From: an uncultured Bacteroidales bacterium
GTDB lineage: Bacteria > Bacteroidota > Bacteroidia > Bacteroidales > UBA10428
Reading direction: 5' to 3'
Length of the DNA stretch: 64,000 nucleotides
NCBI GenBank assembly: GCA_963800645.1
Contig: CAWDBX010000011.1
Coordinates: 139,503-203,502 of the forward strand
In this document: positions 1 through 64,000 of the stretch, piece after piece
Position numbering within the stretch: the first letter of the stretch is position 1
Layout: every line of letters begins with the position of its first letter
Made by a program: the position numbers and the translations under genes
Notes under the pieces: model-generated
Databases searched by the model: none
Told to the model about the DNA's origin: nothing
Seen by the model: the letters and a program-made list of their open reading frames with translations, nothing else

Positions 1-338
1 AAGTTGAAAAAAGAATTCCGGGTTTTCCCATCGTTCTCCACGGTGCTTCTTCCGTACCCCAGGACATTGTGGACGAAATCAACAAGTATGGCGGTAAGAT
101 GGAAAATACGGCCGGCGTTTCCGAAGATCAGTTGCGCAGGGCTGCAAAATCGGCAGTTTGCAAGATCAATATTGACAGCGATGGTCGGTTGGCTATGACA
201 GCTGCAATTCGTAAGGTTTTTGTCGAAAAACCGGGTGAATTTGATCCGCGTAATTATCTTGGTCCTGCTCGTGACAAACTTAAAGAATTATACAAGAATA
301 AGATTATCAATGTATTGGGTAGTGCCGACCGGGCATAA
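1..338 (+). CDS. fba: Fructose-bisphosphate aldolase class II, 3' part (gene starts before the window; apparent indel near the window start)
   Basis: C-terminus KINIDSDGRLAMTAAIRKVF...EFDPRNYLGPAR is typical of Bacteroidetes class II FBA. Confidence 0.9.
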   Translation, partial: VEKRIPGFPIVLHGASSVPQDIVDEINKYGGKMENTAGVSEDQLRRAAKSAVCKINIDSDGRLAMTAAIRKVFVEKPGEFDPRNYLGPARDKLKELYKNKIINVLGSADRA

Positions 339-367
339 TTCCCCTGTACTTGACTGTAAAATCCAAA

Positions 368-409
368 CACCCTTCAAGAGGTTCCTGACCCCTGAGGGGT
401 GTTTTTTTT
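368..409 (+). terminator. Rho-independent terminator after fba
   Basis: CACCCTTCA...TGAGGGGTG stem followed by a T8 run. Confidence 0.75.
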
Positions 410-546
410 ATAAGGGTGAAAAAAAATGAATTCATTGCCTGATTTGGCGTGCTTTTTGAGCAGTTATAACCTTTACTGCATTGTATTTTTACCGGAATAA
501 ACTAATTTTATGGTCTGAAAATGATTAGTATTCCTGGATTGGAAAT

Positions 547-3500
547 ATGAAAGAGGTTTTAAGAAAACATTTACTGATTCATCTTATTGGCTGGCCTTTC
601 AATAGCCGGCCATTCCCAGTTTTATAACGGTCACCAGATGAGTTTTGGCAAAAATCGTGTGCAATACAACGAATTTGTCTGGTCGTTTTACCGGCATGAA
701 AAATACGATGTATATTTCAACGAAGAGGGCAAAAACCTGGCCGATTATACGGCTGATTATGCTGAAGAGATCATTCCCAAAATAGAGGCCTTTTTTGATT
801 ATACTCATGAAAAAGAGTATTTTTCGTGGTGTACAACAGGCTTACCGATTTCCGGCAAAGCAATATTGGTTTGGTCACCGGAAAAGATGAGTACAATATT
901 GGTGGAACCACTACGATCAATCGCAACAAGGCATTTTTATATTTTGAAGGAGACTTTGATAAATATGATGAACAAATTACCGCAGCCGTTACCCGAATCA
1001 TCGTAAATGAAATGCTGAACGGATACAGGCTGATCGACAATGTTGCCAATTCCACACTGATCAGCATTCCCAAATGGTATAGCGAGGGATTGGTTGCTTA
1101 CCTGTCGAAACAATGGGATATTGAAACAGAAAACATGGTCAAAGACGGGATCATTAGCGGCAAATATGAGAAGTTTAACCGGCTTACCGGGGACGATGCC
1201 GTTTATGCAGGCCATGCATTCTGGAAATATATTGCCGATACTTATGGCGAATCTGTGATCCCCAGTATCATTTACCTCACCAGTATCAGTAAATCAATTA
1301 AAACTGGATTTTCCAATGTTCTCGGCTTTTCCATCAAGGAACTTTCCTATGAATGGATGGGTTATTATCTGAATCTTTTCGCCGACGATGCAGCCAACCC
1401 CAAAACTCCCGAATCAGGCAAATTATTGAAAAAGCCAAAGAAGGGCGTTGTGTATGAGAAGATCAAAATCAGTCCTTCCGGTAATTACTTGACCTATGTG
1501 ACCAATGATATGGGTTTATACAAGATTTGGCTCCTGAATATTCAAACCGGCAAGAAAAAAAGGATATTTAAAAGGGAATACAGACTGGAGCAAATCACGG
1601 ATCACAGCTTTCCTGTCATGGCCTGGCACCCGTCGGCCCGGTACATCAGTTTTATTACCGAGGAAAAGGGAGGCCTGAAATTGTATTATTACAATATCGC
1701 TGAGAAGAAACTAACGGTGCGGAATTTCCTGTACTACGATAAGGTACTGGATTATTCTTTCTCGCAGGAAGGATCCATGTTTGTCTTTGCAGGAACACGT
1801 TTTGGCAAAACCGATATCTATGTTTTTGATATCGCCTCGTCAACTACCCGGCAAATTACAAACGACCTGGCAGATGATAATTACCCGCGTTTCATTGAAA
1901 ATGACAATAAGATTATTTTCAGTTCAAACCGCGTTTCCGATACCTTGAGTGCGGAAACGGGAAAAACCGGCAGGGCCTTAACCAGTGATCTTTTTATTTA
2001 TGACTTCAAAGGTAATTCGGACGTCCTGATGCGCCTGAATGATTACAAATTCACCAATAAAACCAATCCTAACGAAGTTGGCAGAAATCAGTTCATTCAA
2101 CTCAACGATAATCAGGGTGTTGTAAACCGGTATATTTCCACATTTGACAGTACCATCAGTTATGTGGATACTACAGTGCATTATCGGTATTTTGCCGAAT
2201 CAGCTCCGCTTACCCAATATGCCCGGAATATTCTTGAACAGGACTACAATGCTTCCACCGAAAACGTGGCAGAAATAATATTTAACAACGGGCGATACCA
2301 TCTTTTTCATCATCAGCTCGACAAGCAGGACGTCATCACAGAACCTGTAAAGCCCACGGTATCGCATTTACGACGACTAAAATCGGCTGCTGCAAGGGAT
2401 AGTGTAAGAAACATTAAAAAGGAGATCATCCCCATACAGGAGGTGGTGGATAATACCATAATAAACGGTGAGGATACCGTTTCACTCGGAACCAGTACGA
2501 TTGATATCAATAAATATGTATTTGAGATAGAAAAGATCAATGCCTATAATGAGAAACTCAGCAACAAGAAACTGGAGGTTTCACTGGATACGGCCCAGAA
2601 AGTGCGGCCAAAAATACGGCTTATATCGGCCCGTATTTTACCAGAACAACATGGTTACCCAAATCGATTTTAATTTTCTGAACGCTTCGTACCAGACCTT
2701 TACCGGGGGCGCATTTTATTTTAATCCTGGTTTTAATGTGTTGATGAAAATCGGGGCCAATGACCTTTTCGAAGACATCAAGTTGACCGGAGGGATCAGG
2801 ATATCGCCCGATCTGGATGCTAATGAATACCTGTTGAGTTTTGAAAATCTGAAAAGACGGCTCGATAAGCAAGTGGTTTTTCACAGGCAGGCATTTAGAA
2901 ACAATGTTTTTGATGATGATGGATTTTTCGTGGGGGAAATTAAAACCCATATGCATCTTCTCTCCCTTATTCTCCGGTATCCATTGACGCAGGTAAAATC
3001 AATTTCCACCACGTTCTCGTTCAGAAATGACAGGACCGTTTATCTTTCCAGCAACACCAATTTCCTGAATATCCCGAATGATTACAGGAACTGGCTTGGC
3101 ATGAAACTCGAATACAATTATGACAATACCAGATCACTGGGGATGAATTTGTATACCGGAACCCGGTATAAAATATTTGCTGAGGTCCAGGAGCAGGTTT
3201 ATGAGAACATTTATGAACTCATAGTTTTCGGAGCTGATTTCCGGCATTATACGCGGCTCCATCGTTCCCTGATAATGGCCAACCGGTTTGCCTGGAGTAC
3301 CTCTCAGGGATCGAGCCGGATCATTTATTACCTGGGTGGAGTGGATAACTGGATCAACCTCAATCCCAACAAAACGCCGACATTTATTCCCTTTACCGAG
3401 ATTCCCATTGACAGAACCCAGAATTATGCTTATCAGGCTGTGGGAACCAATATGCGCGGATTTTCGCAGAATATCCGAAATGGTAATAATTTTGCTGTTT

Positions 3501-3844
3501 TCAATACGGAGATCCGTTTGCCGATCTTTAAGTATCTCGCCAATTATCCTTTGAGCAGGAGTTTCTTTGAAAATTTTCAGCTGGTAGCCTTTTTTGATGT
3601 GGGATCTGCCTGGTCGGGACCTACTCCCTGGTCAAGCAAAAATGCCTATGATTCGGATGTAATACAGCAGGGACCCATAACGATTACCATTGATGCCAAC
3701 CGTGATCCGATTGTAGCCGGTTACGGATTTGGAATTCATACCCAGTTGCTTGGATATTTCATGCGATTCGACTGGGCCTGGGGTATTGAGAACAGACAGG
3801 TACTTCCGCCAGTATTCTATTTTTCCATGAGCCTTGATTTTTAG
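547..3844 (+). CDS. Large outer-membrane protein: peptidase-MA-like N-terminus, TolB/PD40-like propeller, BamA/Omp85-like C-terminal barrel (split over ORFs 587-1006, 826-2673, 2540-3844 by indels)
   Basis: FGKNRVQY motif, WYSEGLVAY, propeller-type repeats, MRGF barrel-loop motif and C-terminal Phe; the pieces overlap in different frames. Confidence 0.75.
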
Positions 3845-3926
3845 GTTCCTTAAACAAAACCTATGACCCGGCAACCAATATTCTCCGCTCAGCCCACGAT
3901 CCTTGTCACTTATCTTTCGTCATCCT

Positions 3927-4295
3927 ATGAGTCTGAATGAAATTTTTACACTGGCTTTGATAGGTCTTACTGCGGGCGTAGTTTCCGGAATGCTTGGAGT
4001 AGGAGGGGCAATTATCATTGTTCCCGCGCTTGTTTTTTTCTTTGGCATGACCCAGCATCAGGCTCAGGGGACAAGTTTGGCCGTACTTTTATTGCCGGTT
4101 GGATTTCTGGCCTTCTGGAATTATTATAAACAGGGTTATGTGAATTTTAAACTGGCCCTGGTTGTTATGCTGGCCTTTTTTGTCGGGGGATACCTGGGAT
4201 CGGTTATTGCAGTGAGCGTTCCGGAACGGCCCCTGAAAATAGGTTTTGGCATCCTGATCATAGTTTTGGGCATTAGAATGATATTCAGTAAATAA
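3927..4295 (+). CDS. Sulfite exporter TauE/SafE (TSUP) family half-size membrane protein
   Basis: GLTAGVVSGMLGVGGAIIIVP and AQGTSL motifs. Confidence 0.85.
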   Translation: MSLNEIFTLALIGLTAGVVSGMLGVGGAIIIVPALVFFFGMTQHQAQGTSLAVLLLPVGFLAFWNYYKQGYVNFKLALVVMLAFFVGGYLGSVIAVSVPERPLKIGFGILIIVLGIRMIFSK

Positions 4296-4311
4296 TACCT
4301 TCTGAGACACC

Positions 4312-5505
4312 ATGGACCTCGCCAAAAAAATCATGCAATTTGCCGATAGTTTCTTTAGTGATGTGGTGGACATCCGGCGTCATCTGCATCGTTTTCCGGA
4401 GCTATCCTATGAGGAATTCAGCACGTCGGCCTATATTCAGGAGCAGCTGCGCATTCTTGAAATTCCTTATAAATCAGGATATGTGAAAACAGGGATCATT
4501 GGCCGGATTGAGGGCAGAAATCCCGGGAAAAGAATCATTGCGCTGAGGGCTGATATGGATGCATTACCCATTGCAGAAAAGAATGACGTCCCCTACAGGT
4601 CAGAGAATCAGGATAAGATGCATGCCTGTGGACACGATTTGCACATGGCTGCATTGTTGGGAGCTGCAAGAATTCTTCAAACCCTGAAGGATGAGTTTGA
4701 AGGAACCGTGCTTTTGGTTTTTCAGCCTGCGGAAGAAAAGCTGCCGGGTGGGGCAAGCCTCATGCTGAGTGAGGGCGCCTTCGAGGACTGTCTGCCTGAT
4801 CTGATCATTGGACAGCATGTTTTTCCGGGTCTCGAAGCAGGTTTTGTCGGGTATAAATCCGGAATTTATATGGCCTCCTCCGATGAAATCTATTTAACGG
4901 TCAAGGGTAGGGGCGGTCACGCTGCAGTTCCCCATCAGCTGATCGACCCGGTAGTCATTGCCGCGCATATCATTATTGTCCTGCAGCAGATTGTGAGCCG
5001 TTATGCCAACGCTGCCATACCTTCGGTGTTATCCTTCGGAAAGGTAGAGGCCAACGGTGCAACCAACGTTATTCCCGCCGAGGTTAAAATAGAAGGGACA
5101 TTCAGAACCATGAACGAAACCTGGCGCAAAGAAGCCCATGAAAAGATCGGCAAACTGGCCAGGTCAACGGCAGAGGCCATGGGGGGTAGTTGCGATGTTA
5201 ACATACTGTATGGGTATCCGGTGCTGGAAAATCACGCCGGGTTTACCGGAAAGGCGGCTGAATTTTCAAAACAATTGCTCGGACCTGAAAAGGTCGTTGA
5301 GCTTGATTTGCGCATGACATCCGAAGATTTCGCCTATTATTCCCAGCGTTTTCCTGCTGTTTTTTACCGGTTCGGGACCACCGATCCCCAGGGTCTATTC
5401 CAGTCACCTTTGCATTCGCCCACCTATATGGCTGATGAAAAGGCATTGTTAACTGCCATGAGCAATATATCCTGGCTGGCCTTATCCTTTCTTAAGGAGG
5501 CATAA
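4312..5505 (+). CDS. M20 family amidohydrolase
   Basis: RRHLHRFPELS, RADMDALP, MHACGHD, QPAEE, GGHAA, SEDF motifs. Confidence 0.92.
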   Translation: MDLAKKIMQFADSFFSDVVDIRRHLHRFPELSYEEFSTSAYIQEQLRILEIPYKSGYVKTGIIGRIEGRNPGKRIIALRADMDALPIAEKNDVPYRSENQDKMHACGHDLHMAALLGAARILQTLKDEFEGTVLLVFQPAEEKLPGGASLMLSEGAFEDCLPDLIIGQHVFPGLEAGFVGYKSGIYMASSDEIYLTVKGRGGHAAVPHQLIDPVVIAAHIIIVLQQIVSRYANAAIPSVLSFGKVEANGATNVIPAEVKIEGTFRTMNETWRKEAHEKIGKLARSTAEAMGGSCDVNILYGYPVLENHAGFTGKAAEFSKQLLGPEKVVELDLRMTSEDFAYYSQRFPAVFYRFGTTDPQGLFQSPLHSPTYMADEKALLTAMSNISWLALSFLKEA

Positions 5506-5580
5506 CCGACTACCTCCGGGATATTTTTGCAGGTGAAACATGGCGTGATATTTTTCCTTTGGTCATTTCAATTAATGCAT

Positions 5581-5588
5581 TAATTTTG
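5581..5588 (+). promoter_or_regulatory. Bacteroidota -7 promoter element upstream of ferredoxin
   Basis: TAATTTTG matches the TAnnTTTG consensus, 27 nt before the ATG. Confidence 0.55.
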
Positions 5589-5615
5589 TCGAATTAACTA
5601 TAAAAACGCTTTACT

Positions 5616-5783
5616 ATGGCTTATATAATTAGTAATGAATGCACTGCCTGTGGCACATGTTTACCAGAATGTCCTTCAGAAGCAATTTCAGAAGGAGATA
5701 TATACAAAATTGATCCTGACAAATGTATTGATTGTGGTGCTTGTGCTGATGTATGTCCGGTAGAAGCGATCAGCCCGGCTTAA
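5616..5783 (+). CDS. 2[4Fe-4S] ferredoxin, 55 aa (not in the ORF track)
   Basis: Hand translation MAYIISNECTACGTCLPECPSEAISEGDIYKIDPDKCIDCGACADVCPVEAISPA; two CxxCxxCxxxCP motifs. Confidence 0.95.
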   Translation: MAYIISNECTACGTCLPECPSEAISEGDIYKIDPDKCIDCGACADVCPVEAISPA

Positions 5784-5809
5784 ACATAAAACAGAATTTA
5801 AATTTGCAG

Positions 5810-5854
5810 ACAACCCTTCAGGCGGTTATAAACCCTTGAAGGGTTGTTGTTTTT
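5810..5854 (+). terminator. Rho-independent terminator after ferredoxin
   Basis: ACAACCCTTCA...TGAAGGGTTGT stem followed by a T-rich tract. Confidence 0.75.
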
Positions 5855-5880
5855 AAGCTGAACCCTATTACTGAATCATC

Positions 5881-6627
5881 ATGCAATCCAAAGCATACAA
5901 CCCCGTGTGGAAGGAGAAGTTTCAGGTTCGTTCATTTGACATTGGTCTGAACCGGTCGATGCGCATCAGCAGTCTCTGCAGTTATTTTCAGGAGGTTGCC
6001 GGAAAACATGCCACCCATCTGGATGTAGGATATAAATTTGTGCGGGAGTCGGGCATGGTTTGGGTACTTTCACGCCTGTTCATCCAGATTCACAGATTAC
6101 CTGAATGGGGTGAGGAGTTCAACCTCGAAACCTGGCCCCTGGGCATTGAACGCTTTTTCTACCGCCGTGATTACCAGTTGTATATTGGACATGAAAAAAC
6201 TGTTTCGGCAACTTCCTACTGGATATTGCTGGATCTTAAAACCCGCAGACCAAAAGTGGTCCCGCTGCATGAGGATGTGCTCAGGTCCAATGCAGGCAGG
6301 TATAGTATGCAAATGCCCTCAGAGGGTATGCCCATGGTTACTGCTGATGTAAGTGAAATACATCAGGTAAAATTCAGCGACCTCGACCAGAACCGGCATG
6401 TGAACAATGCCCGTTATGTGGAATGGATCTTTGATCTTCTCGGACCGGACTTATTGGAAAAGACAAATCCGGCTTTTTTTGCCATAGAGTACAAGCAGGA
6501 AGTAAAAGCAGGTGATAGCGTGCTGCTTCGCAAGGAAAAGATTGAGAATGAACGGCTCACTTACGCGGTGGAAGGCACCCTTGCCGGTTCAAAGCAGGTG
6601 TGTGTCAGGTCAAAGATTGTTTTTTAA
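5881..6627 (+). CDS. Acyl-ACP thioesterase
   Basis: Double hot-dog pattern; DLDQNRHVNNARY catalytic motif. Confidence 0.9.
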   Translation: MQSKAYNPVWKEKFQVRSFDIGLNRSMRISSLCSYFQEVAGKHATHLDVGYKFVRESGMVWVLSRLFIQIHRLPEWGEEFNLETWPLGIERFFYRRDYQLYIGHEKTVSATSYWILLDLKTRRPKVVPLHEDVLRSNAGRYSMQMPSEGMPMVTADVSEIHQVKFSDLDQNRHVNNARYVEWIFDLLGPDLLEKTNPAFFAIEYKQEVKAGDSVLLRKEKIENERLTYAVEGTLAGSKQVCVRSKIVF

Positions 6628-6633
6628 AGATAA

Positions 6634-6690
6634 GTCATTCTGAGCGGAGACGAAGGGTGATAAGGAGGCTTCGGCTCGCTCAGCCTGACA
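6634..6690. repeat. REP-like palindromic pair between convergent genes
   Basis: GTCATTCTGAGCGGAGACGAAG ... CTTCGGCTCGCTCAGCCTGAC inverted arms. Confidence 0.7.
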
Positions 6691-6719
6691 GAGAGGCTCT
6701 TCCGGTACAGGAAAGGAAC

Positions 6720-7731
6720 CTATTTTAATTTCTCAATGATCTTCTTTTCGATTTCCTCGGACAGTTCGGGATTGTCGGCAAGCAGCTGTTTTACAGCATC
6801 ACGTCCCTGGCCCAGATCGCGTTTCACCATAGCTGAACCACGATCCGCTTTTCTTCATAATTTCCAGCTCGGTGGCCATGTCAATGATTTCCCCGATCCG
6901 CGAAATGCCTTCTCCGTATAAAATATCAAATTCAGCCTTGCGGAAAGGAGGTGCAAGCTTGTTTTTCACGATCTTGACCTTGGTGCGGTTGCCAAATACT
7001 TCCTCTCCTTCCTTGATCTGGTTGATTTTCCGGATATCCAGCCTTACCGAGGCATAGAATTTCAGTGCATTGCCTCCGGTGGTGGTTTCAGGATTGCCGA
7101 ACATCACCCCGATCTTCTCCCGCAGCTGGTTGATAAAAACGCAGCAGGTGTTGGTTTTACTGATGGTGGCCGTAAGCTTACGAAGGGCTTGTGACATCAA
7201 TCTGGCCTGAAGTCCCATTTTGGAATCTCCCATTTCACCTTCTATTTCGGCTTTGGGCGTAAGGGCTGCGACAGAGTCGATCACAATGATATCAATGGCC
7301 CCTGAACGGATCAGATGGTCCGTAATCTCAAGTGCCTGTTCACCGTTGTCGGGTTGGGAAATCAGCAGATTTTCAATATCCACGCCCAGTTTTTGGGCAT
7401 AAGTACTGTCGAAGGCATGTTCGGCATCAATAAAGGCAGCAATCCCGCCGGCTTTTTGGGCCTGTGCAATGGCATGAATGGCCAGGGTTGTTTTACCGGA
7501 GGATTCAGGCCCGAATATTTCAACCACCCTTCCACGGGGATAACCACCAACACCAAGCGCAATGTCGAGGGCCAATGATCCCGAAGGAATTGCTCCGACT
7601 GTAACAACGGCATGGTCACCCAATTTCATGATGGCTCCCTTGCCAAAGTCTTTTTCGATTTTACCTAAGGTTGTTTCAAGCGATTTAAGCTTTTCTTTTC
7701 TGATGTCGTCGATGGTTTGTTCTTTTGCCAT
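6720..7731 (-). CDS. recA: Recombinase RecA (indel near the 3' end)
   Basis: [29 protein letters not shown]; likely start MAKEQ at 7731; the C-terminus [11 protein letters not shown] continues in another frame to a stop at 6720. Confidence 0.97.
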
Positions 7732-7742
7732 TATATTCCGAT

Positions 7743-8211
7743 TTAATTGATTCCCAATTCGTTCCAGGATCTGCCGGGTATGATTGCCCGTATCCACTTT
7801 GCTGATGATCTTCAGGATGTTGCCCGTTTCATCAATCACAAAAGTTGTTCTCAAAACTCCCATGTATTTTTTCCCGTACATGTTTTTCTCGCCCCATGCA
7901 CCGTAGGCATTAATATTTTGGCCTCGGGATCAGCAATCAGGCTGAAGGGCAATTCAAATTTGGTTTTGAAACTTGGCGTGGGATTTCTCATCGTCGGGGC
8001 TGACACCGATAATGGCAAATCCCCTGGATAAAAGGTCGTCGTAATTATCCCTGAGGTTGCAGGCTTCGGCGGTACACCCGGGCGTATCATCCTTGGGATA
8101 AAAATACAAGATTACCTTTTTGCCTTTAAAATCTTCCAGGCCTACCCATTTTCCATCCTGGTCTTTCCCTTTAAACAATGGCGCTCTAGCGCCTTCTTTT
8201 AATTGTGTCAT
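7743..8211 (-). CDS. bcp: Thioredoxin-dependent thiol peroxidase Bcp (frameshifted)
   Basis: [26 protein letters not shown] and [12 protein letters not shown] lie in three frames. Confidence 0.9.
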
Positions 8212-8352
8212 AGATTTCTGATTTAGTAAAAATACAAATTACCGACTGATCGCACTAAAAATTTGAAAGATTAATTTCAATACAATATTAACAGGGGAGG
8301 AAGGGAGAATGTTTAAGGTAAATAAACTATGCGATTACTTACCCTGGTGATT

Positions 8353-8981
8353 TCAGGCTAACCTGGGAAGATAAACCAGTTTCTTTGTTTCAAAAAATTC
8401 TTCCTCGAAGAAATCCTTCAGGTTGAATATCCTTGACGTCTGGTCCCATGGGTCTTAGTTCCTCCTCCAGTTCCCCTCCCTTGAGCGCAAGCAGTCCGTT
8501 TTTTAAGCTGTTTGTTCCGCCAGGCTGTATGTTTTTCTTTACCCAGCCGTAAAGTTTCGGAATTTCCGCTAACTGCCCTGCAAACCACAAAATCAGCATT
8601 TAACTTCAGGTTTTCAAGCCGTAGATTCATAATTTCACAGTTCCCGAGCCGGGTTTCCTGAATAATGGTCTCAACAACCCTGATCTTCTTGGCAACGGAA
8701 TCAACCAGGATAAACTGCACGTCGGGGAAAATGATGGCCAGGGGTATGCCAGGGAAACCACCGCCGGTTCCGGCATCTATAATGACCGATCCGGGATTGA
8801 AACGGATGATTTTGGCCACCGACAGGGAATGCAGTACATGATGCAAATACAGGTTGTCAATATCTTTTCTGGAGATCATATTGATACGCTGGTTCCAGAA
8901 ACCATACAGAGGTCCCAACTGCAAAAACTGGGAGGTCTGCCGGGCGGATAAGGGTGCAAAGTATTTCTGGATGAGCTGCAT
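8353..8981 (-). CDS. rsmG: 16S rRNA m7G527 methyltransferase RsmG (frameshifted)
   Basis: WNQRINMISRKD, HVLHSL, DAGTGGGFPGIPLAI; the C-terminus LKGGEL...FFETKKLVYL is in shifted frames. Confidence 0.92.
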
Positions 8982-9008
8982 GAATACCGGAATGAATCAG
9001 CACGGGAA

Positions 9009-9607
9009 TTACATTTTGCCGGTAGTGTTCTTAAGAATATTGTACAGCAGTTCCCGGGCTCTGAATAACTGGGCTTTTACGGTTCCAATAGGCAATTCAA
9101 GTTCTTCCGCAATTTCCTCGTAGGAAAGCTCATTGAAATATCGCAATTCAATAAGTTTTCGGTAACGTGGTTTAAGCTTGGAAACCAGCGAACGCATCAG
9201 CTTATTTTCTGCTCGTTAATCAATGTTTCTTCCGGATCAAGCACAGGAGCCTGAATATCCTTGGTAGCCTTTTCATGTTCTTCGTTGCTGTGGTCGAGCG
9301 AAACATGACTGGTTTTTTTCTTTCGGATGAAATCGATACAATTGTTGGTGGCGATTTTAAAAAGCCAGGTACTGAAAGCGTAGTTGGGAGCGTATTGTGT
9401 AATATTCTTAAAAGCTTTCCCAAAGGCTTCAATAGTCAGATCTTCAGCATCACTTGCATTATTCACCATTTTCAGCAACATATAGTAAATGGCATCACGA
9501 TACCGGCCCATGAGTTCGGCATACGCTCGCTGATCACCTTCTGTGGCACGCTGAACAAGCATATAATCACGTTGTGCTTTTTCGGATAGGTTAGCGTTTA
9601 CTTCCAT
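9009..9607 (-). CDS. ECF RNA polymerase sigma-70 factor (one indel)
   Basis: Region 2 DAEDLTIEAFGKAF...FSTWLFKIATNNCID; region 4 SYEEIAEELELPIGTVKAQLFRAR in ORF 9009-9197. Confidence 0.92.
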
Positions 9608-9613
9608 TGGTAA

Positions 9614-10738
9614 TTAGAGGGTCTGATTCGGCTTGATCATGAACAGGCCAAAATTAATGAACAGGGACAATACATCAAACAGTAACGAAATTAATAATAA
9701 ATTTTTCTCATTTAGCCGGATCATGGTTTTTTTAATAACAAAGAGCTGTGCCGCCATACGAAAGGCAAAAACCGATAAAACCAAAGGTCTGTAAACGGGC
9801 CATACCAAAAGACAGATAAAGCTGGCATAAAACAGCGCTCTGCTTAAAGGTTCCAGGGTAAGCATGAACTTATGAGCAGGTTTATAGAGCTTGTTGGTGT
9901 GAAAATGACGTTTCTTTTGAAAAAACCATTTGTCATATGATTCCTTGGGTGCGGTACGTGTATGGCTTTCATGGGAAAACTCAATAGCAGTATTGTCTTT
10001 TGTGGCATTTTCATTTACAAACAGATCATCGTCGCCGGAAGCCAGATGAAAATGATTGGAAAATCCTTTCCCTGAATAAAAAACGGAACGCTTGTAGGCG
10101 AGATTTCTGCCGACACCCATATAAGGCATCCCGAAAAGCGCATAGCTGAAATACTGCAAGGCAATCAGAAGGGTATCATACCGGATATATTTGTTCAGGA
10201 AACCAGGTTGCGGAAAATAACCACCATATCCCAGCACTATGGAAGTCTTGTTTGAAAAACGCGACGACATCCGGCTTAGCCATTGATTGCTTTCTGGTTT
10301 GCAATCACCGTCTGTAAATAAGAGCCGGTCGAATTTGGCAGCTTTAATGCCAATGGTGACCGCCAGTTTTTTGCCATGGGAAAACTTTTTATCCTCCTTG
10401 ATCTCACTAATCCTGAGCCGGGGATATTCCTCCATGTACTTCTTAAGCACGATATCGGTATCGTCAGTGGAACAATCATTGACGACAATAACCTCATACT
10501 CCGGATAGTCCTGTGATAAGATAACGGGTAAATAATTGAAGAGGTTATCTGCCTCATTGCGTGCACAAACGATAACGGAAACAGGTTCCTGCTCAGAAGG
10601 CAGGGAGTTGTTCCTGTAAAAAACAAACCGGATGTAAATACCCAGATAGTAAAAAAGTTGAACAGCAACGGTGAGAAAAAAGATAAGCAATATTATATAC
10701 CATTGATTATCAGCGAAAAAATTTGTGAGTGCTGGCAT
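9614..10738 (-). CDS. GT2 family glycosyltransferase, membrane-bound
   Basis: VSVIVCARNE, VNDCSTD, FTDGDC, SGDDD, QKKRH motifs. Confidence 0.9.
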   Translation of the reverse strand: MPALTNFFADNQWYIILLIFFLTVAVQLFYYLGIYIRFVFYRNNSLPSEQEPVSVIVCARNEADNLFNYLPVILSQDYPEYEVIVVNDCSTDDTDIVLKKYMEEYPRLRISEIKEDKKFSHGKKLAVTIGIKAAKFDRLLFTDGDCKPESNQWLSRMSSRFSNKTSIVLGYGGYFPQPGFLNKYIRYDTLLIALQYFSYALFGMPYMGVGRNLAYKRSVFYSGKGFSNHFHLASGDDDLFVNENATKDNTAIEFSHESHTRTAPKESYDKWFFQKKRHFHTNKLYKPAHKFMLTLEPLSRALFYASFICLLVWPVYRPLVLSVFAFRMAAQLFVIKKTMIRLNEKNLLLISLLFDVLSLFINFGLFMIKPNQTL

Positions 10739-10936
10739 TTGTTTGATTTAATCACGTTGGCAATTTTATTAAAGTTTTTGATGTAAACCAAATTCTACAG
10801 GCTGAACTCAATAATTTTCATGAGAATGCGCCTTTTCCATGCATCCGTTGTACTTCCGGCAGGAACATGAAAGGCCACGTTGATGCTGTCCGGGGGTTAT
10901 ACAGGATAAACATGCACGCCTCATGGTAATAAATTA

Positions 10937-10944
10937 TATATTTG
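10937..10944 (+). promoter_or_regulatory. Bacteroidota -7 promoter element upstream of tgt
   Basis: TATATTTG 17 nt before the ATG. Confidence 0.55.
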
Positions 10945-10961
10945 CTGCCTGACAGTTTTTC

Positions 10962-12092
10962 ATGAAATTCGAAGTACTGCATAAGGACCTTTCATCCGGC
11001 GCACGCTCAGCCAAGCTGGTCACTCCCCACGGGGAGATTGAAACACCTGTTTTTATGCCGGTAGGAACTGCCGGAACCGTGAAAGCCGTTCATCAGAGGG
11101 AACTTTCGGAAGATCTCAGGGCTACCATTATCCTGGGCAATACTTACCACCTTTATTTACGGCCCGGAACTGAGATCATCAGACAGGCAGGAGGATTGCA
11201 TAATTTCATGAACTGGCAGCGGCCCATATTGACCGATAGCGGTGGTTATCAGGTATTTTCATTGTCGGGTATGCGTAAACTTACCCAGGAGGGGGCTCTT
11301 TTCAGCTCACACATTGATGGTTCAAAACACCTGTTTACTCCGGAGAAAATAGTGGATATTCAGCGAATCATCGGCGCCGATATCATGATGGCGCTGGATG
11401 AATGTACTCCCTATCCCAGTGATCATAAAAGCGCAAAAAAGTCGATCGACCTTACACACCAGTGGCTTGAACGAGGTTTCAGACATTATCAGGCCACAGA
11501 ACCGCTCTATGGTCATGAGCAATCTTATTTTCCGATTGTACAGGGCAGTGTGTATAAAGATCTGCGGACGGCATCGGCAAATGAGATCTGTTCCTATCCG
11601 GCCGACGGTTTTGCCATTGGCGGATTGTCAGTGGGTGAGCCGGAGGAAATGATGTATGAAATGACAGCCATCGTAACCGGTATCCTTCCTGCTGATAAAC
11701 CGAGGTACCTGATGGGTGTCGGATCACCGGTAAATTTGCTGGAGTCCATTGCGCTCGGGATTGATATGTTCGACTGTGTAATGCCGACCAGAAACGGCAG
11801 AAATGGTACGCTTTTCACACGGAAGGGAATCATGAATATGCGGAACAATAAATGGAAAGATGATTTCACCATGCTGGAACCCGAAAGCAACTGTTTTGTT
11901 GATCAGCAGTATTCAAAGGCCTATCTCCGACATCTGATTATTTCCAAAGAAATTCTTGGCGCACAAATCGCATCTCTTCATAATTTAAGTTTTTATCTTT
12001 GGCTGATGGAGGAGGCAAGGAGCAAGATCAGGGAAGGTAATTTCGGAGACTGGAAAAGGATGATGGTCAAACAATTATCGGAAAGATTATGA
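10962..12092 (+). CDS. tgt: tRNA-guanine transglycosylase
   Basis: TPVFMPVGT, NTYHLYLRPG, TDSGGYQVFSL, DMFDCVMPTRNGRNG. Confidence 0.97.
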   Translation: MKFEVLHKDLSSGARSAKLVTPHGEIETPVFMPVGTAGTVKAVHQRELSEDLRATIILGNTYHLYLRPGTEIIRQAGGLHNFMNWQRPILTDSGGYQVFSLSGMRKLTQEGALFSSHIDGSKHLFTPEKIVDIQRIIGADIMMALDECTPYPSDHKSAKKSIDLTHQWLERGFRHYQATEPLYGHEQSYFPIVQGSVYKDLRTASANEICSYPADGFAIGGLSVGEPEEMMYEMTAIVTGILPADKPRYLMGVGSPVNLLESIALGIDMFDCVMPTRNGRNGTLFTRKGIMNMRNNKWKDDFTMLEPESNCFVDQQYSKAYLRHLIISKEILGAQIASLHNLSFYLWLMEEARSKIREGNFGDWKRMMVKQLSERL

Positions 12093-13183
12093 AGAAGCCC
12101 GAATTACAGTTGTTGGACTGGTATATTATCAAGAAATTTCTCGGTACTTTTTTCTTTACCATTGCCCTTATTGTGGCCATTGCTGTTGTTTTTGATTTCT
12201 CGGAAAAAATTGATGATTTTCTTGAAAACAACGCCCCTTTTAAGAAAATCATATTTGAATACTACCTCAATTTTATACCCTATTTTGCTGTTCTGTTCAG
12301 TCCGTTATTTACATTTATCGCGGTAATTTACTTTACCTCCCGTATGGCATACAACACGGAGCTCATTGCCATTTTGAGCAGCGGGGTTAGTTTTAACCGG
12401 CTGCTTGTACCCTATTTCATTTCCGCCTTTGCTCTTACCCTGTTTGCTTTTTCGCTCAATAACTTTGTTATTCCCCATGCCAACGCACGCAAACTGGCTT
12501 TTGAGGAAAGCTATTATCATAATTCGCCAAAAGTCGTGCGGGAAAGGAATATTCATAAACAGATTGAACCAGGTATTTACGTGTACCTTGAGAATTTCAA
12601 CACCATGAATAACAGCGGCAGAATGTTTTCCATGGAAAAATTTGAAAACGGCAAATTGCAGTCCAAACTTTTTGCTGATGCCATCAGCTGGGATTCTACC
12701 AAAAACAAATGGCATCTCCGCAATTATTATATCCGCAATTTCGAAGAGGAGTCACAGATCCTTATTAAAGGCAAGGAAATAGACACCACCATATCCCTGA
12801 GTCCGGAGGAATTCAGGCGCAGGGATAATGCCATTGAAGCCATGAATCTTGGTGAGTTGAACAGGTTCATCAAAGAACAAAAGTTGCAGGGCGCTTCTGA
12901 CATCGACACCATTCTGATCGAGAAGCACCGGCGATTTTCATTTCCATTTTCTGCATTTATTTTAACGCTCATTGGGGTCTCTGTATCCTCAAAAAAGGTG
13001 AAGGGGGGAATTGGTATGCAATTGGGGATTGGATTACTGATCAGTTTTTCCTACATAGTTTTCATGCAGTTTTCTTCACAGTTTGCCATCAGTGGGGCAT
13101 TCAGTCCCTTTATAGCCGTCTGGATACCCAATCTCTTATTTGCCATCATTGCTTTTTTTCTTTATCGGCTGGCTCCCAAATAG
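12089..13183 (+). CDS. LptF/LptG family LPS export permease
   Basis: Six-TM layout with periplasmic domain, ELIAILSSGVS motif; position after tgt is usual in Bacteroidota. Confidence 0.88.
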   Translation: MKKPELQLLDWYIIKKFLGTFFFTIALIVAIAVVFDFSEKIDDFLENNAPFKKIIFEYYLNFIPYFAVLFSPLFTFIAVIYFTSRMAYNTELIAILSSGVSFNRLLVPYFISAFALTLFAFSLNNFVIPHANARKLAFEESYYHNSPKVVRERNIHKQIEPGIYVYLENFNTMNNSGRMFSMEKFENGKLQSKLFADAISWDSTKNKWHLRNYYIRNFEEESQILIKGKEIDTTISLSPEEFRRRDNAIEAMNLGELNRFIKEQKLQGASDIDTILIEKHRRFSFPFSAFILTLIGVSVSSKKVKGGIGMQLGIGLLISFSYIVFMQFSSQFAISGAFSPFIAVWIPNLLFAIIAFFLYRLAPK

Positions 13184-13273
13184 ATCAGTTGAGATAAAAA
13201 AGGTTGTGTCAAGGATAATTTGCTTTTGATTAATTTGACCTTATATTTGTGGCCTTCAATAAAACAATCTATC

Positions 13274-14818
13274 ATGGCACTTAAAAAACACATTCAGGAA
13301 CTTCAGAAACGTCGTGAAGAGGTTCAGATGGGCGGTGGCGAAAAAGCCATTGAAAAACAGGAAGCCATGGGCAAAATGACAGCCCGTAATCGCATCCATG
13401 CCCTTCTTGACAATAATTCATTCCAGGAGTACGACATGTTTGTACAGCATGAGGCCAGGGACTTTGATATGGCAAAAAAAGTATTGCACGGTGATGGTGT
13501 GGTCATCGGAACCGGAACGATTTCGGGTCAACCTGTATGTATTTTTGCCCAGGATTTTACAGTAGCCGGCGGATCGCTTGGCCTTATGCATTCGCGTAAG
13601 ATCGTTAAGATTATGGAACATGCCCTTAAAATGAAGGTGCCTCTGATCGGTATCAATGATTCAGGAGGCGCACGCATACAGGAAGGCGTTAATTCACTGG
13701 CGGGCTACGGTGAAATATTCTTCAGAAATACCCTGAATTCAGGTGTCATACCGCAGATTTCGGTAATTCTTGGCCCCTGTGCCGGAGGTGCGGTGTATTC
13801 GCCCGCACTTACAGATTATGTATTTGTGGTGGAAAACATTTCAAAAATGTTTATTACGGGCCCGGAAGTTATCAAAACCGTGCTGGGTGAAGAAATATCC
13901 ATGGAGGACCTTGGTGGAGCCCGCGTACACAGCGAAATTACAGGCAATGCCCATTTCTACGCCGAAACTGAACACAAGTGCTTTGAACAGATTAAGAAAC
14001 TGTTATCGTTAATACCGGCCAATAATGACCGGAAAGCTGTCAGAAATAACTCCAAACCTCCAAAATCGACCTACCGGATCGGAGAAATCGTCCCGGATGA
14101 TCCGTCAATGCCCTATGATGTGCGCGATGTGATCCGCTCCGTTGTGGATGATTCCGATTTTTTTGAAATTCAGGAAAACTGGGCCGCGAACCTGGTCATT
14201 GGTTTTGGAAGAATGAACGGAGATACCTGTGGATTCGTATGCAACCAGCCTTTGGTACTGGCCGGTGTTCTGGATGTGGATTCATCCGATAAAGCAGCAC
14301 GTTTTATCAGGTATTGCGATGCCTTCAATATCCCGATTATCACCCTGGTGGATCTTCCCGGATATCTTCCCGGTGTTGACCAGGAGCATGCCGGAGTGAT
14401 TCGTCATGGTGCAAAAATATTGTATGCCTACAGTGAGGCTACCGTACCTAAACTAACAGTGATCCTCAGAAAAGCCTATGGCGGAGGTTATATTGCCATG
14501 GGTTCGCGTCACCTTCGTGCTGATTTTGTTTTTGCCTGGCCTACCGCTGAGGTAGCCGTGATGGGACCCGAAGGAGCAGCTAACATCATCTTCCGCAAGG
14601 AGATCATGGAAGCTGAAAATCCCGAAGAAATGCGTCAGCAAAAAGTAAGGGAATATAAGGAGAAATTCGCAAATCCTTACGTGGCAGCCTCCAGGGGTTA
14701 TATCGATTCGGTAATCGCGCCTGAAGAAACCCGGAATATCCTGCTTCATGCTATTGAAGTGTCCGGACAAAAGGCAGTAAGTCTTCCCCGAAAAAAACAT
14801 GGAATACCACCCTTTTAA
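13274..14818 (+). CDS. Acyl-CoA carboxylase / methylmalonyl-CoA decarboxylase carboxyltransferase subunit
   Basis: QDFTVAGGSLG, DSGGARIQEG, GPCAGGAVYSPA, KKHGIPP; TATATTTG box at 13242-13249 supports the ATG at 13274. Confidence 0.93.
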   Translation: MALKKHIQELQKRREEVQMGGGEKAIEKQEAMGKMTARNRIHALLDNNSFQEYDMFVQHEARDFDMAKKVLHGDGVVIGTGTISGQPVCIFAQDFTVAGGSLGLMHSRKIVKIMEHALKMKVPLIGINDSGGARIQEGVNSLAGYGEIFFRNTLNSGVIPQISVILGPCAGGAVYSPALTDYVFVVENISKMFITGPEVIKTVLGEEISMEDLGGARVHSEITGNAHFYAETEHKCFEQIKKLLSLIPANNDRKAVRNNSKPPKSTYRIGEIVPDDPSMPYDVRDVIRSVVDDSDFFEIQENWAANLVIGFGRMNGDTCGFVCNQPLVLAGVLDVDSSDKAARFIRYCDAFNIPIITLVDLPGYLPGVDQEHAGVIRHGAKILYAYSEATVPKLTVILRKAYGGGYIAMGSRHLRADFVFAWPTAEVAVMGPEGAANIIFRKEIMEAENPEEMRQQKVREYKEKFANPYVAASRGYIDSVIAPEETRNILLHAIEVSGQKAVSLPRKKHGIPPF

Positions 14819-14829
14819 TAAGAAGCCAA

Positions 14830-15171
14830 ATGAAAGAAAAAGTGCAGCAAACTCAACGTGAGGCGCCTGAATTTAAAGAACTTGTTATTCAGGGGGATAC
14901 TTATTTAACATTGTTTACCAAAAAATACCTGGGCAGGCAGAACTGGATCAAGCCTGATCCCAAGAAGGTAATCTCTTTCATACCGGGTACCATTCGGAAG
15001 GTCTTGGTAAAGCAGGGTGATAGTGTCAAGGCAGAGGAAAAACTTCTCATCCTGGAAGCCATGAAGATGATGAACACCATTTATTCACCCCTGACCGGTA
15101 AAATAAAATCGGTGCTGGTAAAGGAAGGCGACCGGTTGCCCAAGGGTACGGTAATGATTGAATTTGAATGA
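14830..15171 (+). CDS. Biotin carboxyl carrier protein
   Basis: EAMKM biotinylation motif. Confidence 0.92.
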   Translation: MKEKVQQTQREAPEFKELVIQGDTYLTLFTKKYLGRQNWIKPDPKKVISFIPGTIRKVLVKQGDSVKAEEKLLILEAMKMMNTIYSPLTGKIKSVLVKEGDRLPKGTVMIEFE

Positions 15172-15999
15172 TTAAACCGTAGTTCCCGACCAGCAAAAGA
15201 AATCGGGAAACCAGGCCTGCAAATCCGCTGTCTTTTCTTTAAATAGCCCGTAAACCGAGGATCCGCTACCCGACATAGCGGCATATACGGCCCCCAGTTG
15301 GTACAATTTATTCTTAATCTCTCCAATAACGGGGTGGAGTTTGATTACACTGTCCTCAAAATCGTTAAATATGCAGTTCCTCCATTCGTCGATGGGTAGT
15401 GCGATCAACTCTTCCAATGACCTTTTTGGCAATCCTGGCCGGACGCCGGAATAGGCGCTGGCTGTATCCACGTGTATGCCGGGATTGATCACCATAATCT
15501 CCGTTATGGCCTGTAACGCCGGAATTTCCTTAAACCGGTTACCTCTTTCATAACCGAAAAGCGGCCTGTTCTTAATGAAAAAAGAACAATCACTGCCCAG
15601 TCCGGAAGCATAATCGCATAACTGGTCTTCATTCAGATGCAGGTCGAACTGTGTATTGAGGCTTTTCAGCATAAAGGCGGCATCGGAAGAACCACCACCG
15701 AGACCTGCTCCCAAAGGGATGATTTTATGAAGATGGATGTCAATGGCCGGCAGGTTATAAATGCCTGCAAGCAAACGATAGGCTTTTATGCACAGGTTGT
15801 TCTCCCGGGGTCCGTCAACCTGTATTCCGGTTGCCGTAAAGGTATGGTTCCCGGCGGGTATGCCGGGCAAAGGAACAAATTCAAGGATATCTGAGAGCCC
15901 GATCGGATAAAACACCGTTTCGATATTGTGGTATCCGTCGGATCGTTTGTTGATTACATTTAATCCAATGTTTATCTTGGCGTTGGGAAAGCAGAGCAT
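15172..15999 (-). CDS. ispE: 4-diphosphocytidyl-2-C-methyl-D-erythritol kinase
   Basis: PNAKINIGL, GYHNIET, GAGLGGGSSDAA, MSGSGS. Confidence 0.95.
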   Translation of the reverse strand: MLCFPNAKINIGLNVINKRSDGYHNIETVFYPIGLSDILEFVPLPGIPAGNHTFTATGIQVDGPRENNLCIKAYRLLAGIYNLPAIDIHLHKIIPLGAGLGGGSSDAAFMLKSLNTQFDLHLNEDQLCDYASGLGSDCSFFIKNRPLFGYERGNRFKEIPALQAITEIMVINPGIHVDTASAYSGVRPGLPKRSLEELIALPIDEWRNCIFNDFEDSVIKLHPVIGEIKNKLYQLGAVYAAMSGSGSSVYGLFKEKTADLQAWFPDFFCWSGTTV

Positions 16000-16214
16000 A
16001 AGTGCAGGCGATTTTTTTTAATGAACCTGTAAAATATAAGGAAATAACATCAATCCAACCTGATTCCCGATGAATTATTTTATCAACAAAAATAAGCACC
16101 CTGGTTTGTAAAGTGTTTATAAACAAAGCAGCGGTTAGTTGTTTATTGGGCTTATCAATGCCTAATTTTGAAAGCCTGAAACAGCAATGACCAATGTTTT
16201 AATAATCCATTCAT

Positions 16215-17748
16215 ATGGCTCAAAAGAGAAATCAAACTTCAAATTCTTCCATAGTCCCGGTCGGTATTGATCTGGGTAAATTACCACCGCAGGCTATTGA
16301 TCTGGAAGAAGCGGTTTTAGGCGCCATTATGCTTGAGAAAGATGCTATACTTCAGGTGATTGATATCTTAAAGCCGGAAAGCTTTTATAAAGATGAGCAT
16401 CAGAAAGTTTTTCAGGCTATCGTTGATCTGACGTCTGCCAATAAGGCCATTGATCTTCTGACGGTTACCGAAGAGCTCAGAAAGAAAAAGCAGCTGGATG
16501 AAATTGGCGGTCCGGTTTATATCACTCAGCTTACCTCACGGGTGGCATCTGCCGCACATGTTGAGTTTCATGCCCGTATTGTAGCGCAAAAACATATTCA
16601 GCGTGAACTGATCAGGGTTTCTTCTGAAATTCAAACCAGGGCATTTGATGAAAGTACCGATGTGGATGATTTGCTTGATTTTTCAGAAGCTGAACTATTC
16701 AATATCGCACAGGGCAATATTAAAAAGGAATCCCAGAAGGTTAATGTGCTGATCAAGGAAGCCATTATGCAGATGGAAGAGGCCAGCAAACGTGCTGATA
16801 GCCTGATTGGAATACCCTCGGGTTTCACCAAACTTGACCGGATGACCAACGGATGGCAAAATTCCGATCTGGTAATCATTGCTGCACGCCCATCCATGGG
16901 TAAAACAGCATTCGTTCTTTCCATGGCCCGAAACATGGCGGTGGAACACAACCGGGCAGTAGCGATCTTCTCCCTTGAAATGGCATCACTGCAATTGGTG
17001 AACCGGCTTATTGTTTCGGAAACCGAACTTGCCATCCAACCGGATACGGAATGGAAAACTGGCTGATTTCGAATGGGAGCAGCTCGATTATAAAATCAAG
17101 AAACTGGTGGATGCCCCCATCTTTATTGATGATACACCGGCCATTTCAATCTTTGAGCTGAGAGCCAAGGCACGCCGGTTGAAAAGGCAACACAATATGG
17201 ATATCCTGATCATCGATTACCTGCAGCTTATGTCTGGCACACCCGATACCCGCGGTAACCGTGAGCAGGAAGTCAGCACAATATCCAGGGCCCTCAAAGG
17301 AATTGCCAAAGAACTCGACATTCCGGTGATTGCCCTTTCACAGTTAAACCGTTCGGTGGAAATACGTTCAGGTACCAAACGTCCCCAATTATCGGACCTC
17401 CGTGAATCAGGAGCGATTGAACAGGATGCTGATATGGTTATTTTCATTCACCGGCCTGAAAAATACGGGCTGATGGAGGATGAAAACGGAAATTCGTTAC
17501 GGGGCCTGGCAGAGATCATCCTGGCCAAACACCGGAATGGTCCCATAGGCGATATATTTCTTAAATTTAAGGATGAATTTGCCAAATTCACTGAATTGGA
17601 GGAAACCTACCTGGCACCATTGGCCGATGTTGAATTACAGCCTGTTGCTGTAACCCGGGGTTCTAAGATGAACAAAAACATCATTGGGGACGAATTCAGC
17701 AAGAATGATCCTGCCGGAATCGACTATAGCGATGAGGTTCCTTTCTGA
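16215..17748 (+). CDS. dnaB: Replicative DNA helicase DnaB (one indel near 17030)
   Basis: LPPQAIDLEEAVLGA, AARPSMGKT, IDYLQLM, LSDLRESGAIEQDAD across two overlapping ORFs. Confidence 0.96.
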
Positions 17749-17774
17749 TTTGTCCGAAACCTGGTCCTTTAGCA

Positions 17775-20009
17775 TTATTTGAGTTCCCCGGGCTTAAGGT
17801 CGAAAAAGGTATATCCCGGCAGATTTCCAACCCTGATGTACCTTCGTGACAGGATTGGCTGTGAAGTTCCTTCCGGAGTAAACTCACTTACCAACAGATA
17901 CCCGCCCGGCTGATCAGGTAATGTTAGATTTGCAGGGATTACTGAGGTTATCATGGGAACAAGCTCCACATCGAAAAGATTTCCGGCTACTGATCTTCCC
18001 CTGGCATCCAGTAAACTGATTTTCACTTTTCCGAAAACCTTGTCCGGATTATTATTCACTGCCGCCAGGCTGAACATCAGGGCTGACCCCGGCAAATGGG
18101 GGAGCATTTGTTGCATGTACCGTTCATCTGTAAGATTGAGGAACACCGCAGCGGGAGCAAAACAATGCCGAAACCAGAACATGGTTGGACCCGGTTTCAA
18201 GTCTTTGATATCATCAATAAACCAGTCTCCCGTGTACCCGTAATTGTTTGCCAGATAGCAAAATGCCAATACACCGGCAATACTAGGATTACTTCGCAAC
18301 CATTCTGTTTCAAGCTGCAGCCAGTATGCCTGTAATTCCCGGTTCTGTTCAGGAGTAGCGTTGGATCCAAGATAATAATTGTACACATCAATGGTAAGTT
18401 TACTGGGCGTGCCGTTACGCCAAAGCCAAATCCAACCGTATTCATTTACCAGCTGGGCCGACGTCGATTTCTCGATCTGCCGGATGATTTCTGGTTTATA
18501 ATCGAGGTTTCCCAAGGGGTAAGGATTTTTCTCAAATTCACTGATTTGCTGGTTCCAGGGTCCCTGGTATGGATGAGGTTCGTCCATCTCGTCCAGCGCC
18601 ATCTGTTCTCCGGTCATGTAACCGGCATCCCACACCCGGGTTGGATCCAGTTTTTTTAACTCCGGGATCAGGGTATTGCCAATATAATCGTCCCGGTTTT
18701 CGTTGATGGCATCCCAAATAACAATGCTCGGATGACTCCCGTCACTCCAAACCCAGTCGGTATATTCTTTACGGATCTGTTCGTCCCAACCATGATTTTG
18801 CCAGTAGAGCCATTCGTTCTGGAATAGTAATCCGTATTCATCCGCTAAATCATACCAGAAGTCAGGCACAATTCCCACGCAGATCCGCATGGTATTCCAA
18901 TTGAGCTGCTTCGGGTAGTCGATCAGTAATTTTTTTACCCAGTCCTTGTTCCATACCAGGTCACGACTGTCCGGGTCTTCAAAGAACCGCTGCAGGGTGA
19001 CATTAGTACCTCTGAGATAATACTGCTTTCCGTTCAGGTAAAAGAATTTTCCTTTTTGTGTAAAATCACGCATGCCAAATGATCTGGAAAGCTGATCCAT
19101 TTTTTGATTGTTTTGTACAAGGGTAACTTCGGCAAGGTAGAGAAATGGATTTTCGGGTGACCACAGGATGCATTCATGCAATGGAATATCGATGGCGATC
19201 TCGGTAAGATTGTCGCGTTTGGTGACAATTTTTTTCGTGGTCCACATCACTACAGCTCCCGATTTTTTCTCCTTCAGCACAACCGACATTTGTATAGAAT
19301 CGTGCATTACATCCCCATAAAAAATCTGTGCTGGGTTGAAATTCCGGATCAATGCTTTTACGACAACACTATTTTCTGCCACGGATGGGAGAATGAGCAG
19401 CCTGTTGATCCGCATATCACCGGTAAACGACAATTGGACATCATCCCAGATACCGGGCAGGTAATGTTCCTTTTCTTTGTCGGTACCTCCTGCAGCCTCA
19501 CTTGGAAGCCATATACGATCACCGATCCGTATGAGAATCTCATTCCCGGCTCCGAATTTTATGGCCCCTGTAGCCCTGAATTCAACTGGTGTATTACAGG
19601 CCATGGATGTTCCAAGGTCGATGCCATTGATGAATACCTGTGTAACATACTGACTTTTTTTAAGGGTGATCACTGCTTCGTTCCCATCCAGGTCCCCTGG
19701 CACAAAAATGCTTTTCCGGTACCAGCTGTAACGGGGAGTATAATCAATATCATAAAGGCTGTGCTGATCTTTGGAAACCACCTGGCCCGGACGTCTGACA
19801 AATTTGTCATAATCCTCGATTTTTGGCTCTGCCAGGGTAATCAAACCCGGAACCTGAATTTTTCGGGTATACTTCTTCGGAGGAAAGGCATCCAGGGTCT
19901 GGTCGAATTCCCATGTTCCATTCAGGTCCAGGGTGGTTCGTGCCTCCTGTGCCGGGACAAACGGACTGATGAGCAACATAAGGATTATTGTCAGGAGTAT
20001 TGATTTCAT
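17775..20009 (-). CDS. Glycoside hydrolase family 2, secreted
   Basis: Signal peptide, LDLNGTWEF, WSPENPFLY, FGMR, HPSIVIWDAINE. Confidence 0.85.
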   Translation of the reverse strand: MKSILLTIILMLLISPFVPAQEARTTLDLNGTWEFDQTLDAFPPKKYTRKIQVPGLITLAEPKIEDYDKFVRRPGQVVSKDQHSLYDIDYTPRYSWYRKSIFVPGDLDGNEAVITLKKSQYVTQVFINGIDLGTSMACNTPVEFRATGAIKFGAGNEILIRIGDRIWLPSEAAGGTDKEKEHYLPGIWDDVQLSFTGDMRINRLLILPSVAENSVVVKALIRNFNPAQIFYGDVMHDSIQMSVVLKEKKSGAVVMWTTKKIVTKRDNLTEIAIDIPLHECILWSPENPFLYLAEVTLVQNNQKMDQLSRSFGMRDFTQKGKFFYLNGKQYYLRGTNVTLQRFFEDPDSRDLVWNKDWVKKLLIDYPKQLNWNTMRICVGIVPDFWYDLADEYGLLFQNEWLYWQNHGWDEQIRKEYTDWVWSDGSHPSIVIWDAINENRDDYIGNTLIPELKKLDPTRVWDAGYMTGEQMALDEMDEPHPYQGPWNQQISEFEKNPYPLGNLDYKPEIIRQIEKSTSAQLVNEYGWIWLWRNGTPSKLTIDVYNYYLGSNATPEQNRELQAYWLQLETEWLRSNPSIAGVLAFCYLANNYGYTGDWFIDDIKDLKPGPTMFWFRHCFAPAAVFLNLTDERYMQQMLPHLPGSALMFSLAAVNNNPDKVFGKVKISLLDARGRSVAGNLFDVELVPMITSVIPANLTLPDQPGGYLLVSEFTPEGTSQPILSRRYIRVGNLPGYTFFDLKPGELK

Positions 20010-20116
20010 ATCATTTGTCTTTTGAATCTTATATGGTGATATAAAGTTATGCATTATTCAGGGTGGTTTTTCCGGGAAAAATATTTTGATAAATTTGATG
20101 GAATAATCCCTTTACC

Positions 20117-20881
20117 ATGAATAGTAAAAAAAGCGTCATGATGATTTCCCTGCTGTTCTCGGGAATCCTGCTTTCTTCCATGGTGCTGGAGGCACGCACA
20201 TCGACCATAAGAGTGCTGGTGATTACTGGCGGACACGATTACGAGCATCTCTCGTTCATGGAAATGTTTGAAAGCATGTCTGGAACCATTTCCTTCAAAG
20301 TAGCCGAATTGCCCGAAGCTTTCACCCTGTTTCAGCCTGAACACCGGGATGAATATGATGTAATCGTTTTTTACCATATGTGGCAAACCATCACCAAGGA
20401 ACAGGAGTTGGGAATTTCGGACTGCATCCGGCAGGGGAAAGCGCTTGTTGTGTTGCATCACAGCATTTGTGCCTTTGATGACTGGGATGAATACAGGAGA
20501 ATCCTTGGCGGAAAATATTTTCACAGGTCAGACACGGTTAATGGTGAAATACTTCCGGCTTCTTCCTACACGCACGATGTTTCTGTAAACATCCAAATAA
20601 AAAGCATCAATCATCCTGTAACAAAAGGAATGGCTGATTTTGAACTTTGGGATGAAATCTATGATGATTTTTATGTGGAACCGGGAGTAACTCCACTACT
20701 TACAACGAACAACACAGGCAGTTCACCGATCATTGGCTGGACGAAGACTTACGGCAAGGCACGTGTGGTGGTCCTCCAGCCGGGGCATGATGCACCAACA
20801 TTCCGGAATCTCCAGTATAGAAAGCTTCTCAAGCAGGCGATTGAATGGGTTTATTTGGGGGGTAATCCCAATCAGCAATAA
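20117..20881 (+). CDS. ThuA-like (class I glutamine amidotransferase-like) domain protein
   Basis: VLVITGGHDY, HPVTKG, DEIY, YGKARVVVLQPGHD. Confidence 0.85.
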   Translation: MNSKKSVMMISLLFSGILLSSMVLEARTSTIRVLVITGGHDYEHLSFMEMFESMSGTISFKVAELPEAFTLFQPEHRDEYDVIVFYHMWQTITKEQELGISDCIRQGKALVVLHHSICAFDDWDEYRRILGGKYFHRSDTVNGEILPASSYTHDVSVNIQIKSINHPVTKGMADFELWDEIYDDFYVEPGVTPLLTTNNTGSSPIIGWTKTYGKARVVVLQPGHDAPTFRNLQYRKLLKQAIEWVYLGGNPNQQ

Positions 20882-20891
20882 AAACACTGTT

Positions 20892-22523
20892 TTACCTCAT
20901 GGCTGAAAATCGGATGGTTTCGTTCTTCTTCTTTGCTGTTTTAAATACTACCGCTTCGGTCAGGTATATATGGGCTGCTTCTGACTCAGGACGTTTCTCA
21001 CCTTTTACCACGATTTTTATGGTATGTTTTCCTGGAGGGAGTCCCGTAACATGCCAAAGATCCATATCGGTATGCTGCTGGCCCGCATAATTATAATAGG
21101 TGTCAATGGTGCGTGAAAACGTACCATCGAGAAAAATATCGGCTTTTCCGCCATCCTTAAACCAATTTCCTACTATTGAAATACCAGTGCCCTCAAACGA
21201 TAAAACAGCTTCGTCACCCCTGGTGCTGCTGAATTTTGCCTGATTATAGTCCTGTGATCCTTCGGGAGCCCACGGGTTATGTATTTTATAGGTTTTCCAG
21301 TTACCTTTCAGTTCCCACCCGGTATTTTCAAGAATTTTAATCCGCCTATCGTAAACCAGATCAGGGAAAGCCACTTCCAGGGTACCGGGAACAGGCTGTT
21401 GTATTTTTATCCTGTACTCACCTTCTTTAACCTCACCCCCGTTCTTCATCACCAGCTCATTGACATATTTCAAGGTATTTTCCACAGATTTGTTAAAACT
21501 ATAGGGAGTATTGATAAAAAGTGAGTCGCTGATTTCCCTTATGGCATTCTGATAGGCCGAAGGCAAACCGCTCATTCCCTTGATAACTCCAAGTACTGCC
21601 ATGGCGTTGGAGGGATTGCAGTCCGAGTCCTGTCCGCATCTTGCAGACACTTCCATAGTCTTCACGGGATCACCGTCACCATAAAGCAAACCCATGACAA
21701 TATAGGCTCCGTTCAGCTTGGCATCAATATTAAAGGGAATTCCGGCGCCACAGATATCCACATCACCCCATTTGGATTCCAGCTCTTTCCAGGCAGTACG
21801 CCAGTTATCCGGGTATTGATCATGCAGGATTATTACATCACGGATCGTTTTTGCATAATCACTTTCAGCCGGAATGGATAACAAAGCTTTCTCAATCACA
21901 CCGGATATGTTATTGTCAAAATAGGCCTCAGCATAAAGGGCAGCGACAAAGATGCCACCATAGATACCATCGCCGTAATTCATAATATGTCCTATTTTAT
22001 CAGCGATCTGACCAGCAGTTTGGGGCATCCCGGGACACATGAAGCCGATGTAATCGGCCTCAATCTGAAAATCAATATCATCGGCATGCAGATTAAATTC
22101 GGGCTGTCCACTTTTGGGAGGGAAGATGCTGTCGAAATAGTTTTTACGTGCCTGTACATTGGCATGCCACAAAGGATATCCCGCCCTGGCAAACAATTCC
22201 TGGAATTTTTTGGCTGGTGCATCCATGCCATATTGATCCATGGTCATGAGGAAGGTTAACTGCACATAGATATCGTCCTGCCATAGAGCTCCTATTACAT
22301 CATCGGGAACCCAAAGGATGGAATCTTCAAAGGTTTTTGCCTGGGCACGGAATTCAGTTGGTGCGCCATAGGTGACCCCGATCATTTTGCCAGCCCATCC
22401 GCCAGCAATCTTATCTTTCAGCACCTCCCCGGAGATAGTCCGGTATTCCATACTTTCTCTTTTGCAGGAGAACAGCGCCAGCAACATGATTGGCACATAC
22501 AGTCTGTAAAGGATATTTCTCAT
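20892..22523 (-). CDS. ADP-ribosylglycohydrolase-family lipoprotein with a C-terminal beta-sandwich domain
   Basis: DKIAGGWAGKMIGV..GAPTEF, QDDIY, CGQDSDCN; lipobox LFSC after the start at 22523 (the ORF-track extension to 22775 is unlikely). Confidence 0.8.
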   Translation of the reverse strand: MRNILYRLYVPIMLLALFSCKRESMEYRTISGEVLKDKIAGGWAGKMIGVTYGAPTEFRAQAKTFEDSILWVPDDVIGALWQDDIYVQLTFLMTMDQYGMDAPAKKFQELFARAGYPLWHANVQARKNYFDSIFPPKSGQPEFNLHADDIDFQIEADYIGFMCPGMPQTAGQIADKIGHIMNYGDGIYGGIFVAALYAEAYFDNNISGVIEKALLSIPAESDYAKTIRDVIILHDQYPDNWRTAWKELESKWGDVDICGAGIPFNIDAKLNGAYIVMGLLYGDGDPVKTMEVSARCGQDSDCNPSNAMAVLGVIKGMSGLPSAYQNAIREISDSLFINTPYSFNKSVENTLKYVNELVMKNGGEVKEGEYRIKIQQPVPGTLEVAFPDLVYDRRIKILENTGWELKGNWKTYKIHNPWAPEGSQDYNQAKFSSTRGDEAVLSFEGTGISIVGNWFKDGGKADIFLDGTFSRTIDTYYNYAGQQHTDMDLWHVTGLPPGKHTIKIVVKGEKRPESEAAHIYLTEAVVFKTAKKKNETIRFSAMR

Positions 22524-22829
22524 ATGAATCGTGGTTGTTATAGGCACCCATAAAAATTTATTCCAACTGGCTGGTGATGGTTGGTGATGGCCGGTCGCCG
22601 TAATGTTATTCGAAACCATGGTATTCAGCTTGTTCCGGCAATCAAATATAGGACTTCCGGTGCAAAAATCAAAAGATTGAAAGATGAAAAGAATCAGGTC
22701 CCAGCACAAAAGGAATCCTGTGCTTTGTGGATCGTTGCAGGCCTGCATTATGAAAAGCAAGTCTTGCGTCAACATTTGAAGTTGAGCCGATATAGTACTT
22801 ATGCGAATTAAGAGTCAAAATTTTTCGTG

Positions 22830-22924
22830 AAACCCCGGTTACGGGGTTTAATATGAATAGCGCCGGGTGAAGCAACCCGGTGGTACATGCAGAAATGAAC
22901 ACCACAACCGCGTAGTGGTTGAAT
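22830..22924 (+). repeat. REP-like multi-hairpin unit (copy 1)
   Basis: AACCCCG..CGGGGTT, CCGGGT..ACCCGG and CAACCGCG..GGTTG hairpins; inverted counterpart at 23536-23648. Confidence 0.7.
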
Positions 22925-23535
22925 GTTTTAAGGCATGATTTCATATCTTTCGCTTGGATGCCAATGAGATGCCAGGATGCAAATGGATTACCATATGGAT
23001 TTGGTCAGAAACACCACCGTTACGGTATAAATGGCATTTCTTGTATTTATGAGTATCAGTAATGAATAATAATCAAAATATATTTCTGAAATGCTTTATA
23101 TACGGGGCTTTGCCCCGATCCCCACTGAATGCTGCAGTCTTGAAACAAAGAACGAAGCAAGAAAATTCAAGCCAACGCACGGCGCATTGAATCAGCGTCA
23201 CCACAATGTGTGCGGAGCAAAAAAACAAAAACCTTATTCAGACGGTTTGCCGTTCAAACGAAGGCGACAGCCGGAGTGCGTTCAAACCGTCAGTCTTCTT
23301 TGGTTACTTTCTGTGACGACAGAAAGTGACAGAAAAAAACTAGGAAAACAATTCAGTAACAGAAGAATTGTTCTTTGTGCATCATTCAAGATGCACATAC
23401 TTGTTCTTAAGGATACCCCAGATGTATTTATATAATTCCGGGTGGTTTTTGGCAGCTGAGTGTTTTTTCGTGGTTTTTCGCTGTAAAATGATTTAATAAA
23501 GGATTTGGGTATAGGTGTTCATATCGTATTTATTT

Positions 23536-23648
23536 ATTCAACCGCTGCCGCGGTTGTGAATTCCCATTGCCTGTTAACCACCGGGTTTTGCACCCGGCGC
23601 TATTCACTTTCAAGCCTGCCTTGCCGGTCAGGCAGGCACTCCGTGCTT
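23536..23648 (-). repeat. REP-like multi-hairpin unit (copy 2, inverted)
   Basis: Reverse complement shares TGAATAGCGCCGGGTG..AACCCGGTGG and CACAACCGCG..GGTTGAAT with 22830-22924. Confidence 0.7.
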
Positions 23649-23793
23649 GAGATTCAATAATCCAAATTTAATAAAGAATAATACTGGCAGCAATTCAACT
23701 CTTAATTCGCTTACATTTCGGTACTTTAGCGCTTTTTAGGATATAAACATAATACATACATTGCCGATAAAGCCGCATGAGCGGCAAGTTAAG

Positions 23794-23867
23794 TCGGGGT
23801 GGTGTGACTCGAACACACGACCTCCTGGTCCCAAACCAGGAACGCTAACCAACTGCGCTACACCCCG
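23794..23867 (-). tRNA. tRNA-Pro (UGG)
   Basis: CGGGGTG acceptor stem, CCTGG-TT-TGG-GA-CCAGG anticodon arm, GTTCGAGTC T-loop. Confidence 0.97.
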
Positions 23868-24067
23868 ATACAACAATATAAAGAACTCGACCGATCCAAA
23901 CCAGGAACCCCGCCTCTGGCGGGGCTACACCCCGATAAACAATATAAAGAACTCGACCGATCCAAACCAGGAACCCCGCCTCTGGCGGGGCTACACCCCG
24001 ATACAACAATATAAAGAACTCGACCGATCCAAACCAGGAACCCCGCCTCTGGCGGGGCTACACCCCG
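23868..24067 (-). repeat. Three tandem 66-67 bp repeats derived from the tRNA-Pro 5' half
   Basis: Units 23868-23934, 23935-24000 and 24001-24067 each contain CGGGGTGTAGC and GTTCCTGGTTTGG identical to the tRNA. Confidence 0.95.
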
Positions 24068-24083
24068 ACAATATAAAAAGAAC

Positions 24084-24434
24084 TTATGTCGAATAGGATC
24101 GTATCATTCCCAAAAGCATCTTGGAGATTTGTTCATAACTGTCGTAAAACTCCTTAAAGACTGCTTCTTCTATAAATCCCAAATCATTAACTGCTTCAAG
24201 GATCGCTACCGACTCGAAAACACTTCCCCGAGCAATGGTCAGATAATGCTTCTTATCGGTATTGGTCATTCTTCCGGTGCCCTCGGCCAGATTTAGCATG
24301 ATGCTTAAACTCGACCGTTTCCACTGATCTTTCAGATATGCGTCCAGTGTGGCATGGTTGAAAATAAATTTCAAGACTTTGGAATTATTCACTCTAATCA
24401 CCTGATATACATCAAGCTTCTCAAAATCAAACAT
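24084..24434 (-). CDS. Four-helix bundle protein (23S rRNA intervening-sequence protein family)
   Basis: FEKLDVYQ, DQWKRSSLSIMLNLAEG, IARGSVFE. Confidence 0.9.
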   Translation of the reverse strand: MFDFEKLDVYQVIRVNNSKVLKFIFNHATLDAYLKDQWKRSSLSIMLNLAEGTGRMTNTDKKHYLTIARGSVFESVAILEAVNDLGFIEEAVFKEFYDSYEQISKMLLGMIRSYST

Positions 24435-24745
24435 TTATTTCAATTATTTCTATATGAATTTTATTCCAAACACACGCTTATACGACCAAACCAATTTCAA
24501 TGAGCACTTCTTTTTTTCCGGTGCGAATATAATAATTTATCCTGACGATCAGTTATGTTTTTTAGCCGGTATCCAATTAACCGGTTCTTAAAATATGCAG
24601 CAATGCTTGTAAGTAACAATATTTAATATTATTAAGGATATTTTGATTAGTTTATTTTTTCTTATTGTCCATTTCGATAGGCATCTGAAGCTATGAATCG
24701 TTTCAGTGCCGCAGAATCTATGTTTCATTTAAATCTCAGTAAATT

Positions 24746-25306
24746 ATGAAAAGAGTACTTTTTCTTATTTTAACTATGGTATTGCTTCCCTTTGCCATTC
24801 ATGCGCAGCTTGGCATAGGAGTAGGCATCAAAGCCGGAGCAAATTTTGCCAATCAGGCTGTTGAAGATATCGATACCAAATCAGTGACCGACTATCATGT
24901 CGGGGCATATGTTAATTTAAATCTGTCTGAAAAATTCGGGATCACTCCTGAGGTGCTTTATACCGCATACGGAAGTGAATGGGAAGATTTAAAAGTTGAT
25001 TATGATTATATTGCCATACCTGTGATGGTAAGGTTCAAACCTATCAAACTGATTAGTCTGGAAGCAGGACCACAGTTCAGTTTTCTGACAAAAGCCGAGG
25101 TTGAAGGTATTGGCGATGTCAAGGATGATTTAAAGAATAACGATTTTGGTCTGGCTTTCGGAGCCGGTGTGCACCTGCCATTTGGAATCAATGCCGGTGC
25201 CAGGTATGTTCTTGGCTTCACCAATATCTCAGAGGTATCGGAAGTTGAGATTAAGAACCGTACGTTTCAGATCTATGTGGGGTGGACGATCCTGGGTGCA
25301 AAATAA
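24746..25306 (+). CDS. Outer-membrane beta-barrel (porin/PorT-like) protein
   Basis: Signal peptide, GIKAGANFA, YIAIPV, EAGPQFSFL, GARYVLG. Confidence 0.85.
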   Translation: MKRVLFLILTMVLLPFAIHAQLGIGVGIKAGANFANQAVEDIDTKSVTDYHVGAYVNLNLSEKFGITPEVLYTAYGSEWEDLKVDYDYIAIPVMVRFKPIKLISLEAGPQFSFLTKAEVEGIGDVKDDLKNNDFGLAFGAGVHLPFGINAGARYVLGFTNISEVSEVEIKNRTFQIYVGWTILGAK

Positions 25307-25352
25307 AACCTTTGCATTAAAACTGCTCCAGACTAGTCTGAAGGTGTCTTAT

Positions 25353-25386
25353 AAAAAAAACCTCACCAATGGGTGAGGTTTTTTTT
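25353..25386. terminator. Bidirectional terminator at the distal end of the cassette array
   Basis: A-run, ACCTCACC-AATG-GGTGAGGT stem-loop, T-run. Confidence 0.85.
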
Positions 25387-25561
25387 ATTTGGAATCGTGG
25401 AATTATGTGAGGTCCCGGCTCTGCAGGACCTCACCTGGAGCAATGACCCAGGTAAATTCACGGCCAGCAATGTGCACATGATGCTATGCTGCCATGCATT
25501 TGTTAATTTTGTCCATTTGGGATGCCATTATTAGGAAGTTCTGTTTACCTGGTTCGATAAA

Positions 25562-25756
25562 CTACTTATTATCCTTTTCTTTTAACCATTGGAAAAACCG
25601 GGTCAATGCAACACCCAATGACATTCCTAATGCCAAAATAAGCCAAAATCCAGCATGATTTGGTTTACTCTCAATTCTGGAATAAAAAACTAAAAAAAGG
25701 CTAATGGTAATTACCATTGGAAGCAATACGGTTGATAATCCTTTTCTCTTTGTCAT
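25562..25756 (-). CDS. Small two-TM hypothetical protein
   Basis: 64-aa ORF with two hydrophobic segments. Confidence 0.65.
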   Translation of the reverse strand: MTKRKGLSTVLLPMVITISLFLVFYSRIESKPNHAGFWLILALGMSLGVALTRFFQWLKEKDNK

Positions 25757-25905
25757 GATTTTTGCTTTTAATTATAGGTGTTTAGAAATCTAAGGCGTAT
25801 ATTCAAATGTATATACTCTGATTTCGTCATTCTTTGTTTTTGCGTGCAGTTCAAAACCCGGATGCCGCAATGGCTTAACCACACTGTTGAAATCCGTAAT
25901 GATCT

Positions 25906-26136
25906 TTAACCAAGTCTTACCAATAGAAAACAAAGTATTAGGACTGCTATAAATCCAATTACTTGATTCACAAGATTATGTCCCATCAAATCAAACAAAT
26001 CATCTGAGTTATCGGGTCCGTTTAAATATTCTCTGAAGGTAAATTTCTTTTTTCTGGCTATTGACCTCCAAATTGTTCCATAGGTCCATCTTACTATGGC
26101 ACCTGCAAAATTGAAAATATAACCACCAACGCCCAT
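25906..26136 (-). CDS. Small membrane hypothetical protein
   Basis: 76-aa ORF followed directly by an attC-like end (GCAATGGCTTAACCACACTGTTG at 25867-25889). Confidence 0.65.
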   Translation of the reverse strand: MGVGGYIFNFAGAIVRWTYGTIWRSIARKKKFTFREYLNGPDNSDDLFDLMGHNLVNQVIGFIAVLILCFLLVRLG

Positions 26137-26216
26137 ATAGCCTATTTAAGGAGTTGGATGATTAATCGAACCATAATCTGCCACGAATTATATGTTATAA
26201 CTAGCCAGGGTACCTT

Positions 26217-26315
26217 CATTCTTAATGGATTATACACGTCGCAGCTGTGCAGTCGTGCATTGAATAGAATATTTGCTTTGAGTTCGGTACAAGCGGTATG
26301 CACGTTGTTGTGGCC
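26217..26315. repeat. attC-like site (degenerate left arm)
   Basis: Ends in GTTGTGGCC just beyond the DJ-1 stop codon. Confidence 0.55.
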
Positions 26316-26323
26316 AGTGCCTA

Positions 26324-26908
26324 TTATTTTTTATTAAAACCCAGTAATTGACCAACCTTAACAGCATTATTCCTTGTTGTCAAAAGCTCCAGTAATAATA
26401 AGGCAACATCTACCGCTGTTGATGGATTCCAGGATGTAATCATATTATCATCCATTACAATAGGTTGATCTATCACATTAACGCCAAATCCTTGCAATGC
26501 TTCCCGGCGAATAGCTCTATGATATGTTGTTCCATTTTTGCCTTTTAAAACGCCGCTCTTTCCCAAAGGTAAAGCTCCAACACAAATAGATGCAATAATC
26601 TTATGTTTAGCTTTAAAACCTCGAATTAAATCAAGAAATCTATCCTCATAAGCATCATTATAAAATCCATACACCTCAAATCCACCAGGAATAGCTAATG
26701 CATCAAATGAGCCAATATCAACATCATCTATTAAATAGTCGACGATAAACCTTTGATTAAAAGAACTTTTAATTTCCTTTTTTAATCCGCAAGTAAATAA
26801 TTCTGTAGAACAATCACCTTCCACAAGATTCCAGCCAATCACATCAATAAATGCACTTGCTTCAAATGTTTCAAATCCATCCGCTAATAACAATAATACT
26901 TTTTTCAT
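26324..26908 (-). CDS. DJ-1/PfpI family protein
   Basis: LLLADGFETFE, DALAIPGG, ASICVGA nucleophile elbow. Confidence 0.92.
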   Translation of the reverse strand: MKKVLLLLADGFETFEASAFIDVIGWNLVEGDCSTELFTCGLKKEIKSSFNQRFIVDYLIDDVDIGSFDALAIPGGFEVYGFYNDAYEDRFLDLIRGFKAKHKIIASICVGALPLGKSGVLKGKNGTTYHRAIRREALQGFGVNVIDQPIVMDDNMITSWNPSTAVDVALLLLELLTTRNNAVKVGQLLGFNKK

Positions 26909-26950
26909 ATTAAATCAGATTATGTTCTTGCAACAATGTCGTTTTTAATG

Positions 26951-27082
26951 GGCCACAACCCTCGCATGGTTGACCCGGTTGCGTGGCAAATCAGATACCG
27001 TATCTGGCAGCACCGAGGCAACGCAAAGAGCTGGCATTCGCAAACAGTCAGCCGGCAATGGGTTATGCGCACTGTCAGCGGT
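26951..27082. repeat. attC-like hairpin site
   Basis: GGCCACAAC..CGCAT..TGACCC..TTGC pairs with GCAATGGGTTATGCG..GTCAGCGGT. Confidence 0.7.
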
Positions 27083-27093
27083 AGCCGTATTTT

Positions 27094-27879
27094 TTATTTA
27101 TTTGTAACAACTAAAATGCTGTTAATTATTTGGTCGTAAAGGTTTGCAGAAAGCTCGAGATATCTGTTGGTCGATACCTTATCTTTGTATTCTATTGCAT
27201 TCCAGGATCCTTCCAGACCAAAGCACCATGCTTTACTTGCACTGAAAATAAGTTGCTGTTCTGACAGGCTGAAGTTTTCCAGGGGTATAATGTCGTTATG
27301 GTAACAGTTGTCGATAGGATCCGAACCATAAAGATTATCCTGGGCTTTATTAAAAAAATCTGCCCAAAATTCATTTCCTTGTTTAGCTGCAAATTCAGCT
27401 ATATACCATAAAGCAGCGCCTAATTGCTTTTTAACTGTCTCAACTTCAAGACTCTTCCTAACAATTGGATGTTTTTTAAATTGTTGCCTGTAAATAACAT
27501 AAAAAAACTTTTCGCTTAATGAATACGGATAATAATAATATTTAGGTGTCCAATGTTTAATATGATCATTAAAAACAGTTTCAAGTCTCCAATCTCCTCC
27601 TCCACCGATTAACCCTTCCGAAAAATGATCCGGCTTAACAGCATTATTCTCGGTATGCATAAAGTGAGCACTTACTTTTAGACAGCCTTCAGTTTTTAGA
27701 TATTTAAACCATTCAACCGGATTATTGGCCACGTCTAATTTATTATGATCTATAAAAGAAACGGATTCACAATTTGCAAAGCATTTCTTATTAAAAAAAT
27801 CAGGGCAAAGCTTGTTGTTAATCAAATAATCATTTGCATAGGTAACTATGGATATTATTTGGGCCAATTTTTCATTCAT
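27094..27879 (-). CDS. Hypothetical protein (261 aa)
   Basis: Long ORF with AWCFGLEGSWN motif; family not assigned. Confidence 0.75.
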   Translation of the reverse strand: MNEKLAQIISIVTYANDYLINNKLCPDFFNKKCFANCESVSFIDHNKLDVANNPVEWFKYLKTEGCLKVSAHFMHTENNAVKPDHFSEGLIGGGGDWRLETVFNDHIKHWTPKYYYYPYSLSEKFFYVIYRQQFKKHPIVRKSLEVETVKKQLGAALWYIAEFAAKQGNEFWADFFNKAQDNLYGSDPIDNCYHNDIIPLENFSLSEQQLIFSASKAWCFGLEGSWNAIEYKDKVSTNRYLELSANLYDQIINSILVVTNK

Positions 27880-27912
27880 TCTGGCTGTAAATTTTCAGGA
27901 TTATTAATTATT

Positions 27913-28043
27913 GTTCCTTAAAGTCCGCGGGCATGAGCCCTTGCGATGCAATGATGATTACTTTTCCAGGTACAACAGGGTAACCCAAAGTACTTGCATC
28001 GCAAACAATAGACCAGCAATGGGTTAAACACATTGTTAGCAGT
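27913..28043. repeat. attC-like hairpin site
   Basis: Ends GCAATGGGTTAAACACATTGTTAGCAGT; internal perfect inverted repeat TTGCGATGCAA/TTGCATCGCAA. Confidence 0.7.
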
Positions 28044-28064
28044 TCGCTGCTGTTCGAGTCAATT

Positions 28065-28439
28065 TTAGTACATCCATTTTGCATCATTCTCTTGTACATC
28101 CTTAATTCTATAAGCTGCAATTTTATGGATAAGTGATTTTGGGAGTGGTTCATGGTAAGGAAATTGAATCGTGTCTTTACCTGTTGTAAACTTTTCCAAT
28201 TCTTCCCTGAATGGTTCCATAGCAGGACCAGTTGGCATAAAGTTTAAATGTGATTTATATGCTGCGTAGGAGAAAAGAATTCTTTTTTCCATAAACACAG
28301 GAATTCCCCACTTTAGCATCTCTGTAGCATTGGGGGCAACTTTTTTCAGAATGGAGCGAATTTCCCTTAATTTCTCCTTAGCATTTTCGGGAGCAGCATT
28401 TATATACTCTTCAACATCAGTTGGTTTTGTCTTGGTCAT
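28065..28439 (-). CDS. DUF1801 (YdhG-like) protein
   Basis: DVEEYI, LKWGIPVF, YAAYKSH, GKDTIQFPY..PLP. Confidence 0.88.
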   Translation of the reverse strand: MTKTKPTDVEEYINAAPENAKEKLREIRSILKKVAPNATEMLKWGIPVFMEKRILFSYAAYKSHLNFMPTGPAMEPFREELEKFTTGKDTIQFPYHEPLPKSLIHKIAAYRIKDVQENDAKWMY

Positions 28440-28444
28440 AAATT

Positions 28445-28819
28445 TCAAATTTTAATGAGGTCCTGTGGATGCTTTAAACTTCGTGAAAGGCCACCCCGGC
28501 AACAATGAAAACCTGAATCAGCAGTTTTCTCTACATATACTAACCAGAGCCCATTACTATTGCGAAAATCAATATCCTCCTCGAAAGTGTACTTTAAGCA
28601 TATAGTATCTAAACCATAATCTCCCTTAAATTTTTCAAATATTCTGAATGTAGCGGTCTCATCCGTTGAATCTACTGAAATGAGCTCTCCAAGGAATATT
28701 AAGTTGGATTTATCCATGCTGAATTCCTGCAAATCTTCGATTCTATCAAATGGTTCATTTGCATGAAGCAAGATGGGATTGACAATAAAAACTGAAATAT
28801 AAAAAACAATGCTTTTCAT
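28445..28819 (-). CDS. Secreted hypothetical protein, possibly truncated
   Basis: Signal-like N-terminus; runs into the DUF1801 start with no intervening site. Confidence 0.55.
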   Translation of the reverse strand: MKSIVFYISVFIVNPILLHANEPFDRIEDLQEFSMDKSNLIFLGELISVDSTDETATFRIFEKFKGDYGLDTICLKYTFEEDIDFRNSNGLWLVYVEKTADSGFHCCRGGLSRSLKHPQDLIKI

Positions 28820-28922
28820 GTGTAAGATTTTATGCCTGGCGCTGTTAGGTGCTGTTTTTTATTTTTCTGTTTGTAAAAGTTGTTTCGTTTTTTTTGAATT
28901 GTTTGGAAAATTTTGGTTCCCT

Positions 28923-29273
28923 TTACTTTCTTAAAATCTTCTCCATTGTCTTTCCTTTTGCCAATTCGTCAATCAGCTTATCTAAATAACGAATTTTTTG
29001 CATGAGTTTGTCTTCGATTTCTTCCACACGATAGCCACAAATTACACCGGTAATTTTTGAAACATTTTGATTCATTTGTGGTGCCTGTGTGAAAAAGGTC
29101 TCAAAATTATTGTTTTTATCAATTTGCTGCTGCAAGGATTGTTGATTGTATCCTGTGAGCCAACAAATGATGGCATCTACTTCTGCCTTTGTGCGTCCTT
29201 TTTTCTCCGCTTTTAGTATATATAACGGATAGACACTTGCAAATGATGTTGTATAAATTCTTGGTTTTTCCAT
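28923..29273 (-). CDS. DUF2200 family protein
   Basis: [57 protein letters not shown]. Confidence 0.9.
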
Positions 29274-29379
29274 AGTTCTTTATTTACTATAACAAATAAC
29301 AATTTAGTCAATCCATTTTCTGCAAAAAACTCCTGAAAATTGGCTGCTGGGTATTTTTTGTCTTACCTTATCTCAACCA

Positions 29380-29650
29380 ATTAGTCAATATAGTATCCCA
29401 ATTATCGCCATAAAAAAGCTTGCAATAAGATGAAATGCAAAAGCCGGTAATATACTTTTGCTTTTATATACTACAAATGCTTATGTAATACTCCCCACAA
29501 TTAAAACAGGAAATAACCAAAACTGAAATGTATGATATAATGCAAATAAAATAACCTTTGTTTTATTGTAATATTTTCAGTACAAAGCCTTTCAACAAAT
29601 GAAGTATTTAGTTTTTTCGATTCAAAATAATATAAACAAACGCCAATTTT
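29380..29650 (-). pseudogene. CPBP/CAAX-protease family remnant (C-terminal part)
   Basis: Minus-strand translation FALYHTFQFWLFPVLIVGSIT*AFVVYKSKSILPAFAFHLIAS with an internal stop. Confidence 0.6.
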
Positions 29651-29686
29651 TAATTTCTAATGAATCGATTAATGAAATTTTTTCAT

Positions 29687-29810
29687 GGTAGTCAATGGTC
29701 GGAGTAATGGCCAGTAAGGAACTACGGATGATTTCATACTGGATACTAAGAAAAGTTTAAGTGGTTAAAATCCTGCGAATACAGGTGAAGAAAAATATTT
29801 AGTTGTATAG
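29687..29810. repeat. attC-like site, near-duplicate of 30742-30872
   Basis: Shares GGCCAGT.AGGAAC.ACGGATGATTTC, GATACTAAGA, AGTGGTTAAAAT and TGCGAATACAGGTGAA. Confidence 0.7.
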
Positions 29811-30468
29811 TTGAAGTTCTAAGAGAAGGCATTAATCAGGAAGTTGTACGGTTATTCTCATAAATGATTTTACGAAGATTTGGCGAGTAGAGATGAAGTC
29901 TAAATAAAAGCATATTCAAGAAGATGCGAAGATGTAAGTTGAAATAATGAATTGAATATATAAAAAAAGGCATATAATCAGGAATTGTAATGGTTATTAT
30001 CAGTAAATGGTCTATATCTTTTCGGTCTTATACCTTTTTTTTCCAGGCTCCTACTGTTCTTTTTTCGCTTCTCCGCTCTCCTTCATGTATCATATAAGAT
30101 TGTTCGTCAGCTACTCGCCAACTTTAAGGTTTGAATAATCAAATTGAAGATGATAACTTTTCGCATTTTTTTTAATACTTAGTATTTCCTGATAATATTT
30201 CATTTTTTGGTTTGCGATTTTGCACCTTTTCACACTTTGGCAGTAGCCATTTAATGGTAGAATAACCTAACAATGAATATACTAATAACCTTATTCAGAT
30301 TTAGAATTTTTGTAATTTTATATAATAGCAGACTGTAATCCATAAACTATCACTGGTAAAAAATGACGTTAATGAACTATTCAGGTTTAAAAGAAAAAGA
30401 AACAGTCCTTTATGGAGTTGAGAATTGACATTTTACAGTTTCTGCTTCCGCTTCTCCAAAGATGGAAT

Positions 30469-30693
30469 TTAAATCGCAGCAAACACTCTGACATAATCAA
30501 TTATAACAAAGATCAATAGCATTACTGAAGCCACGAGTCCCCACATAAGTACCTTTGGATAACCATTATTTACCAGAAATGGTAATACAAATCTGAATCC
30601 GATAAAAGCAAATGAACTTGGCAAAAGAAATGCCAATAAAATCCTGAATATTGATAATTGCTTACTGTTGCTCCATTCAAACAAGGGTTTCAT
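30469..30693 (-). pseudogene. Truncated membrane protein, probably the N-terminus of a CPBP-family cassette gene
   Basis: 74-aa two-TM ORF; its upstream leader is duplicated at ~29650 ahead of the CPBP remnant. Confidence 0.5.
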
Positions 30694-30741
30694 GTTTTTT
30701 TAATTTCTAATGAATCGATTTTTTACTGAAATTATTTACAT

Positions 30742-30872
30742 GGCAGCCAATGGTAGGCGTTATAGGCCAGTTAGGAACCACGGATGATTTCGATACTAAG
30801 AGAAGTTGTAGTGGTTAAAATAGTGCGAATACAGGTGAAACACCCTGATAGGCTATTCTGCAGGTTGTACAC
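30742..30872. repeat. attC-like hairpin site
   Basis: GCAGCCAAT..ATAGGCCAGTTAGG pairs with CCTGATAGGCTAT..GTTGTACAC, 9 nt from the channel stop codon. Confidence 0.7.
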
Positions 30873-30881
30873 TGGCCTTAT

Positions 30882-31733
30882 TTAGTTCTTTTTTAAACTT
30901 TTAATTTCATTATTTAAATCATCTAATCGGGTAATAATATGCTTATAAAGCTCATCTGTATTCTTATCTTTATACTTAATCTCATTAAGTTCCTGAGATA
31001 ATTCTTTTTGGCTTTCTTCCATGCTATTCATGATTACACCAATAAATAGATTCATGATAATCATGGCTCCAATTAATATAAAACTTGCAAAATACAAAAA
31101 AGGCCATAACGATACTATCTGCTGATTTTCATTATTTATGGGCCCAAAAATATGCACATTCATAATATCGGTCCAACCTTCGAGCGTTAACACTTTGAAG
31201 AGGGTAACAAAAGTATGGTGCAAATCACCAAAATGCATTGGGTCTGTCTTTCCAAAAACAAATACACCTACAATTGCATAGACATAAAAAAGTATTCCAA
31301 TAAGCATTATTACATAACCCATTGATGGAATGCTTTTAAGCAATGCACTGATTATTAACTTTAATTTAGGAAAAACAGTTATCATTCGAAAAATTCGCAA
31401 AACCCTTAATATTCGAAAAACAGCAAAATAGTGAGTATCGTTGAATGGAATAAGACAAATAGCTACAATTATGAAATCAAAAACATTCCATGGGTCTGAA
31501 AAATAAATCCATGGTCGTTTGCCATTTGCAATTATTTTTAAGGCTATTTCAATAGTAAAACAGGTGATAATAAACTTGTCGATTGAAGACAGAACAACCT
31601 GATATTTTTTTGCCAGTCCGGGATATGTTTCTAACCCGATAATAACTGCAGATAGAAGGATAAGTGAAAAAAGAAAATAATTAAAGAATCTGCTATTTAC
31701 TATCTTTTTGACTATTTCTGAAAACCTGTTCAT
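30882..31733 (-). CDS. Bacterial voltage-gated sodium channel (BacNav-type ion transporter)
   Basis: WNVFDFIIV (S3), RILRVLRIFR (S4), TLEGW filter, NLFIGVI (S6), coiled-coil tail. Confidence 0.9.
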   Translation of the reverse strand: MNRFSEIVKKIVNSRFFNYFLFSLILLSAVIIGLETYPGLAKKYQVVLSSIDKFIITCFTIEIALKIIANGKRPWIYFSDPWNVFDFIIVAICLIPFNDTHYFAVFRILRVLRIFRMITVFPKLKLIISALLKSIPSMGYVIMLIGILFYVYAIVGVFVFGKTDPMHFGDLHHTFVTLFKVLTLEGWTDIMNVHIFGPINNENQQIVSLWPFLYFASFILIGAMIIMNLFIGVIMNSMEESQKELSQELNEIKYKDKNTDELYKHIITRLDDLNNEIKSLKKN

Positions 31734-32363
31734 GATTTTTTAATTTTTGAAAACATAATTTTCAGCATGGGCAACGAAGCAATAACAATAAAAATGAATA
31801 AAATATAAATTGAATATTTCATAACATCCGGATATGCTTTTCCAACATAGTAGCCTAAAGGCACCAATGTACAAACCCAGGTTATTGCGCCGAAAAGATT
31901 AAACAACAAGAACTTTTTAAATTTAAAATCAGTTGCCCCCGCAATCATTGGCACCAAAGTACGGATAACAGGCATAAAGCGACCTAAAATGAATGCCCAC
32001 ATTCCAAAACGGGTGTAAAAACTGCTTCCACGTTCAAGGTATTCTTTTTTAAAGAACCGGGACTTATTATCGGTAAACAGTTTTTCGCCTAACCATTTTC
32101 CTTTAAAATACCCGGTAAAATCACCCATAAACGATGCTATAACTAATAATATCAGAAGCAACGGCCAATGGCAATTCCAAATAATGGGTTCCACAGAACA
32201 TACCGGCTGCAAACAGTAAATAATCGCCGCCCGGCAAAACAAATCCAAGAAAAAACCCTGTTTCAATATAAACAATTGCCAAAATAAGAATCAAACCTCC
32301 ATATTCGATAATGTGATGGGCATCAAAAATAAATTTCCCAAAATTGCTTTCCAATAAAATCAT
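31730..32363 (-). CDS. DedA family protein (one indel)
   Basis: YIETGFFLGFVLPGGDYLLFAAG and GRFMPVIRTLVPMIAG in two frames. Confidence 0.88.
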
Positions 32364-32742
32364 ATCCTGCTTTATTTGTTTTTAAATTTAAATGAAATGA
32401 AAATGTTTCCCGAAATTATTGTGGCGATAAAAAAAGTGACCATTCGATGGGTATTTTATAAAAATCAATCAGAATCATTTTAATGCCGACAAAACCACCT
32501 GCTTCCCTTTTGATAAAATCTTCTGAGAAAAAGGCGATTTACTCAAACAACTGAATAGTTTTTTTCATAACTTAACGTGAAAAGGCATCTTAAATTTACC
32601 TCGACAACATAGAAAAATCAACTGATAATTATTCATGCAGTAAAAGAAAGAAGGGGATTTTATTGAAATTATTTAAAACAGCCTATTAATAATCAACCTA
32701 TTATTTTCCCAGGACACTATTTCTAACCAAAAACAACAAAGT

Positions 32743-33679
32743 ATGAAAACAAAAATTGCTTTGCTCTTGTCAGTAATTTTACTTACACTTTTTTCATGTA
32801 CGGAAAATAATCCGGAAGTACTCCTTCCTGTGGATGATAGTCCTATTTTCATGGATATCTCATCCTATTACAGCCCTGCGAATCTCAAGTCAACATTAAC
32901 TGGTGGGTTACCTGATAACATTGCTGTTCTCAAGGCCGAATACCTTACAACTGCTGAATCAGGTAAGATTGGACGTACCGTTTATTTTGTCAATGTAGGC
33001 AATAAGCAGCTCGATGCAGATTTTGTACCAGATCTTTCACTGGATGGTACTACTGATGTATCCTATTATATTGATGAAAACAGACCTTCATTGGACCTTC
33101 CCCTGGCATTGTCATCAGGTGCAATACAACAAGCCATGGAAACCTGGGATGGAATAACTTGCTCAGATTTAGGAATGTATCAGATTCCATATTCAAATGA
33201 AATAAATAGTGGGTTTATATCTTATTATATTCGGATATGGTGGGAGTCCTGACTATATTTCGGATGTAACTTTTTGTGGATGGATGCCTGCTGGTTTTTT
33301 CGACATCCTGGCTTCAGACGGAAGCACATATATTCTGGGTGTTACATTCACCCTTATATTCGTTGACGATGACGGAACGCCAACCGATTACGATAATAAC
33401 AAAAAGTATGATGTAGCCTGGCGCGAAATATACTTTAATGATAATTTTCTATGGAGAAATGGAGCGACTTATGATATAGAAACCGTTGCCCTTCACGAAG
33501 CCGGTCATGGCCTTAGCCAGGGCCACTTTGGAAAAGCCTTCCGCGATGCAGGTACAGGTTATTTGCATTTTAGCCCGCGTGCAGTTATGAATGCTGCTTA
33601 TTCAGGTATTCAGACAGAGATTACAAAAACGGACGAAGCCGGACATTGCAGTATTTGGGCAGATTGGCCTATACATTAA
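32743..33679 (+). CDS. Metzincin/matrixin-like metalloprotease lipoprotein (one indel)
   Basis: Lipobox LFSC; DIETVALHEAGHGLSQGH and Met-turn AVMNA. Confidence 0.8.
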
Positions 33680-33859
33680 ATTTTTCAAGCATACCAGTAC
33701 ATCCGGTTTTCCAAATACGAACTTTAATGGCACAAGTTTTTTGTGCCATTTTTTTCATATTTATTTTGACAATTGATTTATCAACAAAAATTGTTGGTTA
33801 TACCCTATTTAAACTCTTCCATTCCAAATTATCCTTTTGAGTATCACTCGTTCGAAATT

Positions 33860-34164
33860 ACTGCCAACGTTCGCGTGTATGCCGATCCAATTGTTTATTT
33901 CTTACCATTTTAAACGTTTCAATCGCAAGAGTACTTAAACTAAGGAGATCCAATGTAAATTTCATTAGGCATTATACCGGGAATCAGTATATTTTCTCCG
34001 GAATAAAGTGATTGCAAAAAGGTGTCACCTTTTAGGACGATCTTCTTTCAAATGCACTTACTTATCAAGGTACACCCGGGTAACCAAAAGTGATGACCCA
34101 AGCAAATCCTCTGCCAGCAACCTGCCTGCCGGCAGGCAGGTGGGTTATACATACTGTTAGTGAC
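33860..34164. repeat. Long attC-like site containing a 20-bp palindrome insertion
   Basis: ACTGCCAACGTTCGCGTGTATGCC ... GGGTTATACATACTGTTAGTGAC. Confidence 0.7.
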
Positions 34165-34174
34165 TTGCAGATTT

Positions 34175-34966
34175 TCAATTTATTAGCTTTAATTCTCTTA
34201 AAATATCTTTGGTTATCTCGTATCGCGCCTGACTCAACTTGTTAAAATCATTTGTCTTAAAATTCATGGCATAAAAATACGGTTTATCGCCTTTCTCCAG
34301 GTATCCAACTAACCACATGATGTAATCAGTCTCAGTCAACATTCCACCACCAGTTTTACCACTTAGTTTGAATGTGTCAGATTGCTCAAGCACTATCATT
34401 TTTTTTATTATGTCAACGGATTTTCTTGCTACGGGCAACTCGTAATGATAAAATCTTCTCAAAAAATCGACCTGTTGATTAGCGCTTATTCTAAATAATC
34501 CGGCTAACCAAAATCGTGAAGGAGGTCCAGTTAAGTTTTTATTCCCGTAATCAAATGCTTTTACATATTCGTAATATTTATCAATTCCAATTTGTTCTGC
34601 AAATCCTACAAATGCCCAAACGCACGAATTATTTATGGCTGTTCTTAATGTCTGATCTTGATTCCAGGTGCCATTTGGCCATTCGTGGCCATCCCATTTA
34701 ATGATCTGATTAGTATCTTTGATAATACCTTCTTCCAATGCTATCAATGAATTAGGAATTTTAAAAGTTGAAGCAGGAATGTATCCGGAATCGCATATAC
34801 TTGTATTATATTTCACAAATTCATTGTCTGATTGGTTGAATAATACAAAGCAACCCTCAACGCCATATCTGGCAAATTGTGATTTGAAATCCTTCTCTAT
34901 CACTCTTTGAGAGAATCCTATCTGAGAAATCAATACACCTGTAATGATGTGAAAAATCTGTTTCAT
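34175..34966 (-). CDS. Class D (OXA-type) beta-lactamase family protein
   Basis: PASTFK (SxxK), SCV (SxV), YGN, FWL and GKTG motifs with a signal peptide. Confidence 0.9.
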   Translation of the reverse strand: MKQIFHIITGVLISQIGFSQRVIEKDFKSQFARYGVEGCFVLFNQSDNEFVKYNTSICDSGYIPASTFKIPNSLIALEEGIIKDTNQIIKWDGHEWPNGTWNQDQTLRTAINNSCVWAFVGFAEQIGIDKYYEYVKAFDYGNKNLTGPPSRFWLAGLFRISANQQVDFLRRFYHYELPVARKSVDIIKKMIVLEQSDTFKLSGKTGGGMLTETDYIMWLVGYLEKGDKPYFYAMNFKTNDFNKLSQARYEITKDILRELKLIN

Positions 34967-35003
34967 TGTTGTTATCTGGTTGTAGGTGTTTTTTTTACAG
35001 CTT

Positions 35004-35135
35004 GTCACTATGTTTTCGCATGTGGCCAGTAAGGGATTGTGCGCTTTTTGCCTATCAAAACACCCGGAAATTGATTCGGGTGATGACCTACGAATACTTC
35101 TGAAATCTTTATTGGCTATACCGCTTGTTAGCTGT
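35004..35135. repeat. attC-like hairpin site
   Basis: TGTGGCCAGTAAGGGA pairs with TCTTTATTGGCTATA; ends GTTAGCTGT 11 nt from a stop codon. Confidence 0.72.
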
Positions 35136-35146
35136 AGCCCATTTTA

Positions 35147-35893
35147 TTAATAATTCAATTCTTTTCCTTTTAAATATGCGATTTCAAGATATTTTTTCCT
35201 TGTCTCAGGACTAACTGATAAAATCGAATGAAAATAAACATGGTCAACTTGTCCAATGCCCGGGTATTTCAGTCCCCAGTCGTCAATTAATTTTTCCATG
35301 GCATCTTTAAAACCTTTTTCCCTGTACACTTTTTCGTTAAAAAAAGCAGGATGCATGATAACCGCTTTTTTAATTTTAAGCAGAGGTATCCGCCCGTCAG
35401 GATCTCCCCGCCAGCCCTTGTCATTCAGCTTGTAGGCGAATCCATAAGTCAGGACTCTTTCCATCCAGCCTTTCAGCAACGCCGGAAAGTGCAGCCAGAA
35501 AACCTGCGTGATAAAAACCAGTACATCCGCTTCGGCCACTTTCTTTTGTTGCAATAAAACATCTTTTGGCTTTTGGGATTGGATCAGCTTGATGAGTTCA
35601 TCATCGGTTTTGTTTTTAATATACCATTTTGCAACGAGCCGCCTGACCGGTCCGCCGGCAAGTTTGATAATCGTGCCCCTCATGTCCATTTGCTGAAAAA
35701 TGTCTTTGGGAATATCTTTATCCACAAAGAATGCGAAATCCCTATCCTGAAAGACGGGGTTGAACTTTGTTTTGTACAAATCAACAATTTCATACTTATG
35801 TCCTGCTTCCTTAATGCCTCTTACAAAATTGTCAAGTACTGCTTTTGTAAAGGACAATGGATTCGGATGTGCGAAAATGATTAGTACTTTCAT
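35147..35893 (-). CDS. NAD(P)H-dependent oxidoreductase, flavodoxin-like fold
   Basis: IIFAHPNPLSFT, DLY..FNPV, FPALLKGWMERV. Confidence 0.9.
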   Translation of the reverse strand: MKVLIIFAHPNPLSFTKAVLDNFVRGIKEAGHKYEIVDLYKTKFNPVFQDRDFAFFVDKDIPKDIFQQMDMRGTIIKLAGGPVRRLVAKWYIKNKTDDELIKLIQSQKPKDVLLQQKKVAEADVLVFITQVFWLHFPALLKGWMERVLTYGFAYKLNDKGWRGDPDGRIPLLKIKKAVIMHPAFFNEKVYREKGFKDAMEKLIDDWGLKYPGIGQVDHVYFHSILSVSPETRKKYLEIAYLKGKELNY

Positions 35894-35904
35894 AGTTGTC
35901 ACTT

Positions 35905-36474
35905 TTAAAAGGTTATATATCTATTCACTCTTTTTATGTATTGTCTGTATTCTTCACCATATTGAGAACTTAAGAACTGCTCTTCCTTGATCATAATAAA
36001 ATGGTGGATGATCCATGTACCAATGAATGCCATGATATTTAAATAATGAGGATTGAAAAGACAGGACGAGAACAGGATGAATATAAATCCTAAATAGAAT
36101 GGATGCCGGCTTATCGAATAAATACCATTTGTCTGTAATTGGTGAGTTTCAGAAGAAGATAAACCGAAAACCAGATCTTTATTCAGCTTAATGGTAGAAA
36201 GAAATAGTATGACAGCTCCAATAATTAAAAAGACCAACGCAATTATGTCAATGAAATTACTGGGAACAAAAAGTCTCATAACAGTTACGTTTAGTCCTTT
36301 TAGAAGCAGAAATGTCAGGTTTATAAGTACCAGTGTTTTTGCGAGAAGAAAATAAAAAACTGGAACAGGGGGGCGTCCGAAAATTTGTTGTTTCTTGATG
36401 ATTGCTCTGCCAATAACGGCTGTTATCAACATAATTAACAACATTGAAATAATTAAAACCATTGTTGAAATCAT
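35905..36474 (-). CDS. Isoprenylcysteine carboxyl methyltransferase family membrane protein
   Basis: LQTNGIYSISRHPFYLG, EEQFL..YGEEY..Y..RV.RY. Confidence 0.88.
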   Translation of the reverse strand: MISTMVLIISMLLIMLITAVIGRAIIKKQQIFGRPPVPVFYFLLAKTLVLINLTFLLLKGLNVTVMRLFVPSNFIDIIALVFLIIGAVILFLSTIKLNKDLVFGLSSSETHQLQTNGIYSISRHPFYLGFIFILFSSCLFNPHYLNIMAFIGTWIIHHFIMIKEEQFLSSQYGEEYRQYIKRVNRYITF

Positions 36475-36545
36475 ATCGCTTTATTATTAATGTTTAACCT
36501 AAGTCATGTTCATTCTTCCTGAGTTACAGTGCTGGGTACAGTGCA

Positions 36546-37181
36546 TTATTCCTTTTTCATAACTACATAAGCCAATGGAAATCTACCTTCAATCTTCAAT
36601 GCTTTTTTAATAAGCAGGCCATTGTTTGTCAACATACTTTTAAAACTTTCTATACTCCACTTATTGACAATTCTAAATCCAAAAAAAACTCTGCCAACAA
36701 CATCAATAATCCTGCTTTTAATATTTTCTCCAACGCAAAATGTCGGGACTATAAAAACTCCACCATCTTTCATGACTCGCTTAGCCTCCTTTACAGGTTT
36801 CGCCGGATCATAAAGCAAGTGTAACAAGTTGGATGCTATTACTATATCGAAGCTTTTATCAGCGAAACTCAAATGATATGAATCTTGAATTTGAAAATCA
36901 ATATTCTTGATATTGGTTTCTTCTTGCTTTTGCTTTGCGATACGAATCATCTCTGGAGATAGATCTGTTGCAATAATCGATGATACTTTTGAGCAAATAG
37001 AAAAGGATATCATTCCAGTACCTGTTCCTATCTCAAGCACAATGTCATTTGCTTTAAGCTCCAAATCAATATTTTCAAGAATTGAGCTATAAGTTTTACA
37101 AAACATGTCATTTATGAAGGAATCATAATTGACTGCCAGTTTATCCCAAAGCTTCTTTTCCTTTTCCTGTCTATTATCCAT
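36546..37181 (-). CDS. Class I SAM-dependent methyltransferase
   Basis: VLEIGTGTG, DLSPEM, SFDIV. Confidence 0.9.
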   Translation of the reverse strand: MDNRQEKEKKLWDKLAVNYDSFINDMFCKTYSSILENIDLELKANDIVLEIGTGTGMISFSICSKVSSIIATDLSPEMIRIAKQKQEETNIKNIDFQIQDSYHLSFADKSFDIVIASNLLHLLYDPAKPVKEAKRVMKDGGVFIVPTFCVGENIKSRIIDVVGRVFFGFRIVNKWSIESFKSMLTNNGLLIKKALKIEGRFPLAYVVMKKE

Positions 37182-37214
37182 GTTACTAATGTATTTCTTG
37201 CAGTTTTTTTACAT

Positions 37215-37485
37215 TGTACCCAACGCCCGCGTGTAAATGCCGTTGCGCCTGCCTGCCTGCCGGCAGGTTGCCAATGTGATTACTTACCTGGATACACCCA
37301 GGCAACCAGGAGAACTGACCAACGTAACCGACTGAAGGGAGCTCGTGTAGCGAAGCGGAGTACCTGAAAAAGTCACTATGAATGAAAAAAATCGGACTCG
37401 CCCTTGTCCCCGCCGCTGGCGGGGCCGTTCGTGGACAACCTCCCCGCATGGCTGGCTTTGAATAAATTTGGTGCTTGTTATCGGG
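37215..37485. repeat. First (array-proximal) attC-like site, with palindrome insertions
   Basis: TGTACCCAACGCCCGCGTGTA.. left arm like 33860; internal TGACC motif; candidate right end GTTATCGGG. Confidence 0.6.
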
Positions 37486-38114
37486 GCTCATCCGGTTACT
37501 TTAAAAATCATTCACAACATACAAATAATCAGCATTTACCTAAAGAAGCACCTTTCTTAACATGATTCGATACTCCCCCTTGTGCTCAATTTTGCTGACA
37601 CTAACTTTTGATTTCATGACCAATTGCTTATTTCAATTCAAATGGGTGCGATAAACCCACCGCTATCCAATGACTTGATCATGAATGAATGGGTACATTT
37701 TTATAAACTTATTGCCACTGAACTTTTGAATGCCAGTTCTTTCATTAACTGCTATTACTTAAAAATAATTGAACAATCAAAAAATGTAATCTATCTGGGA
37801 GGAATTATGATCAGAGAATAAATAATAAAAGACGGCTTCGCCATGCTCACTCACAGCTAGTAAGAACCAATCATGCAAAAAAGCGATGCCATATCCTCTG
37901 TTTAAATAATCTGCATTCGGGCCACACGTTTTGCATCACCTAACTTCTGCTTTCCCTTATAAAAATAATAAAAAATCAGTTCGAAGTTTTTGCCGTCATG
38001 AAATAGTTAGCCCAATGTGAAAAACCGTTTGCTGGTTAAAAGATTTCCGGATGAATGCGGGTTGAAATGTTAACCAAAAACGAAATGTAAGGGCAGTTAA
38101 CGGGGATCGGACAT

Positions 38115-38537
<423 letters not shown>

Positions 38538-38568
38538 ATAAGCTGAAAACGTATTTTTCAAAGTCCGA

Positions 38569-38576
38569 CAAAAGTA
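38569..38576 (-). promoter_or_regulatory. Bacteroidota -7 element for tRNA-Ser
   Basis: TACTTTTG on the minus strand ~30 nt upstream of the tRNA. Confidence 0.6.
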
Positions 38577-38736
38577 TAAAATCTGATTGCAATAGCCAAA
38601 GAATCTGATCAAAATGTTTGTACGACCGCATAGGTTATGAATCCGAAGGTTTCCTGCATGTTCAAATTGACAGGCTTCATTTTTATAATCGCTATTGTCT
38701 ATCTTTGAACTTTATACATTTCTTGACCACAATATC

Positions 38737-39336
38737 ATGAGTGAATTTGATGCCCGTGCCCGGGAATGGGACAATGATCGGATGCACATGGACAGATCGG
38801 TTGCCATTGCTGCAATTCTCAAAAAGCGAATACCGGCTGACCGGTCTCTTTATGCGCTGGAATACGGTGCAGGTACAGGAATTTTAAGTTTCCTTTTGCG
38901 GGACATGTTCGCGGGAATTGTACTCATGGACAGTTCGAAGGAAATGATCAGGGTGTGTGAAGAAAAGGCCGCCTATTTTCAGACCGGCCATATAAAACCA
39001 TTGTGGTTCGACCTGGAGCATAACGATTATCACGGAAAATTCGATATGATATTCACCCAGATGGTATTGCATCACGTGAATAATGTGGACGCCATTTTAA
39101 ACAAGTTCTATCTCCTGTTAAATCCCGGAGGTGTTCTGGCCATTGCGGACCTGTGTCCGGAAGACGGATCATTCCATGGCCCTGATGCAAAGGTTCACTT
39201 AGGTTTTGATCCTGCTTTGCTGCTGGATAAACTTGTTCAGCTGGGATTCACTCATGGTGAATCCCAAATCTGTTTTAACGTAAAGCGCCCCACAGGACGG
39301 GATTATCCGGTATTTCTGCTGACTGCTGTAAAGTGA
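38737..39336 (+). CDS. Class I SAM-dependent methyltransferase
   Basis: FDARAREWD, LEYGAGTG, MVLHHV, EDGSFH. Confidence 0.88.
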   Translation: MSEFDARAREWDNDRMHMDRSVAIAAILKKRIPADRSLYALEYGAGTGILSFLLRDMFAGIVLMDSSKEMIRVCEEKAAYFQTGHIKPLWFDLEHNDYHGKFDMIFTQMVLHHVNNVDAILNKFYLLLNPGGVLAIADLCPEDGSFHGPDAKVHLGFDPALLLDKLVQLGFTHGESQICFNVKRPTGRDYPVFLLTAVK

Positions 39337-39374
39337 TTTGTCCGTCATGCATCGGTATGGTTCCACAGGGATAG

Positions 39375-39815
39375 TTAACTGACCAGGATCTTTTCAATCG
39401 AATTTCTTTCTTTCGTGGTTAAGGATTCCATTTCAGTCAGTGCATGCCTTATACGTGCTTTAAAATTCCAGCAGGTCATTTGCCGTAACGATAACCGTCG
39501 GGCAAATTCATAGGAGGAGATCTCTTCATTCCCTTTACAAACCTGGTAGGCAATATAAAACGCTTTGCTGAGGGGAAATTTTATGCCATGAAAAATCGTA
39601 CCGTTGGTGGCAGTCTCCTTGGCCTTGCATCTGGTACAACGTCGCGAGAATGGTTCCCGGCCCGGACAGGAATTACTATGACCACATTTCTTACAGACAA
39701 AGCCTTCTGACCATTTGATCAGGGAAAGAAATTCCAGGCATTTTTCATCGCTGCGGAACATCTCTTCAAGCTGCTGAGGAGTCAACCGATCTGTAAATAG
39801 CCCAGGCATCATCAT
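39375..39815 (-). CDS. IS1595-type zinc-ribbon/HTH protein lacking the DDE domain
   Basis: C.EFL..IKW..GFVCKKCG, RRCTRC, GTIFH..K.PL, ISS....R.L..RQMTCW; ends at 146 aa. Confidence 0.75.
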   Translation of the reverse strand: MMMPGLFTDRLTPQQLEEMFRSDEKCLEFLSLIKWSEGFVCKKCGHSNSCPGREPFSRRCTRCKAKETATNGTIFHGIKFPLSKAFYIAYQVCKGNEEISSYEFARRLSLRQMTCWNFKARIRHALTEMESLTTKERNSIEKILVS

Positions 39816-39931
39816 TGTCTATAGTGACAAAAATATTCATAATTAGTGTCTTTAAAAAGATTTAAGTGATATTAAAGCGATTTAAATTATTTTTTAATAG
39901 TTTTGCAGCATAATATATACCACTAAAAGCA

Positions 39932-40177
39932 ATGGAAAACAATCATGAACAAACATCCCGAACGGATAAAATTTTGTCATTCCTTAAGTCAGGATCCTTC
40001 CTGAAACCTTTCCTGGGGACCGTTATTGGCGGACTGGCGGGGTTCCTTTACTATTATTTTGTCGGATGCAATTCCGGTTCCTGTGCCATAACCGGTAATC
40101 CATATATGAGTATTGTCTGGGGAGGTCTTTTCGGTTTGTTTGTGGTGAAGAGCCCATGTAGCAGGGGAAGGTGCTAA
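39932..40177 (+). CDS. Small membrane protein (DUF6132-like)
   Basis: GGLAGFLYYYFVGCNSGSCAITGNP motif. Confidence 0.8.
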   Translation: MENNHEQTSRTDKILSFLKSGSFLKPFLGTVIGGLAGFLYYYFVGCNSGSCAITGNPYMSIVWGGLFGLFVVKSPCSRGRC

Positions 40178-40199
40178 AAACGGAAATATCTTCCAAAGC

Positions 40200-40658
40200 A
40201 TGAAAAAGTGTCTGATCCCCATGGCAGCAGTGTTGTTGCTCTTGCTGTACAGTTGCAGTTCCGGTGCCCCTGGAACACGATTTAAGTTTGGCAGCAAAGG
40301 CACTGTAATTCATCTTACCGATGCAACTTTTAAGGAAAAGGTTTTTAATTATGAAATCAACCGGCAATGGAAGTATGAAGGAAGTAAACCTGCCATAGTT
40401 GACTTCTATGCCAGCTGGTGCAAGCCCTGTCTTGAGATGTCTCCCATCCTGGATGAAATGGCAAAAGAATACAAGGGTAAGATCATTATTTATAAAGTGG
40501 ATATAAGCGTAGAAGAATTGTTGGCAAAAAACATGCGGGTAAAGAGACTCCCCATGTTGCTTTTCATTCCGGTAAATGGAAATCCGAAAATTGTCATGGA
40601 GGCTTTGCCAAAGGATTTATTGGTAAAAGCCGTAGAAGAGGTTTTATTGGTCGATTAA
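40200..40658 (+). CDS. Thioredoxin-family lipoprotein
   Basis: DFYASWCKPC; lipobox YSC. Confidence 0.88.
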   Translation: MKKCLIPMAAVLLLLLYSCSSGAPGTRFKFGSKGTVIHLTDATFKEKVFNYEINRQWKYEGSKPAIVDFYASWCKPCLEMSPILDEMAKEYKGKIIIYKVDISVEELLAKNMRVKRLPMLLFIPVNGNPKIVMEALPKDLLVKAVEEVLLVD

Positions 40659-40748
40659 TTCCTTACCTCATGTTCTCCTTTCATTCATGTGGCGCTGCAA
40701 AGGCCAGCATGGAGGTTAAGGAGGAGATAAAGTGTTACGGTTGGTTTT

Positions 40749-43001
40749 TCAGGTCCCTTCACGCCCGGAAGCTATACCCCATTCCTTATTCGGCCGATCG
40801 CCCATAATCAACAAAAGTTTTCCTCCCCGTATTATATCTGCGTGACGGATGAAGGATTTATTCAACTCTTTGCCGTTCAAACTGGCCGACTGAATGTATT
40901 TGTTCTTTTTAGAGCAATTCCTGGCGATTACTGAGAATGTTTTGCCCCCGGGCAACTGAATGGTAACCGCATTGAAAAACGGACTGCCAATGGCATACTC
41001 ACCACTCCCGGGTGTAACCGGAAAAAATCCCATGGCCGAAAATACATACCAGGAGCAGAGCCCGCCGCCATCTTCATCACCCGGGATACCCACCGGACGA
41101 TCATCGAACCATAATTCCATGATTTCCCGGATACGCCGTTGTGTTCTCCAGGGCTGATCCGCATAATTGTAAAGATACGGAATGTGAAAGGAGGGTTCAT
41201 TCCCGGTAACAAACATCCCGTTCAACCCCGTAGCGTCAGGAAACTGACCCATAAACTGCCATTTCGATATCCGGGTGGGTTCATTAAAGAGTGCATCCAG
41301 CCGATTTACAAAGGCGGCTTTCCCCCCTAAAAGTTCGATCAGATCAGGAATATCATGCTGAACGCTAAAATTCCAGGTCCAGGCATTGTTTTCAGCATAG
41401 TAGGAGCGACTGCCGACACCGCCGGACAATTGAGGATCGAAAGGTTCCACCCATTCTCCATTTGCCATTTTTGGTGCCATAAAACCGGTGGCCGTATTCA
41501 ATACCTGGCGATAATTCTTCGACCGTTTGATGAAATATGCATAATCGGCTTCTTTCCCAAGGGATTTGGCAAGCTGAGCCAGGCACCAGTCGTCATAACT
41601 GTGTTCGAGGGTCACGGCAACGGCCTGACGTTTTTCAAAACCATCCACCAGGTCTACCGATTCGGCGCTGTCTTCAGGAAGCGCCGGATACCAGCCATGG
41701 GCATGGTAAAAACTGTCCAGGGAGCACATCTGACCGGTTCTCCAGGGCAGCATGGTGGCTTCCATGGCATTTTTCTTTAAACCCTCGTATGCCTTTTCCA
41801 CCGAGAAATTCCTTTCCCCTTTCTGCCAGGTGTCCCATACCAGGGCTGCTGAATGAAATCCTATCATGGCCGGGAAGTCACCATAAAACTGCGGAAAGCC
41901 GGGTATCCATCCGCTTTGTTCGTACATCCGGATGTACGATTCAACCATATCGGATTGTTTGGAGGGATCGAGTATTAACATCAGCGGATGCAATGAGCGG
42001 TAAGTGTCCCAAAGCCAATCATCAACATAGAATGGCCTTCCGCCATCTTCGTGTATTTTACCGTCGTACCCGCTGAAGTAACGGCCGTCCTCCGAAATAT
42101 TGACCATCCGTTCCATACACCGGTAAAGAGAGGTGTAAAATATCCTTTTTTGACGCTCAGTTCCCCCTTTTACCTGAATCTTGCCAAGAGCGTCTTCCCA
42201 AATATTCCGACTCTCCTCCCTGATGGTTTCAAAGCTTTTGCTGCCAACTTCCTGGTGCAGATTCTCAGCGGCTTGATCTTCACTGATATACGAAATACCT
42301 ATACGGACCTCAACCGGCCTGTCGGGTTCAACAAATCTTGCATATACCCCCATATCATTGTCCGATTTGAATGATCCTGAGGTATCAAATGACTGGCTAA
42401 ATTCGGCATAGAAAAACTGCCTGGTTTTTTCAAATTCTTCCCATCCCTGAATTACATTTTCCCCGGTTATTTCGAAACGGGCCTTCCTCGCTGAACGCAG
42501 GATTATGTTGGACTGATCTTTGCTGTTGTATCGAAAGCGATAGAGCACAGCGCGTTCAGTGGTTGTCCAGTCAGCTTCAATGTTATAATCCTCCAGAATG
42601 ACTTTATGATACCAGGGATGGACCTCTTCCTGATCATGGTCATAAAGCGAAGCGTATTCCGATCTGTTGACCGAAAGTTTACCACTGGTGGACATCAGCT
42701 CGGTAACATGTCCCATGCGATAGGCCGGCATATTAACGGCAAATCCGTAAATTTTATCACTCAAATAGCGGTCGTTCAAACCGGGTTTTGTGACAGGGAA
42801 CACACGAACCATGCTATTCGGACGGTGTACTGTGGGATTTTTCGTTGTTAGCAGCGGTGCTACACTGCCAATGTTGGGATCTACATAAACCGATACATCT
42901 TTATTGTTGCAGGAGTTCAGAAATGCCAGCAAGATCAACAGAAGAAGATCTGCTTTTTTTCCGGCAAATATGCCCGATTGAGGTCTTCGTGTCATGGTCA
43001 T
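40749..43001 (-). CDS. GH92 alpha-1,2-mannosidase family
   Basis: LWDTYR, TLEHSYDD, ENNAW, GNEPSFH, GDEDGG. Confidence 0.92.
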   Translation of the reverse strand: MTMTRRPQSGIFAGKKADLLLLILLAFLNSCNNKDVSVYVDPNIGSVAPLLTTKNPTVHRPNSMVRVFPVTKPGLNDRYLSDKIYGFAVNMPAYRMGHVTELMSTSGKLSVNRSEYASLYDHDQEEVHPWYHKVILEDYNIEADWTTTERAVLYRFRYNSKDQSNIILRSARKARFEITGENVIQGWEEFEKTRQFFYAEFSQSFDTSGSFKSDNDMGVYARFVEPDRPVEVRIGISYISEDQAAENLHQEVGSKSFETIREESRNIWEDALGKIQVKGGTERQKRIFYTSLYRCMERMVNISEDGRYFSGYDGKIHEDGGRPFYVDDWLWDTYRSLHPLMLILDPSKQSDMVESYIRMYEQSGWIPGFPQFYGDFPAMIGFHSAALVWDTWQKGERNFSVEKAYEGLKKNAMEATMLPWRTGQMCSLDSFYHAHGWYPALPEDSAESVDLVDGFEKRQAVAVTLEHSYDDWCLAQLAKSLGKEADYAYFIKRSKNYRQVLNTATGFMAPKMANGEWVEPFDPQLSGGVGSRSYYAENNAWTWNFSVQHDIPDLIELLGGKAAFVNRLDALFNEPTRISKWQFMGQFPDATGLNGMFVTGNEPSFHIPYLYNYADQPWRTQRRIREIMELWFDDRPVGIPGDEDGGGLCSWYVFSAMGFFPVTPGSGEYAIGSPFFNAVTIQLPGGKTFSVIARNCSKKNKYIQSASLNGKELNKSFIRHADIIRGGKLLLIMGDRPNKEWGIASGREGT

Positions 43002-43056
43002 CTTTTTTAAGATAAGCCGTTTGAATTGGTCCCTAAAATTTCATCGGCTGATAAAA

Positions 43057-43752
43057 TTACCCCTTCCGTCCAATTTCCAGCAATGTGTTACGGTCCAGAA
43101 GGGAAATGTCCTTATCCTGAAGTTTTATCAATCCGTCTTTCTCAAAATTCTTAAGAAGTTTTACGGCACTTTCCATGGAAATACCTGCAAAATCAGCCAG
43201 GTCCTTCCGTGAAAGGAGCTGGAAGATTTCCGGATTTTCACTTTTCAAACTTTCGAGATACAACAGTGTATCCGCCAGGCGGCCGTTCATTTGTTTATAC
43301 ATGAGGTTACGAACTGCCTTGAATAATTCGGCATTCTGTTCGCAATACCTTCTGATGATATTAAAGCCGAACAGGCCATTATTCTGCGCCACCCTGGCAA
43401 TGGCTTCTTTTTCCACCAGGAAGGCCTGACAATCTGTTAAGGAAACGGAGGAATAATTGAAAGTATTGGTGGAGAAAACAGCTGAAAGCCCAACAAATTC
43501 ACCGGGCCGGATAATCCGCAGGTTGTAGTTTTTTGTGCCGTCGCCCTCCAGATATTGCTTTGCCAATCCGTTAATCATAAACAAAACGTAGGAGGCAAAA
43601 GCTCCCTGTTTGGTCAGGTTATCTCCCTTGCGAAAAAGAACCTGTGTTTTGCTTGCCCTTACCAGTTCAACCTCGCCGGGAGAAAGCATTTGAAAACAGG
43701 GCGCCTGGATATCGCACATATATCCCTGGTCAGCTTCAAGAATGGTTTTCAT
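43057..43752 (-). CDS. Crp/Fnr family transcriptional regulator
   Basis: cNMP-binding fold, GRLADTL, SRKDLADFAGISMESAVKLL HTH. Confidence 0.9.
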   Translation of the reverse strand: MKTILEADQGYMCDIQAPCFQMLSPGEVELVRASKTQVLFRKGDNLTKQGAFASYVLFMINGLAKQYLEGDGTKNYNLRIIRPGEFVGLSAVFSTNTFNYSSVSLTDCQAFLVEKEAIARVAQNNGLFGFNIIRRYCEQNAELFKAVRNLMYKQMNGRLADTLLYLESLKSENPEIFQLLSRKDLADFAGISMESAVKLLKNFEKDGLIKLQDKDISLLDRNTLLEIGRKG

Positions 43753-43955
43753 ACAACTGAGTCCATTTATACGGATAAAGTTAATGTAATTCAATAATAA
43801 AGTTGTTCCAATTCAATTTCCGCATTGTGATACCGGAGCCCGGTTATTGTTAATAATTGGTCAATGTCCTGTAATTTTGTAACGTAAAACTTAATTCTTA
43901 TAACTATATATTTAAACTCTGATCCTGGATTTTTCAGGTCATTAAAAACCATACA

Positions 43956-44375
43956 ATGCAAACAACGTTGATGATATCCGGTTTGGTAGTTGCAGCCTTT
44001 ATTATTCTTTTTCTCCGGGCACGTGCCAGGTTTAAGAATATACCCCTGGTTGCTGATCATGAGAAAATACTGACATTAACAGATAAGAATTTTCTGCATC
44101 AGCTAAAGAATAAGGTTGTACTGGTTGATTTCTGGGCTGGCTGGTGTGCTCCGTGCCGGATGATGGCACCTGTTTTAAATGAAGTGGCAGATGAACTAGA
44201 GGGGAATATGCACGTGGGCAAGGTCAATATTGAACAATACCAGTCTCTTGCACAGCAATTCAGGATCAGAAGTATTCCTACACTGGTCTTGTTCAAGAAT
44301 GGTGCTGAAATTAACCGGTTTGTGGGAATTAAAAACAAAGAATTTCTTGTACAGCAAATCAATAAAACCATGTAA
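43956..44375 (+). CDS. trxA: Thioredoxin with an N-terminal membrane anchor
   Basis: VDFWAGWCAPC, IRSIPT. Confidence 0.85.
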   Translation: MQTTLMISGLVVAAFIILFLRARARFKNIPLVADHEKILTLTDKNFLHQLKNKVVLVDFWAGWCAPCRMMAPVLNEVADELEGNMHVGKVNIEQYQSLAQQFRIRSIPTLVLFKNGAEINRFVGIKNKEFLVQQINKTM

Positions 44376-44618
44376 AATTGATAAAAGGAAAATTTGATTC
44401 GATCACAGGAGATATAAGGCCGGTGAGACATTCAGAGCATTCCAACAATCATGGGTTTTATAAATGGACAGGTACACTGCAAACAAGCCGGTGTACCTGA
44501 TAAACCCCAACTGCTGCATCTTTTGTCAAAAATATTTTAATTAACTTTAAACAAAACAACTGTTTCAGGGTTCTTAAAGTAAATCAAATGAAAACAATCA
44601 ATTAATAATTATTTTAGT

Positions 44619-44825
44619 ATGAAAAAAAACATGGGTAATATCGACAGGGTGATCAGGATTCTGTTTGCACTGGTAGTTGTCATTCTTGCTGTTACAAAAG
44701 TCATCACTGGTACGGGAGCTATTGTGTTGTTGATACTGGGAGCTATTTTGCTAATCACCAGCCTCATCAACTTTTGCCCGATTTATTTGGCTCTAGGTAT
44801 TAATACTGGTAAAAAGAAGGAGTAG
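44619..44825 (+). CDS. DUF2892 (YgaP-like) membrane protein
   Basis: MKKNMGNIDRVIR...FCPIY..LGINT. Confidence 0.88.
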   Translation: MKKNMGNIDRVIRILFALVVVILAVTKVITGTGAIVLLILGAILLITSLINFCPIYLALGINTGKKKE

Positions 44826-44932
44826 GGAGTAGGGGGTAAGGTATAAAAAAGGGGATCCCTTAACCATATTGGGAAAGGGATTCTATCTTGCTTTCAAAGT
44901 GTCAAAGAACAGATAGTTAATATTTATAGATT

Positions 44933-45322
44933 ATGGAATACTATTTCGGGGCCCTTTTAAAAACAGATTTCAACACTGCCATCATTAAAGTGACAGAAGC
45001 GCTGAAGACTGAAGGTTTTGGAATCATTACGGAAATTGATATGAAGGCCAAACTGAAGGAAAAGCTTGGCGTGGATTTTAAACAGTACAAAATACTGGGT
45101 GCCTGCAATCCTGCTTTTGCGTATAAAGCCCTGCAGGCAGAAGAAAAGATAGGTACCATGCTCCCCTGTAACGTGGTGGTCATTGATAAGGAAAACGGCA
45201 CCACTGAAGTGGCCGCCGTTCATCCTATGGCTTCCATGATGGCCGTAAAGAATCCTGCTTTGGAGCCCCTGGCTTCAGAAGTAACTGAAATGCTGAAACG
45301 CGTGATCAGTCTTCTGAAATAA
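44933..45322 (+). CDS. DUF302 family protein
   Basis: GFGIITEID, YKILGACNP, GTMLPCNV. Confidence 0.9.
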   Translation: MEYYFGALLKTDFNTAIIKVTEALKTEGFGIITEIDMKAKLKEKLGVDFKQYKILGACNPAFAYKALQAEEKIGTMLPCNVVVIDKENGTTEVAAVHPMASMMAVKNPALEPLASEVTEMLKRVISLLK

Positions 45323-45355
45323 AACCGATCCGGCAGGAGTCAGAAGTATTTTATT

Positions 45356-45934
45356 TTAATAATTTTCTTCCCGGATCTGCATAAATGATTTGGGATGCAG
45401 GCAGGCAGGACAGTTTTCCATGGCTTTCTCAGATTCATAAACATAGCCGCAATTCAGGCACTTCCACCATACCTTGCCTTGTTTCATGAATACATGATCT
45501 TCTGAGATATTTTGCAGCAGTTTCAGGTAGCGGCGTTCATGTTCCGCCTCTGCTTTCGATATCATTTTAAAGGCGGTTGCCACTTCGGGGAAACCTTCTT
45601 CCCGGGCTATTTCAGCAAACAGGGGATAAATTTTGGTCCATTCTTCATTTTCTCCTTCGGCAGCAGCCTTCAGATTTTCTTTGGTTGTGCCTACTTTACC
45701 GGCGGGATAACTCGCTGTAATCTCGGTCATACCCCCTTCGAGAAAACTAAAAAATCGTTTGGCATGTTCCTTCTCCTGATTGGCGGTTTCCTGGAAAATT
45801 TCAGCAATTTGTTCCAAACCCTCTTTCCTGGCACGGGATGCAAAAAACTCGTACCGGTTTCTGGCCTGGGATTCGCCTGCAAAAGCTTTTAGCAGATTCT
45901 GTTCAGTTTTTGTACCTTTTATACTCTTTTCCAT
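45356..45934 (-). CDS. rbr: Rubrerythrin
   Basis: AFAGESQARNRY, QEKEHA, WKCLNCGY..CPAC. Confidence 0.93.
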   Translation of the reverse strand: MEKSIKGTKTEQNLLKAFAGESQARNRYEFFASRARKEGLEQIAEIFQETANQEKEHAKRFFSFLEGGMTEITASYPAGKVGTTKENLKAAAEGENEEWTKIYPLFAEIAREEGFPEVATAFKMISKAEAEHERRYLKLLQNISEDHVFMKQGKVWWKCLNCGYVYESEKAMENCPACLHPKSFMQIREENY

Positions 45935-45953
45935 AAATCATTGAATTAAATTA

Positions 45954-46655
45954 TCATTGTTTCTTGGCAAAATCAATTTTTTCGGTCCCGCATATCGGAC
46001 AAACCCAGGTGTCGGGAAGATCTTCAAAAGGTGTTCCCGCCGGTATGCCGTTCTCAGGATCGCCCACAGCCTGTTCGTATATATATCCGCAGGCGGTGCA
46101 ATAATACTGATCAGGACCGGCTTCAGGCACCCGCTCTTTAAGTTTCTCGGCATCGATATAAGTGGGGGCATTTTTAGGAGCCTTGCCTTTCTTGACTTCG
46201 CGATAATAAGCATATGTAAGAGGTTCGCCGGTAGCATCGAGTAAATCACCATCCACCACATTCCCGATAAACAGTAAATGCGTACCTGCATCAATGGTTT
46301 GGATCACCTCACATTCAAACCAGGCCAGAGAGTCCTCCAGCAAAATTGGAGCACCCGTCTTGCCTTTCTTAAATTTGAATTTCAGGAATTTCTCGGTGTC
46401 TTTGCCAGACCGGTAGCCAAATGTTCCGATAATATCTGCACTGGCTTCCTTTTTCAAAGCTGATATTGTGAAAACATGACTACGCTGTATCATCTCCGCT
46501 GTATGATTGTTTTTGCTGCAGGCGATCGCAAACCGGGCTGGTTCGGCCGTTACCTGAAAAACAGTATTGGAAATATACCCGTTAATTTTGTTATCCGAAA
46601 CTGAACTTACTACATAAAGTCCGTAAGTAATTTTAAAATAGGCTTCAAAATTCAT
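45954..46655 (-). CDS. Flavin reductase-rubredoxin fusion (high-molecular-weight rubredoxin)
   Basis: ITYGLYVV, GTHLLFIG, APKNAPTY, CTACGYIY...WVCPICG. Confidence 0.9.
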   Translation of the reverse strand: MNFEAYFKITYGLYVVSSVSDNKINGYISNTVFQVTAEPARFAIACSKNNHTAEMIQRSHVFTISALKKEASADIIGTFGYRSGKDTEKFLKFKFKKGKTGAPILLEDSLAWFECEVIQTIDAGTHLLFIGNVVDGDLLDATGEPLTYAYYREVKKGKAPKNAPTYIDAEKLKERVPEAGPDQYYCTACGYIYEQAVGDPENGIPAGTPFEDLPDTWVCPICGTEKIDFAKKQ

Positions 46656-46818
46656 GTGCGGGAAATATTTAGGTCCTAAAATTATATGGATTTTAGCTGT
46701 TTAACAATGCAGAACCGGAATTTAGAATGCTTATAAATTAAGACAACCTGGCCGGTTGATAAAAAACCCGCTTGCCAAATAGTAAATAATCCTTTTCTTA
46801 TATTTGTGTCCTGAAAAA

Positions 46819-47202
46819 ATGCCTTTGAAGAAAAAACAATACATATCCTGGTTGTTTCTGCTTTCCATTTCAATTCTGCTGGCGCACGGTATTGTTCCCC
46901 ATCATCATCATCCTGAGCCCTATTTGTCAGACTGTCAGTCTGAATCAGGCAACCAGGATTGTCCTGACCAGGCACCCTGGCGATGCCATGTTATAAATCA
47001 ATTGTTATTTGTTGATTACCATGTATTCAGCAAACAACATGTTCTCAAACTTTTCCGGTTTGATGGCCTGCTAGAGTCGGACCGTCAGAAGATGGCAAAA
47101 CCTGAAACCGATGCAGAACGGGTAATTACTTCCTGCTGTCTTTTTCGGCAAATTTCATTGATACTGCACTCTCCGTTGAGAGCCCCGCCCGTTTCTGCCT
47201 GA
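46819..47202 (+). CDS. His/Cys-rich leader protein ending in RAPP
   Basis: TM/signal segment, HGIVPHHHH, Cys residues, C-terminal LRAPPVSA; TATATTTG box at 46799-46806. Confidence 0.75.
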   Translation: MPLKKKQYISWLFLLSISILLAHGIVPHHHHPEPYLSDCQSESGNQDCPDQAPWRCHVINQLLFVDYHVFSKQHVLKLFRFDGLLESDRQKMAKPETDAERVITSCCLFRQISLILHSPLRAPPVSA

Positions 47203-47268
47203 AATGGTTTTCGGCCGGATTCTCATTCCGCGCTTCCTTTAATTTTCTTAAATCCTGAATGATAAGAC

Positions 47269-48753
47269 ATGAATAAAACAGTTCCTGTTATTTTAGTTGC
47301 ACTGATGTTATCGTGCATAAAAAATAATTCCGGCCTTGAATCGGGTGAGGCCGGCCATGAAGACCATGTGGAAATCATGCTTCAGTCAACCTTGTTCACC
47401 GACAGTGTTGAATTTTTTATTGAATATCCCGTCCTTGTCAGGGGCGAAGAAGCAGTTTTTGCCATTCATGTTACCCGTTTGAGTAATTATAAACCTTTTG
47501 CCCTGGCCAGGGTAACAGCGGAGATGAAAGGTATTCGCGCTGTTGCGGAAGAATCGGAAATACCCGGAATTTACATGGTCAGCATTCATCCTGCCGAAGC
47601 AGGGGAATTCCCCGTTAGCATAACATTGGCAGCCGGCAATCGTATCGAACAGGTATCAGACAGTGTAAAAGTATATGAAAGCGATGACCAGGCAATGGAG
47701 CAGGTTAAAGAAACTGCCAGTGCCGGAGTGGTTTTTACCAAAGAGCAGGCCTGGGACAATGATTTTATGATACAGGAAATCGTTGAGCAGCAATTCTCTT
47801 CGGTAATTCCAGCCAGTGGCGAGATACTGGCTATGCCCGGGGAGAAGCAGAATGTCAGTGCTTCTTCCGCCGGTATTGTTTTATTCGCCACCAAAAATCT
47901 GGTACAGGGAAGAAGGGTAGATCGCGGACAACTGCTTTTCACCATTGTCGGGAAGGACATTACCCAGGACAATGTGGGGGCGAAAATTGAGGCATCCCAT
48001 AACCGGTTTCTTCAAAGCAAAAGCGAATATGACCGTCATCTTAAACTTTACAGGGAAAAAATAATATCTGAAAAACAGTTTTATGAAACACAAATGCAAT
48101 ACCGGACCGACAGTACAGCATGGTTTGCGTTATCAGCTTCTGCCGTTTCAGGCGGTATGAAAGTGGTTGCACCACTGACCGGTTACCTGCATGAGCTGAA
48201 TGTTTCTGAAGGTCAGTATATTTCAGCAGGGAACCTGCTCGCCACCATTTCCACCAATGAAATCCTGCTGCTTCGTGCAGATGTATCGCAGCAATATTAT
48301 CCGCTGCTGGACCAGATTGAAACTGCCCGGTTTCGCCCGGCTTATGGCGATAAAACATACGCTGTGGATGAACTCAAGGGACGCCTGTTGGCCAAGGGAG
48401 CTTCAGTGGCGGAGAACAATCACTATATACCCGTATATTTTGAGGTAAAGAACGATGGAAGCCTGCTGGAAGGAGCTTTTGCAGAATTCTGGCTCATTAC
48501 AGGCAAAACCAAATCAAGTCGGATTGTTCCGCTTTCAGCGCTCCTGGAGGAACAGGGTACCTATTACGTTTTTTTGCAGACTTCAGGTGATCACTTCTAT
48601 AAACAACGGGTGATTACAGGCAGCAGTGATGGTGTATTTGTTGAAATTGAAGAAGGCCTAAAAAGTGGGGACCGGATCGTAACCAAGGGTGCCATGCTGC
48701 TTAAGGCGGTTTCCATGTCATCGGCCATGCCAGCTGATACTCATCAACATTAA
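47269..48753 (+). CDS. RND efflux periplasmic adaptor subunit (lipoprotein)
   Basis: Lipobox LSC, biotinyl-lipoyl-like APLTG, VPLSAL, GLKSGDRIV. Confidence 0.88.
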   Translation: MNKTVPVILVALMLSCIKNNSGLESGEAGHEDHVEIMLQSTLFTDSVEFFIEYPVLVRGEEAVFAIHVTRLSNYKPFALARVTAEMKGIRAVAEESEIPGIYMVSIHPAEAGEFPVSITLAAGNRIEQVSDSVKVYESDDQAMEQVKETASAGVVFTKEQAWDNDFMIQEIVEQQFSSVIPASGEILAMPGEKQNVSASSAGIVLFATKNLVQGRRVDRGQLLFTIVGKDITQDNVGAKIEASHNRFLQSKSEYDRHLKLYREKIISEKQFYETQMQYRTDSTAWFALSASAVSGGMKVVAPLTGYLHELNVSEGQYISAGNLLATISTNEILLLRADVSQQYYPLLDQIETARFRPAYGDKTYAVDELKGRLLAKGASVAENNHYIPVYFEVKNDGSLLEGAFAEFWLITGKTKSSRIVPLSALLEEQGTYYVFLQTSGDHFYKQRVITGSSDGVFVEIEEGLKSGDRIVTKGAMLLKAVSMSSAMPADTHQH

Positions 48754-48765
48754 TACCCACCGGCC

Positions 48766-51700
48766 ATGCTTAAATTTCTGATCAGTTTTTCACTGAATAA
48801 CCGTTTGCTGGTTTTATTGATGTCACTCCTACTGCTGATAGGAGGATTACTGGTGGTAAGGGTCATTGAAGTAGATGTATTTCCCGACCTTACAGCGCCA
48901 ACAGTAGCAGTGCTTACCGATGCGCATGGGATGGCTGCCGAAGAAGTCGAAAAGCTGGTGTCGTTTCCCATTGAAACCGCACTGAATGGCGCAACAGATG
49001 TACGGCGCGTTCGATCTACCTCTTCCTTCGGAACCTCGATCGTGTGGGTTGAATTCAACTGGGGAACAGATGTTTACAGAGCAAGGCAAATTGTAAACGA
49101 AAAGCTGTCTACGCTGATTGCCACACTTCCGAAAGGAGTAGAAGCACCCATTCTGGCTCCGCAAACCTCCATTATGGGTGAAATCATGCTGATCGCCCTC
49201 ACTTCCGATTCACTGTCCATGTTTGAACTGCGGACACTTGCGGATCGGCAGATAAAGCAGCGACTCCTTTCTGTCAGCGGCGTTGCACAGGTAGTGGTGA
49301 TGGGTGGTTTGCCCAGGCAGTACCAGATTCTTGCCAATCCGTTTAAAATGAGGTATTACAATGTAAGTCTGGATGAACTTAAGGATGTAGCCACCAATAC
49401 CAACAGCAATGCTTCAGGAGGATTGATCAATGAAAACGGTCAGGAATACATTGTCCGCGCCACCGGCCGGTCAGCTGATCCTGAAGCCATTGCCAACGCA
49501 GTTATTAAGATCAGTCATGACCGACCTGTTAAGATCAGTGATGTAGCCGTGGTAAAATCAGGCAGTCCTACCAAAATCGGCGATGCCTTTCTTGATACCA
49601 AACCGGCAGTTATACTGACCATACTGAAACAACCCAATACAAATACGATTGAACTGACCAGGCTGATTGATAAGGCATTGGTCGACCTTATACCATCATT
49701 TCCGGCAGGTGTTCATATCAATTCTCAGATATTTCGTCAAGCCGACTTTATCACCACTTCCATTAACAATGTGATGAAAGTGCTCCTGGAAGGAGGACTG
49801 TTTGTGATGATCATCCTGTTCTTGTTCCTGCTGAACCTGCGAACTACGCTCATCTCTGTCATTGCAATTCCCATTTCCTTATTACTGGCCTTTATTACGC
49901 TCCGCATCATGGGACTGACCATCAATACCATGTCGCTGGGAGGCATGGCCATTGCCATCGGAGCCCTGGTGGACGATGCCATTATTGATGTGGAAAATGT
50001 ACTGAAAAGGTTAAGGCAGAATCACCTTAAACCAAAAGAAAGCAAGGAAAGTTCTCTAAAGGTAATTTATCAGGCTTCCATGGAGATCCGGTCCTCGATT
50101 GTTCAGGCAACCCTCATTATCATAGTAGCCTTTGTACCCTTGTTTTTTCTGTCGGATATGGAAGGCAAAATGCTCAGGCCTTTGGGAATAACTTTTATCG
50201 TTTCGCTCTTTGCTTCTTTATTGGTAGCGGTTACACTTACGCCCGTCCTGTCGAGTTACCTGCTGACAGGTGAACGGCAATTACAGGGAGATGTACATGG
50301 TGACAACAGGATGATACAGCGGCTTAACTGCTGGTATGCCGGCGCTCTTGAGAAAGTACTGCATTATCGTAAAGCCCTGTTGATTGCTTCAGGTGCATTG
50401 TTGCTGGTATCCGTCATTATACTTACCCGATTCGGACGGACCTTTCTGCCTGAATTCAATGAAGGCACACTGACGATAACAGCTGCTACTTTGCCCGGAG
50501 TTTCACTCGATGAAAGCAATAAAATCACCGATGCCATTGACCGTCAACTTATTCAGGTGCCCGAAGTGCAATATGTCAGCCGCCGTACCGGTCGTGCCGA
50601 GCTAAACGAACACAGCCATGGCGGAAGCAATACATCCGAGATCGACGTTCCTTTTATTCTGGATAAAAGAAACCGGGAGGAGTTCATGAAAGAGGTCCGA
50701 CAGCGTCTCAGTACGGTGAAAGGCATCAGCATCAGTATCGGACAGCCCCTGGGGCATCGCATCGATTACATGCTTTCCGGTACCAGGGCCAACATTGCCA
50801 TCAAGCTGTTCGGACCTGACCTGGATAATATGTATACCATAGCCAATGAGATTAAGAACAATATTCAGGAAATTCCCGGACTGGTAGATATCAATGTGGA
50901 ACAACTTGTTGAAATACCCCAGGTGCAAATCCGTCCGCGTCGTGAGATGCTTGCCCGTTATGGCATACCACAAAACCATTTTGCAGATTTTGTAGAAACT
51001 GCCCTGGCCGGGGGAAAAGTGGCTGAAGTATATGACAATAATATGAATTTTGACCTGGTGCTGCGATATGATGAGCCTTTCCGAAATAGTATCGAAGCTA
51101 TACGGAATTCCTGGATCGATACCTATACGGGGGAAAAAATCCCATTGCGTTATGTGGCGGATGTTGTTTCGGTTACCGGTCCAAATACCATCAACCGTGA
51201 GAATGTGCAGCGTAAACTCGTAGTATCCGCCAATACATCGGGCAGGGACGTGGGCAGTGCTGTAAGGGAAATTCAGCAGGCTTTGGCTGAAAACGTTGAA
51301 CTTCCCGAAGGCTACCGGCTGGAATATGGCGGACAGTTTGAAAGTGCCAGAAAAGCTTCCAGATTGCTATTTTTTGCATCAATCCTCGCTATCGTCATTA
51401 TTTTTATAATACTCTATCAGGAGTTTCACAGCGTAAAACTGGCGGGGATAATATTACTTAACCTTCCGCTGGCGCTAATAGGCGGCGTTATGTCGGTATG
51501 GCTCACTTCGGGCATGTTGAGCATACCGGCAATAATTGGTTTTATTACCCTGTTTGGGATTGCTGTCCGCAATGGCATTCTGCTGGTATCACGTTATCAG
51601 CATTTGTTTCACAAAGGGTTGAGTCTGAAAGAGACCATCATAGGCGGATCGGCCGACCGGCTTAACCCAATCCTGATGACTGCCCTTGCTTCGGCGTTGG

Positions 51701-51858
51701 CGCTTATTCCGCTTGCACTCGGCGGAGATAAACCGGGCAATGAAATTCAAAGTCCCATGGCGGTTGTTATCCTGGGTGGATTGCTGACGTCAACATTCTT
51801 AAACCTTTTTGTTATTCCTGTTGTTTACTTTAGTATTTATACCAGGGATGGAAAGTAA
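48766..51858 (+). CDS. CusA/CzcA family heavy-metal RND transporter
   Basis: DVFPD, EEVEKLVSFPIE, AIGALVDDAIIDVEN, RLNPILMT. Confidence 0.93.
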   Translation: MLKFLISFSLNNRLLVLLMSLLLLIGGLLVVRVIEVDVFPDLTAPTVAVLTDAHGMAAEEVEKLVSFPIETALNGATDVRRVRSTSSFGTSIVWVEFNWGTDVYRARQIVNEKLSTLIATLPKGVEAPILAPQTSIMGEIMLIALTSDSLSMFELRTLADRQIKQRLLSVSGVAQVVVMGGLPRQYQILANPFKMRYYNVSLDELKDVATNTNSNASGGLINENGQEYIVRATGRSADPEAIANAVIKISHDRPVKISDVAVVKSGSPTKIGDAFLDTKPAVILTILKQPNTNTIELTRLIDKALVDLIPSFPAGVHINSQIFRQADFITTSINNVMKVLLEGGLFVMIILFLFLLNLRTTLISVIAIPISLLLAFITLRIMGLTINTMSLGGMAIAIGALVDDAIIDVENVLKRLRQNHLKPKESKESSLKVIYQASMEIRSSIVQATLIIIVAFVPLFFLSDMEGKMLRPLGITFIVSLFASLLVAVTLTPVLSSYLLTGERQLQGDVHGDNRMIQRLNCWYAGALEKVLHYRKALLIASGALLLVSVIILTRFGRTFLPEFNEGTLTITAATLPGVSLDESNKITDAIDRQLIQVPEVQYVSRRTGRAELNEHSHGGSNTSEIDVPFILDKRNREEFMKEVRQRLSTVKGISISIGQPLGHRIDYMLSGTRANIAIKLFGPDLDNMYTIANEIKNNIQEIPGLVDINVEQLVEIPQVQIRPRREMLARYGIPQNHFADFVETALAGGKVAEVYDNNMNFDLVLRYDEPFRNSIEAIRNSWIDTYTGEKIPLRYVADVVSVTGPNTINRENVQRKLVVSANTSGRDVGSAVREIQQALAENVELPEGYRLEYGGQFESARKASRLLFFASILAIVIIFIILYQEFHSVKLAGIILLNLPLALIGGVMSVWLTSGMLSIPAIIGFITLFGIAVRNGILLVSRYQHLFHKGLSLKETIIGGSADRLNPILMTALASALALIPLALGGDKPGNEIQSPMAVVILGGLLTSTFLNLFVIPVVYFSIYTRDGK

Positions 51859-52477
51859 ATATTATAACAGGGTCCTCTGGCTGGCCATTTTTACCATAGT
51901 ATATAACCTGGTAGAAGGTGTTGTATCGGTCTTGCTGGGCCTCGAGGATGAAACCCTCGCGTTGCTGGGCTTTGGCATCGACAGCTTTGCAGAAGTAATC
52001 TCCGGCATAGGTATCCTGCAAATGGTGATCCGGATCAGGTCGAATCCTGCCTCACCACGGAGCCGGTTTGAGAAAACAGCCCTGCGGATCACCGGAGGGG
52101 TATTTTATTTTCTTACGCTTGGACTTATTGCCGGTGCCTTCTATAATTTCTGGCAGGGACATAAACCTGATACAACGGTGTGGGGAGTTGTGGTTGCTGT
52201 TGTTTCGCTGATCGTGATGTTTTGGCTGTACCGGTCAAAGATCAGATACGGCAAAATACTTGCTGCTGAGCCGGTAATTGCTGATGGAAGGTGCACCCTG
52301 GTATGTATATATATGTCCATCGTGCTCCTTGTTTCCAGTGTTATTTACGAACTTACCGGTTTTGGCTGGGTGGATACCATAGGCGCACTTGGCCTGGCCT
52401 GGTTTTCATTCAGTGAGGGGAAAGAAGCCTTTGAAAAAGCTGCCGGGAAAGAATGCGAATGTGAAGGTGATTGCTAA
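51848..52477 (+). CDS. Cation diffusion facilitator-like transporter (TM domain only)
   Basis: YNLVEG, ALLGFGIDSFAEVISG; Cys-rich tail ECECEGDC. Confidence 0.82.
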   Translation: MESKYYNRVLWLAIFTIVYNLVEGVVSVLLGLEDETLALLGFGIDSFAEVISGIGILQMVIRIRSNPASPRSRFEKTALRITGGVFYFLTLGLIAGAFYNFWQGHKPDTTVWGVVVAVVSLIVMFWLYRSKIRYGKILAAEPVIADGRCTLVCIYMSIVLLVSSVIYELTGFGWVDTIGALGLAWFSFSEGKEAFEKAAGKECECEGDC

Positions 52478-52605
52478 AACTTCATCCAGGTAGCCAGATA
52501 TAGAACAGGCCTGATGCTGATGATGTACTTTTACCCCCCAAAGGCGTCCGGACAAATGGATCCGCCACTACCGTACCAGGTAAGGATTACAGGATATCAA
52601 AAACC

Positions 52606-52794
52606 TCAGTACTTCTGAAAGTACTGCTTGAATTCAATGAGTGTAAAGCTCCTGAAACTGCTCAAATCGTGATATACCCGGTAAGATGGTGGATACAAGG
52701 CCATGGTGGGGATATACTCAAAATCGTAAAAGTAATTCTCGTTGAATTCAACCTTAAGGTCATCGAATTTCTTGATACACTTGCACTTATACAT
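52606..52794 (-). CDS. Small hypothetical protein
   Basis: 62-aa ORF with ATG; TACTTTTG box ~25 nt upstream on the minus strand. Confidence 0.55.
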   Translation of the reverse strand: MYKCKCIKKFDDLKVEFNENYFYDFEYIPTMALYPPSYRVYHDLSSFRSFTLIEFKQYFQKY

Positions 52795-53105
52795 ATAAGT
52801 CGGTTTTGTGGTAGCAGATGCAAAAGTATATTATATATCGCTCACCACCAAATAAAGTTTTCACCGGCAGGGAACTGATCGCTCAGGAACAGGGCAGGGG
52901 CAAGTTTTCACTTGTTGCTTATTCCGCAATCTTGCATCCTTCAGCCTTTATCCAGTCATTAATCCGATAATCGGCACCGATTAAACTGCCAATAATATTT
53001 TTAAAAAAATTACCTATAAAAGTTGAATTACTAGTGAAGTTTATATATTTGTCCGGTTGGAAAATCCAATGCATTCGTATGATAATCATTTAGTGTTTTA
53101 CTGAA

Positions 53106-54128
53106 ATGACAGCAAAAAGGGAATTGTTAAAAGAGACCATCGGGCACATTGACATTAAATCTTTCGATGCCACCAGTATTGTTGAAGCGATGAAGAAAAT
53201 GTCTTTTTCATCACGCGATACTGCCAATGCCGCGGACATTCTTTTAAAAATGGTAAGGGATAAGGATTGTACCAACATACTTACTCTGGCGGGAAGCACC
53301 AGTGCCGGTGGATGCATGCAGGTATATGTGGATATGGTAAAAAACAACATGATCGATGTGATTGTGGCCACGGGTGCCAGCATCATTGATATGGATTTTT
53401 TTGAAGCGATAGGTTTCAAACATTATATTGGCCGCACGGATGTTCCCGACAAAAAGCTCAGGGAATATTATATCGACAGGATCTATGATACTTTCATCGA
53501 TGAGGACGATTTGCAGGTTTGTGATGGTACCATCAAGACCATTGCTGATTCGCTCGACCCCAGGCCTTATTCTTCCCGTGAATTCATTTGGGAACTGGGA
53601 AAGTACCTGGTAAAGAATTCTGTAAAAAAGGATTCCCTGGTACAGGCCTGTTATGAAAACAATGTCCCGATTTTCTGTCCGGCTTTTTCTGACAGCAGTG
53701 CGGGATTCGGACTGGTCAAGCACCAGTGGGAAAATCCCGACAAGCATGTGACCATTGATTCTGTTCGTGATTTCAGGGAGCTGACCATGATCAAAATGCA
53801 AGCAGAAACTTCAGGTTTGTTTATGGTTGGAGGCGGCGTACCCAAGAATTTCGCACAGGACACCGTTGTATGTGCTGAAATTTTAGGAAAATCGGTTCCC
53901 ATGCACAAATACGCCGTTCAGATTACCGTGGCAGATGCCCGGGATGGCGCCTGTTCCTCCTCTACCTTACAGGAAGCGTCATCCTGGGGTAAGGTGGATA
54001 CCAAATATGAACAAATGGTGTATGCCGAAGCCACTACCGTATTGCCTTTGATAGTGAGCTTTGTATATCACAGCAAAGCCTGGGAAAAAAGGAAACCGCG
54101 AGATTGGAGCAAGCTGTTTAAGAAGTAA
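53106..54128 (+). CDS. Deoxyhypusine synthase-like protein (polyamine aminobutyl transfer)
   Basis: IDRIYD, PIFCPAFSDS, GGGVPKNF, DGACSSST..EA.SWGKV. Confidence 0.92.
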   Translation: MTAKRELLKETIGHIDIKSFDATSIVEAMKKMSFSSRDTANAADILLKMVRDKDCTNILTLAGSTSAGGCMQVYVDMVKNNMIDVIVATGASIIDMDFFEAIGFKHYIGRTDVPDKKLREYYIDRIYDTFIDEDDLQVCDGTIKTIADSLDPRPYSSREFIWELGKYLVKNSVKKDSLVQACYENNVPIFCPAFSDSSAGFGLVKHQWENPDKHVTIDSVRDFRELTMIKMQAETSGLFMVGGGVPKNFAQDTVVCAEILGKSVPMHKYAVQITVADARDGACSSSTLQEASSWGKVDTKYEQMVYAEATTVLPLIVSFVYHSKAWEKRKPRDWSKLFKK

Positions 54129-54137
54129 GGACTTTTA

Positions 54138-56170
54138 TCAGTTCATCAACTGATCCAGTTCCACTTCATTAAACTTTGCAGCAACTTCATTAAGGTTACC
54201 GTGTCCGTTGCCGTTCCCGTTCCCATTTCCATTTCCGTTGCCGTTTCCGTTGTTATTGAATCGCTGTTCTGCTGTCTGCAATATTAAACCAAGCATCTCA
54301 GCGTATTCTATCCCTTTAATGGTGGCCATTTTAGCAAGGTGACCATCCCAACACCAGCCTGGATTCGGATTAACTTCAAGCAGCTTTGGAACCCCCTGTT
54401 GATCAAATCTCCAGTCGAACCTGGCATAGTCTCTGCAATTGAGCCTTTCAAAAAGCCGCAGACATTGTTCCGTCAGTACTTTTTCGGTTTCTTCCGGAAG
54501 GGTAGCGGGAATTGACCGCAATAATTTGAAATAGGGCGTATCCTCCAGCCATTTGGCTTCGTAGCCACAAATTTTTGGTAATTCCGGAGGAAGCTTTGAA
54601 TAATCTTCTTCTGCAAAAGGCAATATGGTGTATGATTCAGGAGGATTGCCAATTATGCCAATGGTTATTTCTTTTCCGGGCAGAAATTCTTCCACGATGA
54701 TGGGTTTATCAAATCCCACTTTTTCACGGATTCTGATAATCGCATCATTCAATTCCTCAAAATCATTGGCAACGCTATCGGCCGTGATGGCAATGCTGCT
54801 GTCGCCGTAATTCGGCTTGGCAATTACCGGGAAATCAATGTTCATATCAAAAACATTGTCCTCAGGCTTAATGAAAACAGCATCAGCAACCGGAATGCCC
54901 ATTTCCCTGGCAATACCGCGTACCAGTGATTTGTCATAACAATAGGCCAAACCCTGGGGACTGGCTCCGGTGTAAGGTATATTCAGCATTTCAAGCAGGG
55001 CAGGTATGTGCAATTCCTTGCCGGGATCGTTGATGAAACCCTCATCACAGAGGTTCAACACAAAATCAATACGGGGCTTCAATTTGATCAGATCGTTGAG
55101 CAGGGAATTGTGATTGGAGAGATAATTAAATTTATAGTCCTTGAGCCTGCTGAGTGCAATTTTTAAGTGCCGGATAGTAGCCATGTCATTCTCATCAAAC
55201 ACCCCTGAAGGTTTAACAGTGTCTGGCTTTTCGGGATCACCCATCAGCACCACGACATTCTTTAATTCCGATTTCCTGGCTTTTACAGGAGTCCATTCCT
55301 TGGTGGCCTGCGCGGTAACAATAATCCGGCGTTCCATCATTCCAAGGTCCTGATTTCTTTTGGAATCGGTCTCCAGGTTACCATGAAAAGTAACGTTCCT
55401 GTAACCGGTGCGTTCGAACATTTCAAAAAGAATATCCTTGTTATACAGCCTTTCGGCATAAAACTGGTCCAGAATAACCCCTTTGTTGATGTTCGAAATT
55501 ACTTCACGGGAGATCAGACGCTGATTATCCGAAGCCAGCGAACGTTCCCGGCAGACAAAATGTTTGGGATCGATCCATTCCCAGCTGCGCGGATTGAAAT
55601 TATCCCGCAGATAATTCCCATCGGCCACATCAATCAGGAATTTCCCAAAGGGTTTCAGAACACGAAAGACTTCCTTTAGGATCTTAATATCATCCTCGGT
55701 GCTCTCAAAATATCCGAAACTATTTCCCAGGATCATCACCACATCAAAGGTGTCGGCAGGATAAGGAAGCTTTGCGGGCGTCGCCCTCCCTGAAACCGGC
55801 ACTCAGCTGTTCCGTCGTATTGATGTTCTTTGCTTTTCTTATCAGGTAATGTGAACGGTCAAGACCGTTGACATTTTTATATCCCCTGCGGGCCAGTTCG
55901 AGGGAATGTCTTCCTTGTCCACAGGCCAAGATCAAGTATGACCATGTTCTTTTCGAGCCCCAGGATCTCGGTGAAAAGGTCAACCTCATTGTGAGTAATC
56001 TGCATATCTTCCACCACATCGGCATCGGTTTTGAGATACATCGAATTGAAAATTCTTCTCCACCAATCGGGTTGAAGATAATGCTCAAGGTTTTCAACTG
56101 GTCCAAACGATCCGTTTGGCGCCTGGCCATTTTTTCTCGACCGGGAACCATTATTTCCGTTATGTTTCAT
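54138..56170 (-). CDS. SAM methyltransferase fused to a D-Ala-D-Ala-ligase-like ATP-grasp domain (two indels)
   Basis: ILDL/ACGQGRHSLELARRG, LGNSFGYF; VLNLCDEG, EEFLPGKE, RDYARFDWR, LEVNPNPG. Confidence 0.85.
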
Positions 56171-56432
56171 CGGATGAATTATGATTTTCAGCTATTACGA
56201 TTAAAAATTACAATGCAAGATTAATGATGTATGATAAAAAATGAAAGCATTATTTTTAATTGTTAATAAATATTTAAAATGTTCATTTCGTAATTTTGCA
56301 ACAACTAAATTATCAGCATAATAATTCAAAGGTACCCCGTACATCACCGGAGTGCAAAAAAGATATGAACAGGTTAAGAACAGGTGGGACTACTAGTGCG
56401 GCAGATTTTCCATATACAGGGAAAATGAATAT

Positions 56433-56933
56433 TTATAACTGCTTTTCATAACATACAAAGGGTATCTTTTGAAATGCTGCATGAAAAGAGGCTACTTCTT
56501 TAAAACTCTGCTTTTCATATAACTGTTTTGCGTCTTCGCTGGGTTTGAAAACATCCGCACGGATCGTATCAAATCCATTTTCTTTGGCAGTTTTCAGGGC
56601 GAAACCGAGCATGAGCTTTGCAATTCCTTTGCCCTGCCATCTTGGATGCACGGCCATGTTCTGCAGGAATAAAGGTTTTTGTCTGCCGGATTGAAAGTTT
56701 ACTTGTTTATAATCTTCCGGTTCCGTGTCGTTTAATGTAACCATGCCTTTACAAACACCTTTATCTTTGGCCAGATAGATAGAACCAGCGGCAAGGTCAT
56801 TTTGAATTCTCTCAGGATCGGGGTAAGTGCTGTTCCAGTGTTTAAGCCCCTTTTGATTCATATCGAGAATGCAGACTTTTAGCAAATAAAGAATTTCAAT
56901 GAGGTCGGTTGGTTTGGCCTGTATTATTTCCAT
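56433..56933 (-). CDS. GNAT family N-acetyltransferase
   Basis: AVHPRWQGKGIA, LYEKQSF. Confidence 0.88.
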   Translation of the reverse strand: MEIIQAKPTDLIEILYLLKVCILDMNQKGLKHWNSTYPDPERIQNDLAAGSIYLAKDKGVCKGMVTLNDTEPEDYKQVNFQSGRQKPLFLQNMAVHPRWQGKGIAKLMLGFALKTAKENGFDTIRADVFKPSEDAKQLYEKQSFKEVASFHAAFQKIPFVCYEKQL

Positions 56934-57120
56934 TGGGATACAGATTTCTCAATTCTTTGTTAAAACCTCTGATTCAAATATATGGAATATATGATCACCG
57001 GTAAAAGGTCGTATTGCATATGTCTCCGAATATTCCATTATTTTTGCGATAAAAATAATCAGTTTTTTTATATTTAGAATATCTTTTTGTTAATCATTTA
57101 TATCGAGACTTGCAGCAGTT

Positions 57121-58622
57121 ATGAGTTACCTAAGCAGATTGCCGTTTACCGTAAAAGATAACACCATACTATTCATAAGGTTTGCTGGTTTGCTCCTGTT
57201 GTTTGGCTCCGCATTGGCCTGTAACCGGGAACACCTTGACCCGGATCCGGATGCGCGCCCTTCGTTTTCGACGGACACCATTACTTTTGATACGATATTT
57301 ACTACCATTGGTTCCGCTACACTCAGTTTTAGGGTGTACAACCGGAGCAACAGGCCCCTGTTGATCAGTTCCATCGCACTGGCCGGAGGCGATCATTCCT
57401 TTTTCAGGCTGAACATTGACGGGGTACCGTCCACCGCTCAACGGGATATTGAAATACCACCTGATGACAGTCTTTTTATATTTGTTGCAGTTACGGTTGA
57501 TCCGACCAATTTGAATAATCCCGTAGTAATCAAAGATTCGATCATATTTGCTACGCAGGGAACTTTCCAGGATGTTAAACTGATCGCCTATGGACAGGAT
57601 GTACATCTCATCAACGGAGAAATTATCGGAACACAAACCTGGAGCAATGATAAACCCTACCTGGTTTATAATTCCATGGCAGTAGATACGGGTCAGATCC
57701 TGACTATTGGAGAAGGAACCATGATATACTTTCACAGAAACTCAAGCATGATCATATGGGGAACATTATTGGTGAACGGAACCTGGGAGAAACCTGTTGT
57801 TTTTCAGAATGACAGACTGGAGGAATTCTATGATATCATTGCCGGTCAATGGGGCACCCTTTACATCGATCCCATCAGTAAAGGGAATAAAATTAACCAT
57901 GCCATCATTAAGAACGGGATTGCCGGAATACAAATCGGATATCCCCTCTGATTATCAAATACCGGATCTGGAATTGTCCAACAGTATCATTATGAATGTA
58001 TCTTTTGCCGGTATTTACGCCTTTGGAGCCGACATAACCTGTTACAACACGGTCATTGCCAATTCTGCCGGTGCTGCAGCGGCACTGCTCAGGGGTGGCA
58101 GGTACAGGTTCCTGCATTGCACTGTTTCCAATAACGGAGTGATTGGAACCTCCCGATCCGGTCCCTCCGTTGTATTGTCCAATGTTTTCAATAATCCGGA
58201 ATACGATGAGGCCAGCGGTCAGTATGTATATGTTCCGCTTACCGGGGATCTCGAAATGGCCGATTTTACCAATACGATCATTTATGGTAACATGACCCAT
58301 GAACTGCAGTTTATTCATAACCAGTCGAATTTATTTAATTATATGTTCGATCACTGCCTGGTCAGGGCCATTGAAGATTCAGTGGAGGGCAGCAACCAGG
58401 AGCACTTTAATGCACTTGTTTTAAACAAGGATCCTCATTTTATGAATGATTCCGACAGGTATCACCTCGATTACAGTCTCGATACACTATCGCCTGCCAA
58501 GGATGCCGGTGATTTGCTGCTGCTGGGGACTTATCCCTATCTGGAACTTGATATTACCGGAAGCACTCGGAACACTTGATGGCAAACCCGACCTGGGCGC
58601 CTTTGAAAGAAAAGAAGATTAA
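57121..58622 (+). CDS. Lipoprotein with Ig-like and parallel beta-helix regions (indels)
   Basis: Lipobox LAC, FSTDTITFDTIFT, C-terminal SPAKDAG...PDLGAFE after frame correction. Confidence 0.7.
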
Positions 58623-58719
58623 AATACCTGTCTCGCACACCATGAATATCTCTGTCAGCTGCCGGTATTAGCTGTTTTTATGACCGCTTTCTTGACCTGC
58701 ATGTCTCCGCAGACAGATC

Positions 58720-59694
58720 ATGCTATTCATGCTGATACTGACCCCCGGATCTTACCGGATTATGTTTTATAATACGGAGAATTTATTTGACACGTTTGAC
58801 GATACCCTGACCGCGGATGATGATTTTACCCCTACAGGAAAAATGCACTGGACTTATAAGCGATATTCGGCAAAACTGACGAATACCTATAAGGTAATTG
58901 TGGCGGCAGGAACCTGGCAGCCTCCTGATATCATTGGATTGTGCGAGGTGGAAAACAGGAGAACACTGGAAGATATCACAGGTAATACGCCACTGGCGAA
59001 ATATTCTTACCGAATTATCCATAAAAACTCAGCAGACAGACGCGGAATTGATGTTGCCCTGCTTTATAATCCGCAAACTGTTCATTATTTGAGCAGTAAG
59101 ACTTTTCGTATAAAGAAGCAGGGACTTCTTACAAGGGATATTCTATATTTTAAAGCACTCCTTGACAGAGATACCTGCCACTTTCTGATAAATCACTGGC
59201 CATCACGTTCAGAAGGACAGCTCGAAACGGAACCTGACAGGTTTGAAGCGGCAAAACTGCTGAAGCAGATAACCGATTCGCTTTTTACAGCCCATAGGAA
59301 AGCAAAGATCGTGATCATGGGGGATTTTAATGATGAGCCGTCTGACGAGAGCCTGGCGGGCCAATTACAGGCAGAAACGGATCTTTTGCGTCCCCAGCAT
59401 GCCAGACTATATAACCTGACTGCGGCTCCGGCATCCGGTGCAGCAAGAGGAACGTTAAAGTACCAGGGACAATGGAATATTTTTGATCAGATCATTGTTT
59501 CAGGGAGTTTACTACTGGCAAAAAATGGTCTGACTGTAGGAAAAGAGGGATTCAAAATCTTCAGGGAACCCTTTTTATTGATCGAAGACAAAAGATATGA
59601 CGGCTTTAAACCCAAACGTACATACACCGGTTATACTTACCAGGGTGGATTTTCAGACCATCTGCCGGTGTATCTGGATCTGATTTTGAAATGA
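58720..59694 (+). CDS. Endonuclease/exonuclease/phosphatase family protein
   Basis: FYNTENLFD, GLCEVEN, NHWPSR, MGDFND, SDHLPV. Confidence 0.9.
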   Translation: MLFMLILTPGSYRIMFYNTENLFDTFDDTLTADDDFTPTGKMHWTYKRYSAKLTNTYKVIVAAGTWQPPDIIGLCEVENRRTLEDITGNTPLAKYSYRIIHKNSADRRGIDVALLYNPQTVHYLSSKTFRIKKQGLLTRDILYFKALLDRDTCHFLINHWPSRSEGQLETEPDRFEAAKLLKQITDSLFTAHRKAKIVIMGDFNDEPSDESLAGQLQAETDLLRPQHARLYNLTAAPASGAARGTLKYQGQWNIFDQIIVSGSLLLAKNGLTVGKEGFKIFREPFLLIEDKRYDGFKPKRTYTGYTYQGGFSDHLPVYLDLILK

Positions 59695-59752
59695 CAACAT
59701 GCCTGTAGTTGATGCCGATGCGAGTATTACTCACCTGTAACTGATGCTGTAG

Positions 59753-60767
59753 TCATAAAATATTCACTTCCATTTCCAATTTGATGGCAAAATGGTTCAT
59801 GACCGCTTTCTGGATTTTAAGGGCATACCGGTAAATCTCCTCGCCGGTAGCACCTCCGTAATTGATGATGATTAAAGGTTGTTTCTTATAAGTGCCCGTT
59901 TTCCCAAGCCTTTTTCCTTTCCAGCCACATTGTTCGATCAACCAGGCTGCCGATAATTTTACCGATCCGTCGGCAGCATCAAATCCGCGCATGGTCGGGA
60001 AAAACTTGCGCAGCGAGGTGGCCTGATCCTGGCTGATTACCGGATTCTTGAAAAAGCTACCGGCGTTTCCTGTTACAGCCGGATCGGGTAATTTGTTTCT
60101 TCGTATCGATATCACAGCCTGACGAATGGTGTTGATGGTCGTTTCGGGAAAATTGTCCAATTCCCTTTGCAGATCAGGATATGTGGTTACAAAGACGGGA
60201 GATTTATTCAGCCGGAAGGTCACATGCGTTATAATGACCCTGTTTTTGAGGTCCCGTTTAAAAATGCTGTCACGGTATGAAAACTGGCATTCTTTTGCCG
60301 TTAAGGTGAGCAATCTTGCCATCCTCCATCAATATGACATCCAGAGAATCAATCACATCCCCGACCTCCGCTCCGTATGCTCCAATATTCTGAACCGGAC
60401 AGGCCCCGACAGTACCCGGTATAAGGGAAAGATTTTCAATTCCACCCCAGTCATGGGCCACACAGTATTCCACGAAATTATCCCAGTCTTCACCGGCTCC
60501 TACCCTGATCAGGACGGTATCGTCATTCTCTCCCGTTTTTTCGATGCCTTTTATTGCAGGATGAAGGATGATTCCGTCAAAGTCTTTTGTAAACAACACA
60601 TTGCTGCCACCACCCAGCACGAATCGTGGTCTGACCGCTGCGTAAGAAGAAGTCAGAAAGTCGCGGACGGACTGTAGATCACTAAATTCGACAAAAAAGC
60701 GGGTTTTTGCTGCAACCTGAAAGGTATTGTAGGGTAAAATGGGATAGTTCTCTTTTATTTCGATCAT
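59753..60767 (-). CDS. murB: UDP-N-acetylenolpyruvoylglucosamine reductase (one indel)
   Basis: [45 protein letters not shown]. Confidence 0.96.
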
Positions 60768-60870
60768 TTTCAGCACCTGTAAATACCAAAGATACTATCT
60801 CTGCCCGTATTTAAGTTCCGGATTCTGAAAGAATTTTTAATTTAGCAACGTGTAAACCCATTCCTTTACC

Positions 60871-61992
60871 ATGCGGATAATTCTGTGTGTTACCAACGAC
60901 ATCGTTACCGACTGCAGGGTCAACCGCATCGCCTTATCACTTTTAAAATTGCCTGCAAGCGTACTTCTTATCGGAAGAGCATTCAGGCACAGCATGCCAC
61001 TGACTGTTAGTAAGTTCCGGGCCTGTCGTATAAAAATGATTTTTAAAAAAGGTCCCTGGTTTTATGTGGAATATAATGTGAAGTTGTTTTTAATGTTGCT
61101 TTTTCAAAAAGCTGACCTGCTGGTTGCCAATGATCTGGATACCTTGCCGGCTGTATTTCTTGCTTCAAAAATAAAACGCCTGCCGGTTGTATATGACAGT
61201 CATGAGTACTTTACGGAAGTGCCGGAACTTATCGGCCGTCGATGGGTGAAAAAATTTTGGGAAGGCATAGAGGCCTTTCTGCTTCCCCGCATAAGACACG
61301 CCTATACGGTGAGCGCATCCATTGCCCGGGATTACAGGCGAAAGTATGGAATTGACATGCAGGTGATCCGCAATCTGCCCTCCAGGGTGGAGAAGATCCT
61401 TCAGCCGCAGGTCGCATTGAAAAAACCAGGGGAGAATATTATTATTTATCAGGGTTCGCTGAATATGGGCCGTGGTCTTGAACTTGCCATCAGCGCCATG
61501 CAGTTTATGGAGAACACACGCCTCATCATTGCCGGAACCGGTGATGTTGAAGTGAATCTTTGGGAACTGACAAGGTCATTAAATCTTCAGGAAAAAGTCC
61601 ACTTTACCGGGAGAATTCCTCCGGAGGAACTGAGACAATATACCATCCAGGCCGATCTGGGAATCTCACTGGAAGAAAAGCTGGGATTGAATTACTACTA
61701 TGCGTTGCCCAACAAGCTTTTTGATTATATACAGGCCCGAATACCTGTTCTGGTATCCGATCTGCCTGAAATGGCGCAAATTGTTGCACACTACGGGATT
61801 GGAAAGGTAAATCATTCACATGATCCCTTTGAACTCGCCCTGGTATTTAAGGAAATGTTATCTGACACGGGGGAAAGACAGATCTGGCAATCCAACCTGG
61901 AGGCCGCATCCGGAGAGCTTTGTTGGGAAAACGAAGAAGGATTGCTGATTGATCTGTATCGCCGCGTAACCGTAAGCCGGCCGGCCCATTAA
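60871..61992 (+). CDS. GT4 family glycosyltransferase
   Basis: YDSHE, YQGSL..GRGLE, PNKLFDYI. Confidence 0.9.
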   Translation: MRIILCVTNDIVTDCRVNRIALSLLKLPASVLLIGRAFRHSMPLTVSKFRACRIKMIFKKGPWFYVEYNVKLFLMLLFQKADLLVANDLDTLPAVFLASKIKRLPVVYDSHEYFTEVPELIGRRWVKKFWEGIEAFLLPRIRHAYTVSASIARDYRRKYGIDMQVIRNLPSRVEKILQPQVALKKPGENIIIYQGSLNMGRGLELAISAMQFMENTRLIIAGTGDVEVNLWELTRSLNLQEKVHFTGRIPPEELRQYTIQADLGISLEEKLGLNYYYALPNKLFDYIQARIPVLVSDLPEMAQIVAHYGIGKVNHSHDPFELALVFKEMLSDTGERQIWQSNLEAASGELCWENEEGLLIDLYRRVTVSRPAH

Positions 61993-62068
61993 GTGACCCG
62001 CATCAGCAGAAGAAGGGTAGATATTAACACGGGAGGGGGATCAGGATGATCCTGTTGGGATTTTAAGG

Positions 62069-62638
62069 CTAGGCATATTTATTATATACTGAAATCTCCT
62101 CCAGCGTCTTTCTTCTCTTTTCCCTGATTTTTTCATTTGCCGGGTGGCCAAGAGTTATCATCAGTTCAGCACGCTTGTTCACGGGAATGCCCAGTAATTT
62201 TTTGACTTTTTTCTCATTAAACCATCCAATGATGCAGGTGCCAAGACCTTCCTCGACAGCCTGAAGACAAAGATGTTCAACCGCAATACCTATATCGATC
62301 AAAGGGTATTCCTTGTTTTTTATGATCTGTCCGATATTGGAAGTCAGATTGGCTTTTTCACGCACAACCACAATATGTACCGGTGCCTGTTTGGTAAAGT
62401 GATTCATGGGAATTAGCCTGTCCTGTGTAGCATCAGCCAAAGCATTTTTCAGAACAGGATCATCCACCACAATGAATTTCCAGGGTTGGGCGTTGCAGGC
62501 AGACGGTGCCAAACGAGCCGCTTCCAGGCATCTTTCAATGCTATCCCTTGAAACTTCTGTTGTATTATAGGCCCTGACACTTTCACGGTGTTTGACCAAT
62601 TCGATAAAATTGCTGAAGTTTTTCATAGGATCTGCCAT
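62069..62638 (-). CDS. Nitroreductase family protein
   Basis: RESVRAY, ARLAPSACNAQPW, GLGTCIIGWF. Confidence 0.92.
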   Translation of the reverse strand: MADPMKNFSNFIELVKHRESVRAYNTTEVSRDSIERCLEAARLAPSACNAQPWKFIVVDDPVLKNALADATQDRLIPMNHFTKQAPVHIVVVREKANLTSNIGQIIKNKEYPLIDIGIAVEHLCLQAVEEGLGTCIIGWFNEKKVKKLLGIPVNKRAELMITLGHPANEKIREKRRKTLEEISVYNKYA

Positions 62639-63438
62639 TACAGGTCTCGTTTTTTCAACAGCAGGTATATGCAATAAATGAATAAGAGGGTGTAAGCCAA
62701 AACAATGAGGACGTCCTTGAAGGCCACGTAATCCTGTACTTCGCGGAGTGCATACTTGCCAAATGGCATATGAATGATATTGTTGATCGATTTTATCGGG
62801 AGAAGTCCCTTTATCCAGTCGGTCTTTATTCTGAAGGCGATAATGGGCTCAATAATGATGGTATAGAGAAACATGAGGCCCATGGCCAGTCCTGTTCTTT
62901 TGATCAGTAATCCGATCAGCATGGCAAATATCAGGTAAGCGGAGAGCAAAATAAAATAGGCCGGAACGAAGCCTGAATATTTAATGATATCATGAAGCTG
63001 AGGTTCCGGTGTACTCAGGAATCCTATTATCAATCCCGTGAAAAACAGAAATAATGCGGATCCAAGGGACAGCAGCAAAACGAGAAATAATTTCGAAAGG
63101 ATGAGGTCAACACGACTCAGTCCGTTCATGATATTTTGCCGCAAGGTATCATAACTGATTTCACTGGTAATGGAAATAATGACGTATATGGCCAGGATAA
63201 ATTTGAGGTAACCAGCCACATAAGTTATGTTGTGCCAGATATCGGGGAATTGGTATAAGGGGATACTCGATGGATCGACAAGGTTACCTATTGTTTCGCC
63301 ATTGATTGACAAAGAATTAATAAATACCTTGCCACTCAATACCACGAGCAGGATGATGCCGATATGCAAACTAACCAATACCCAAAATGAAGCGTTTGAT
63401 TTTATCTTGATGAGTTCAATCCTGATTAACCGGTTCAT
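62638..63438 (-). CDS. ABC transporter permease
   Basis: Six-TM ABC-2-like, EISYDTLRQNIMNGLSR. Confidence 0.85.
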   Translation of the reverse strand: MNRLIRIELIKIKSNASFWVLVSLHIGIILLVVLSGKVFINSLSINGETIGNLVDPSSIPLYQFPDIWHNITYVAGYLKFILAIYVIISITSEISYDTLRQNIMNGLSRVDLILSKLFLVLLLSLGSALFLFFTGLIIGFLSTPEPQLHDIIKYSGFVPAYFILLSAYLIFAMLIGLLIKRTGLAMGLMFLYTIIIEPIIAFRIKTDWIKGLLPIKSINNIIHMPFGKYALREVQDYVAFKDVLIVLAYTLLFIYCIYLLLKKRDL

Positions 63439-64000
63439 GCTTTTTCATTTAGTATTTCAAGAAACTGGCTTTCCAGCGATTTTTTCAGGGCCACCAGGTG
63501 TGTGATTACAAAGCCATGTTCGAAAACAAAGCGACTGAGATCACCAATGCTTATATTGCCTGACAGGGTGATTAACAATACTTCACCGGCTGATTCGAGT
63601 TTTCGGATTCCGGGGAAGGTTTTTAGCAAAGCAAGTAGTTCTTGGTTGTTACCGGCAGAGATTTCCATCTGCAGTTCTTCACTTCCGGTTTCATTTACCA
63701 GTCCCGTATACATAAGCCTGCCCTTATCCAGTACGGCAAAATGAGAACATACTTTCTGTACTTCATCCAATAAATGGCTTGCCAGGATAATGGTCTTGCC
63801 CTGTCGGGCAATGGTGCGGATCAGCTCCCTGATCTCTGCAATTCCGCGCGGATCAAGACCATTGGTAGGTTCATCCAGAATCATGACGAGCGGATCGCAT
63901 AAAAGGGCTGATGCCAGTGCCAGACGCTGCTTCATCCCTAACGAATAGGTCCTGAACGCCGAGAAACGCCGGTCATATAGTCCTGTTATCTTCAGAACTT
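63435..64000 (-). CDS. ABC transporter ATP-binding protein (5' end outside the window)
   Basis: SLGMKQRL, ILDEPTNGLDP, ASHLL. Confidence 0.92.
   Translation of the reverse strand, partial: VLKITGLYDRRFSAFRTYSLGMKQRLALASALLCDPLVMILDEPTNGLDPRGIAEIRELIRTIARQGKTIILASHLLDEVQKVCSHFAVLDKGRLMYTGLVNETGSEELQMEISAGNNQELLALLKTFPGIRKLESAGEVLLITLSGNISIGDLSRFVFEHGFVITHLVALKKSLESQFLEILNEKA

Follow-up and report, generated by a model that had tools for sequence, protein, structure and literature searches.

A perfect 20-nt palindrome present as an exact insertion in attC sites and unrelated contexts of many bacteria

Introduction

The window, i.e. the whole 64,000-nt stretch of Bacteroidales DNA analysed here, contains GC-rich palindromes that sit inside other hairpins, which raises the question whether so short a DNA can be copied as a unit of its own. 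The palindrome concerned (PAL, CCTGCCTGCCGGCAGGCAGG) is a perfect 20-nt palindrome built as (CCTG)2-CCGG-(CAGG)2, with a computed folding energy of -8 kcal/mol as a DNA hairpin. Allowing at most one mismatch, its 12-base core matches the window twice against 0.09 expected from 100 shuffles, none of which reached two matches. The motif was enumerated genome-wide, as the initial annotation had proposed, giving 39 exact copies of the core in the 4.46-Mb genome (G000) and placing PAL at the top of the hairpin census as its most iterated perfect hairpin. A reversed control pattern yielded no match in scans of 41, 401 and 301 genomes. The features of the window are listed in Table 1.

Table 1. Palindrome copies, host sites and neighbouring features in the window
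Feature	Position	Strand	Description
Small GIY-YIG nuclease pseudogene	22618..22944	-	Two in-frame TGA stops; abuts Y1 element
Decayed ~1.2-kb element	22801..23710	.	Y1_Tnp pseudogene between inverted REP-like ends
PAL', 22-nt imperfect variant	23615..23636	.	Between GTG and CTT of hairpin AAGCACGGAGTGCTT, Y1-element end repeat
tRNA-Pro	23793-23867
Tandem tRNA-Pro 5'-half repeats	23857..24071	-	Three copies, 66-67 nt; D-arm replaced by CCCCGCCAGAGGCGGGG
Cassette-like genes	26324..37181	-	Mostly minus strand; unrelated functions
Complete attC, more diverged	26955..27089	-	PAL-free (empty sister site)
Complete attC	27916..28041	-	PAL-free (empty sister site)
Truncated attC	34045..34164	-	Downstream of class D beta-lactamase-like cassette; R''-L''-PAL-central region kept, L'-R' missing
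PAL	34121..34140	.	Between L'' (..GGGTTA/TAACCCA) and central region of truncated attC
Partial attC	37220..37366	-	Long central region-PAL-L'(CGCAACGGCATTTACACGC)-R'(GGGCGTTGG); R''-L'' missing
PAL variant, 3+1 units, CCTGCCTGCCTGCCGGCAGG	37248..37267	.	Between GGCAA and CGCAAC (minus-strand reading), partial attC
Short repeat	37385..37455	-	CCCCGCC-N3-GGCGGGG hairpin (37406-37424) and T-run

Window copies and their empty counterparts

The copy at 34121-34140 is flanked by GCCAGCAA on one side and TGGGTTA on the other, and the same motif runs without interruption at 27051-27065 (GCCGGCAATGGGTTA, one mismatch) and 28012-28026 (ACCAGCAATGGGTTA). The variant at 37248-37267 lies between CCGTTGCG and TTGCCAATG; the continuous junction GGCAACGCAAC is found in nine of the 12 empty attC sites aligned. 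PAL' (CCTGCCTTGCCGGTCAGGCAGG, or CCTGCCTGACCGGCAAGGCAGG on the minus strand) is flanked by AAG and CACTCCGTGCTT and fills an end repeat of the Y1 element. The paralogue of this element at C4:131782-132994, 92% identical to the window copy, which carries two internal deletions, keeps the hairpin uninterrupted; empty paralogues of the PAL' site are located at C4:131864 and C6:274042. Between filled and empty copies of these sites, no flanking base is doubled or lost. The three interruptions and the lack of duplication had been described in the initial annotation and hold, apart from the one mismatch, and its proposal of a precisely inserted unit far smaller than a MITE is supported by these homologous sites for lengths of 20-22 nt. 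The host hairpins it described are real as well; that they are attC sites and a Y1-element end, and that PAL occurs beyond G000, had gone unrecognised.

Cassette arrays and attC sites

Judged from sequence and predicted pairing, two host hairpins are attC sites of the integron type, located in integrase-less cassette arrays. An alignment of 12 PAL-free attC sites gives 20 consensus pairs, seven of them with compensatory changes, and displays the pairing of AAC with GTT, an asymmetric spacer and an unpaired base within the L helix. The cassettes of the window encode DJ-1/PfpI, DUF1801, DUF2200, ion channel, VTT/DedA, class D beta-lactamase-like, flavodoxin-like and ICMT/PEMT proteins and a methyltransferase, while two plus-strand ORFs (32743-33679) match no family. 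A further array at C10:67-123 kb consists of about 50 minus-strand ORFs, most of them followed by an attC-like site; the partial attC of the window is of the same type as those at C10:98677 and C10:108768. A search of G000 for the integron integrase (TIGR02249) gave no match above the cut-off, the sub-threshold ones on contigs C7 and C9 being Xer-like, and the right end of the C10 array holds an AraC-family gene and no integrase. As no IntI was found and the assembly is 72.5% complete, the arrays are filed as integrase-less.

Among the 33 attC-like sites of the C10 array, 21 carry PAL or a decayed PAL and 12 do not. PAL is placed at position i in six of these 21, at position iii in three and at the apex in three, and replaces the centre in nine. 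It thereby occupies the variable terminal part of attC, a part described as freely varying in PMC5027507. The junctions GCCA/PAL/CGCAAC look as if two copies, one at each attC insertion point, had recombined and the DNA between them had been deleted.

One could suppose that PAL is itself immobile, a fixed part of longer repeats (attC sites, REP-like ends) whose duplication and gene conversion account for its spread, an outcome that the initial annotation had also envisaged. Nine attC sites of G000 indeed have one identical block, GCCA-PAL-CGCAACGGCT-TCCCGACAAGTCGGGA, PAL' occupies one fixed place in five copies of one repeat, and the second commonest hairpin of the genome, TCCCGACAAGTCGGGA, stands in a single context in 16 of 16 copies. 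Against this, PAL is found at three or more different attC points and in more than 20 unrelated, non-attC contexts in G000, the flanks of 83 copies from other genomes and of the viral copies are unrelated, a few families aside, and both paralogues and orthologues exist in filled and empty form. As a full explanation this reading is contradicted, and we give it hardly any probability; its scope is limited to secondary spread within families.

Arm structure

The arms of the 39 copies in G000 are composed of 2+2 units in 24 cases, 2+1 in five, 1+2 in five, 1+1 in three, and 1+4 and 3+1 in one each. PAL contains no stop in any reading frame, and no longer element bounded by two PAL arms was found among the G000 copies. 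Unequal arms (3+1 and 4+1) are left unexplained by simple hairpin transposition. They would fit a model in which PAL is built in situ at double-strand breaks, with (CCTG)n tails being added to both 3' ends by an enzyme, followed by annealing at the self-complementary CCGG and fill-in: each arm consists of complete CCTG/CAGG units, the two counts vary independently of one another at some sites, and targets show neither duplication nor loss. However, several 2+1 and 1+2 copies are 2+2 copies with a point change, none of 96 loci has a polymerase or reverse transcriptase linked to PAL, and a clean blunt break with zero resection at every site is improbable. This model, arrived at by reasoning, is in our estimate very unlikely.

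Distribution among genomes and viruses

The exact 20-mer is present in 13 of 24 sister species of the genus, copy number ranging from 0 to 76 among the species, in 35 of 400 genomes sampled from the phylum and in 60 of 300 sampled CPR (Patescibacteria) genomes. Overall, it was found in at least 120 stretches from many phyla and in 35 viral stretches, phage contigs among them. Cultured isolates carry it too, as illustrated by Longitalea luteola with 44 cores, and so do CPR genomes of 0.5-1.2 Mb, the highest count being 24 copies (G718).

A stable GC hairpin that is mostly intergenic might also be a functional motif, e.g., a protein-binding site or terminator, that evolved repeatedly, or else an assembly or adapter artefact. 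Convergence cannot give 20-base identity across phyla, though, and PAL lies inside FtsK and a sugar dehydratase gene, the orthologues of which have decayed versions. An artefact is at odds with PAL being present in cultured isolates and recurring in independent assemblies of the window locus from metagenomes (whose contigs break at attC sites), and with flanks that are contiguous and non-chimeric. Both ideas are already contradicted, and their probability is close to negligible.

Insertion into genes, tRNAs and repeats

Many independent copying events have placed PAL, as an exact 20-nt unit, in unrelated sequences, the targets being neither duplicated nor shortened. Besides the sites described above, in one CPR genome two related repeats (L215 and L217) are each filled where the other is empty. 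At the orthologous spacer C8:141583, 11 relatives' loci were examined, and PAL is confined to G000 among the 10 in which both flanks could be aligned. Filled and empty homologous loci, the absence of which was named at the outset as a refutation of mobility, are therefore on record. At read level no filled/empty polymorphism was seen, the metagenome sequences compared being contigs that break at attC sites. The nearest sister species share only about 78% DNA identity with G000, so these comparisons do not demonstrate recent movement.

Within genes, PAL persists as an LPAGRQ insert with a nearby compensating frameshift. In an alignment of 30 FtsK proteins, LPAGRQ is seen in four, decayed forms in six and no insert in 17; CPR bacteria include FtsK both with and without it, and in the ftsK DNA exactly 20 nt separate GCCAA and CGGCGG. 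Genic copies are the minority, with open frames of at least 200 aa holding 18.8% of 85 PAL copies versus 71.2% of random positions. Other hosts are tRNA D-arms, tRNA variable arms, heptamer simple repeats and further repeat families. A phage tRNA-Met with PAL as a long variable arm is still called as a tRNA, and simple repeats of heptamers or nonamers keep their phase from one side of PAL to the other. PAL is also nested at the centre of an older PAL (L077, L101) and, in L080, at that of a decayed PAL-like copy.

According to the initial annotation, structured single-stranded DNA is the target. This is borne out modestly, since an inverted repeat of at least 7 nt flanks 13 of 83 copies from diverse genomes versus 7.1% of 4673 random positions; most copies, however, have no detectable hairpin around them. 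The flanks of copies in other genomes are mostly not attC-like.

Search for a mobilizing enzyme

No gene is linked to PAL in cis, the largest common neighbour family being present at four of 96 loci. Y1_Tnp was detected in eight of 10 PAL-rich versus three of 10 PAL-free CPR genomes, in a small comparison of genomes picked by the analyst from one list. At four of about 12 CPR loci, a Y1 gene is found 1-1.5 kb away from PAL, but PAL never flanks it. Within the genus, Y1_Tnp is present in 32 of 35 genomes independent of PAL count; G001 and G013 have no PAL, yet two and seven Y1 matches. None of the Y1 genes of G000 (four matches) has PAL within 700 nt, and G718, the CPR genome richest in PAL, has no Y1 match. 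A small GIY-YIG gene occurs within about 100 nt of PAL at three of the 96 loci and for three of 46 listed CPR copies; such genes are also common in PAL-free CPR genomes. GIY-YIG nuclease and HUH enzymes such as Y1 transposase, the candidates named originally, stand as candidate movers on weak statistical hints. No conserved target tetranucleotide as for IS200/IS605 was seen in the flanks from G000 and other genomes. Of 78 G000 flanks, many of them from related repeats, 45 have A and 25 have G immediately 5' of the junction, and junction flanks in other genomes are variable.

With modest confidence, we regard PAL as a real, ultra-small, non-autonomous insertion element that is moved as a hairpin by a trans-acting enzyme. 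PAL would move as a self-folding single-stranded hairpin, which the enzyme would join into single-stranded or nicked DNA. The leading candidate is an IS200/RAYT-like Y1 (HUH) strand-transferase, followed by a structure-specific GIY-YIG nuclease. Once inside a repeat family, PAL would spread further there by recombination. Placed at an attC apex, in a spacer or in a surface loop, a GC hairpin would be nearly neutral, which may be why copies persist.

Alternatively, no dedicated enzyme is involved and copies arise via ordinary replication and repair. A free hairpin oligonucleotide (of DNA, or of RNA that is trimmed to the foot of the hairpin and then copied back) could be ligated or templated into nicks, or forks stalled at hairpins and simple repeats could switch template onto PAL and back, with phages and cassettes that carry copies spreading it between phyla. 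The 96 loci without a linked gene, the small CPR genomes with PAL (G718 included), the viral copies, the missing target consensus and the enrichment at places of fork stalling (simple repeats, loop edges and the centres of older PAL copies) all agree with this. Template switching requires microhomology, however, and the junctions show none; identical exact boundaries at every event point to recognition of the unit, and the range from 0 to 76 copies among congeners suggests a factor that only some genomes possess. Movement without an enzyme is rated as unlikely, albeit the most serious of the alternatives.

A bolder reading of enzyme-driven movement, held tentatively and with less than even confidence, is that no mobile DNA smaller than PAL has yet been seen: it would be a 20-base hairpin parasite, identical in at least 10 bacterial phyla and in their phages, and inserted base-exactly by a mechanism outside described transposition pathways. 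Candidate movers would then be a Y1 enzyme working on the bare hairpin and a structure-specific nuclease or ligase. If so, PAL remodels tRNAs, essential proteins (as with LPAGRQ in FtsK) and the sites of integron recombination.

Comparison with known elements

The nearest precedents are cyanobacterial small dispersed repeats (SDRs) and REPs. The SDRs of heterocystous cyanobacteria, which Elhai et al. are said to have described in 2008 (Genome Res 18:1484), are reportedly 21-27 nt long, dispersed, thought to be mobile, nested in one another and found near heptamer repeats. No mover is known for SDRs, and they are not known outside one cyanobacterial group. PAL shows the features that define SDRs (about 20-27 nt, dispersed, nested in each other and in other repeats, presence/absence at homologous sites), but it is a perfect 20-nt palindrome with an identical sequence in many phyla and in phages, and it also inserts into genes in frame. 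Mentions of SDRs are found in PMC3116915 and PMC2884548.

REPs and REPINs are described, in PMC3116915 and PMC8266576, as short extragenic palindromes forming single-strand hairpins, non-autonomous elements whose movement is attributed to Y1 HUH enzymes (RAYT/TnpA-REP) acting in trans. G000 has a REP-like Y1 system of its own, into which PAL' is inserted. REPs are imperfect and species-specific, flank a RAYT gene and have a conserved 5' tetranucleotide, whereas PAL is perfect, common to many phyla and viruses, present within genes too and without flanking Y1 genes in G000.

MITEs and IS200/IS605-derived elements are, like PAL, non-autonomous, hairpin-forming and dispersed. MITEs measure 50-500 nt and generate target duplications, unlike the 20-nt, duplication-free PAL. 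IS200/IS605 types insert into single-stranded DNA without duplication, 3' of a fixed tetra- or pentanucleotide; duplication is likewise absent at PAL, but a fixed target word is not seen. Rickettsia palindromic elements (RPEs) are palindromic selfish DNA surviving in protein genes as an in-frame peptide. They are about 100-150 nt long and limited to one genus, whereas the 20 nt of PAL are not divisible by three and call for a compensating shift. Other mobile elements home to attC (IS1111-attC, group IIC-attC introns); PAL differs in being 20 nt long, non-coding and not specific to attC.

Other hairpins of the window

The CCCGCC-NNN-GGCGGG hairpins had originally been grouped with PAL. The D-arm replacement in the tRNA-Pro half repeats, with the pattern CCCCGCC-N3-GGCGGGG, and the hairpin at 37406-37424 are both real. 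Membership of the PAL family is rejected: they are constant parts of the tRNA-half unit and of a terminator-bearing repeat, and have only a loose pattern in common with CCTGCC...GGCAGG. A second copy of the latter repeat lies at C10:~102100-102200.

Palindromes in the window and the genome

The initial annotation described ultra-short palindromes inserted exactly into other hairpins, and all of its coordinates were confirmed in the window sequence (see the table). The unit, hereafter PAL, is a perfect 20-nt palindrome, CCTGCCTGCCGGCAGGCAGG, built as (CCTG)2-CCGG-(CAGG)2, and no target duplication is seen at any junction. Matches to its 12-base core with at most one mismatch number two in the window, compared to 0.09 expected from shuffled sequences. 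The CCCGCC hairpins, which the annotation had grouped with these palindromes, were rejected as members of the family.

Coordinates of palindromes, host repeats and related features (window positions unless a contig is named)
Feature	Position	Strand	Details
Decayed copy of C4:131782-132994	22801-23710		92% identical, two internal deletions
Host hairpin of another kind than attC	23612-23648		
22-mer	23615-23636		within AAG/CACTCCGTGCTT
CCCCGCC-N3-GGCGGGG hairpins	23857-24071		in place of the D-arm, three tandem tRNA-Pro 5' half copies
Cassette genes, functionally unrelated	26.3-37.2 kb	mostly -	DJ-1/PfpI, DUF1801, DUF2200, ion channel, VTT/DedA protein, class D beta-lactamase-like, flavodoxin-like, ICMT-type methyltransferase, SAM methyltransferase
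Complete attC	26955-27089		no PAL
Sister site of PAL at 34121	27051-27065		junction continuous, no insert
Complete attC	27916-28041		no PAL
Sister site of PAL at 34121	28012-28026		junction continuous, no insert
Partial attC	34045-34164		with PAL
PAL	34121-34140		flanks GCCAGCAA and TGGGTTA
Class D beta-lactamase-like cassette gene	34175-35008	-	Transpeptidase (PF00905) match and S-T-F-K motif; environmental array
Partial attC	37220-37366		with PAL
PAL variant, 3+1 arm units	37248-37267		flanks CCGTTGCG and TTGCCAATG
Short repeat	37385-37455; C10:~102100-102200		CCCCGCC hairpin and T-run
Comparable CCCCGCC-type hairpin	near 37406-37424		
Cassette array (L005-L007)	C10:67000-123000 (67-123 kb)	-	about 50 ORFs
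Y1-transposase pseudogene	C4:131782-132994		between inverted REP-like ends
tRNA-like tandem units	C10:342800-345100		six units of 349 nt, each a tRNA-like piece and a small GIY-YIG gene
Y1-like gene, 196 aa	C15:49560		varied repeats clustered around it, C15:48900-54100

The window (G000:C11:139503-203502) belongs to an assembly of 4.46 Mb in 15 contigs with a GC content of 44.8%. No metagenome run listed for this genome contained more than a fraction of 0.44 of the words sampled, and no habitat was inferred. The core, CCTGCCGGCAGG, occurs 39 times in G000 and the full 20-mer 24 times. In a census of perfect hairpins with 7-bp stems, ranks 1 to 4 are all PAL forms, with 24 to 28 copies each. 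The next-ranked hairpin, TCCCGACAAGTCGGGA, has a single fixed context in 16 of 16 copies (the attC L' arm), and the remaining ones are constant parts of longer repeats too. PAL is thus unlike the other frequent hairpins of this genome, which keep fixed contexts. Counted in CCTG/CAGG units, the arms are 2+2 (n=24), 2+1 (n=5), 1+2 (n=5), 1+1 (n=3), 1+4 (n=1) and 3+1 (n=1), and several of the unequal-arm copies represent 2+2 PALs altered by a point change. A longer parent element bounded by PAL arms was also considered and rejected, as arm pairs up to 6 kb apart are adjacent PAL copies only.

Outside the arrays, PALs lie in short intergenic spacers. In at least six of these, both flanks are one simple repeat, e.g. 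(AATTCAT)n or (TTGTGATTG)n, whose phase is unbroken across the palindrome, and therefore a clean 20-nt insertion is indicated. Genus-wide, short spacers just upstream of start codons consist of simple heptamer repeats, (AATTCAT)n and (TAGTTGT)n among them, and are hypervariable between species (e.g. C8:141550-141640 and C7:154080-154160, with relatives at L021-L031). They may be compared with the TAACTGA heptamer repeats which the available text of PMC4679880 describes in Beggiatoaceae, Cyanobacteria and Bacteroidetes.

Integron-type attC sites as hosts

A very large array without an integrase lies on contig C10, where most ORFs are followed 3' by a conserved inverted repeat, imperfect and about 120 nt long; some of its intergenic stretches hold small paired ORFs that, judging from sequence, resemble toxin-antitoxin cassettes. 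The consensus fold of 12 PAL-free repeats (10 from C10, 2 from the window) contains 20 pairs, 7 of them compensatory, with ..AAC opposite GTT.. and an asymmetric unpaired spacer. The L''/L' helix is formed by GCGTGTAT-AAGCC with GGCT-C-ATACACGC, leaving one base in the helix unpaired, and the centre of the repeat is variable (about 90 nt). This fold matches the integron attC architecture as laid out in the available text of PMC5027507, so that, by predicted structure, the inverted repeats of C10 and the window are of attC type. No integron integrase (IntI) was found in G000, which is 72.5% complete by marker genes (TIGR02249 gave Xer-like matches only, below the cut-off).

A motif search counted 33 attC-like sites in the C10 array, 12 of which are free of PAL. 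A PAL or decayed PAL fills position i (GCCA / TTGCTGG) in 6 sites and position iii (GGCAA / CGCAAC) in 3, one of the latter having its arms parted by another 20 nt. In 3 further sites PAL is the bare apex joining L'' to L'. The remaining 9 are short and read GCCA-PAL-CGCAAC, the entire centre being gone. Their left junction is that of position i and their right junction that of position iii, which fits a deletion between two PAL copies of one attC; this origin we can only infer because none of the 33 sites carries a PAL at both positions. PAL thereby reshapes the variable attC centre, seemingly deleting it in 9 sites of one array. Such remodelling may alter the efficiency of cassette recombination and is relevant to integron biology.

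Filled and empty sites

A comparison of filled and empty sites had been proposed by the initial annotation as its own test, and homologous sites of both kinds were indeed found. Besides the paralogous attC sites of the C10 array (12 of 33 empty), the Y1 element of the window has its 22-mer between GTG and CTT, where the C4 copy and C6:274042 keep AAGCACGGAGTGCTT whole. In G730, a genome of the Patescibacteria (CPR), two copies of one repeat are reciprocally filled and empty: locus L215 has PAL in ATTCTGG/CTTGCCCAGAAT and locus L217 a one-mismatch PAL at TTTTCAAA/GTGTC, each being empty at the other's site and both inserts being exactly 20 nt. At the spacer C8:141583, filled in G000, PAL is found in none of the 10 orthologous loci of relatives with both flanks aligned (11 examined). 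This is soft evidence for insertion, since identity between the species is about 72-81% and the spacer itself is hypervariable.

A coding example is the FtsK gene of a Saccharibacteria genome (L072), where PAL lies within the FtsK_SpoIIIE domain and is read as LPAGRQ. Among the best 30 aligned relatives, 4 have LPAGRQ, 6 decayed forms such as LPRQQAG, 17 a short form such as ANGGKDEPLPY and 3 other inserts. Without the 20 nt, L072 would again read ..ANGG.. like the short form, and a single additional base, a few codons further 3', maintains the downstream frame. Of 30 FtsK loci fetched from randomly sampled CPR genomes, 14 were parsed (16 others uncounted), and none of the 14 contained PAL. 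No 20-nt gain or loss at PAL is seen among the alignment rows listed for the metagenome sets X1, X2, X3 and X9 against window positions 23000-38500, these sequences being contigs that mostly end at attC sites. The sister species are distant, so the differences at PAL sites may be old.

Insertion contexts

The flanks of 83 PALs from other genomes are mutually unrelated, with the exception of a few families. Only 18.8% of PALs (n=85) lie in open frames of at least 200 aa running through the palindrome, compared to 71.2% of random positions; PAL is thus mostly outside genes. In-frame copies do occur in real genes, namely those encoding FtsK, a PMT_2 glycosyltransferase, a GDP-mannose/dTDP-glucose dehydratase-type protein (nested within an older PAL-like copy) and HsdS (directly before an inserted GIY-YIG domain). 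PAL reads without a stop codon in any frame, which makes it a natural supplier of seven-residue protein inserts.

Several copies are found in tRNA-related sequences. At L096 and L211, tRNA 5' halves duplicated upstream of small GIY-YIG genes have PAL in their D-arm, whereas the tRNA 5' fragment that holds it at L074 lacks a GIY-YIG gene. At L204 PAL lies in the variable region of a tRNA-Met of a phage, and ARAGORN nevertheless recognises this tRNA. Others lie inside an older PAL, one base off centre (L077, L101), or at the loop edges of other hairpins (L078, L126, L138, L069). With regard to the enrichment within hairpins that the first reading would predict, an excess is present, but the overall preference is modest: flanking inverted repeats of at least 7 nt surround 13 of 83 PALs versus 7.1% of 4673 random positions, and those of at least 8 nt 8.4% versus 2.3%, the random positions including coding DNA, which is poorer in hairpins.

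Distribution across bacteria and viruses

Within the genus, the exact 20-mer is present in 13 of the 24 other species, its copy number ranging from 0 to 76. It also occurs in 2 of 16 genomes from other families of the order and, phylum-wide, in 35 of 400 genomes sampled. In the Patescibacteria, the phylum of a WWE3 genome, 60 genomes in a sample of 300 carry it, the highest count being 24 copies in 1.2 Mb. Both CPR tallies, the 300-genome scan and the FtsK sample, include G608, an unpublished genome with no PAL and one FtsK match, which contributes to no other result. A reversed control pattern gave 0 matches in all three genome samples. In the species-genome collection, at least 120 stretches contain the 20-mer, and the lineages named among the matches listed are Patescibacteria, Omnitrophota, Bacteroidota, Planctomycetes, Bdellovibrionales, Gamma- and Deltaproteobacteria, Thermodesulfovibrio and Chloroflexi. 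By our own arithmetic, assuming uniform base composition, about 0.5 chance matches are expected in 596 Gb. Cultured strains of Winogradskyella, Flagellimonas, Flavivirga and Longitalea also carry it, Longitalea luteola having 44 core copies, and so do 35 stretches of viral contigs. A single 29.5-kb IMG/VR contig (L200, L207, L208) holds at least six PALs, some of them within a local repeat present in inverted copies, and at L032 (G004:C1:12680-15699), a stretch partly masked as N, 101-nt units stand in tandem with a PAL bounding each.

Candidate movers

PAL is an exact unit at many independent sites, with no duplication and no linked gene. The largest gene family shared beside it is found at 4 of 96 bacterial loci. 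Viral loci share neighbour families on up to 7 contigs, which we assume to be ordinary phage genes of related phages. No transposase family in G000 exceeds two copies at 80% identity, although repeat assembly may conceal some.

PAL could move as a self-folding single strand which a trans-acting enzyme would join into single-stranded or nicked DNA. The best precedents for this are REP-RAYT and IS200/IS605, whose HUH transposases are of the Y1 type. Among CPR genomes, those with at least five PALs have Y1_Tnp in 8 of 10 cases, and PAL-free genomes of comparable size in 3 of 10, both sets being hand-picked from the 300-genome PAL listing. However, Y1 genes occur in 32 of 35 genomes of the genus independently of PAL count, no PAL flanks a Y1 gene in G000, and the genome G718, with 24 PALs, gave no Y1 match. 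The small GIY-YIG nuclease lies within about 100 nt of PAL at 3 of 96 loci (L096, L069, L119), at one viral locus (L211) and at 3 of 46 CPR copies listed. According to our own estimate, this proximity exceeds the roughly 0.2% expected at random, but only few-fold when both are limited to intergenic DNA, and such genes are frequent in PAL-free genomes too. Based on the evidence for and against Y1 and GIY-YIG, a Y1-type strand transfer would be ranked first, followed by an enzyme-free replication or repair route spreading PAL. Tail addition at breaks, which would build the palindrome anew and account for the unequal arms, ranks third.

Relation to known elements

The small dispersed repeats of cyanobacteria measure 21-27 nt. 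Together with REP/REPIN elements they are, as far as the available texts describe them, the nearest precedents, from which PAL differs in being a perfect palindrome, in having one sequence across phyla and phages, and in entering genes. PAL lacks the target duplication that defines a MITE and, unlike a REP-RAYT system, neither flanks the Y1 gene nor is lineage-specific.

Its sequence is not described in the searchable literature, supplements lying outside the search: matches to the 12-mer core were zebrafish work only, those listed for the 10-mer arm were unrelated, LPAGRQ gave none, and no description was found in work on palindromes and attC. Neither arm appears in the main text of a hairpin survey of 118,019 genomes, whose supplement may contain such sequences.

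Transposons are scarce in tiny CPR genomes. Mobility of PAL would establish a new lower size bound for selfish DNA and would show that one such element crosses phyla, these genomes included. PAL offers a direct handle on the old question of how very short palindromic repeats spread: one unit can be traced in cultured hosts such as Longitalea luteola, in phages, and in 1-Mb genomes, where candidate genes are few.

Other repeats and Y1-like genes

G000 has two REP/REPIN-like systems. One is the hairpin followed by TGAATAGCGCCGGG that forms the ends of the C4 Y1 pseudogene and has at least 20 copies elsewhere in the genome, which are often paired in inverted orientation at a distance of about 160 nt; the other consists of the repeats around the Y1-like gene on C15. 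Two CPR loci, L215 (G730) and L226 (G637), have PAL, a tyrosine recombinase gene and a Y1-like gene of 210-250 aa side by side, and G730 holds 8 diverged copies of the latter.

Tandem duplication of tRNA 5' halves, the D-arm swapped for a GC hairpin, is seen both in the window and on C10, and the tRNA-half and GIY-YIG layout recurs at L096, in a WWE3 genome, and at L211, on a viral contig. The hairpin TCCCGACAAGTCGGGA inserted in the attC L' arm (e.g. C10:112865) differs from the anticodon-arm hairpin found in the tRNA-like units at C10:343-345 kb (C10:343047) only in lacking four bases (TGAC). The repeat with CCCCGCC hairpin and T-run may be a small RNA or terminator module, and both its copy on C10 and one on a metagenome contig are followed by the palindrome CCCAGCCTGCCGGCTGGCAGGG.

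Follow-up and report, generated by a model that had tools for sequence, protein, structure and literature searches.

The window, a stretch of 64,000 nt from an uncultured Bacteroidales bacterium, very probably holds an eroded integron-type cassette array, that is, a CALIN arisen by integrase loss, as we conclude from its mutated crossover cores, its clipped recombination sites, and the stub of a recombinase gene. In 1-kb bins, the GC content between 24001 and 38000 is 0.307 to 0.398, compared to 0.439 and 0.454 in the adjoining bins, and all the named cargo genes lie on the minus strand, the single plus-strand gene being found at 32743 to 33679. The cargo is functionally unrelated (DJ-1/PfpI, DUF1801, DUF2200, Ion_trans, VTT/DedA, class-D beta-lactamase-like, Flavodoxin_2, PEMT/ICMT, and SAM methyltransferase), and the AT-richness, strand bias, and mixed cargo described in the first-pass annotation are all borne out. 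Its reading as an integron-type cassette array is likewise supported, by a covarying site family and by the modularity of the cassettes. Upstream, the locus is anchored by a tRNA-Ser(gct) gene (38448 to 38537, minus strand; ARAGORN and Rfam tRNA), and past the distal array end lies a tRNA-Pro(tgg) gene (23793 to 23867, minus strand; ARAGORN and blastn).

Sites were detected not by IntegronFinder's attC model but by two family-specific covariance models, R1 and R2, seeded with hairpin sites of about 130 nt and attC architecture from another contig of the same genome, C10, and from congeners. The 12 sites of the type-A set share 20 consensus pairs, with compensatory changes in 8, and the 19 type-C sites, taken from 5 genomes, share 21 pairs, with compensatory changes in 13. 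Of the cells of the type-C set, 96.0% are paired, versus 75.4% in shuffles; the covariation score of the set is 0.507 versus 0.129, and none of the 500 shuffles attained the former value. In slid controls, only 26 to 44% are paired. A covariance model of the window sites had been proposed as a check on the array; the covariation in the C10 and congener family is strong. R1 scores range from 26 to 146 bits in the genome's own C10 and C3 arrays, an intact type-A site outside the seed reaching 106 bits, and the window matches to R1 or R2 score 66.7, 48.1, 42.3 (partial), 34.3, and 22.8 (partial) bits. All significant window matches lie between genes and on the same strand as these. The descent of the window sites from a structured, covarying, attC-like family is supported. 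The array on C10 is far bigger than that of the window, with about 40 sites across about 60 kb; 42 of the 62 nhmmer matches to the 5' half in this genome fall on C10 and 5 on C3, as do 38 of the 51 matches to the 3' half on C10, and nearly all the C10 half-site matches lie between 61 and 125 kb. When folded, all six C10 reference sites paired along the L-box helix, and three of them also closed the R boxes, with z-scores from -1.2 to -5.5.

Nine full sites had been annotated in the window, of which three proved to be full-length homologues, all with broken pairs, and two partial or composite, while four are at noise level with both models. The type-A attC of the DUF1801 cassette (27916 to 28041, minus strand; R1, 66.7 bits, E 6e-16) is full length, with 5 of 20 pairs broken and the core TTT in place of GTT; its ortholog in the congener G030 reads ...GGACGTT, and the likeness stops at 27920, which is the core. 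The best-preserved site is the type-A attC that follows a 261-aa open reading frame (26953 to 27080, minus strand; R1, 48.1 bits, E 4e-11), where GTT is kept, R'' is GAC, and 3 of 20 pairs are broken. The type-C attC of the flavodoxin cassette (35006 to 35133, minus strand; R2, 34.3 bits, E 1e-8) is decayed, with 6 of 21 model pairs broken, a replaced 3' end, and the core ATA, not GTT; it is 78% identical to C10:124430-124539, and its G030 ortholog is intact. The region 33862 to 34162 (minus strand; R1, 42.3 bits, model positions 23 to 102 at 34012 to 34120; nhmmer half-site matches with E 0.03 and 0.11) is a composite of three pieces, namely, a type-A attC of which the 5' and central parts remain and which holds a palindromic insert, a pair of 78-nt fragments left from an open reading frame with 88% identity to the genome's own C3 (L009:15790-16443; blastn), and an attC 3' end with intact GTT. 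At 37215 to 37330 (minus strand), the 3' two-thirds of a type-A attC carry a small palindromic insert; the R1 match is partial (22.8 bits, E 2e-4, model positions 38 to 98 at 37267 to 37327), and the segment 37218 to 37248 scores 9.6 bits, below significance. Here, the R' core GTT is intact at 37224 to 37222, and the 5' half (R''/L'') is gone.

The sites annotated at 25790 to 25894, 26217 to 26315, 29687 to 29810, and 30742 to 30872 have no significance with R1 or R2 (E of at least 0.4), and these four of the nine are not demonstrably attC derived, which counts against our reading. The one at 30742 to 30872 (minus strand; E above 1 with both models) is assigned by position as the degenerate attC of the ion-channel cassette, with the core ATT in a by-eye alignment. 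It follows a gene whose orthologs in G010 and G026 carry different attC variants, and the likeness to these cassettes stops at the AAC of the common R'' (30864), with three different attC-like sequences beyond. The segment 29687 to 29815 (minus strand) is a partial paralogue of the 30742 to 30872 region and its downstream leader, with 81 to 83% identity by blastn within the window, and could not be demonstrated to be an attC; one metagenome contig joins 29773 to 30824. The three distal sites (26217 to 26315, 25790 to 25894, and 25431 to 25505) score at most 9.4 bits with R1 and R2 (E of at least 0.5), and the distal-end sites gave fold z-scores of -0.4 and -1.1. As for the annotated half sites and remnant, that at 36531 is a real attC-start stub of about 8 to 12 nt by comparison with G030, and those at 28844 and 25431 to 25505 are plausible by eye only. 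In the stub of the methyltransferase-cassette attC (36519 to 36545, minus strand), only the first attC bases survive, joined to the leader of the next gene; at the deletion junction 36529/36530, G030 runs into a full type-A attC and the window into the homologue of the G030 sequence upstream of PEMT. The imperfect hairpins that had been described close end to end in one of the eight window sites folded as single-stranded DNA (26953 to 27080), and even there no better than shuffles do (z = +0.7); the z-score of -3.1 obtained for 27916 to 28041 is owed to an internal stem.

With regard to the cassettes, the SAM-dependent methyltransferase gene (36546 to 37181, minus strand; Pfam Methyltransf_31/11/25, blastn, and junction comparison) corresponds, at 86% identity by blastn, to the G030 cassette that comes second behind the recombinase, and the likeness to that cassette begins at 37225. 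A two-gene block (35147 to 36474, minus strand; Pfam, NCBIfam, and blastn), 94% identical to G030:C3:2575-4000, encodes a PEMT/ICMT-like methyltransferase (35905 to 36474) and a flavodoxin-like NAD(P)H oxidoreductase (35147 to 35902). The class D (OXA-like) beta-lactamase cassette (34175 to 35008, minus strand; Pfam Transpeptidase, NCBIfam, and blastn) scores 238 bits with bla_class_D_main, below the cut-off of 250, and its likeness to the G034 copy begins at 35010, about 2 nt from the crossover position. The plus-strand gene reads as two overlapping open reading frames of 169 and 156 aa and has a weak metallopeptidase M10 match below the cut-off (Pfam, E 0.005). The remaining genes, all on the minus strand, are an ion-transport channel (30882 to 31733; Pfam) and a DedA/VTT protein read as two overlapping frames (31730 to 32363; Pfam), which form a block (30882 to 32363) 88% identical to G010:C22 by blastn; a DUF2200 gene (28923 to 29273; Pfam); a 124-aa open reading frame with no assigned identity (28445 to 28819); a DUF1801 gene (28065 to 28448; Pfam), whose block is 81% identical to G030:C3:14532-15071 by blastn; and the 261-aa open reading frame (27094 to 27879) that precedes the best-preserved site. 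The distal array end (25419 to 26908, minus strand) comprises a DJ-1/PfpI gene (26324 to 26908; Pfam), two small open reading frames (25906 to 26136 and 25562 to 25756), and the three distal sites.

The comparison with congeners showed that cassette boundaries fall at the G/TT crossover, since at 37225, 35010, and 27920 the edges of homology blocks are no more than about 2 nt away from the core. Furthermore, the cassettes occur in other positions and orders in congeners, and the order in the window is unlike that of G030. Contigs from independent metagenomes are collinear over several window sites, and no junction at a crossover core was found in them, the latter being a point against our reading. 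At the sites that are intact in G030, the window has the core mutated from G to T, the 3' end replaced, or no more than a stub left; the crossover cores are mutated in at least three window sites (TTT, ATA, and ATT), and the deletions that cut into window sites are illegitimate and did not use the crossover. The sites had been taken for functional, non-canonical ones, but they are instead decayed or truncated copies of canonical-looking sites found elsewhere in the genome.

In the first-pass annotation, the recombinase was supposed to be encoded elsewhere; it was in fact located at the head of this array, by the tRNA-Ser gene, where a 5' stub of a tyrosine recombinase gene is left (37555 to 37617, minus strand; tblastn, and blastn against G029). 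This stub retains codons 1 to 21 and runs into a stop at codon 26, the remainder of the gene being deleted; the translation reads MKSKVSVSKIEHKGEYRIMLRKVLL followed by a stop, and it matches residues 1 to 21 of the G029 recombinase at 67% identity (tblastn). In addition, blastn aligned window positions 37659 to 37568 with the start region of the G029 recombinase gene (76%, E 2e-11) and showed positions 38618 to 38124 to be collinear with G029 at 76% identity. In G029, tRNA-Ser(gct) directly precedes the recombinase gene, which is followed by a co-oriented array, and we consider the two loci orthologous because tRNA-Pro(tgg) sits 2 kb from tRNA-Ser(gct) in that genome. No intact recombinase was found by tblastn and HMM searches in the assembly, which is 72.5% complete. 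Between the stub and the first attC remnant, the segment 37386 to 37519 (minus strand) is 87% identical to C10:102185-102318 (blastn).

In congeners and members of the same order, 13 loci are assembled for at least 1.2 kb past the recombinase, and in 12 of them the same recombinase family precedes co-oriented covariance-model matches; the exception (G039) was scanned with R1 only. The protein consists of a SAM-like core-binding domain and a catalytic domain, with one or two extra N-terminal alpha/beta domains, and is multi-copy in some genomes. The array-linked recombinase was also inspected for the IntI-specific insertion, which is absent (30+12 aligned residues); its TIGR02249 scores are 215 to 225 bits, under the 265-bit cut-off, and in a small, quick tree it stands apart from four true IntI sequences. 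The recombinase of the relatives is therefore not a canonical IntI, which gives substance to the term "lineage-specific" used for the system. Downstream of the recombinase stop codon, homology among relatives ends at GTT in 4/4 loci of the 371-aa type and 2/2 loci of the 459-aa type (by eye), as expected of an attI. The intact relatives point to a Bacteroidota integron form with an unusual recombinase, and this recombinase-array variant may be undescribed.

The ancestral minus-strand order very probably consisted of tRNA-Ser(gct), the tyrosine recombinase gene, an insertion site just past its stop codon, and co-oriented cassettes, which were promoter-poor and each closed by a recombination site that formed a hairpin of about 130 nt, with the arrangement R''(..TAAC), L'', variable loop, L', and R'(GTTRR..). 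One deletion very probably took the recombinase gene past codon 21 together with the 5' half of the first site. With the enzyme gone, the sites drifted and ordinary deletions clipped them, the outcome being the cores TTT, ATA, and ATT, stems with broken pairs, sites cut down to stubs, and remnants of genes. From their position, we infer that the neighbouring recombinase family moved the cassettes, and the window array would now be immobile. The locus had been put forward as the best candidate in the window for an undescribed system; with decayed sites and a recombinase reduced to a stub it is a fossil and not the best example of that system.

That the window instead belongs to a working lineage-specific capture system, with non-canonical sites recognized by a recombinase whose gene lies at another place in the genome, is very improbable. 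Since the assembly is 72.5% complete, an intact recombinase or a canonical IntI could be encoded in what is missing and work in trans; the C10 array, whose sites are well preserved despite a mere recombinase stub upstream, would fit such a trans-acting copy, and the site at 26953 to 27080 retains GTT and can fold end to end. However, the mutated cores, the broken stems, the stubs left by deletions that did not use the crossover, the intact G030 orthologs, the collinear metagenome contigs, and the lack of an intact recombinase in the assembly all argue against it. We regard as scarcely credible the view that there is no cassette array at all but an AT-rich, horizontally acquired island with dispersed REP/MITE-like intergenic repeats. 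Small palindromic units from within the sites do occur singly on seven other contigs, and the four sites without significance would agree with it, but model matches are limited to same-strand arrays, just past stop codons, the half-site matches are concentrated on C10, covariation backs one long hairpin with AAC/GTT ends, and homology between genomes breaks at the core.

A more serious contender, although still an unlikely one, is that these are ordinary CALINs, made by a canonical IntI that was once active or works in trans, and that the neighbouring recombinase is a bystander, such as a tRNA/tmRNA-targeting island integrase or a Xer-like protein. The IntI-specific insertion, which this recombinase lacks, is described as necessary for integron recombination in two papers (PMC9668308; PMC8138268), and a true IntI fragment is present in one same-order genome, G059. 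Moreover, the loci of G029 and the window and the Flavobacteriales loci L058 and L063 have a tRNA-Ser, tmRNA, or tRNA-Met gene 0.7 to 3 kb upstream of the recombinase gene, an arrangement to be expected of a tRNA-targeting island integrase as well. Yet no tRNA was found beside the recombinase in 9 of 13 loci scanned, nor any tRNA-Ser repeat of at least 12 nt on the far side of the window array, and the G059 contig with the IntI fragment is matched by neither R1 nor R2. Only 1 of 61 relatives, and none of the 35 genomes of the genus, exceeds the TIGR02249 cut-off, even though 26 of these 35 have R1 matches; in particular, the 99%-complete G029 and G030 have at least 89 and at least 52 R1 matches, respectively, and no IntI over the cut-off. 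The position of the recombinase at the head of arrays in 12 of the 13 assessable loci and the attI-like end of homology past its stop codon also speak against a bystander, as does the finding that 12 of 30 loci of other genomes, mostly Bacteroidota, have covariance-model matches no more than 10 kb away from the recombinase.

As an eroded array, the window resembles the CALINs of Cury et al. (2016, PMC4889954) in having functionally unrelated cassettes that share one orientation and are bounded by attC sites, with no working integrase close by, and differs from them in that most sites are decayed and were detected by family-specific models. That paper proposes an origin of CALINs by integrase loss and reports intI pseudogenes near 15 of 279 CALINs; by its definition, the gene lost from the window is not an IntI, because it is without the intI_Cterm-type insertion. 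Archaeal XerA resolves chromosome dimers at dif. It provides the best NCBIfam and PDB matches of the recombinase (NF040815, 216 to 232 bits with a cut-off of 220; 5HXY and 4A8E, PDB E 1e-37) and shares a catalytic domain without the insertion, whereas the recombinase has an N-terminal extension, its multiple copies in some genomes, and its tie to cassette arrays. IntI (TIGR02249; VchIntIA 2A3V), likewise a tyrosine recombinase with the same two domains beside attC arrays, differs in the sub-cut-off score, missing insertion, N-terminal extras, and tree position noted above, although 2A3V ranks in the top three matches by sequence and fold. Integrons with intI oriented as the cassettes exist, for example in Treponema denticola, and are similar in layout to these arrays, but they keep the IntI-specific domain. 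In sedentary chromosomal integrons, intI is classically divergent and the recombinase family is another one, while here recombinase and cassettes run in the same direction in 12/12 positive congener loci; a divergent layout was found in three Flavobacteriales/Prolixibacteraceae loci. The C10 and G029 arrays are comparable to sedentary integrons such as the Vibrio superintegron, as reviewed in PMC8618304, in their tens of cassettes and in the high homogeneity of their attC sites, and the arrays of this family share with it many small open reading frames of unknown function and, by eye, toxin-antitoxin-like first cassettes in G001 and G028.

The array in the window is very probably a decayed cassette array from which the integrase gene has been deleted. 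It occupies a stretch in which the bins from 24 to 38 kb have a GC content of 0.31 to 0.40, compared with 0.44 to 0.45 in the adjoining bins, and which is bordered by two minus-strand tRNA genes, tRNA-Pro(tgg) at 23793-23867 and tRNA-Ser(gct) at 38448-38537; a search of the window at the gathering threshold of Rfam, a collection that does not contain the standard attC covariance model, returned these two tRNAs and no other family. The layout described in the first-pass annotation, an AT-rich, minus-strand run of unrelated genes with a single plus-strand exception, was confirmed by the composition of the bins, the ORFs, and the family matches. In particular, the minus strand encodes a SAM methyltransferase, a PEMT/ICMT-like protein, a flavodoxin-like oxidoreductase, a class-D beta-lactamase-like protein, an ion channel, and DedA/VTT, DUF2200, DUF1801, and DJ-1/PfpI proteins, together with several ORFs without a family match, and the plus-strand gene was seen as two overlapping ORFs. 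SusC-type and OMP domains were also found, in keeping with Bacteroidota, as are the taxa in which relatives of the recombinase occur. The beta-lactamase-like protein, predicted to be OXA-like, matched NF012161 with 238.1 bits, under the NCBIfam cut-off of 250, and Pfam Transpeptidase with 131.8 (cut-off 22.1). Copies of its cassette (34175-35008), with a DNA identity of 72 to 86%, were present at unrelated loci in at least nine congeners. No repeat of the tRNA-Ser of 12 nt or longer, such as would mark the border of a tRNA-targeting island, was found on either strand of window positions 20000-38440. Tandem repeats adjoin both tRNA genes (67 nt x 3.2 at 23857-24068 beside tRNA-Pro and 108 nt x 2.4 at 38119-38361 beside tRNA-Ser), and related units occur beside the same tRNAs in the congener G029 and at many places in congeners.

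When 12 intergenic stretches of the window were compared by BLAST with the rest of the source genome (4.46 Mb in 15 contigs, completeness 72.5%), of which the window is C11:139503-203502, many matches were obtained on one strand of contig C10 (70 to 125 kb), together with matches on contig C3 (59 to 66 kb). Among the 84 ORFs of 80 aa or more that C10 carries without overlap between 60 and 127 kb, 77 lie on the minus strand, and half-site profiles searched with nhmmer against the whole genome placed 42 of 62 matches to the 5' half and 38 of 51 matches to the 3' half on this contig, with five and four, respectively, on C3. The C10 array (60000-127900) spans about 60 kb, far more than that of the window, has about 40 well-preserved attC sites, and ends close to a tRNA-Val gene; the third array, on C3 (59000-66300), is small, with three matches to the type-A model, and lies close to the contig end. 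By reading, the C10 intergenic regions follow a constant order, namely, stop codon, short run, ..YTAAC, a box GTGTATAAGCC, a variable centre, the complementary box, and ..CGTTRG, which is the textbook architecture of attC. A looser motif scan (YTRACM-N4-8-WTARCC) was dropped, as it gave 86 matches across all large contigs. The half-site profiles gave three weak 5' halves and one weak 3' half in the window array, with two stray weak matches elsewhere on its contig C11, and were replaced by covariance models.

Two such models were built, one for each of two types of site. The type-A set comprised 12 uninterrupted sites of 127 to 128 nt, whose consensus hairpin has 20 pairs, eight with compensatory changes; two of the 34 paired sites (C3 63964 and C10 97993) were left out of the alignment. 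The type-C set, 19 sites from the source genome and the congeners G030, G001, G013, and G016, has 21 pairs, 13 with compensatory changes; paired cells amounted to 96.0% versus 75.4% in shuffles, and the covariation score of 0.507 (0.129 shuffled) was matched by none of 500 shuffles. In slid-register controls, pairing in this set was 26 to 44%, and of the 17 pairs of its helix 2, 12 were changed on both sides. The terminal inverted cores AAC and GTT were invariant in all 12 type-A and all 19 type-C aligned sites, unpaired columns (extrahelical bases) break the reference helix, a second paired box (L''/L') stands apart from the R boxes, and the inner boxes are separated from the outer ones by an asymmetric spacer. 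Furthermore, in single-stranded DNA folding, six of six reference sites paired along the L-box helix, and three of the six closed the R boxes too (z from -1.2 to -5.5). In the C10 and C3 arrays, the type-A model scored 26 to 146 bits; the top eleven matches were seed sites (111 to 146 bits), and an intact type-A site outside the seed reached 106 bits. The reference sites can be classed as attC-type, structured recombination sites.

Both models were run unfiltered on window positions 24000-39000. The type-A model matched 27916-28041 (66.7 bits, E of 6e-16) and 26953-27080 (48.1 bits, E of 4e-11) over its full length, with 5 and 3 of 20 pairs broken, respectively, and the type-C model matched 35006-35133 over its full length (34.3 bits, E of 1e-8, 6 of 21 pairs broken). 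Partial type-A matches were obtained at 34012-34120 (42.3 bits, E of 1e-9, model positions 23 to 102) and 37267-37327 (22.8 bits, E of 2e-4, model positions 38 to 98), and all else in this range stayed below 10 bits with E of at least 0.4. Accordingly, of the nine full sites claimed at first pass, five were recovered, three in full length and two in part, and those at 25790-25894, 26217-26315, 29687-29810, and 30742-30872 were not (E of at least 0.4). The GTT core is kept at 26953-27080, 33862-34162, and 37215-37330; it has changed to TTT or ATA at two sites with significant model matches and to ATT (twice) or CTT at three sites recognized by eye. Of eight window sites folded as single-stranded DNA, seven failed to close, and the remaining one, 26953-27080, closed with a z of +0.7. 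The window sites are homologues of real attC sites, but damaged ones. With three full-length and two partial matches within 10.4 kb, the array qualifies as a CALIN (a cluster of attC sites lacking an integron integrase) under our own models.

When the 35 genomes of the genus were searched at the DNA level, the window cassettes were found singly and scattered at other loci, except for three that occur together in one array on contig C3 of G030; direct comparison of the copies showed the nature of the damage. The methyltransferase cassette starts identically in the window and in G030 (..C|GTTGGGTACAATG), and the sites upstream of it differ, so that the cassette boundary corresponds to the crossover. 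At its end, G030 has a full type-A site, and the homology of the window ends shortly after that site begins, at 36529|36530, beyond which the window runs directly into the leader of the PEMT gene, a leader that in G030 sits inside a larger multi-gene unit. This junction is an illegitimate deletion, which accounts for the half site reported at 36531. The coding sequence of the flavodoxin cassette is 94% identical between the two genomes; its site is an intact type-C site in G030, ending in ..GGCCATACCGCCAAACGTTAGCC, whereas in the window the last 20 nt or so are replaced and the core reads ATA. Similarly, the site of the DUF1801 cassette reads GGACGTT|GGG in G030 and GGACTTT|AAG in the window, with a G-to-T change at the crossover base and divergence directly after it. 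The ion-channel gene of the window, G010, and G026 is followed by a common ..TACAAC and then by three different attC-like sequences, which supports 30742-30872 as the site of this cassette even though the models missed it. The 301 nt of 33862-34162 are a mosaic of three pieces, consisting of one site's front and centre, two 78-nt ORF remnants, and another site's tail; an intact homologue of the gene remnants is present in the C3 array of the source genome (L009:15790-16443). Cassettes are modular at GTT, and arrays differ among species.

Sequencing runs were also searched for words of the window, and the best matches were wetland-metagenome contigs with at most 0.44 of the sampled words, with neither RNA nor raw reads among them; contigs from four runs are collinear with the window over 25552-27510, 27863-29345, and 35444-36858. 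One such contig joins 29773 to 30824 without the intervening 1,050 nt, which include a 74-aa ORF, and this join could be explained by homologous deletion, by an ancestral state of the locus, or by collapse of the assembly. A second join, from 28761 to 37229, is weak, being found in a single contig, of which one side spans 36 nt, at the 90% likeness setting. The former falls inside two paralogous repeats and not at a crossover core, and neither join speaks for site-specific excision; parts of the window that no contig covers are not informative.

The first-pass annotation had placed the recombinase elsewhere; comparison with G029 indicates instead that its gene stood at the head of the window array. 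In G029, tRNA-Pro(tgg) on the minus strand is followed, after about 2 kb, by tRNA-Ser(gct), a tyrosine recombinase gene, and an array, all on the plus strand; in the window, the same two tRNAs flank the array, with tRNA-Ser at its head. By blastn, the window is collinear with G029 from 38618 down to 37568, that is, from tRNA-Ser to just beyond the recombinase start, and by tblastn residues 1 to 21 of the G029 recombinase were found at 37617-37555 with 67% identity, in a frame that reads MKSKVSVSKIEHKGEYRIMLRKVLL and then a stop. It follows from this collinearity and the 21-residue stub that the gene was once present and was deleted together with the 5' half of the first site; the window has no tyrosine recombinase ORF beyond these 21 codons. 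The recombinase of the C10 array has met the same fate, since C10:127883-127569 encodes residues 4 to 107 of a recombinase of the G001 type (54% identity, E of 8e-38) and nothing beyond. No canonical integron integrase (IntI) was found in the source assembly, 72.5% complete, where the best TIGR02249 score was 80.5 bits against a cut-off of 265 and the two PF00589 genes, on C9 and C7, are both Xer-like. Two further candidates were rejected, namely, a 393-aa ORF upstream of the C10 array, without a Pfam match, and the C3 contig end, whose frame is P-type-ATPase-like by eye.

The first-pass annotation had also proposed looking for the recombinase linked to other arrays and inspecting it for the IntI-specific insertion. 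Among the 61 relatives, a true IntI (326 bits, signature insertion present) was found in G059 alone, a genome of the same order but another family; this protein is N-terminally truncated (248 aa, model positions 73 to 315; L010 and L047), and its 14.8-kb contig has no match to either site model. By comparison, 26 of the 61 genomes carry a recombinase that matches the first half of the IntI model alone, often a few hundred bases from a contig end. In G001, G029, G030, and G023, it immediately precedes, in the same orientation, long runs of matches to the type-A model, and it also heads arrays in G013, G016 (two loci), G028, and G037, in G035 and G041 with weak matches, and in G010 by the type-C model. 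At 12 of the 13 congener loci with at least 1.2 kb assembled downstream, the recombinase precedes model matches, thereby standing at the array head; the exception is G039, to which the type-A model alone was applied. At the other loci, the assembled sequence stops no more than about 0.7 kb downstream, as would be the case if assemblies were interrupted by repeats. Type-A sites occur in 26 of the 35 genomes of the genus, with at least 89 in G029 and at least 71 in G013, and were matched in 16 of 17 congeners with the recombinase versus 9 of 17 without it, genomes that are kin and not independent. In some arrays, the head position is occupied by a tandem pair of different recombinase genes, of 371 and 440 aa in G013 (L038:12921-15540), 370 and 461 aa in G032 (L048:272-3001), and 278 and 379 aa in G016 (L039:9529-11706). 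In G001 (L030) and G028 (L045), the cassettes that directly follow the recombinase encode small protein pairs, the second member of which starts, by eye, like a PIN-domain toxin; these pairs recall the toxin-antitoxin cassettes of large chromosomal integrons.

Full-length relatives of the recombinase were found across Bacteroidota in a scan of one genome per species. In these other genomes, 12 of 30 recombinase loci have matches to the genus-trained models within 10 kb, and many of the 18 loci without matches have next to no flanking sequence, in genomes for which the models were not tuned. In eight of the 12, among them those of Winogradskyella ursingii, Flavobacteriaceae S0862, Aquiflexum, and Pontibacter, the matches are downstream and co-oriented, and in one they are downstream in the opposite orientation. 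In the other three (Psychroserpens, a Flavobacteriaceae record, and a Prolixibacteraceae metagenome-assembled genome), they are upstream and divergent, as in classical integrons, where the integrase is divergent from the array. Inspected by eye, the sequence that follows the stop codon of the recombinase gene is conserved among relatives over 50 to 190 nt, as far as ..TATAA..AGTT or ..GTATAA..AATAGTT, and loses its similarity directly past GTT; the pattern was seen, by eye and without statistics, at four of four loci of one subtype and two of two of another, and the region is deleted in the window. This post-stop sequence looks like the expected attI and is a candidate for it.

As for the protein, Pfam assigned Phage_int_SAM_4 and Phage_integrase domains, and the best NCBIfam models were NF040815 (XerA/"integron integrase"; 216 to 232 bits, cut-off 220) and TIGR02249 (IntI; 215 to 225 bits in two stretches, under the cut-off of 265). 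Aligned with the true IntI of G059, the array-linked recombinase lacks 30 and 12 residues exactly at the IntI-specific domain, so the insertion is absent. An adjacent intI with that domain, which a complete integron would have, is missing in the window, where the gene is deleted, and in intact relatives, where the domain is absent. Moreover, the recombinase carries an N-terminal extension of 95 to 260 residues in which the conserved motif HKG..R....F.Y....WS...W..P occurs once or twice. AlphaFold models had a pLDDT of 85 over the full length and of 83 over the N-terminal domain, whose modelled fold is beta-beta-alpha-beta-beta-alpha. Among solved structures, the N-domains of T4 UvsW (Z of 6.8) and XPB (Z of 5.5 to 5.8) come nearest to it, a likeness that we take as a lead only, since these Z values lie under the distinctive level of the fold-search tool. 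The body of the full-length model matched XerA and VchIntIA (IntI4) about equally, so that the fold does not tell the two apart. In a rapidly built phylogeny of 39 tyrosine recombinases (LG+G4, no bootstraps, a small IntI sample, rows chosen by query similarity), the 20 array-linked recombinases formed one group (SH-aLRT 89) nearer to other insertion-less enzymes than to IntI, and four IntI and one Calditrichia sequence formed a separate group (SH-aLRT 100). In public records, the array-linked proteins are named "tyrosine-type recombinase/integrase", "XerD", or by the generic NF040815 name.

Taken alone, the window is an ordinary outcome, an array eroding after integrase loss, and CALINs arising in this way are already known, as stated in an earlier study (PMC4889954); the locus belongs to a known class of object, here decayed, and it documents cassettes, including an OXA-like beta-lactamase gene, turning into fixed chromosomal genes. 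The array would now neither insert nor excise cassettes in cis and would be shrinking to such genes. The wider pattern of recombinases and arrays matters more than this locus. The neighbouring recombinase family is probably the cassette recombinase, and it is possible to hypothesize, tentatively and at somewhat less than even chances, that Bacteroidota have an undescribed integron lineage of their own, with attC arrays run by an Xer/IntI-like recombinase in place of the canonical IntI and with the window as a dead member. Such an enzyme would lack the IntI-specific domain thought to be essential for folded attC and would have one or two N-terminal alpha/beta domains, whose closest, though weak, fold matches are the N-domains of T4 UvsW and XPB, which bind DNA in a structure-specific manner; it would usually be encoded upstream of and co-oriented with the array, with the insertion site just past its own stop codon. 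By analogy with integrons, the recombinase would cut folded single-stranded sites at G|TT, circular cassettes would enter at the post-stop site, and cassettes would be excised between two sites. More speculatively, with the IntI helix missing, it may be the N-terminal domain that reads the extrahelical bases in its place.

Both the definition of integrons and the searches for them depend on an integrase with a specific extra domain. If the hypothesis is true, standard pipelines would class such arrays as integrase-less CALINs, the distribution of integrons has been undercounted, and part of the puzzle of CALINs without an integrase is explained. In addition, the accepted structural requirement for attC recognition could then be tested directly in cultured strains such as Winogradskyella ursingii HL4150, Psychroserpens sp. 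AS72, and Aquiflexum sp. TKW24L. Reviews do list integrons for Bacteroidota (PMC8618304, PMC9668308), and for complete Bacteroidetes genomes the IntegronFinder 2.0 study gives only In0 elements and one complete integron, in Salinibacter (PMC9024848). Our full-text literature search, with supplements and most subscription journals outside its scope, retrieved no link of Bacteroidota attC arrays to an insertion-less, N-terminally extended recombinase. As the evidence now stands, the system behind the window locus would represent a hitherto undescribed form of integron.

Other elements were noticed within the arrays. A simple tyrosine recombinase of 278 aa without the N-terminal domain is present in G016 in three identical copies inside or beside arrays (L039:9529-10365, L040:2321-3157, and L040:7598-8434); the ORF after one of them presumably resembles an IS91-family transposase, and this may be a mobile element landing in arrays. 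Finally, GC-rich short palindromic units of the CCTGCCTGCCGGCAGGCAGG and CTTCCCGACAAGTCGGGACAGG types are nested in many attC loops in differing combinations, as at window positions 34113-34140 and 37236-37262 and in many C10 sites, and one of them also occurs singly on seven other contigs; these units resemble miniature insertion elements with a preference for attC loops.
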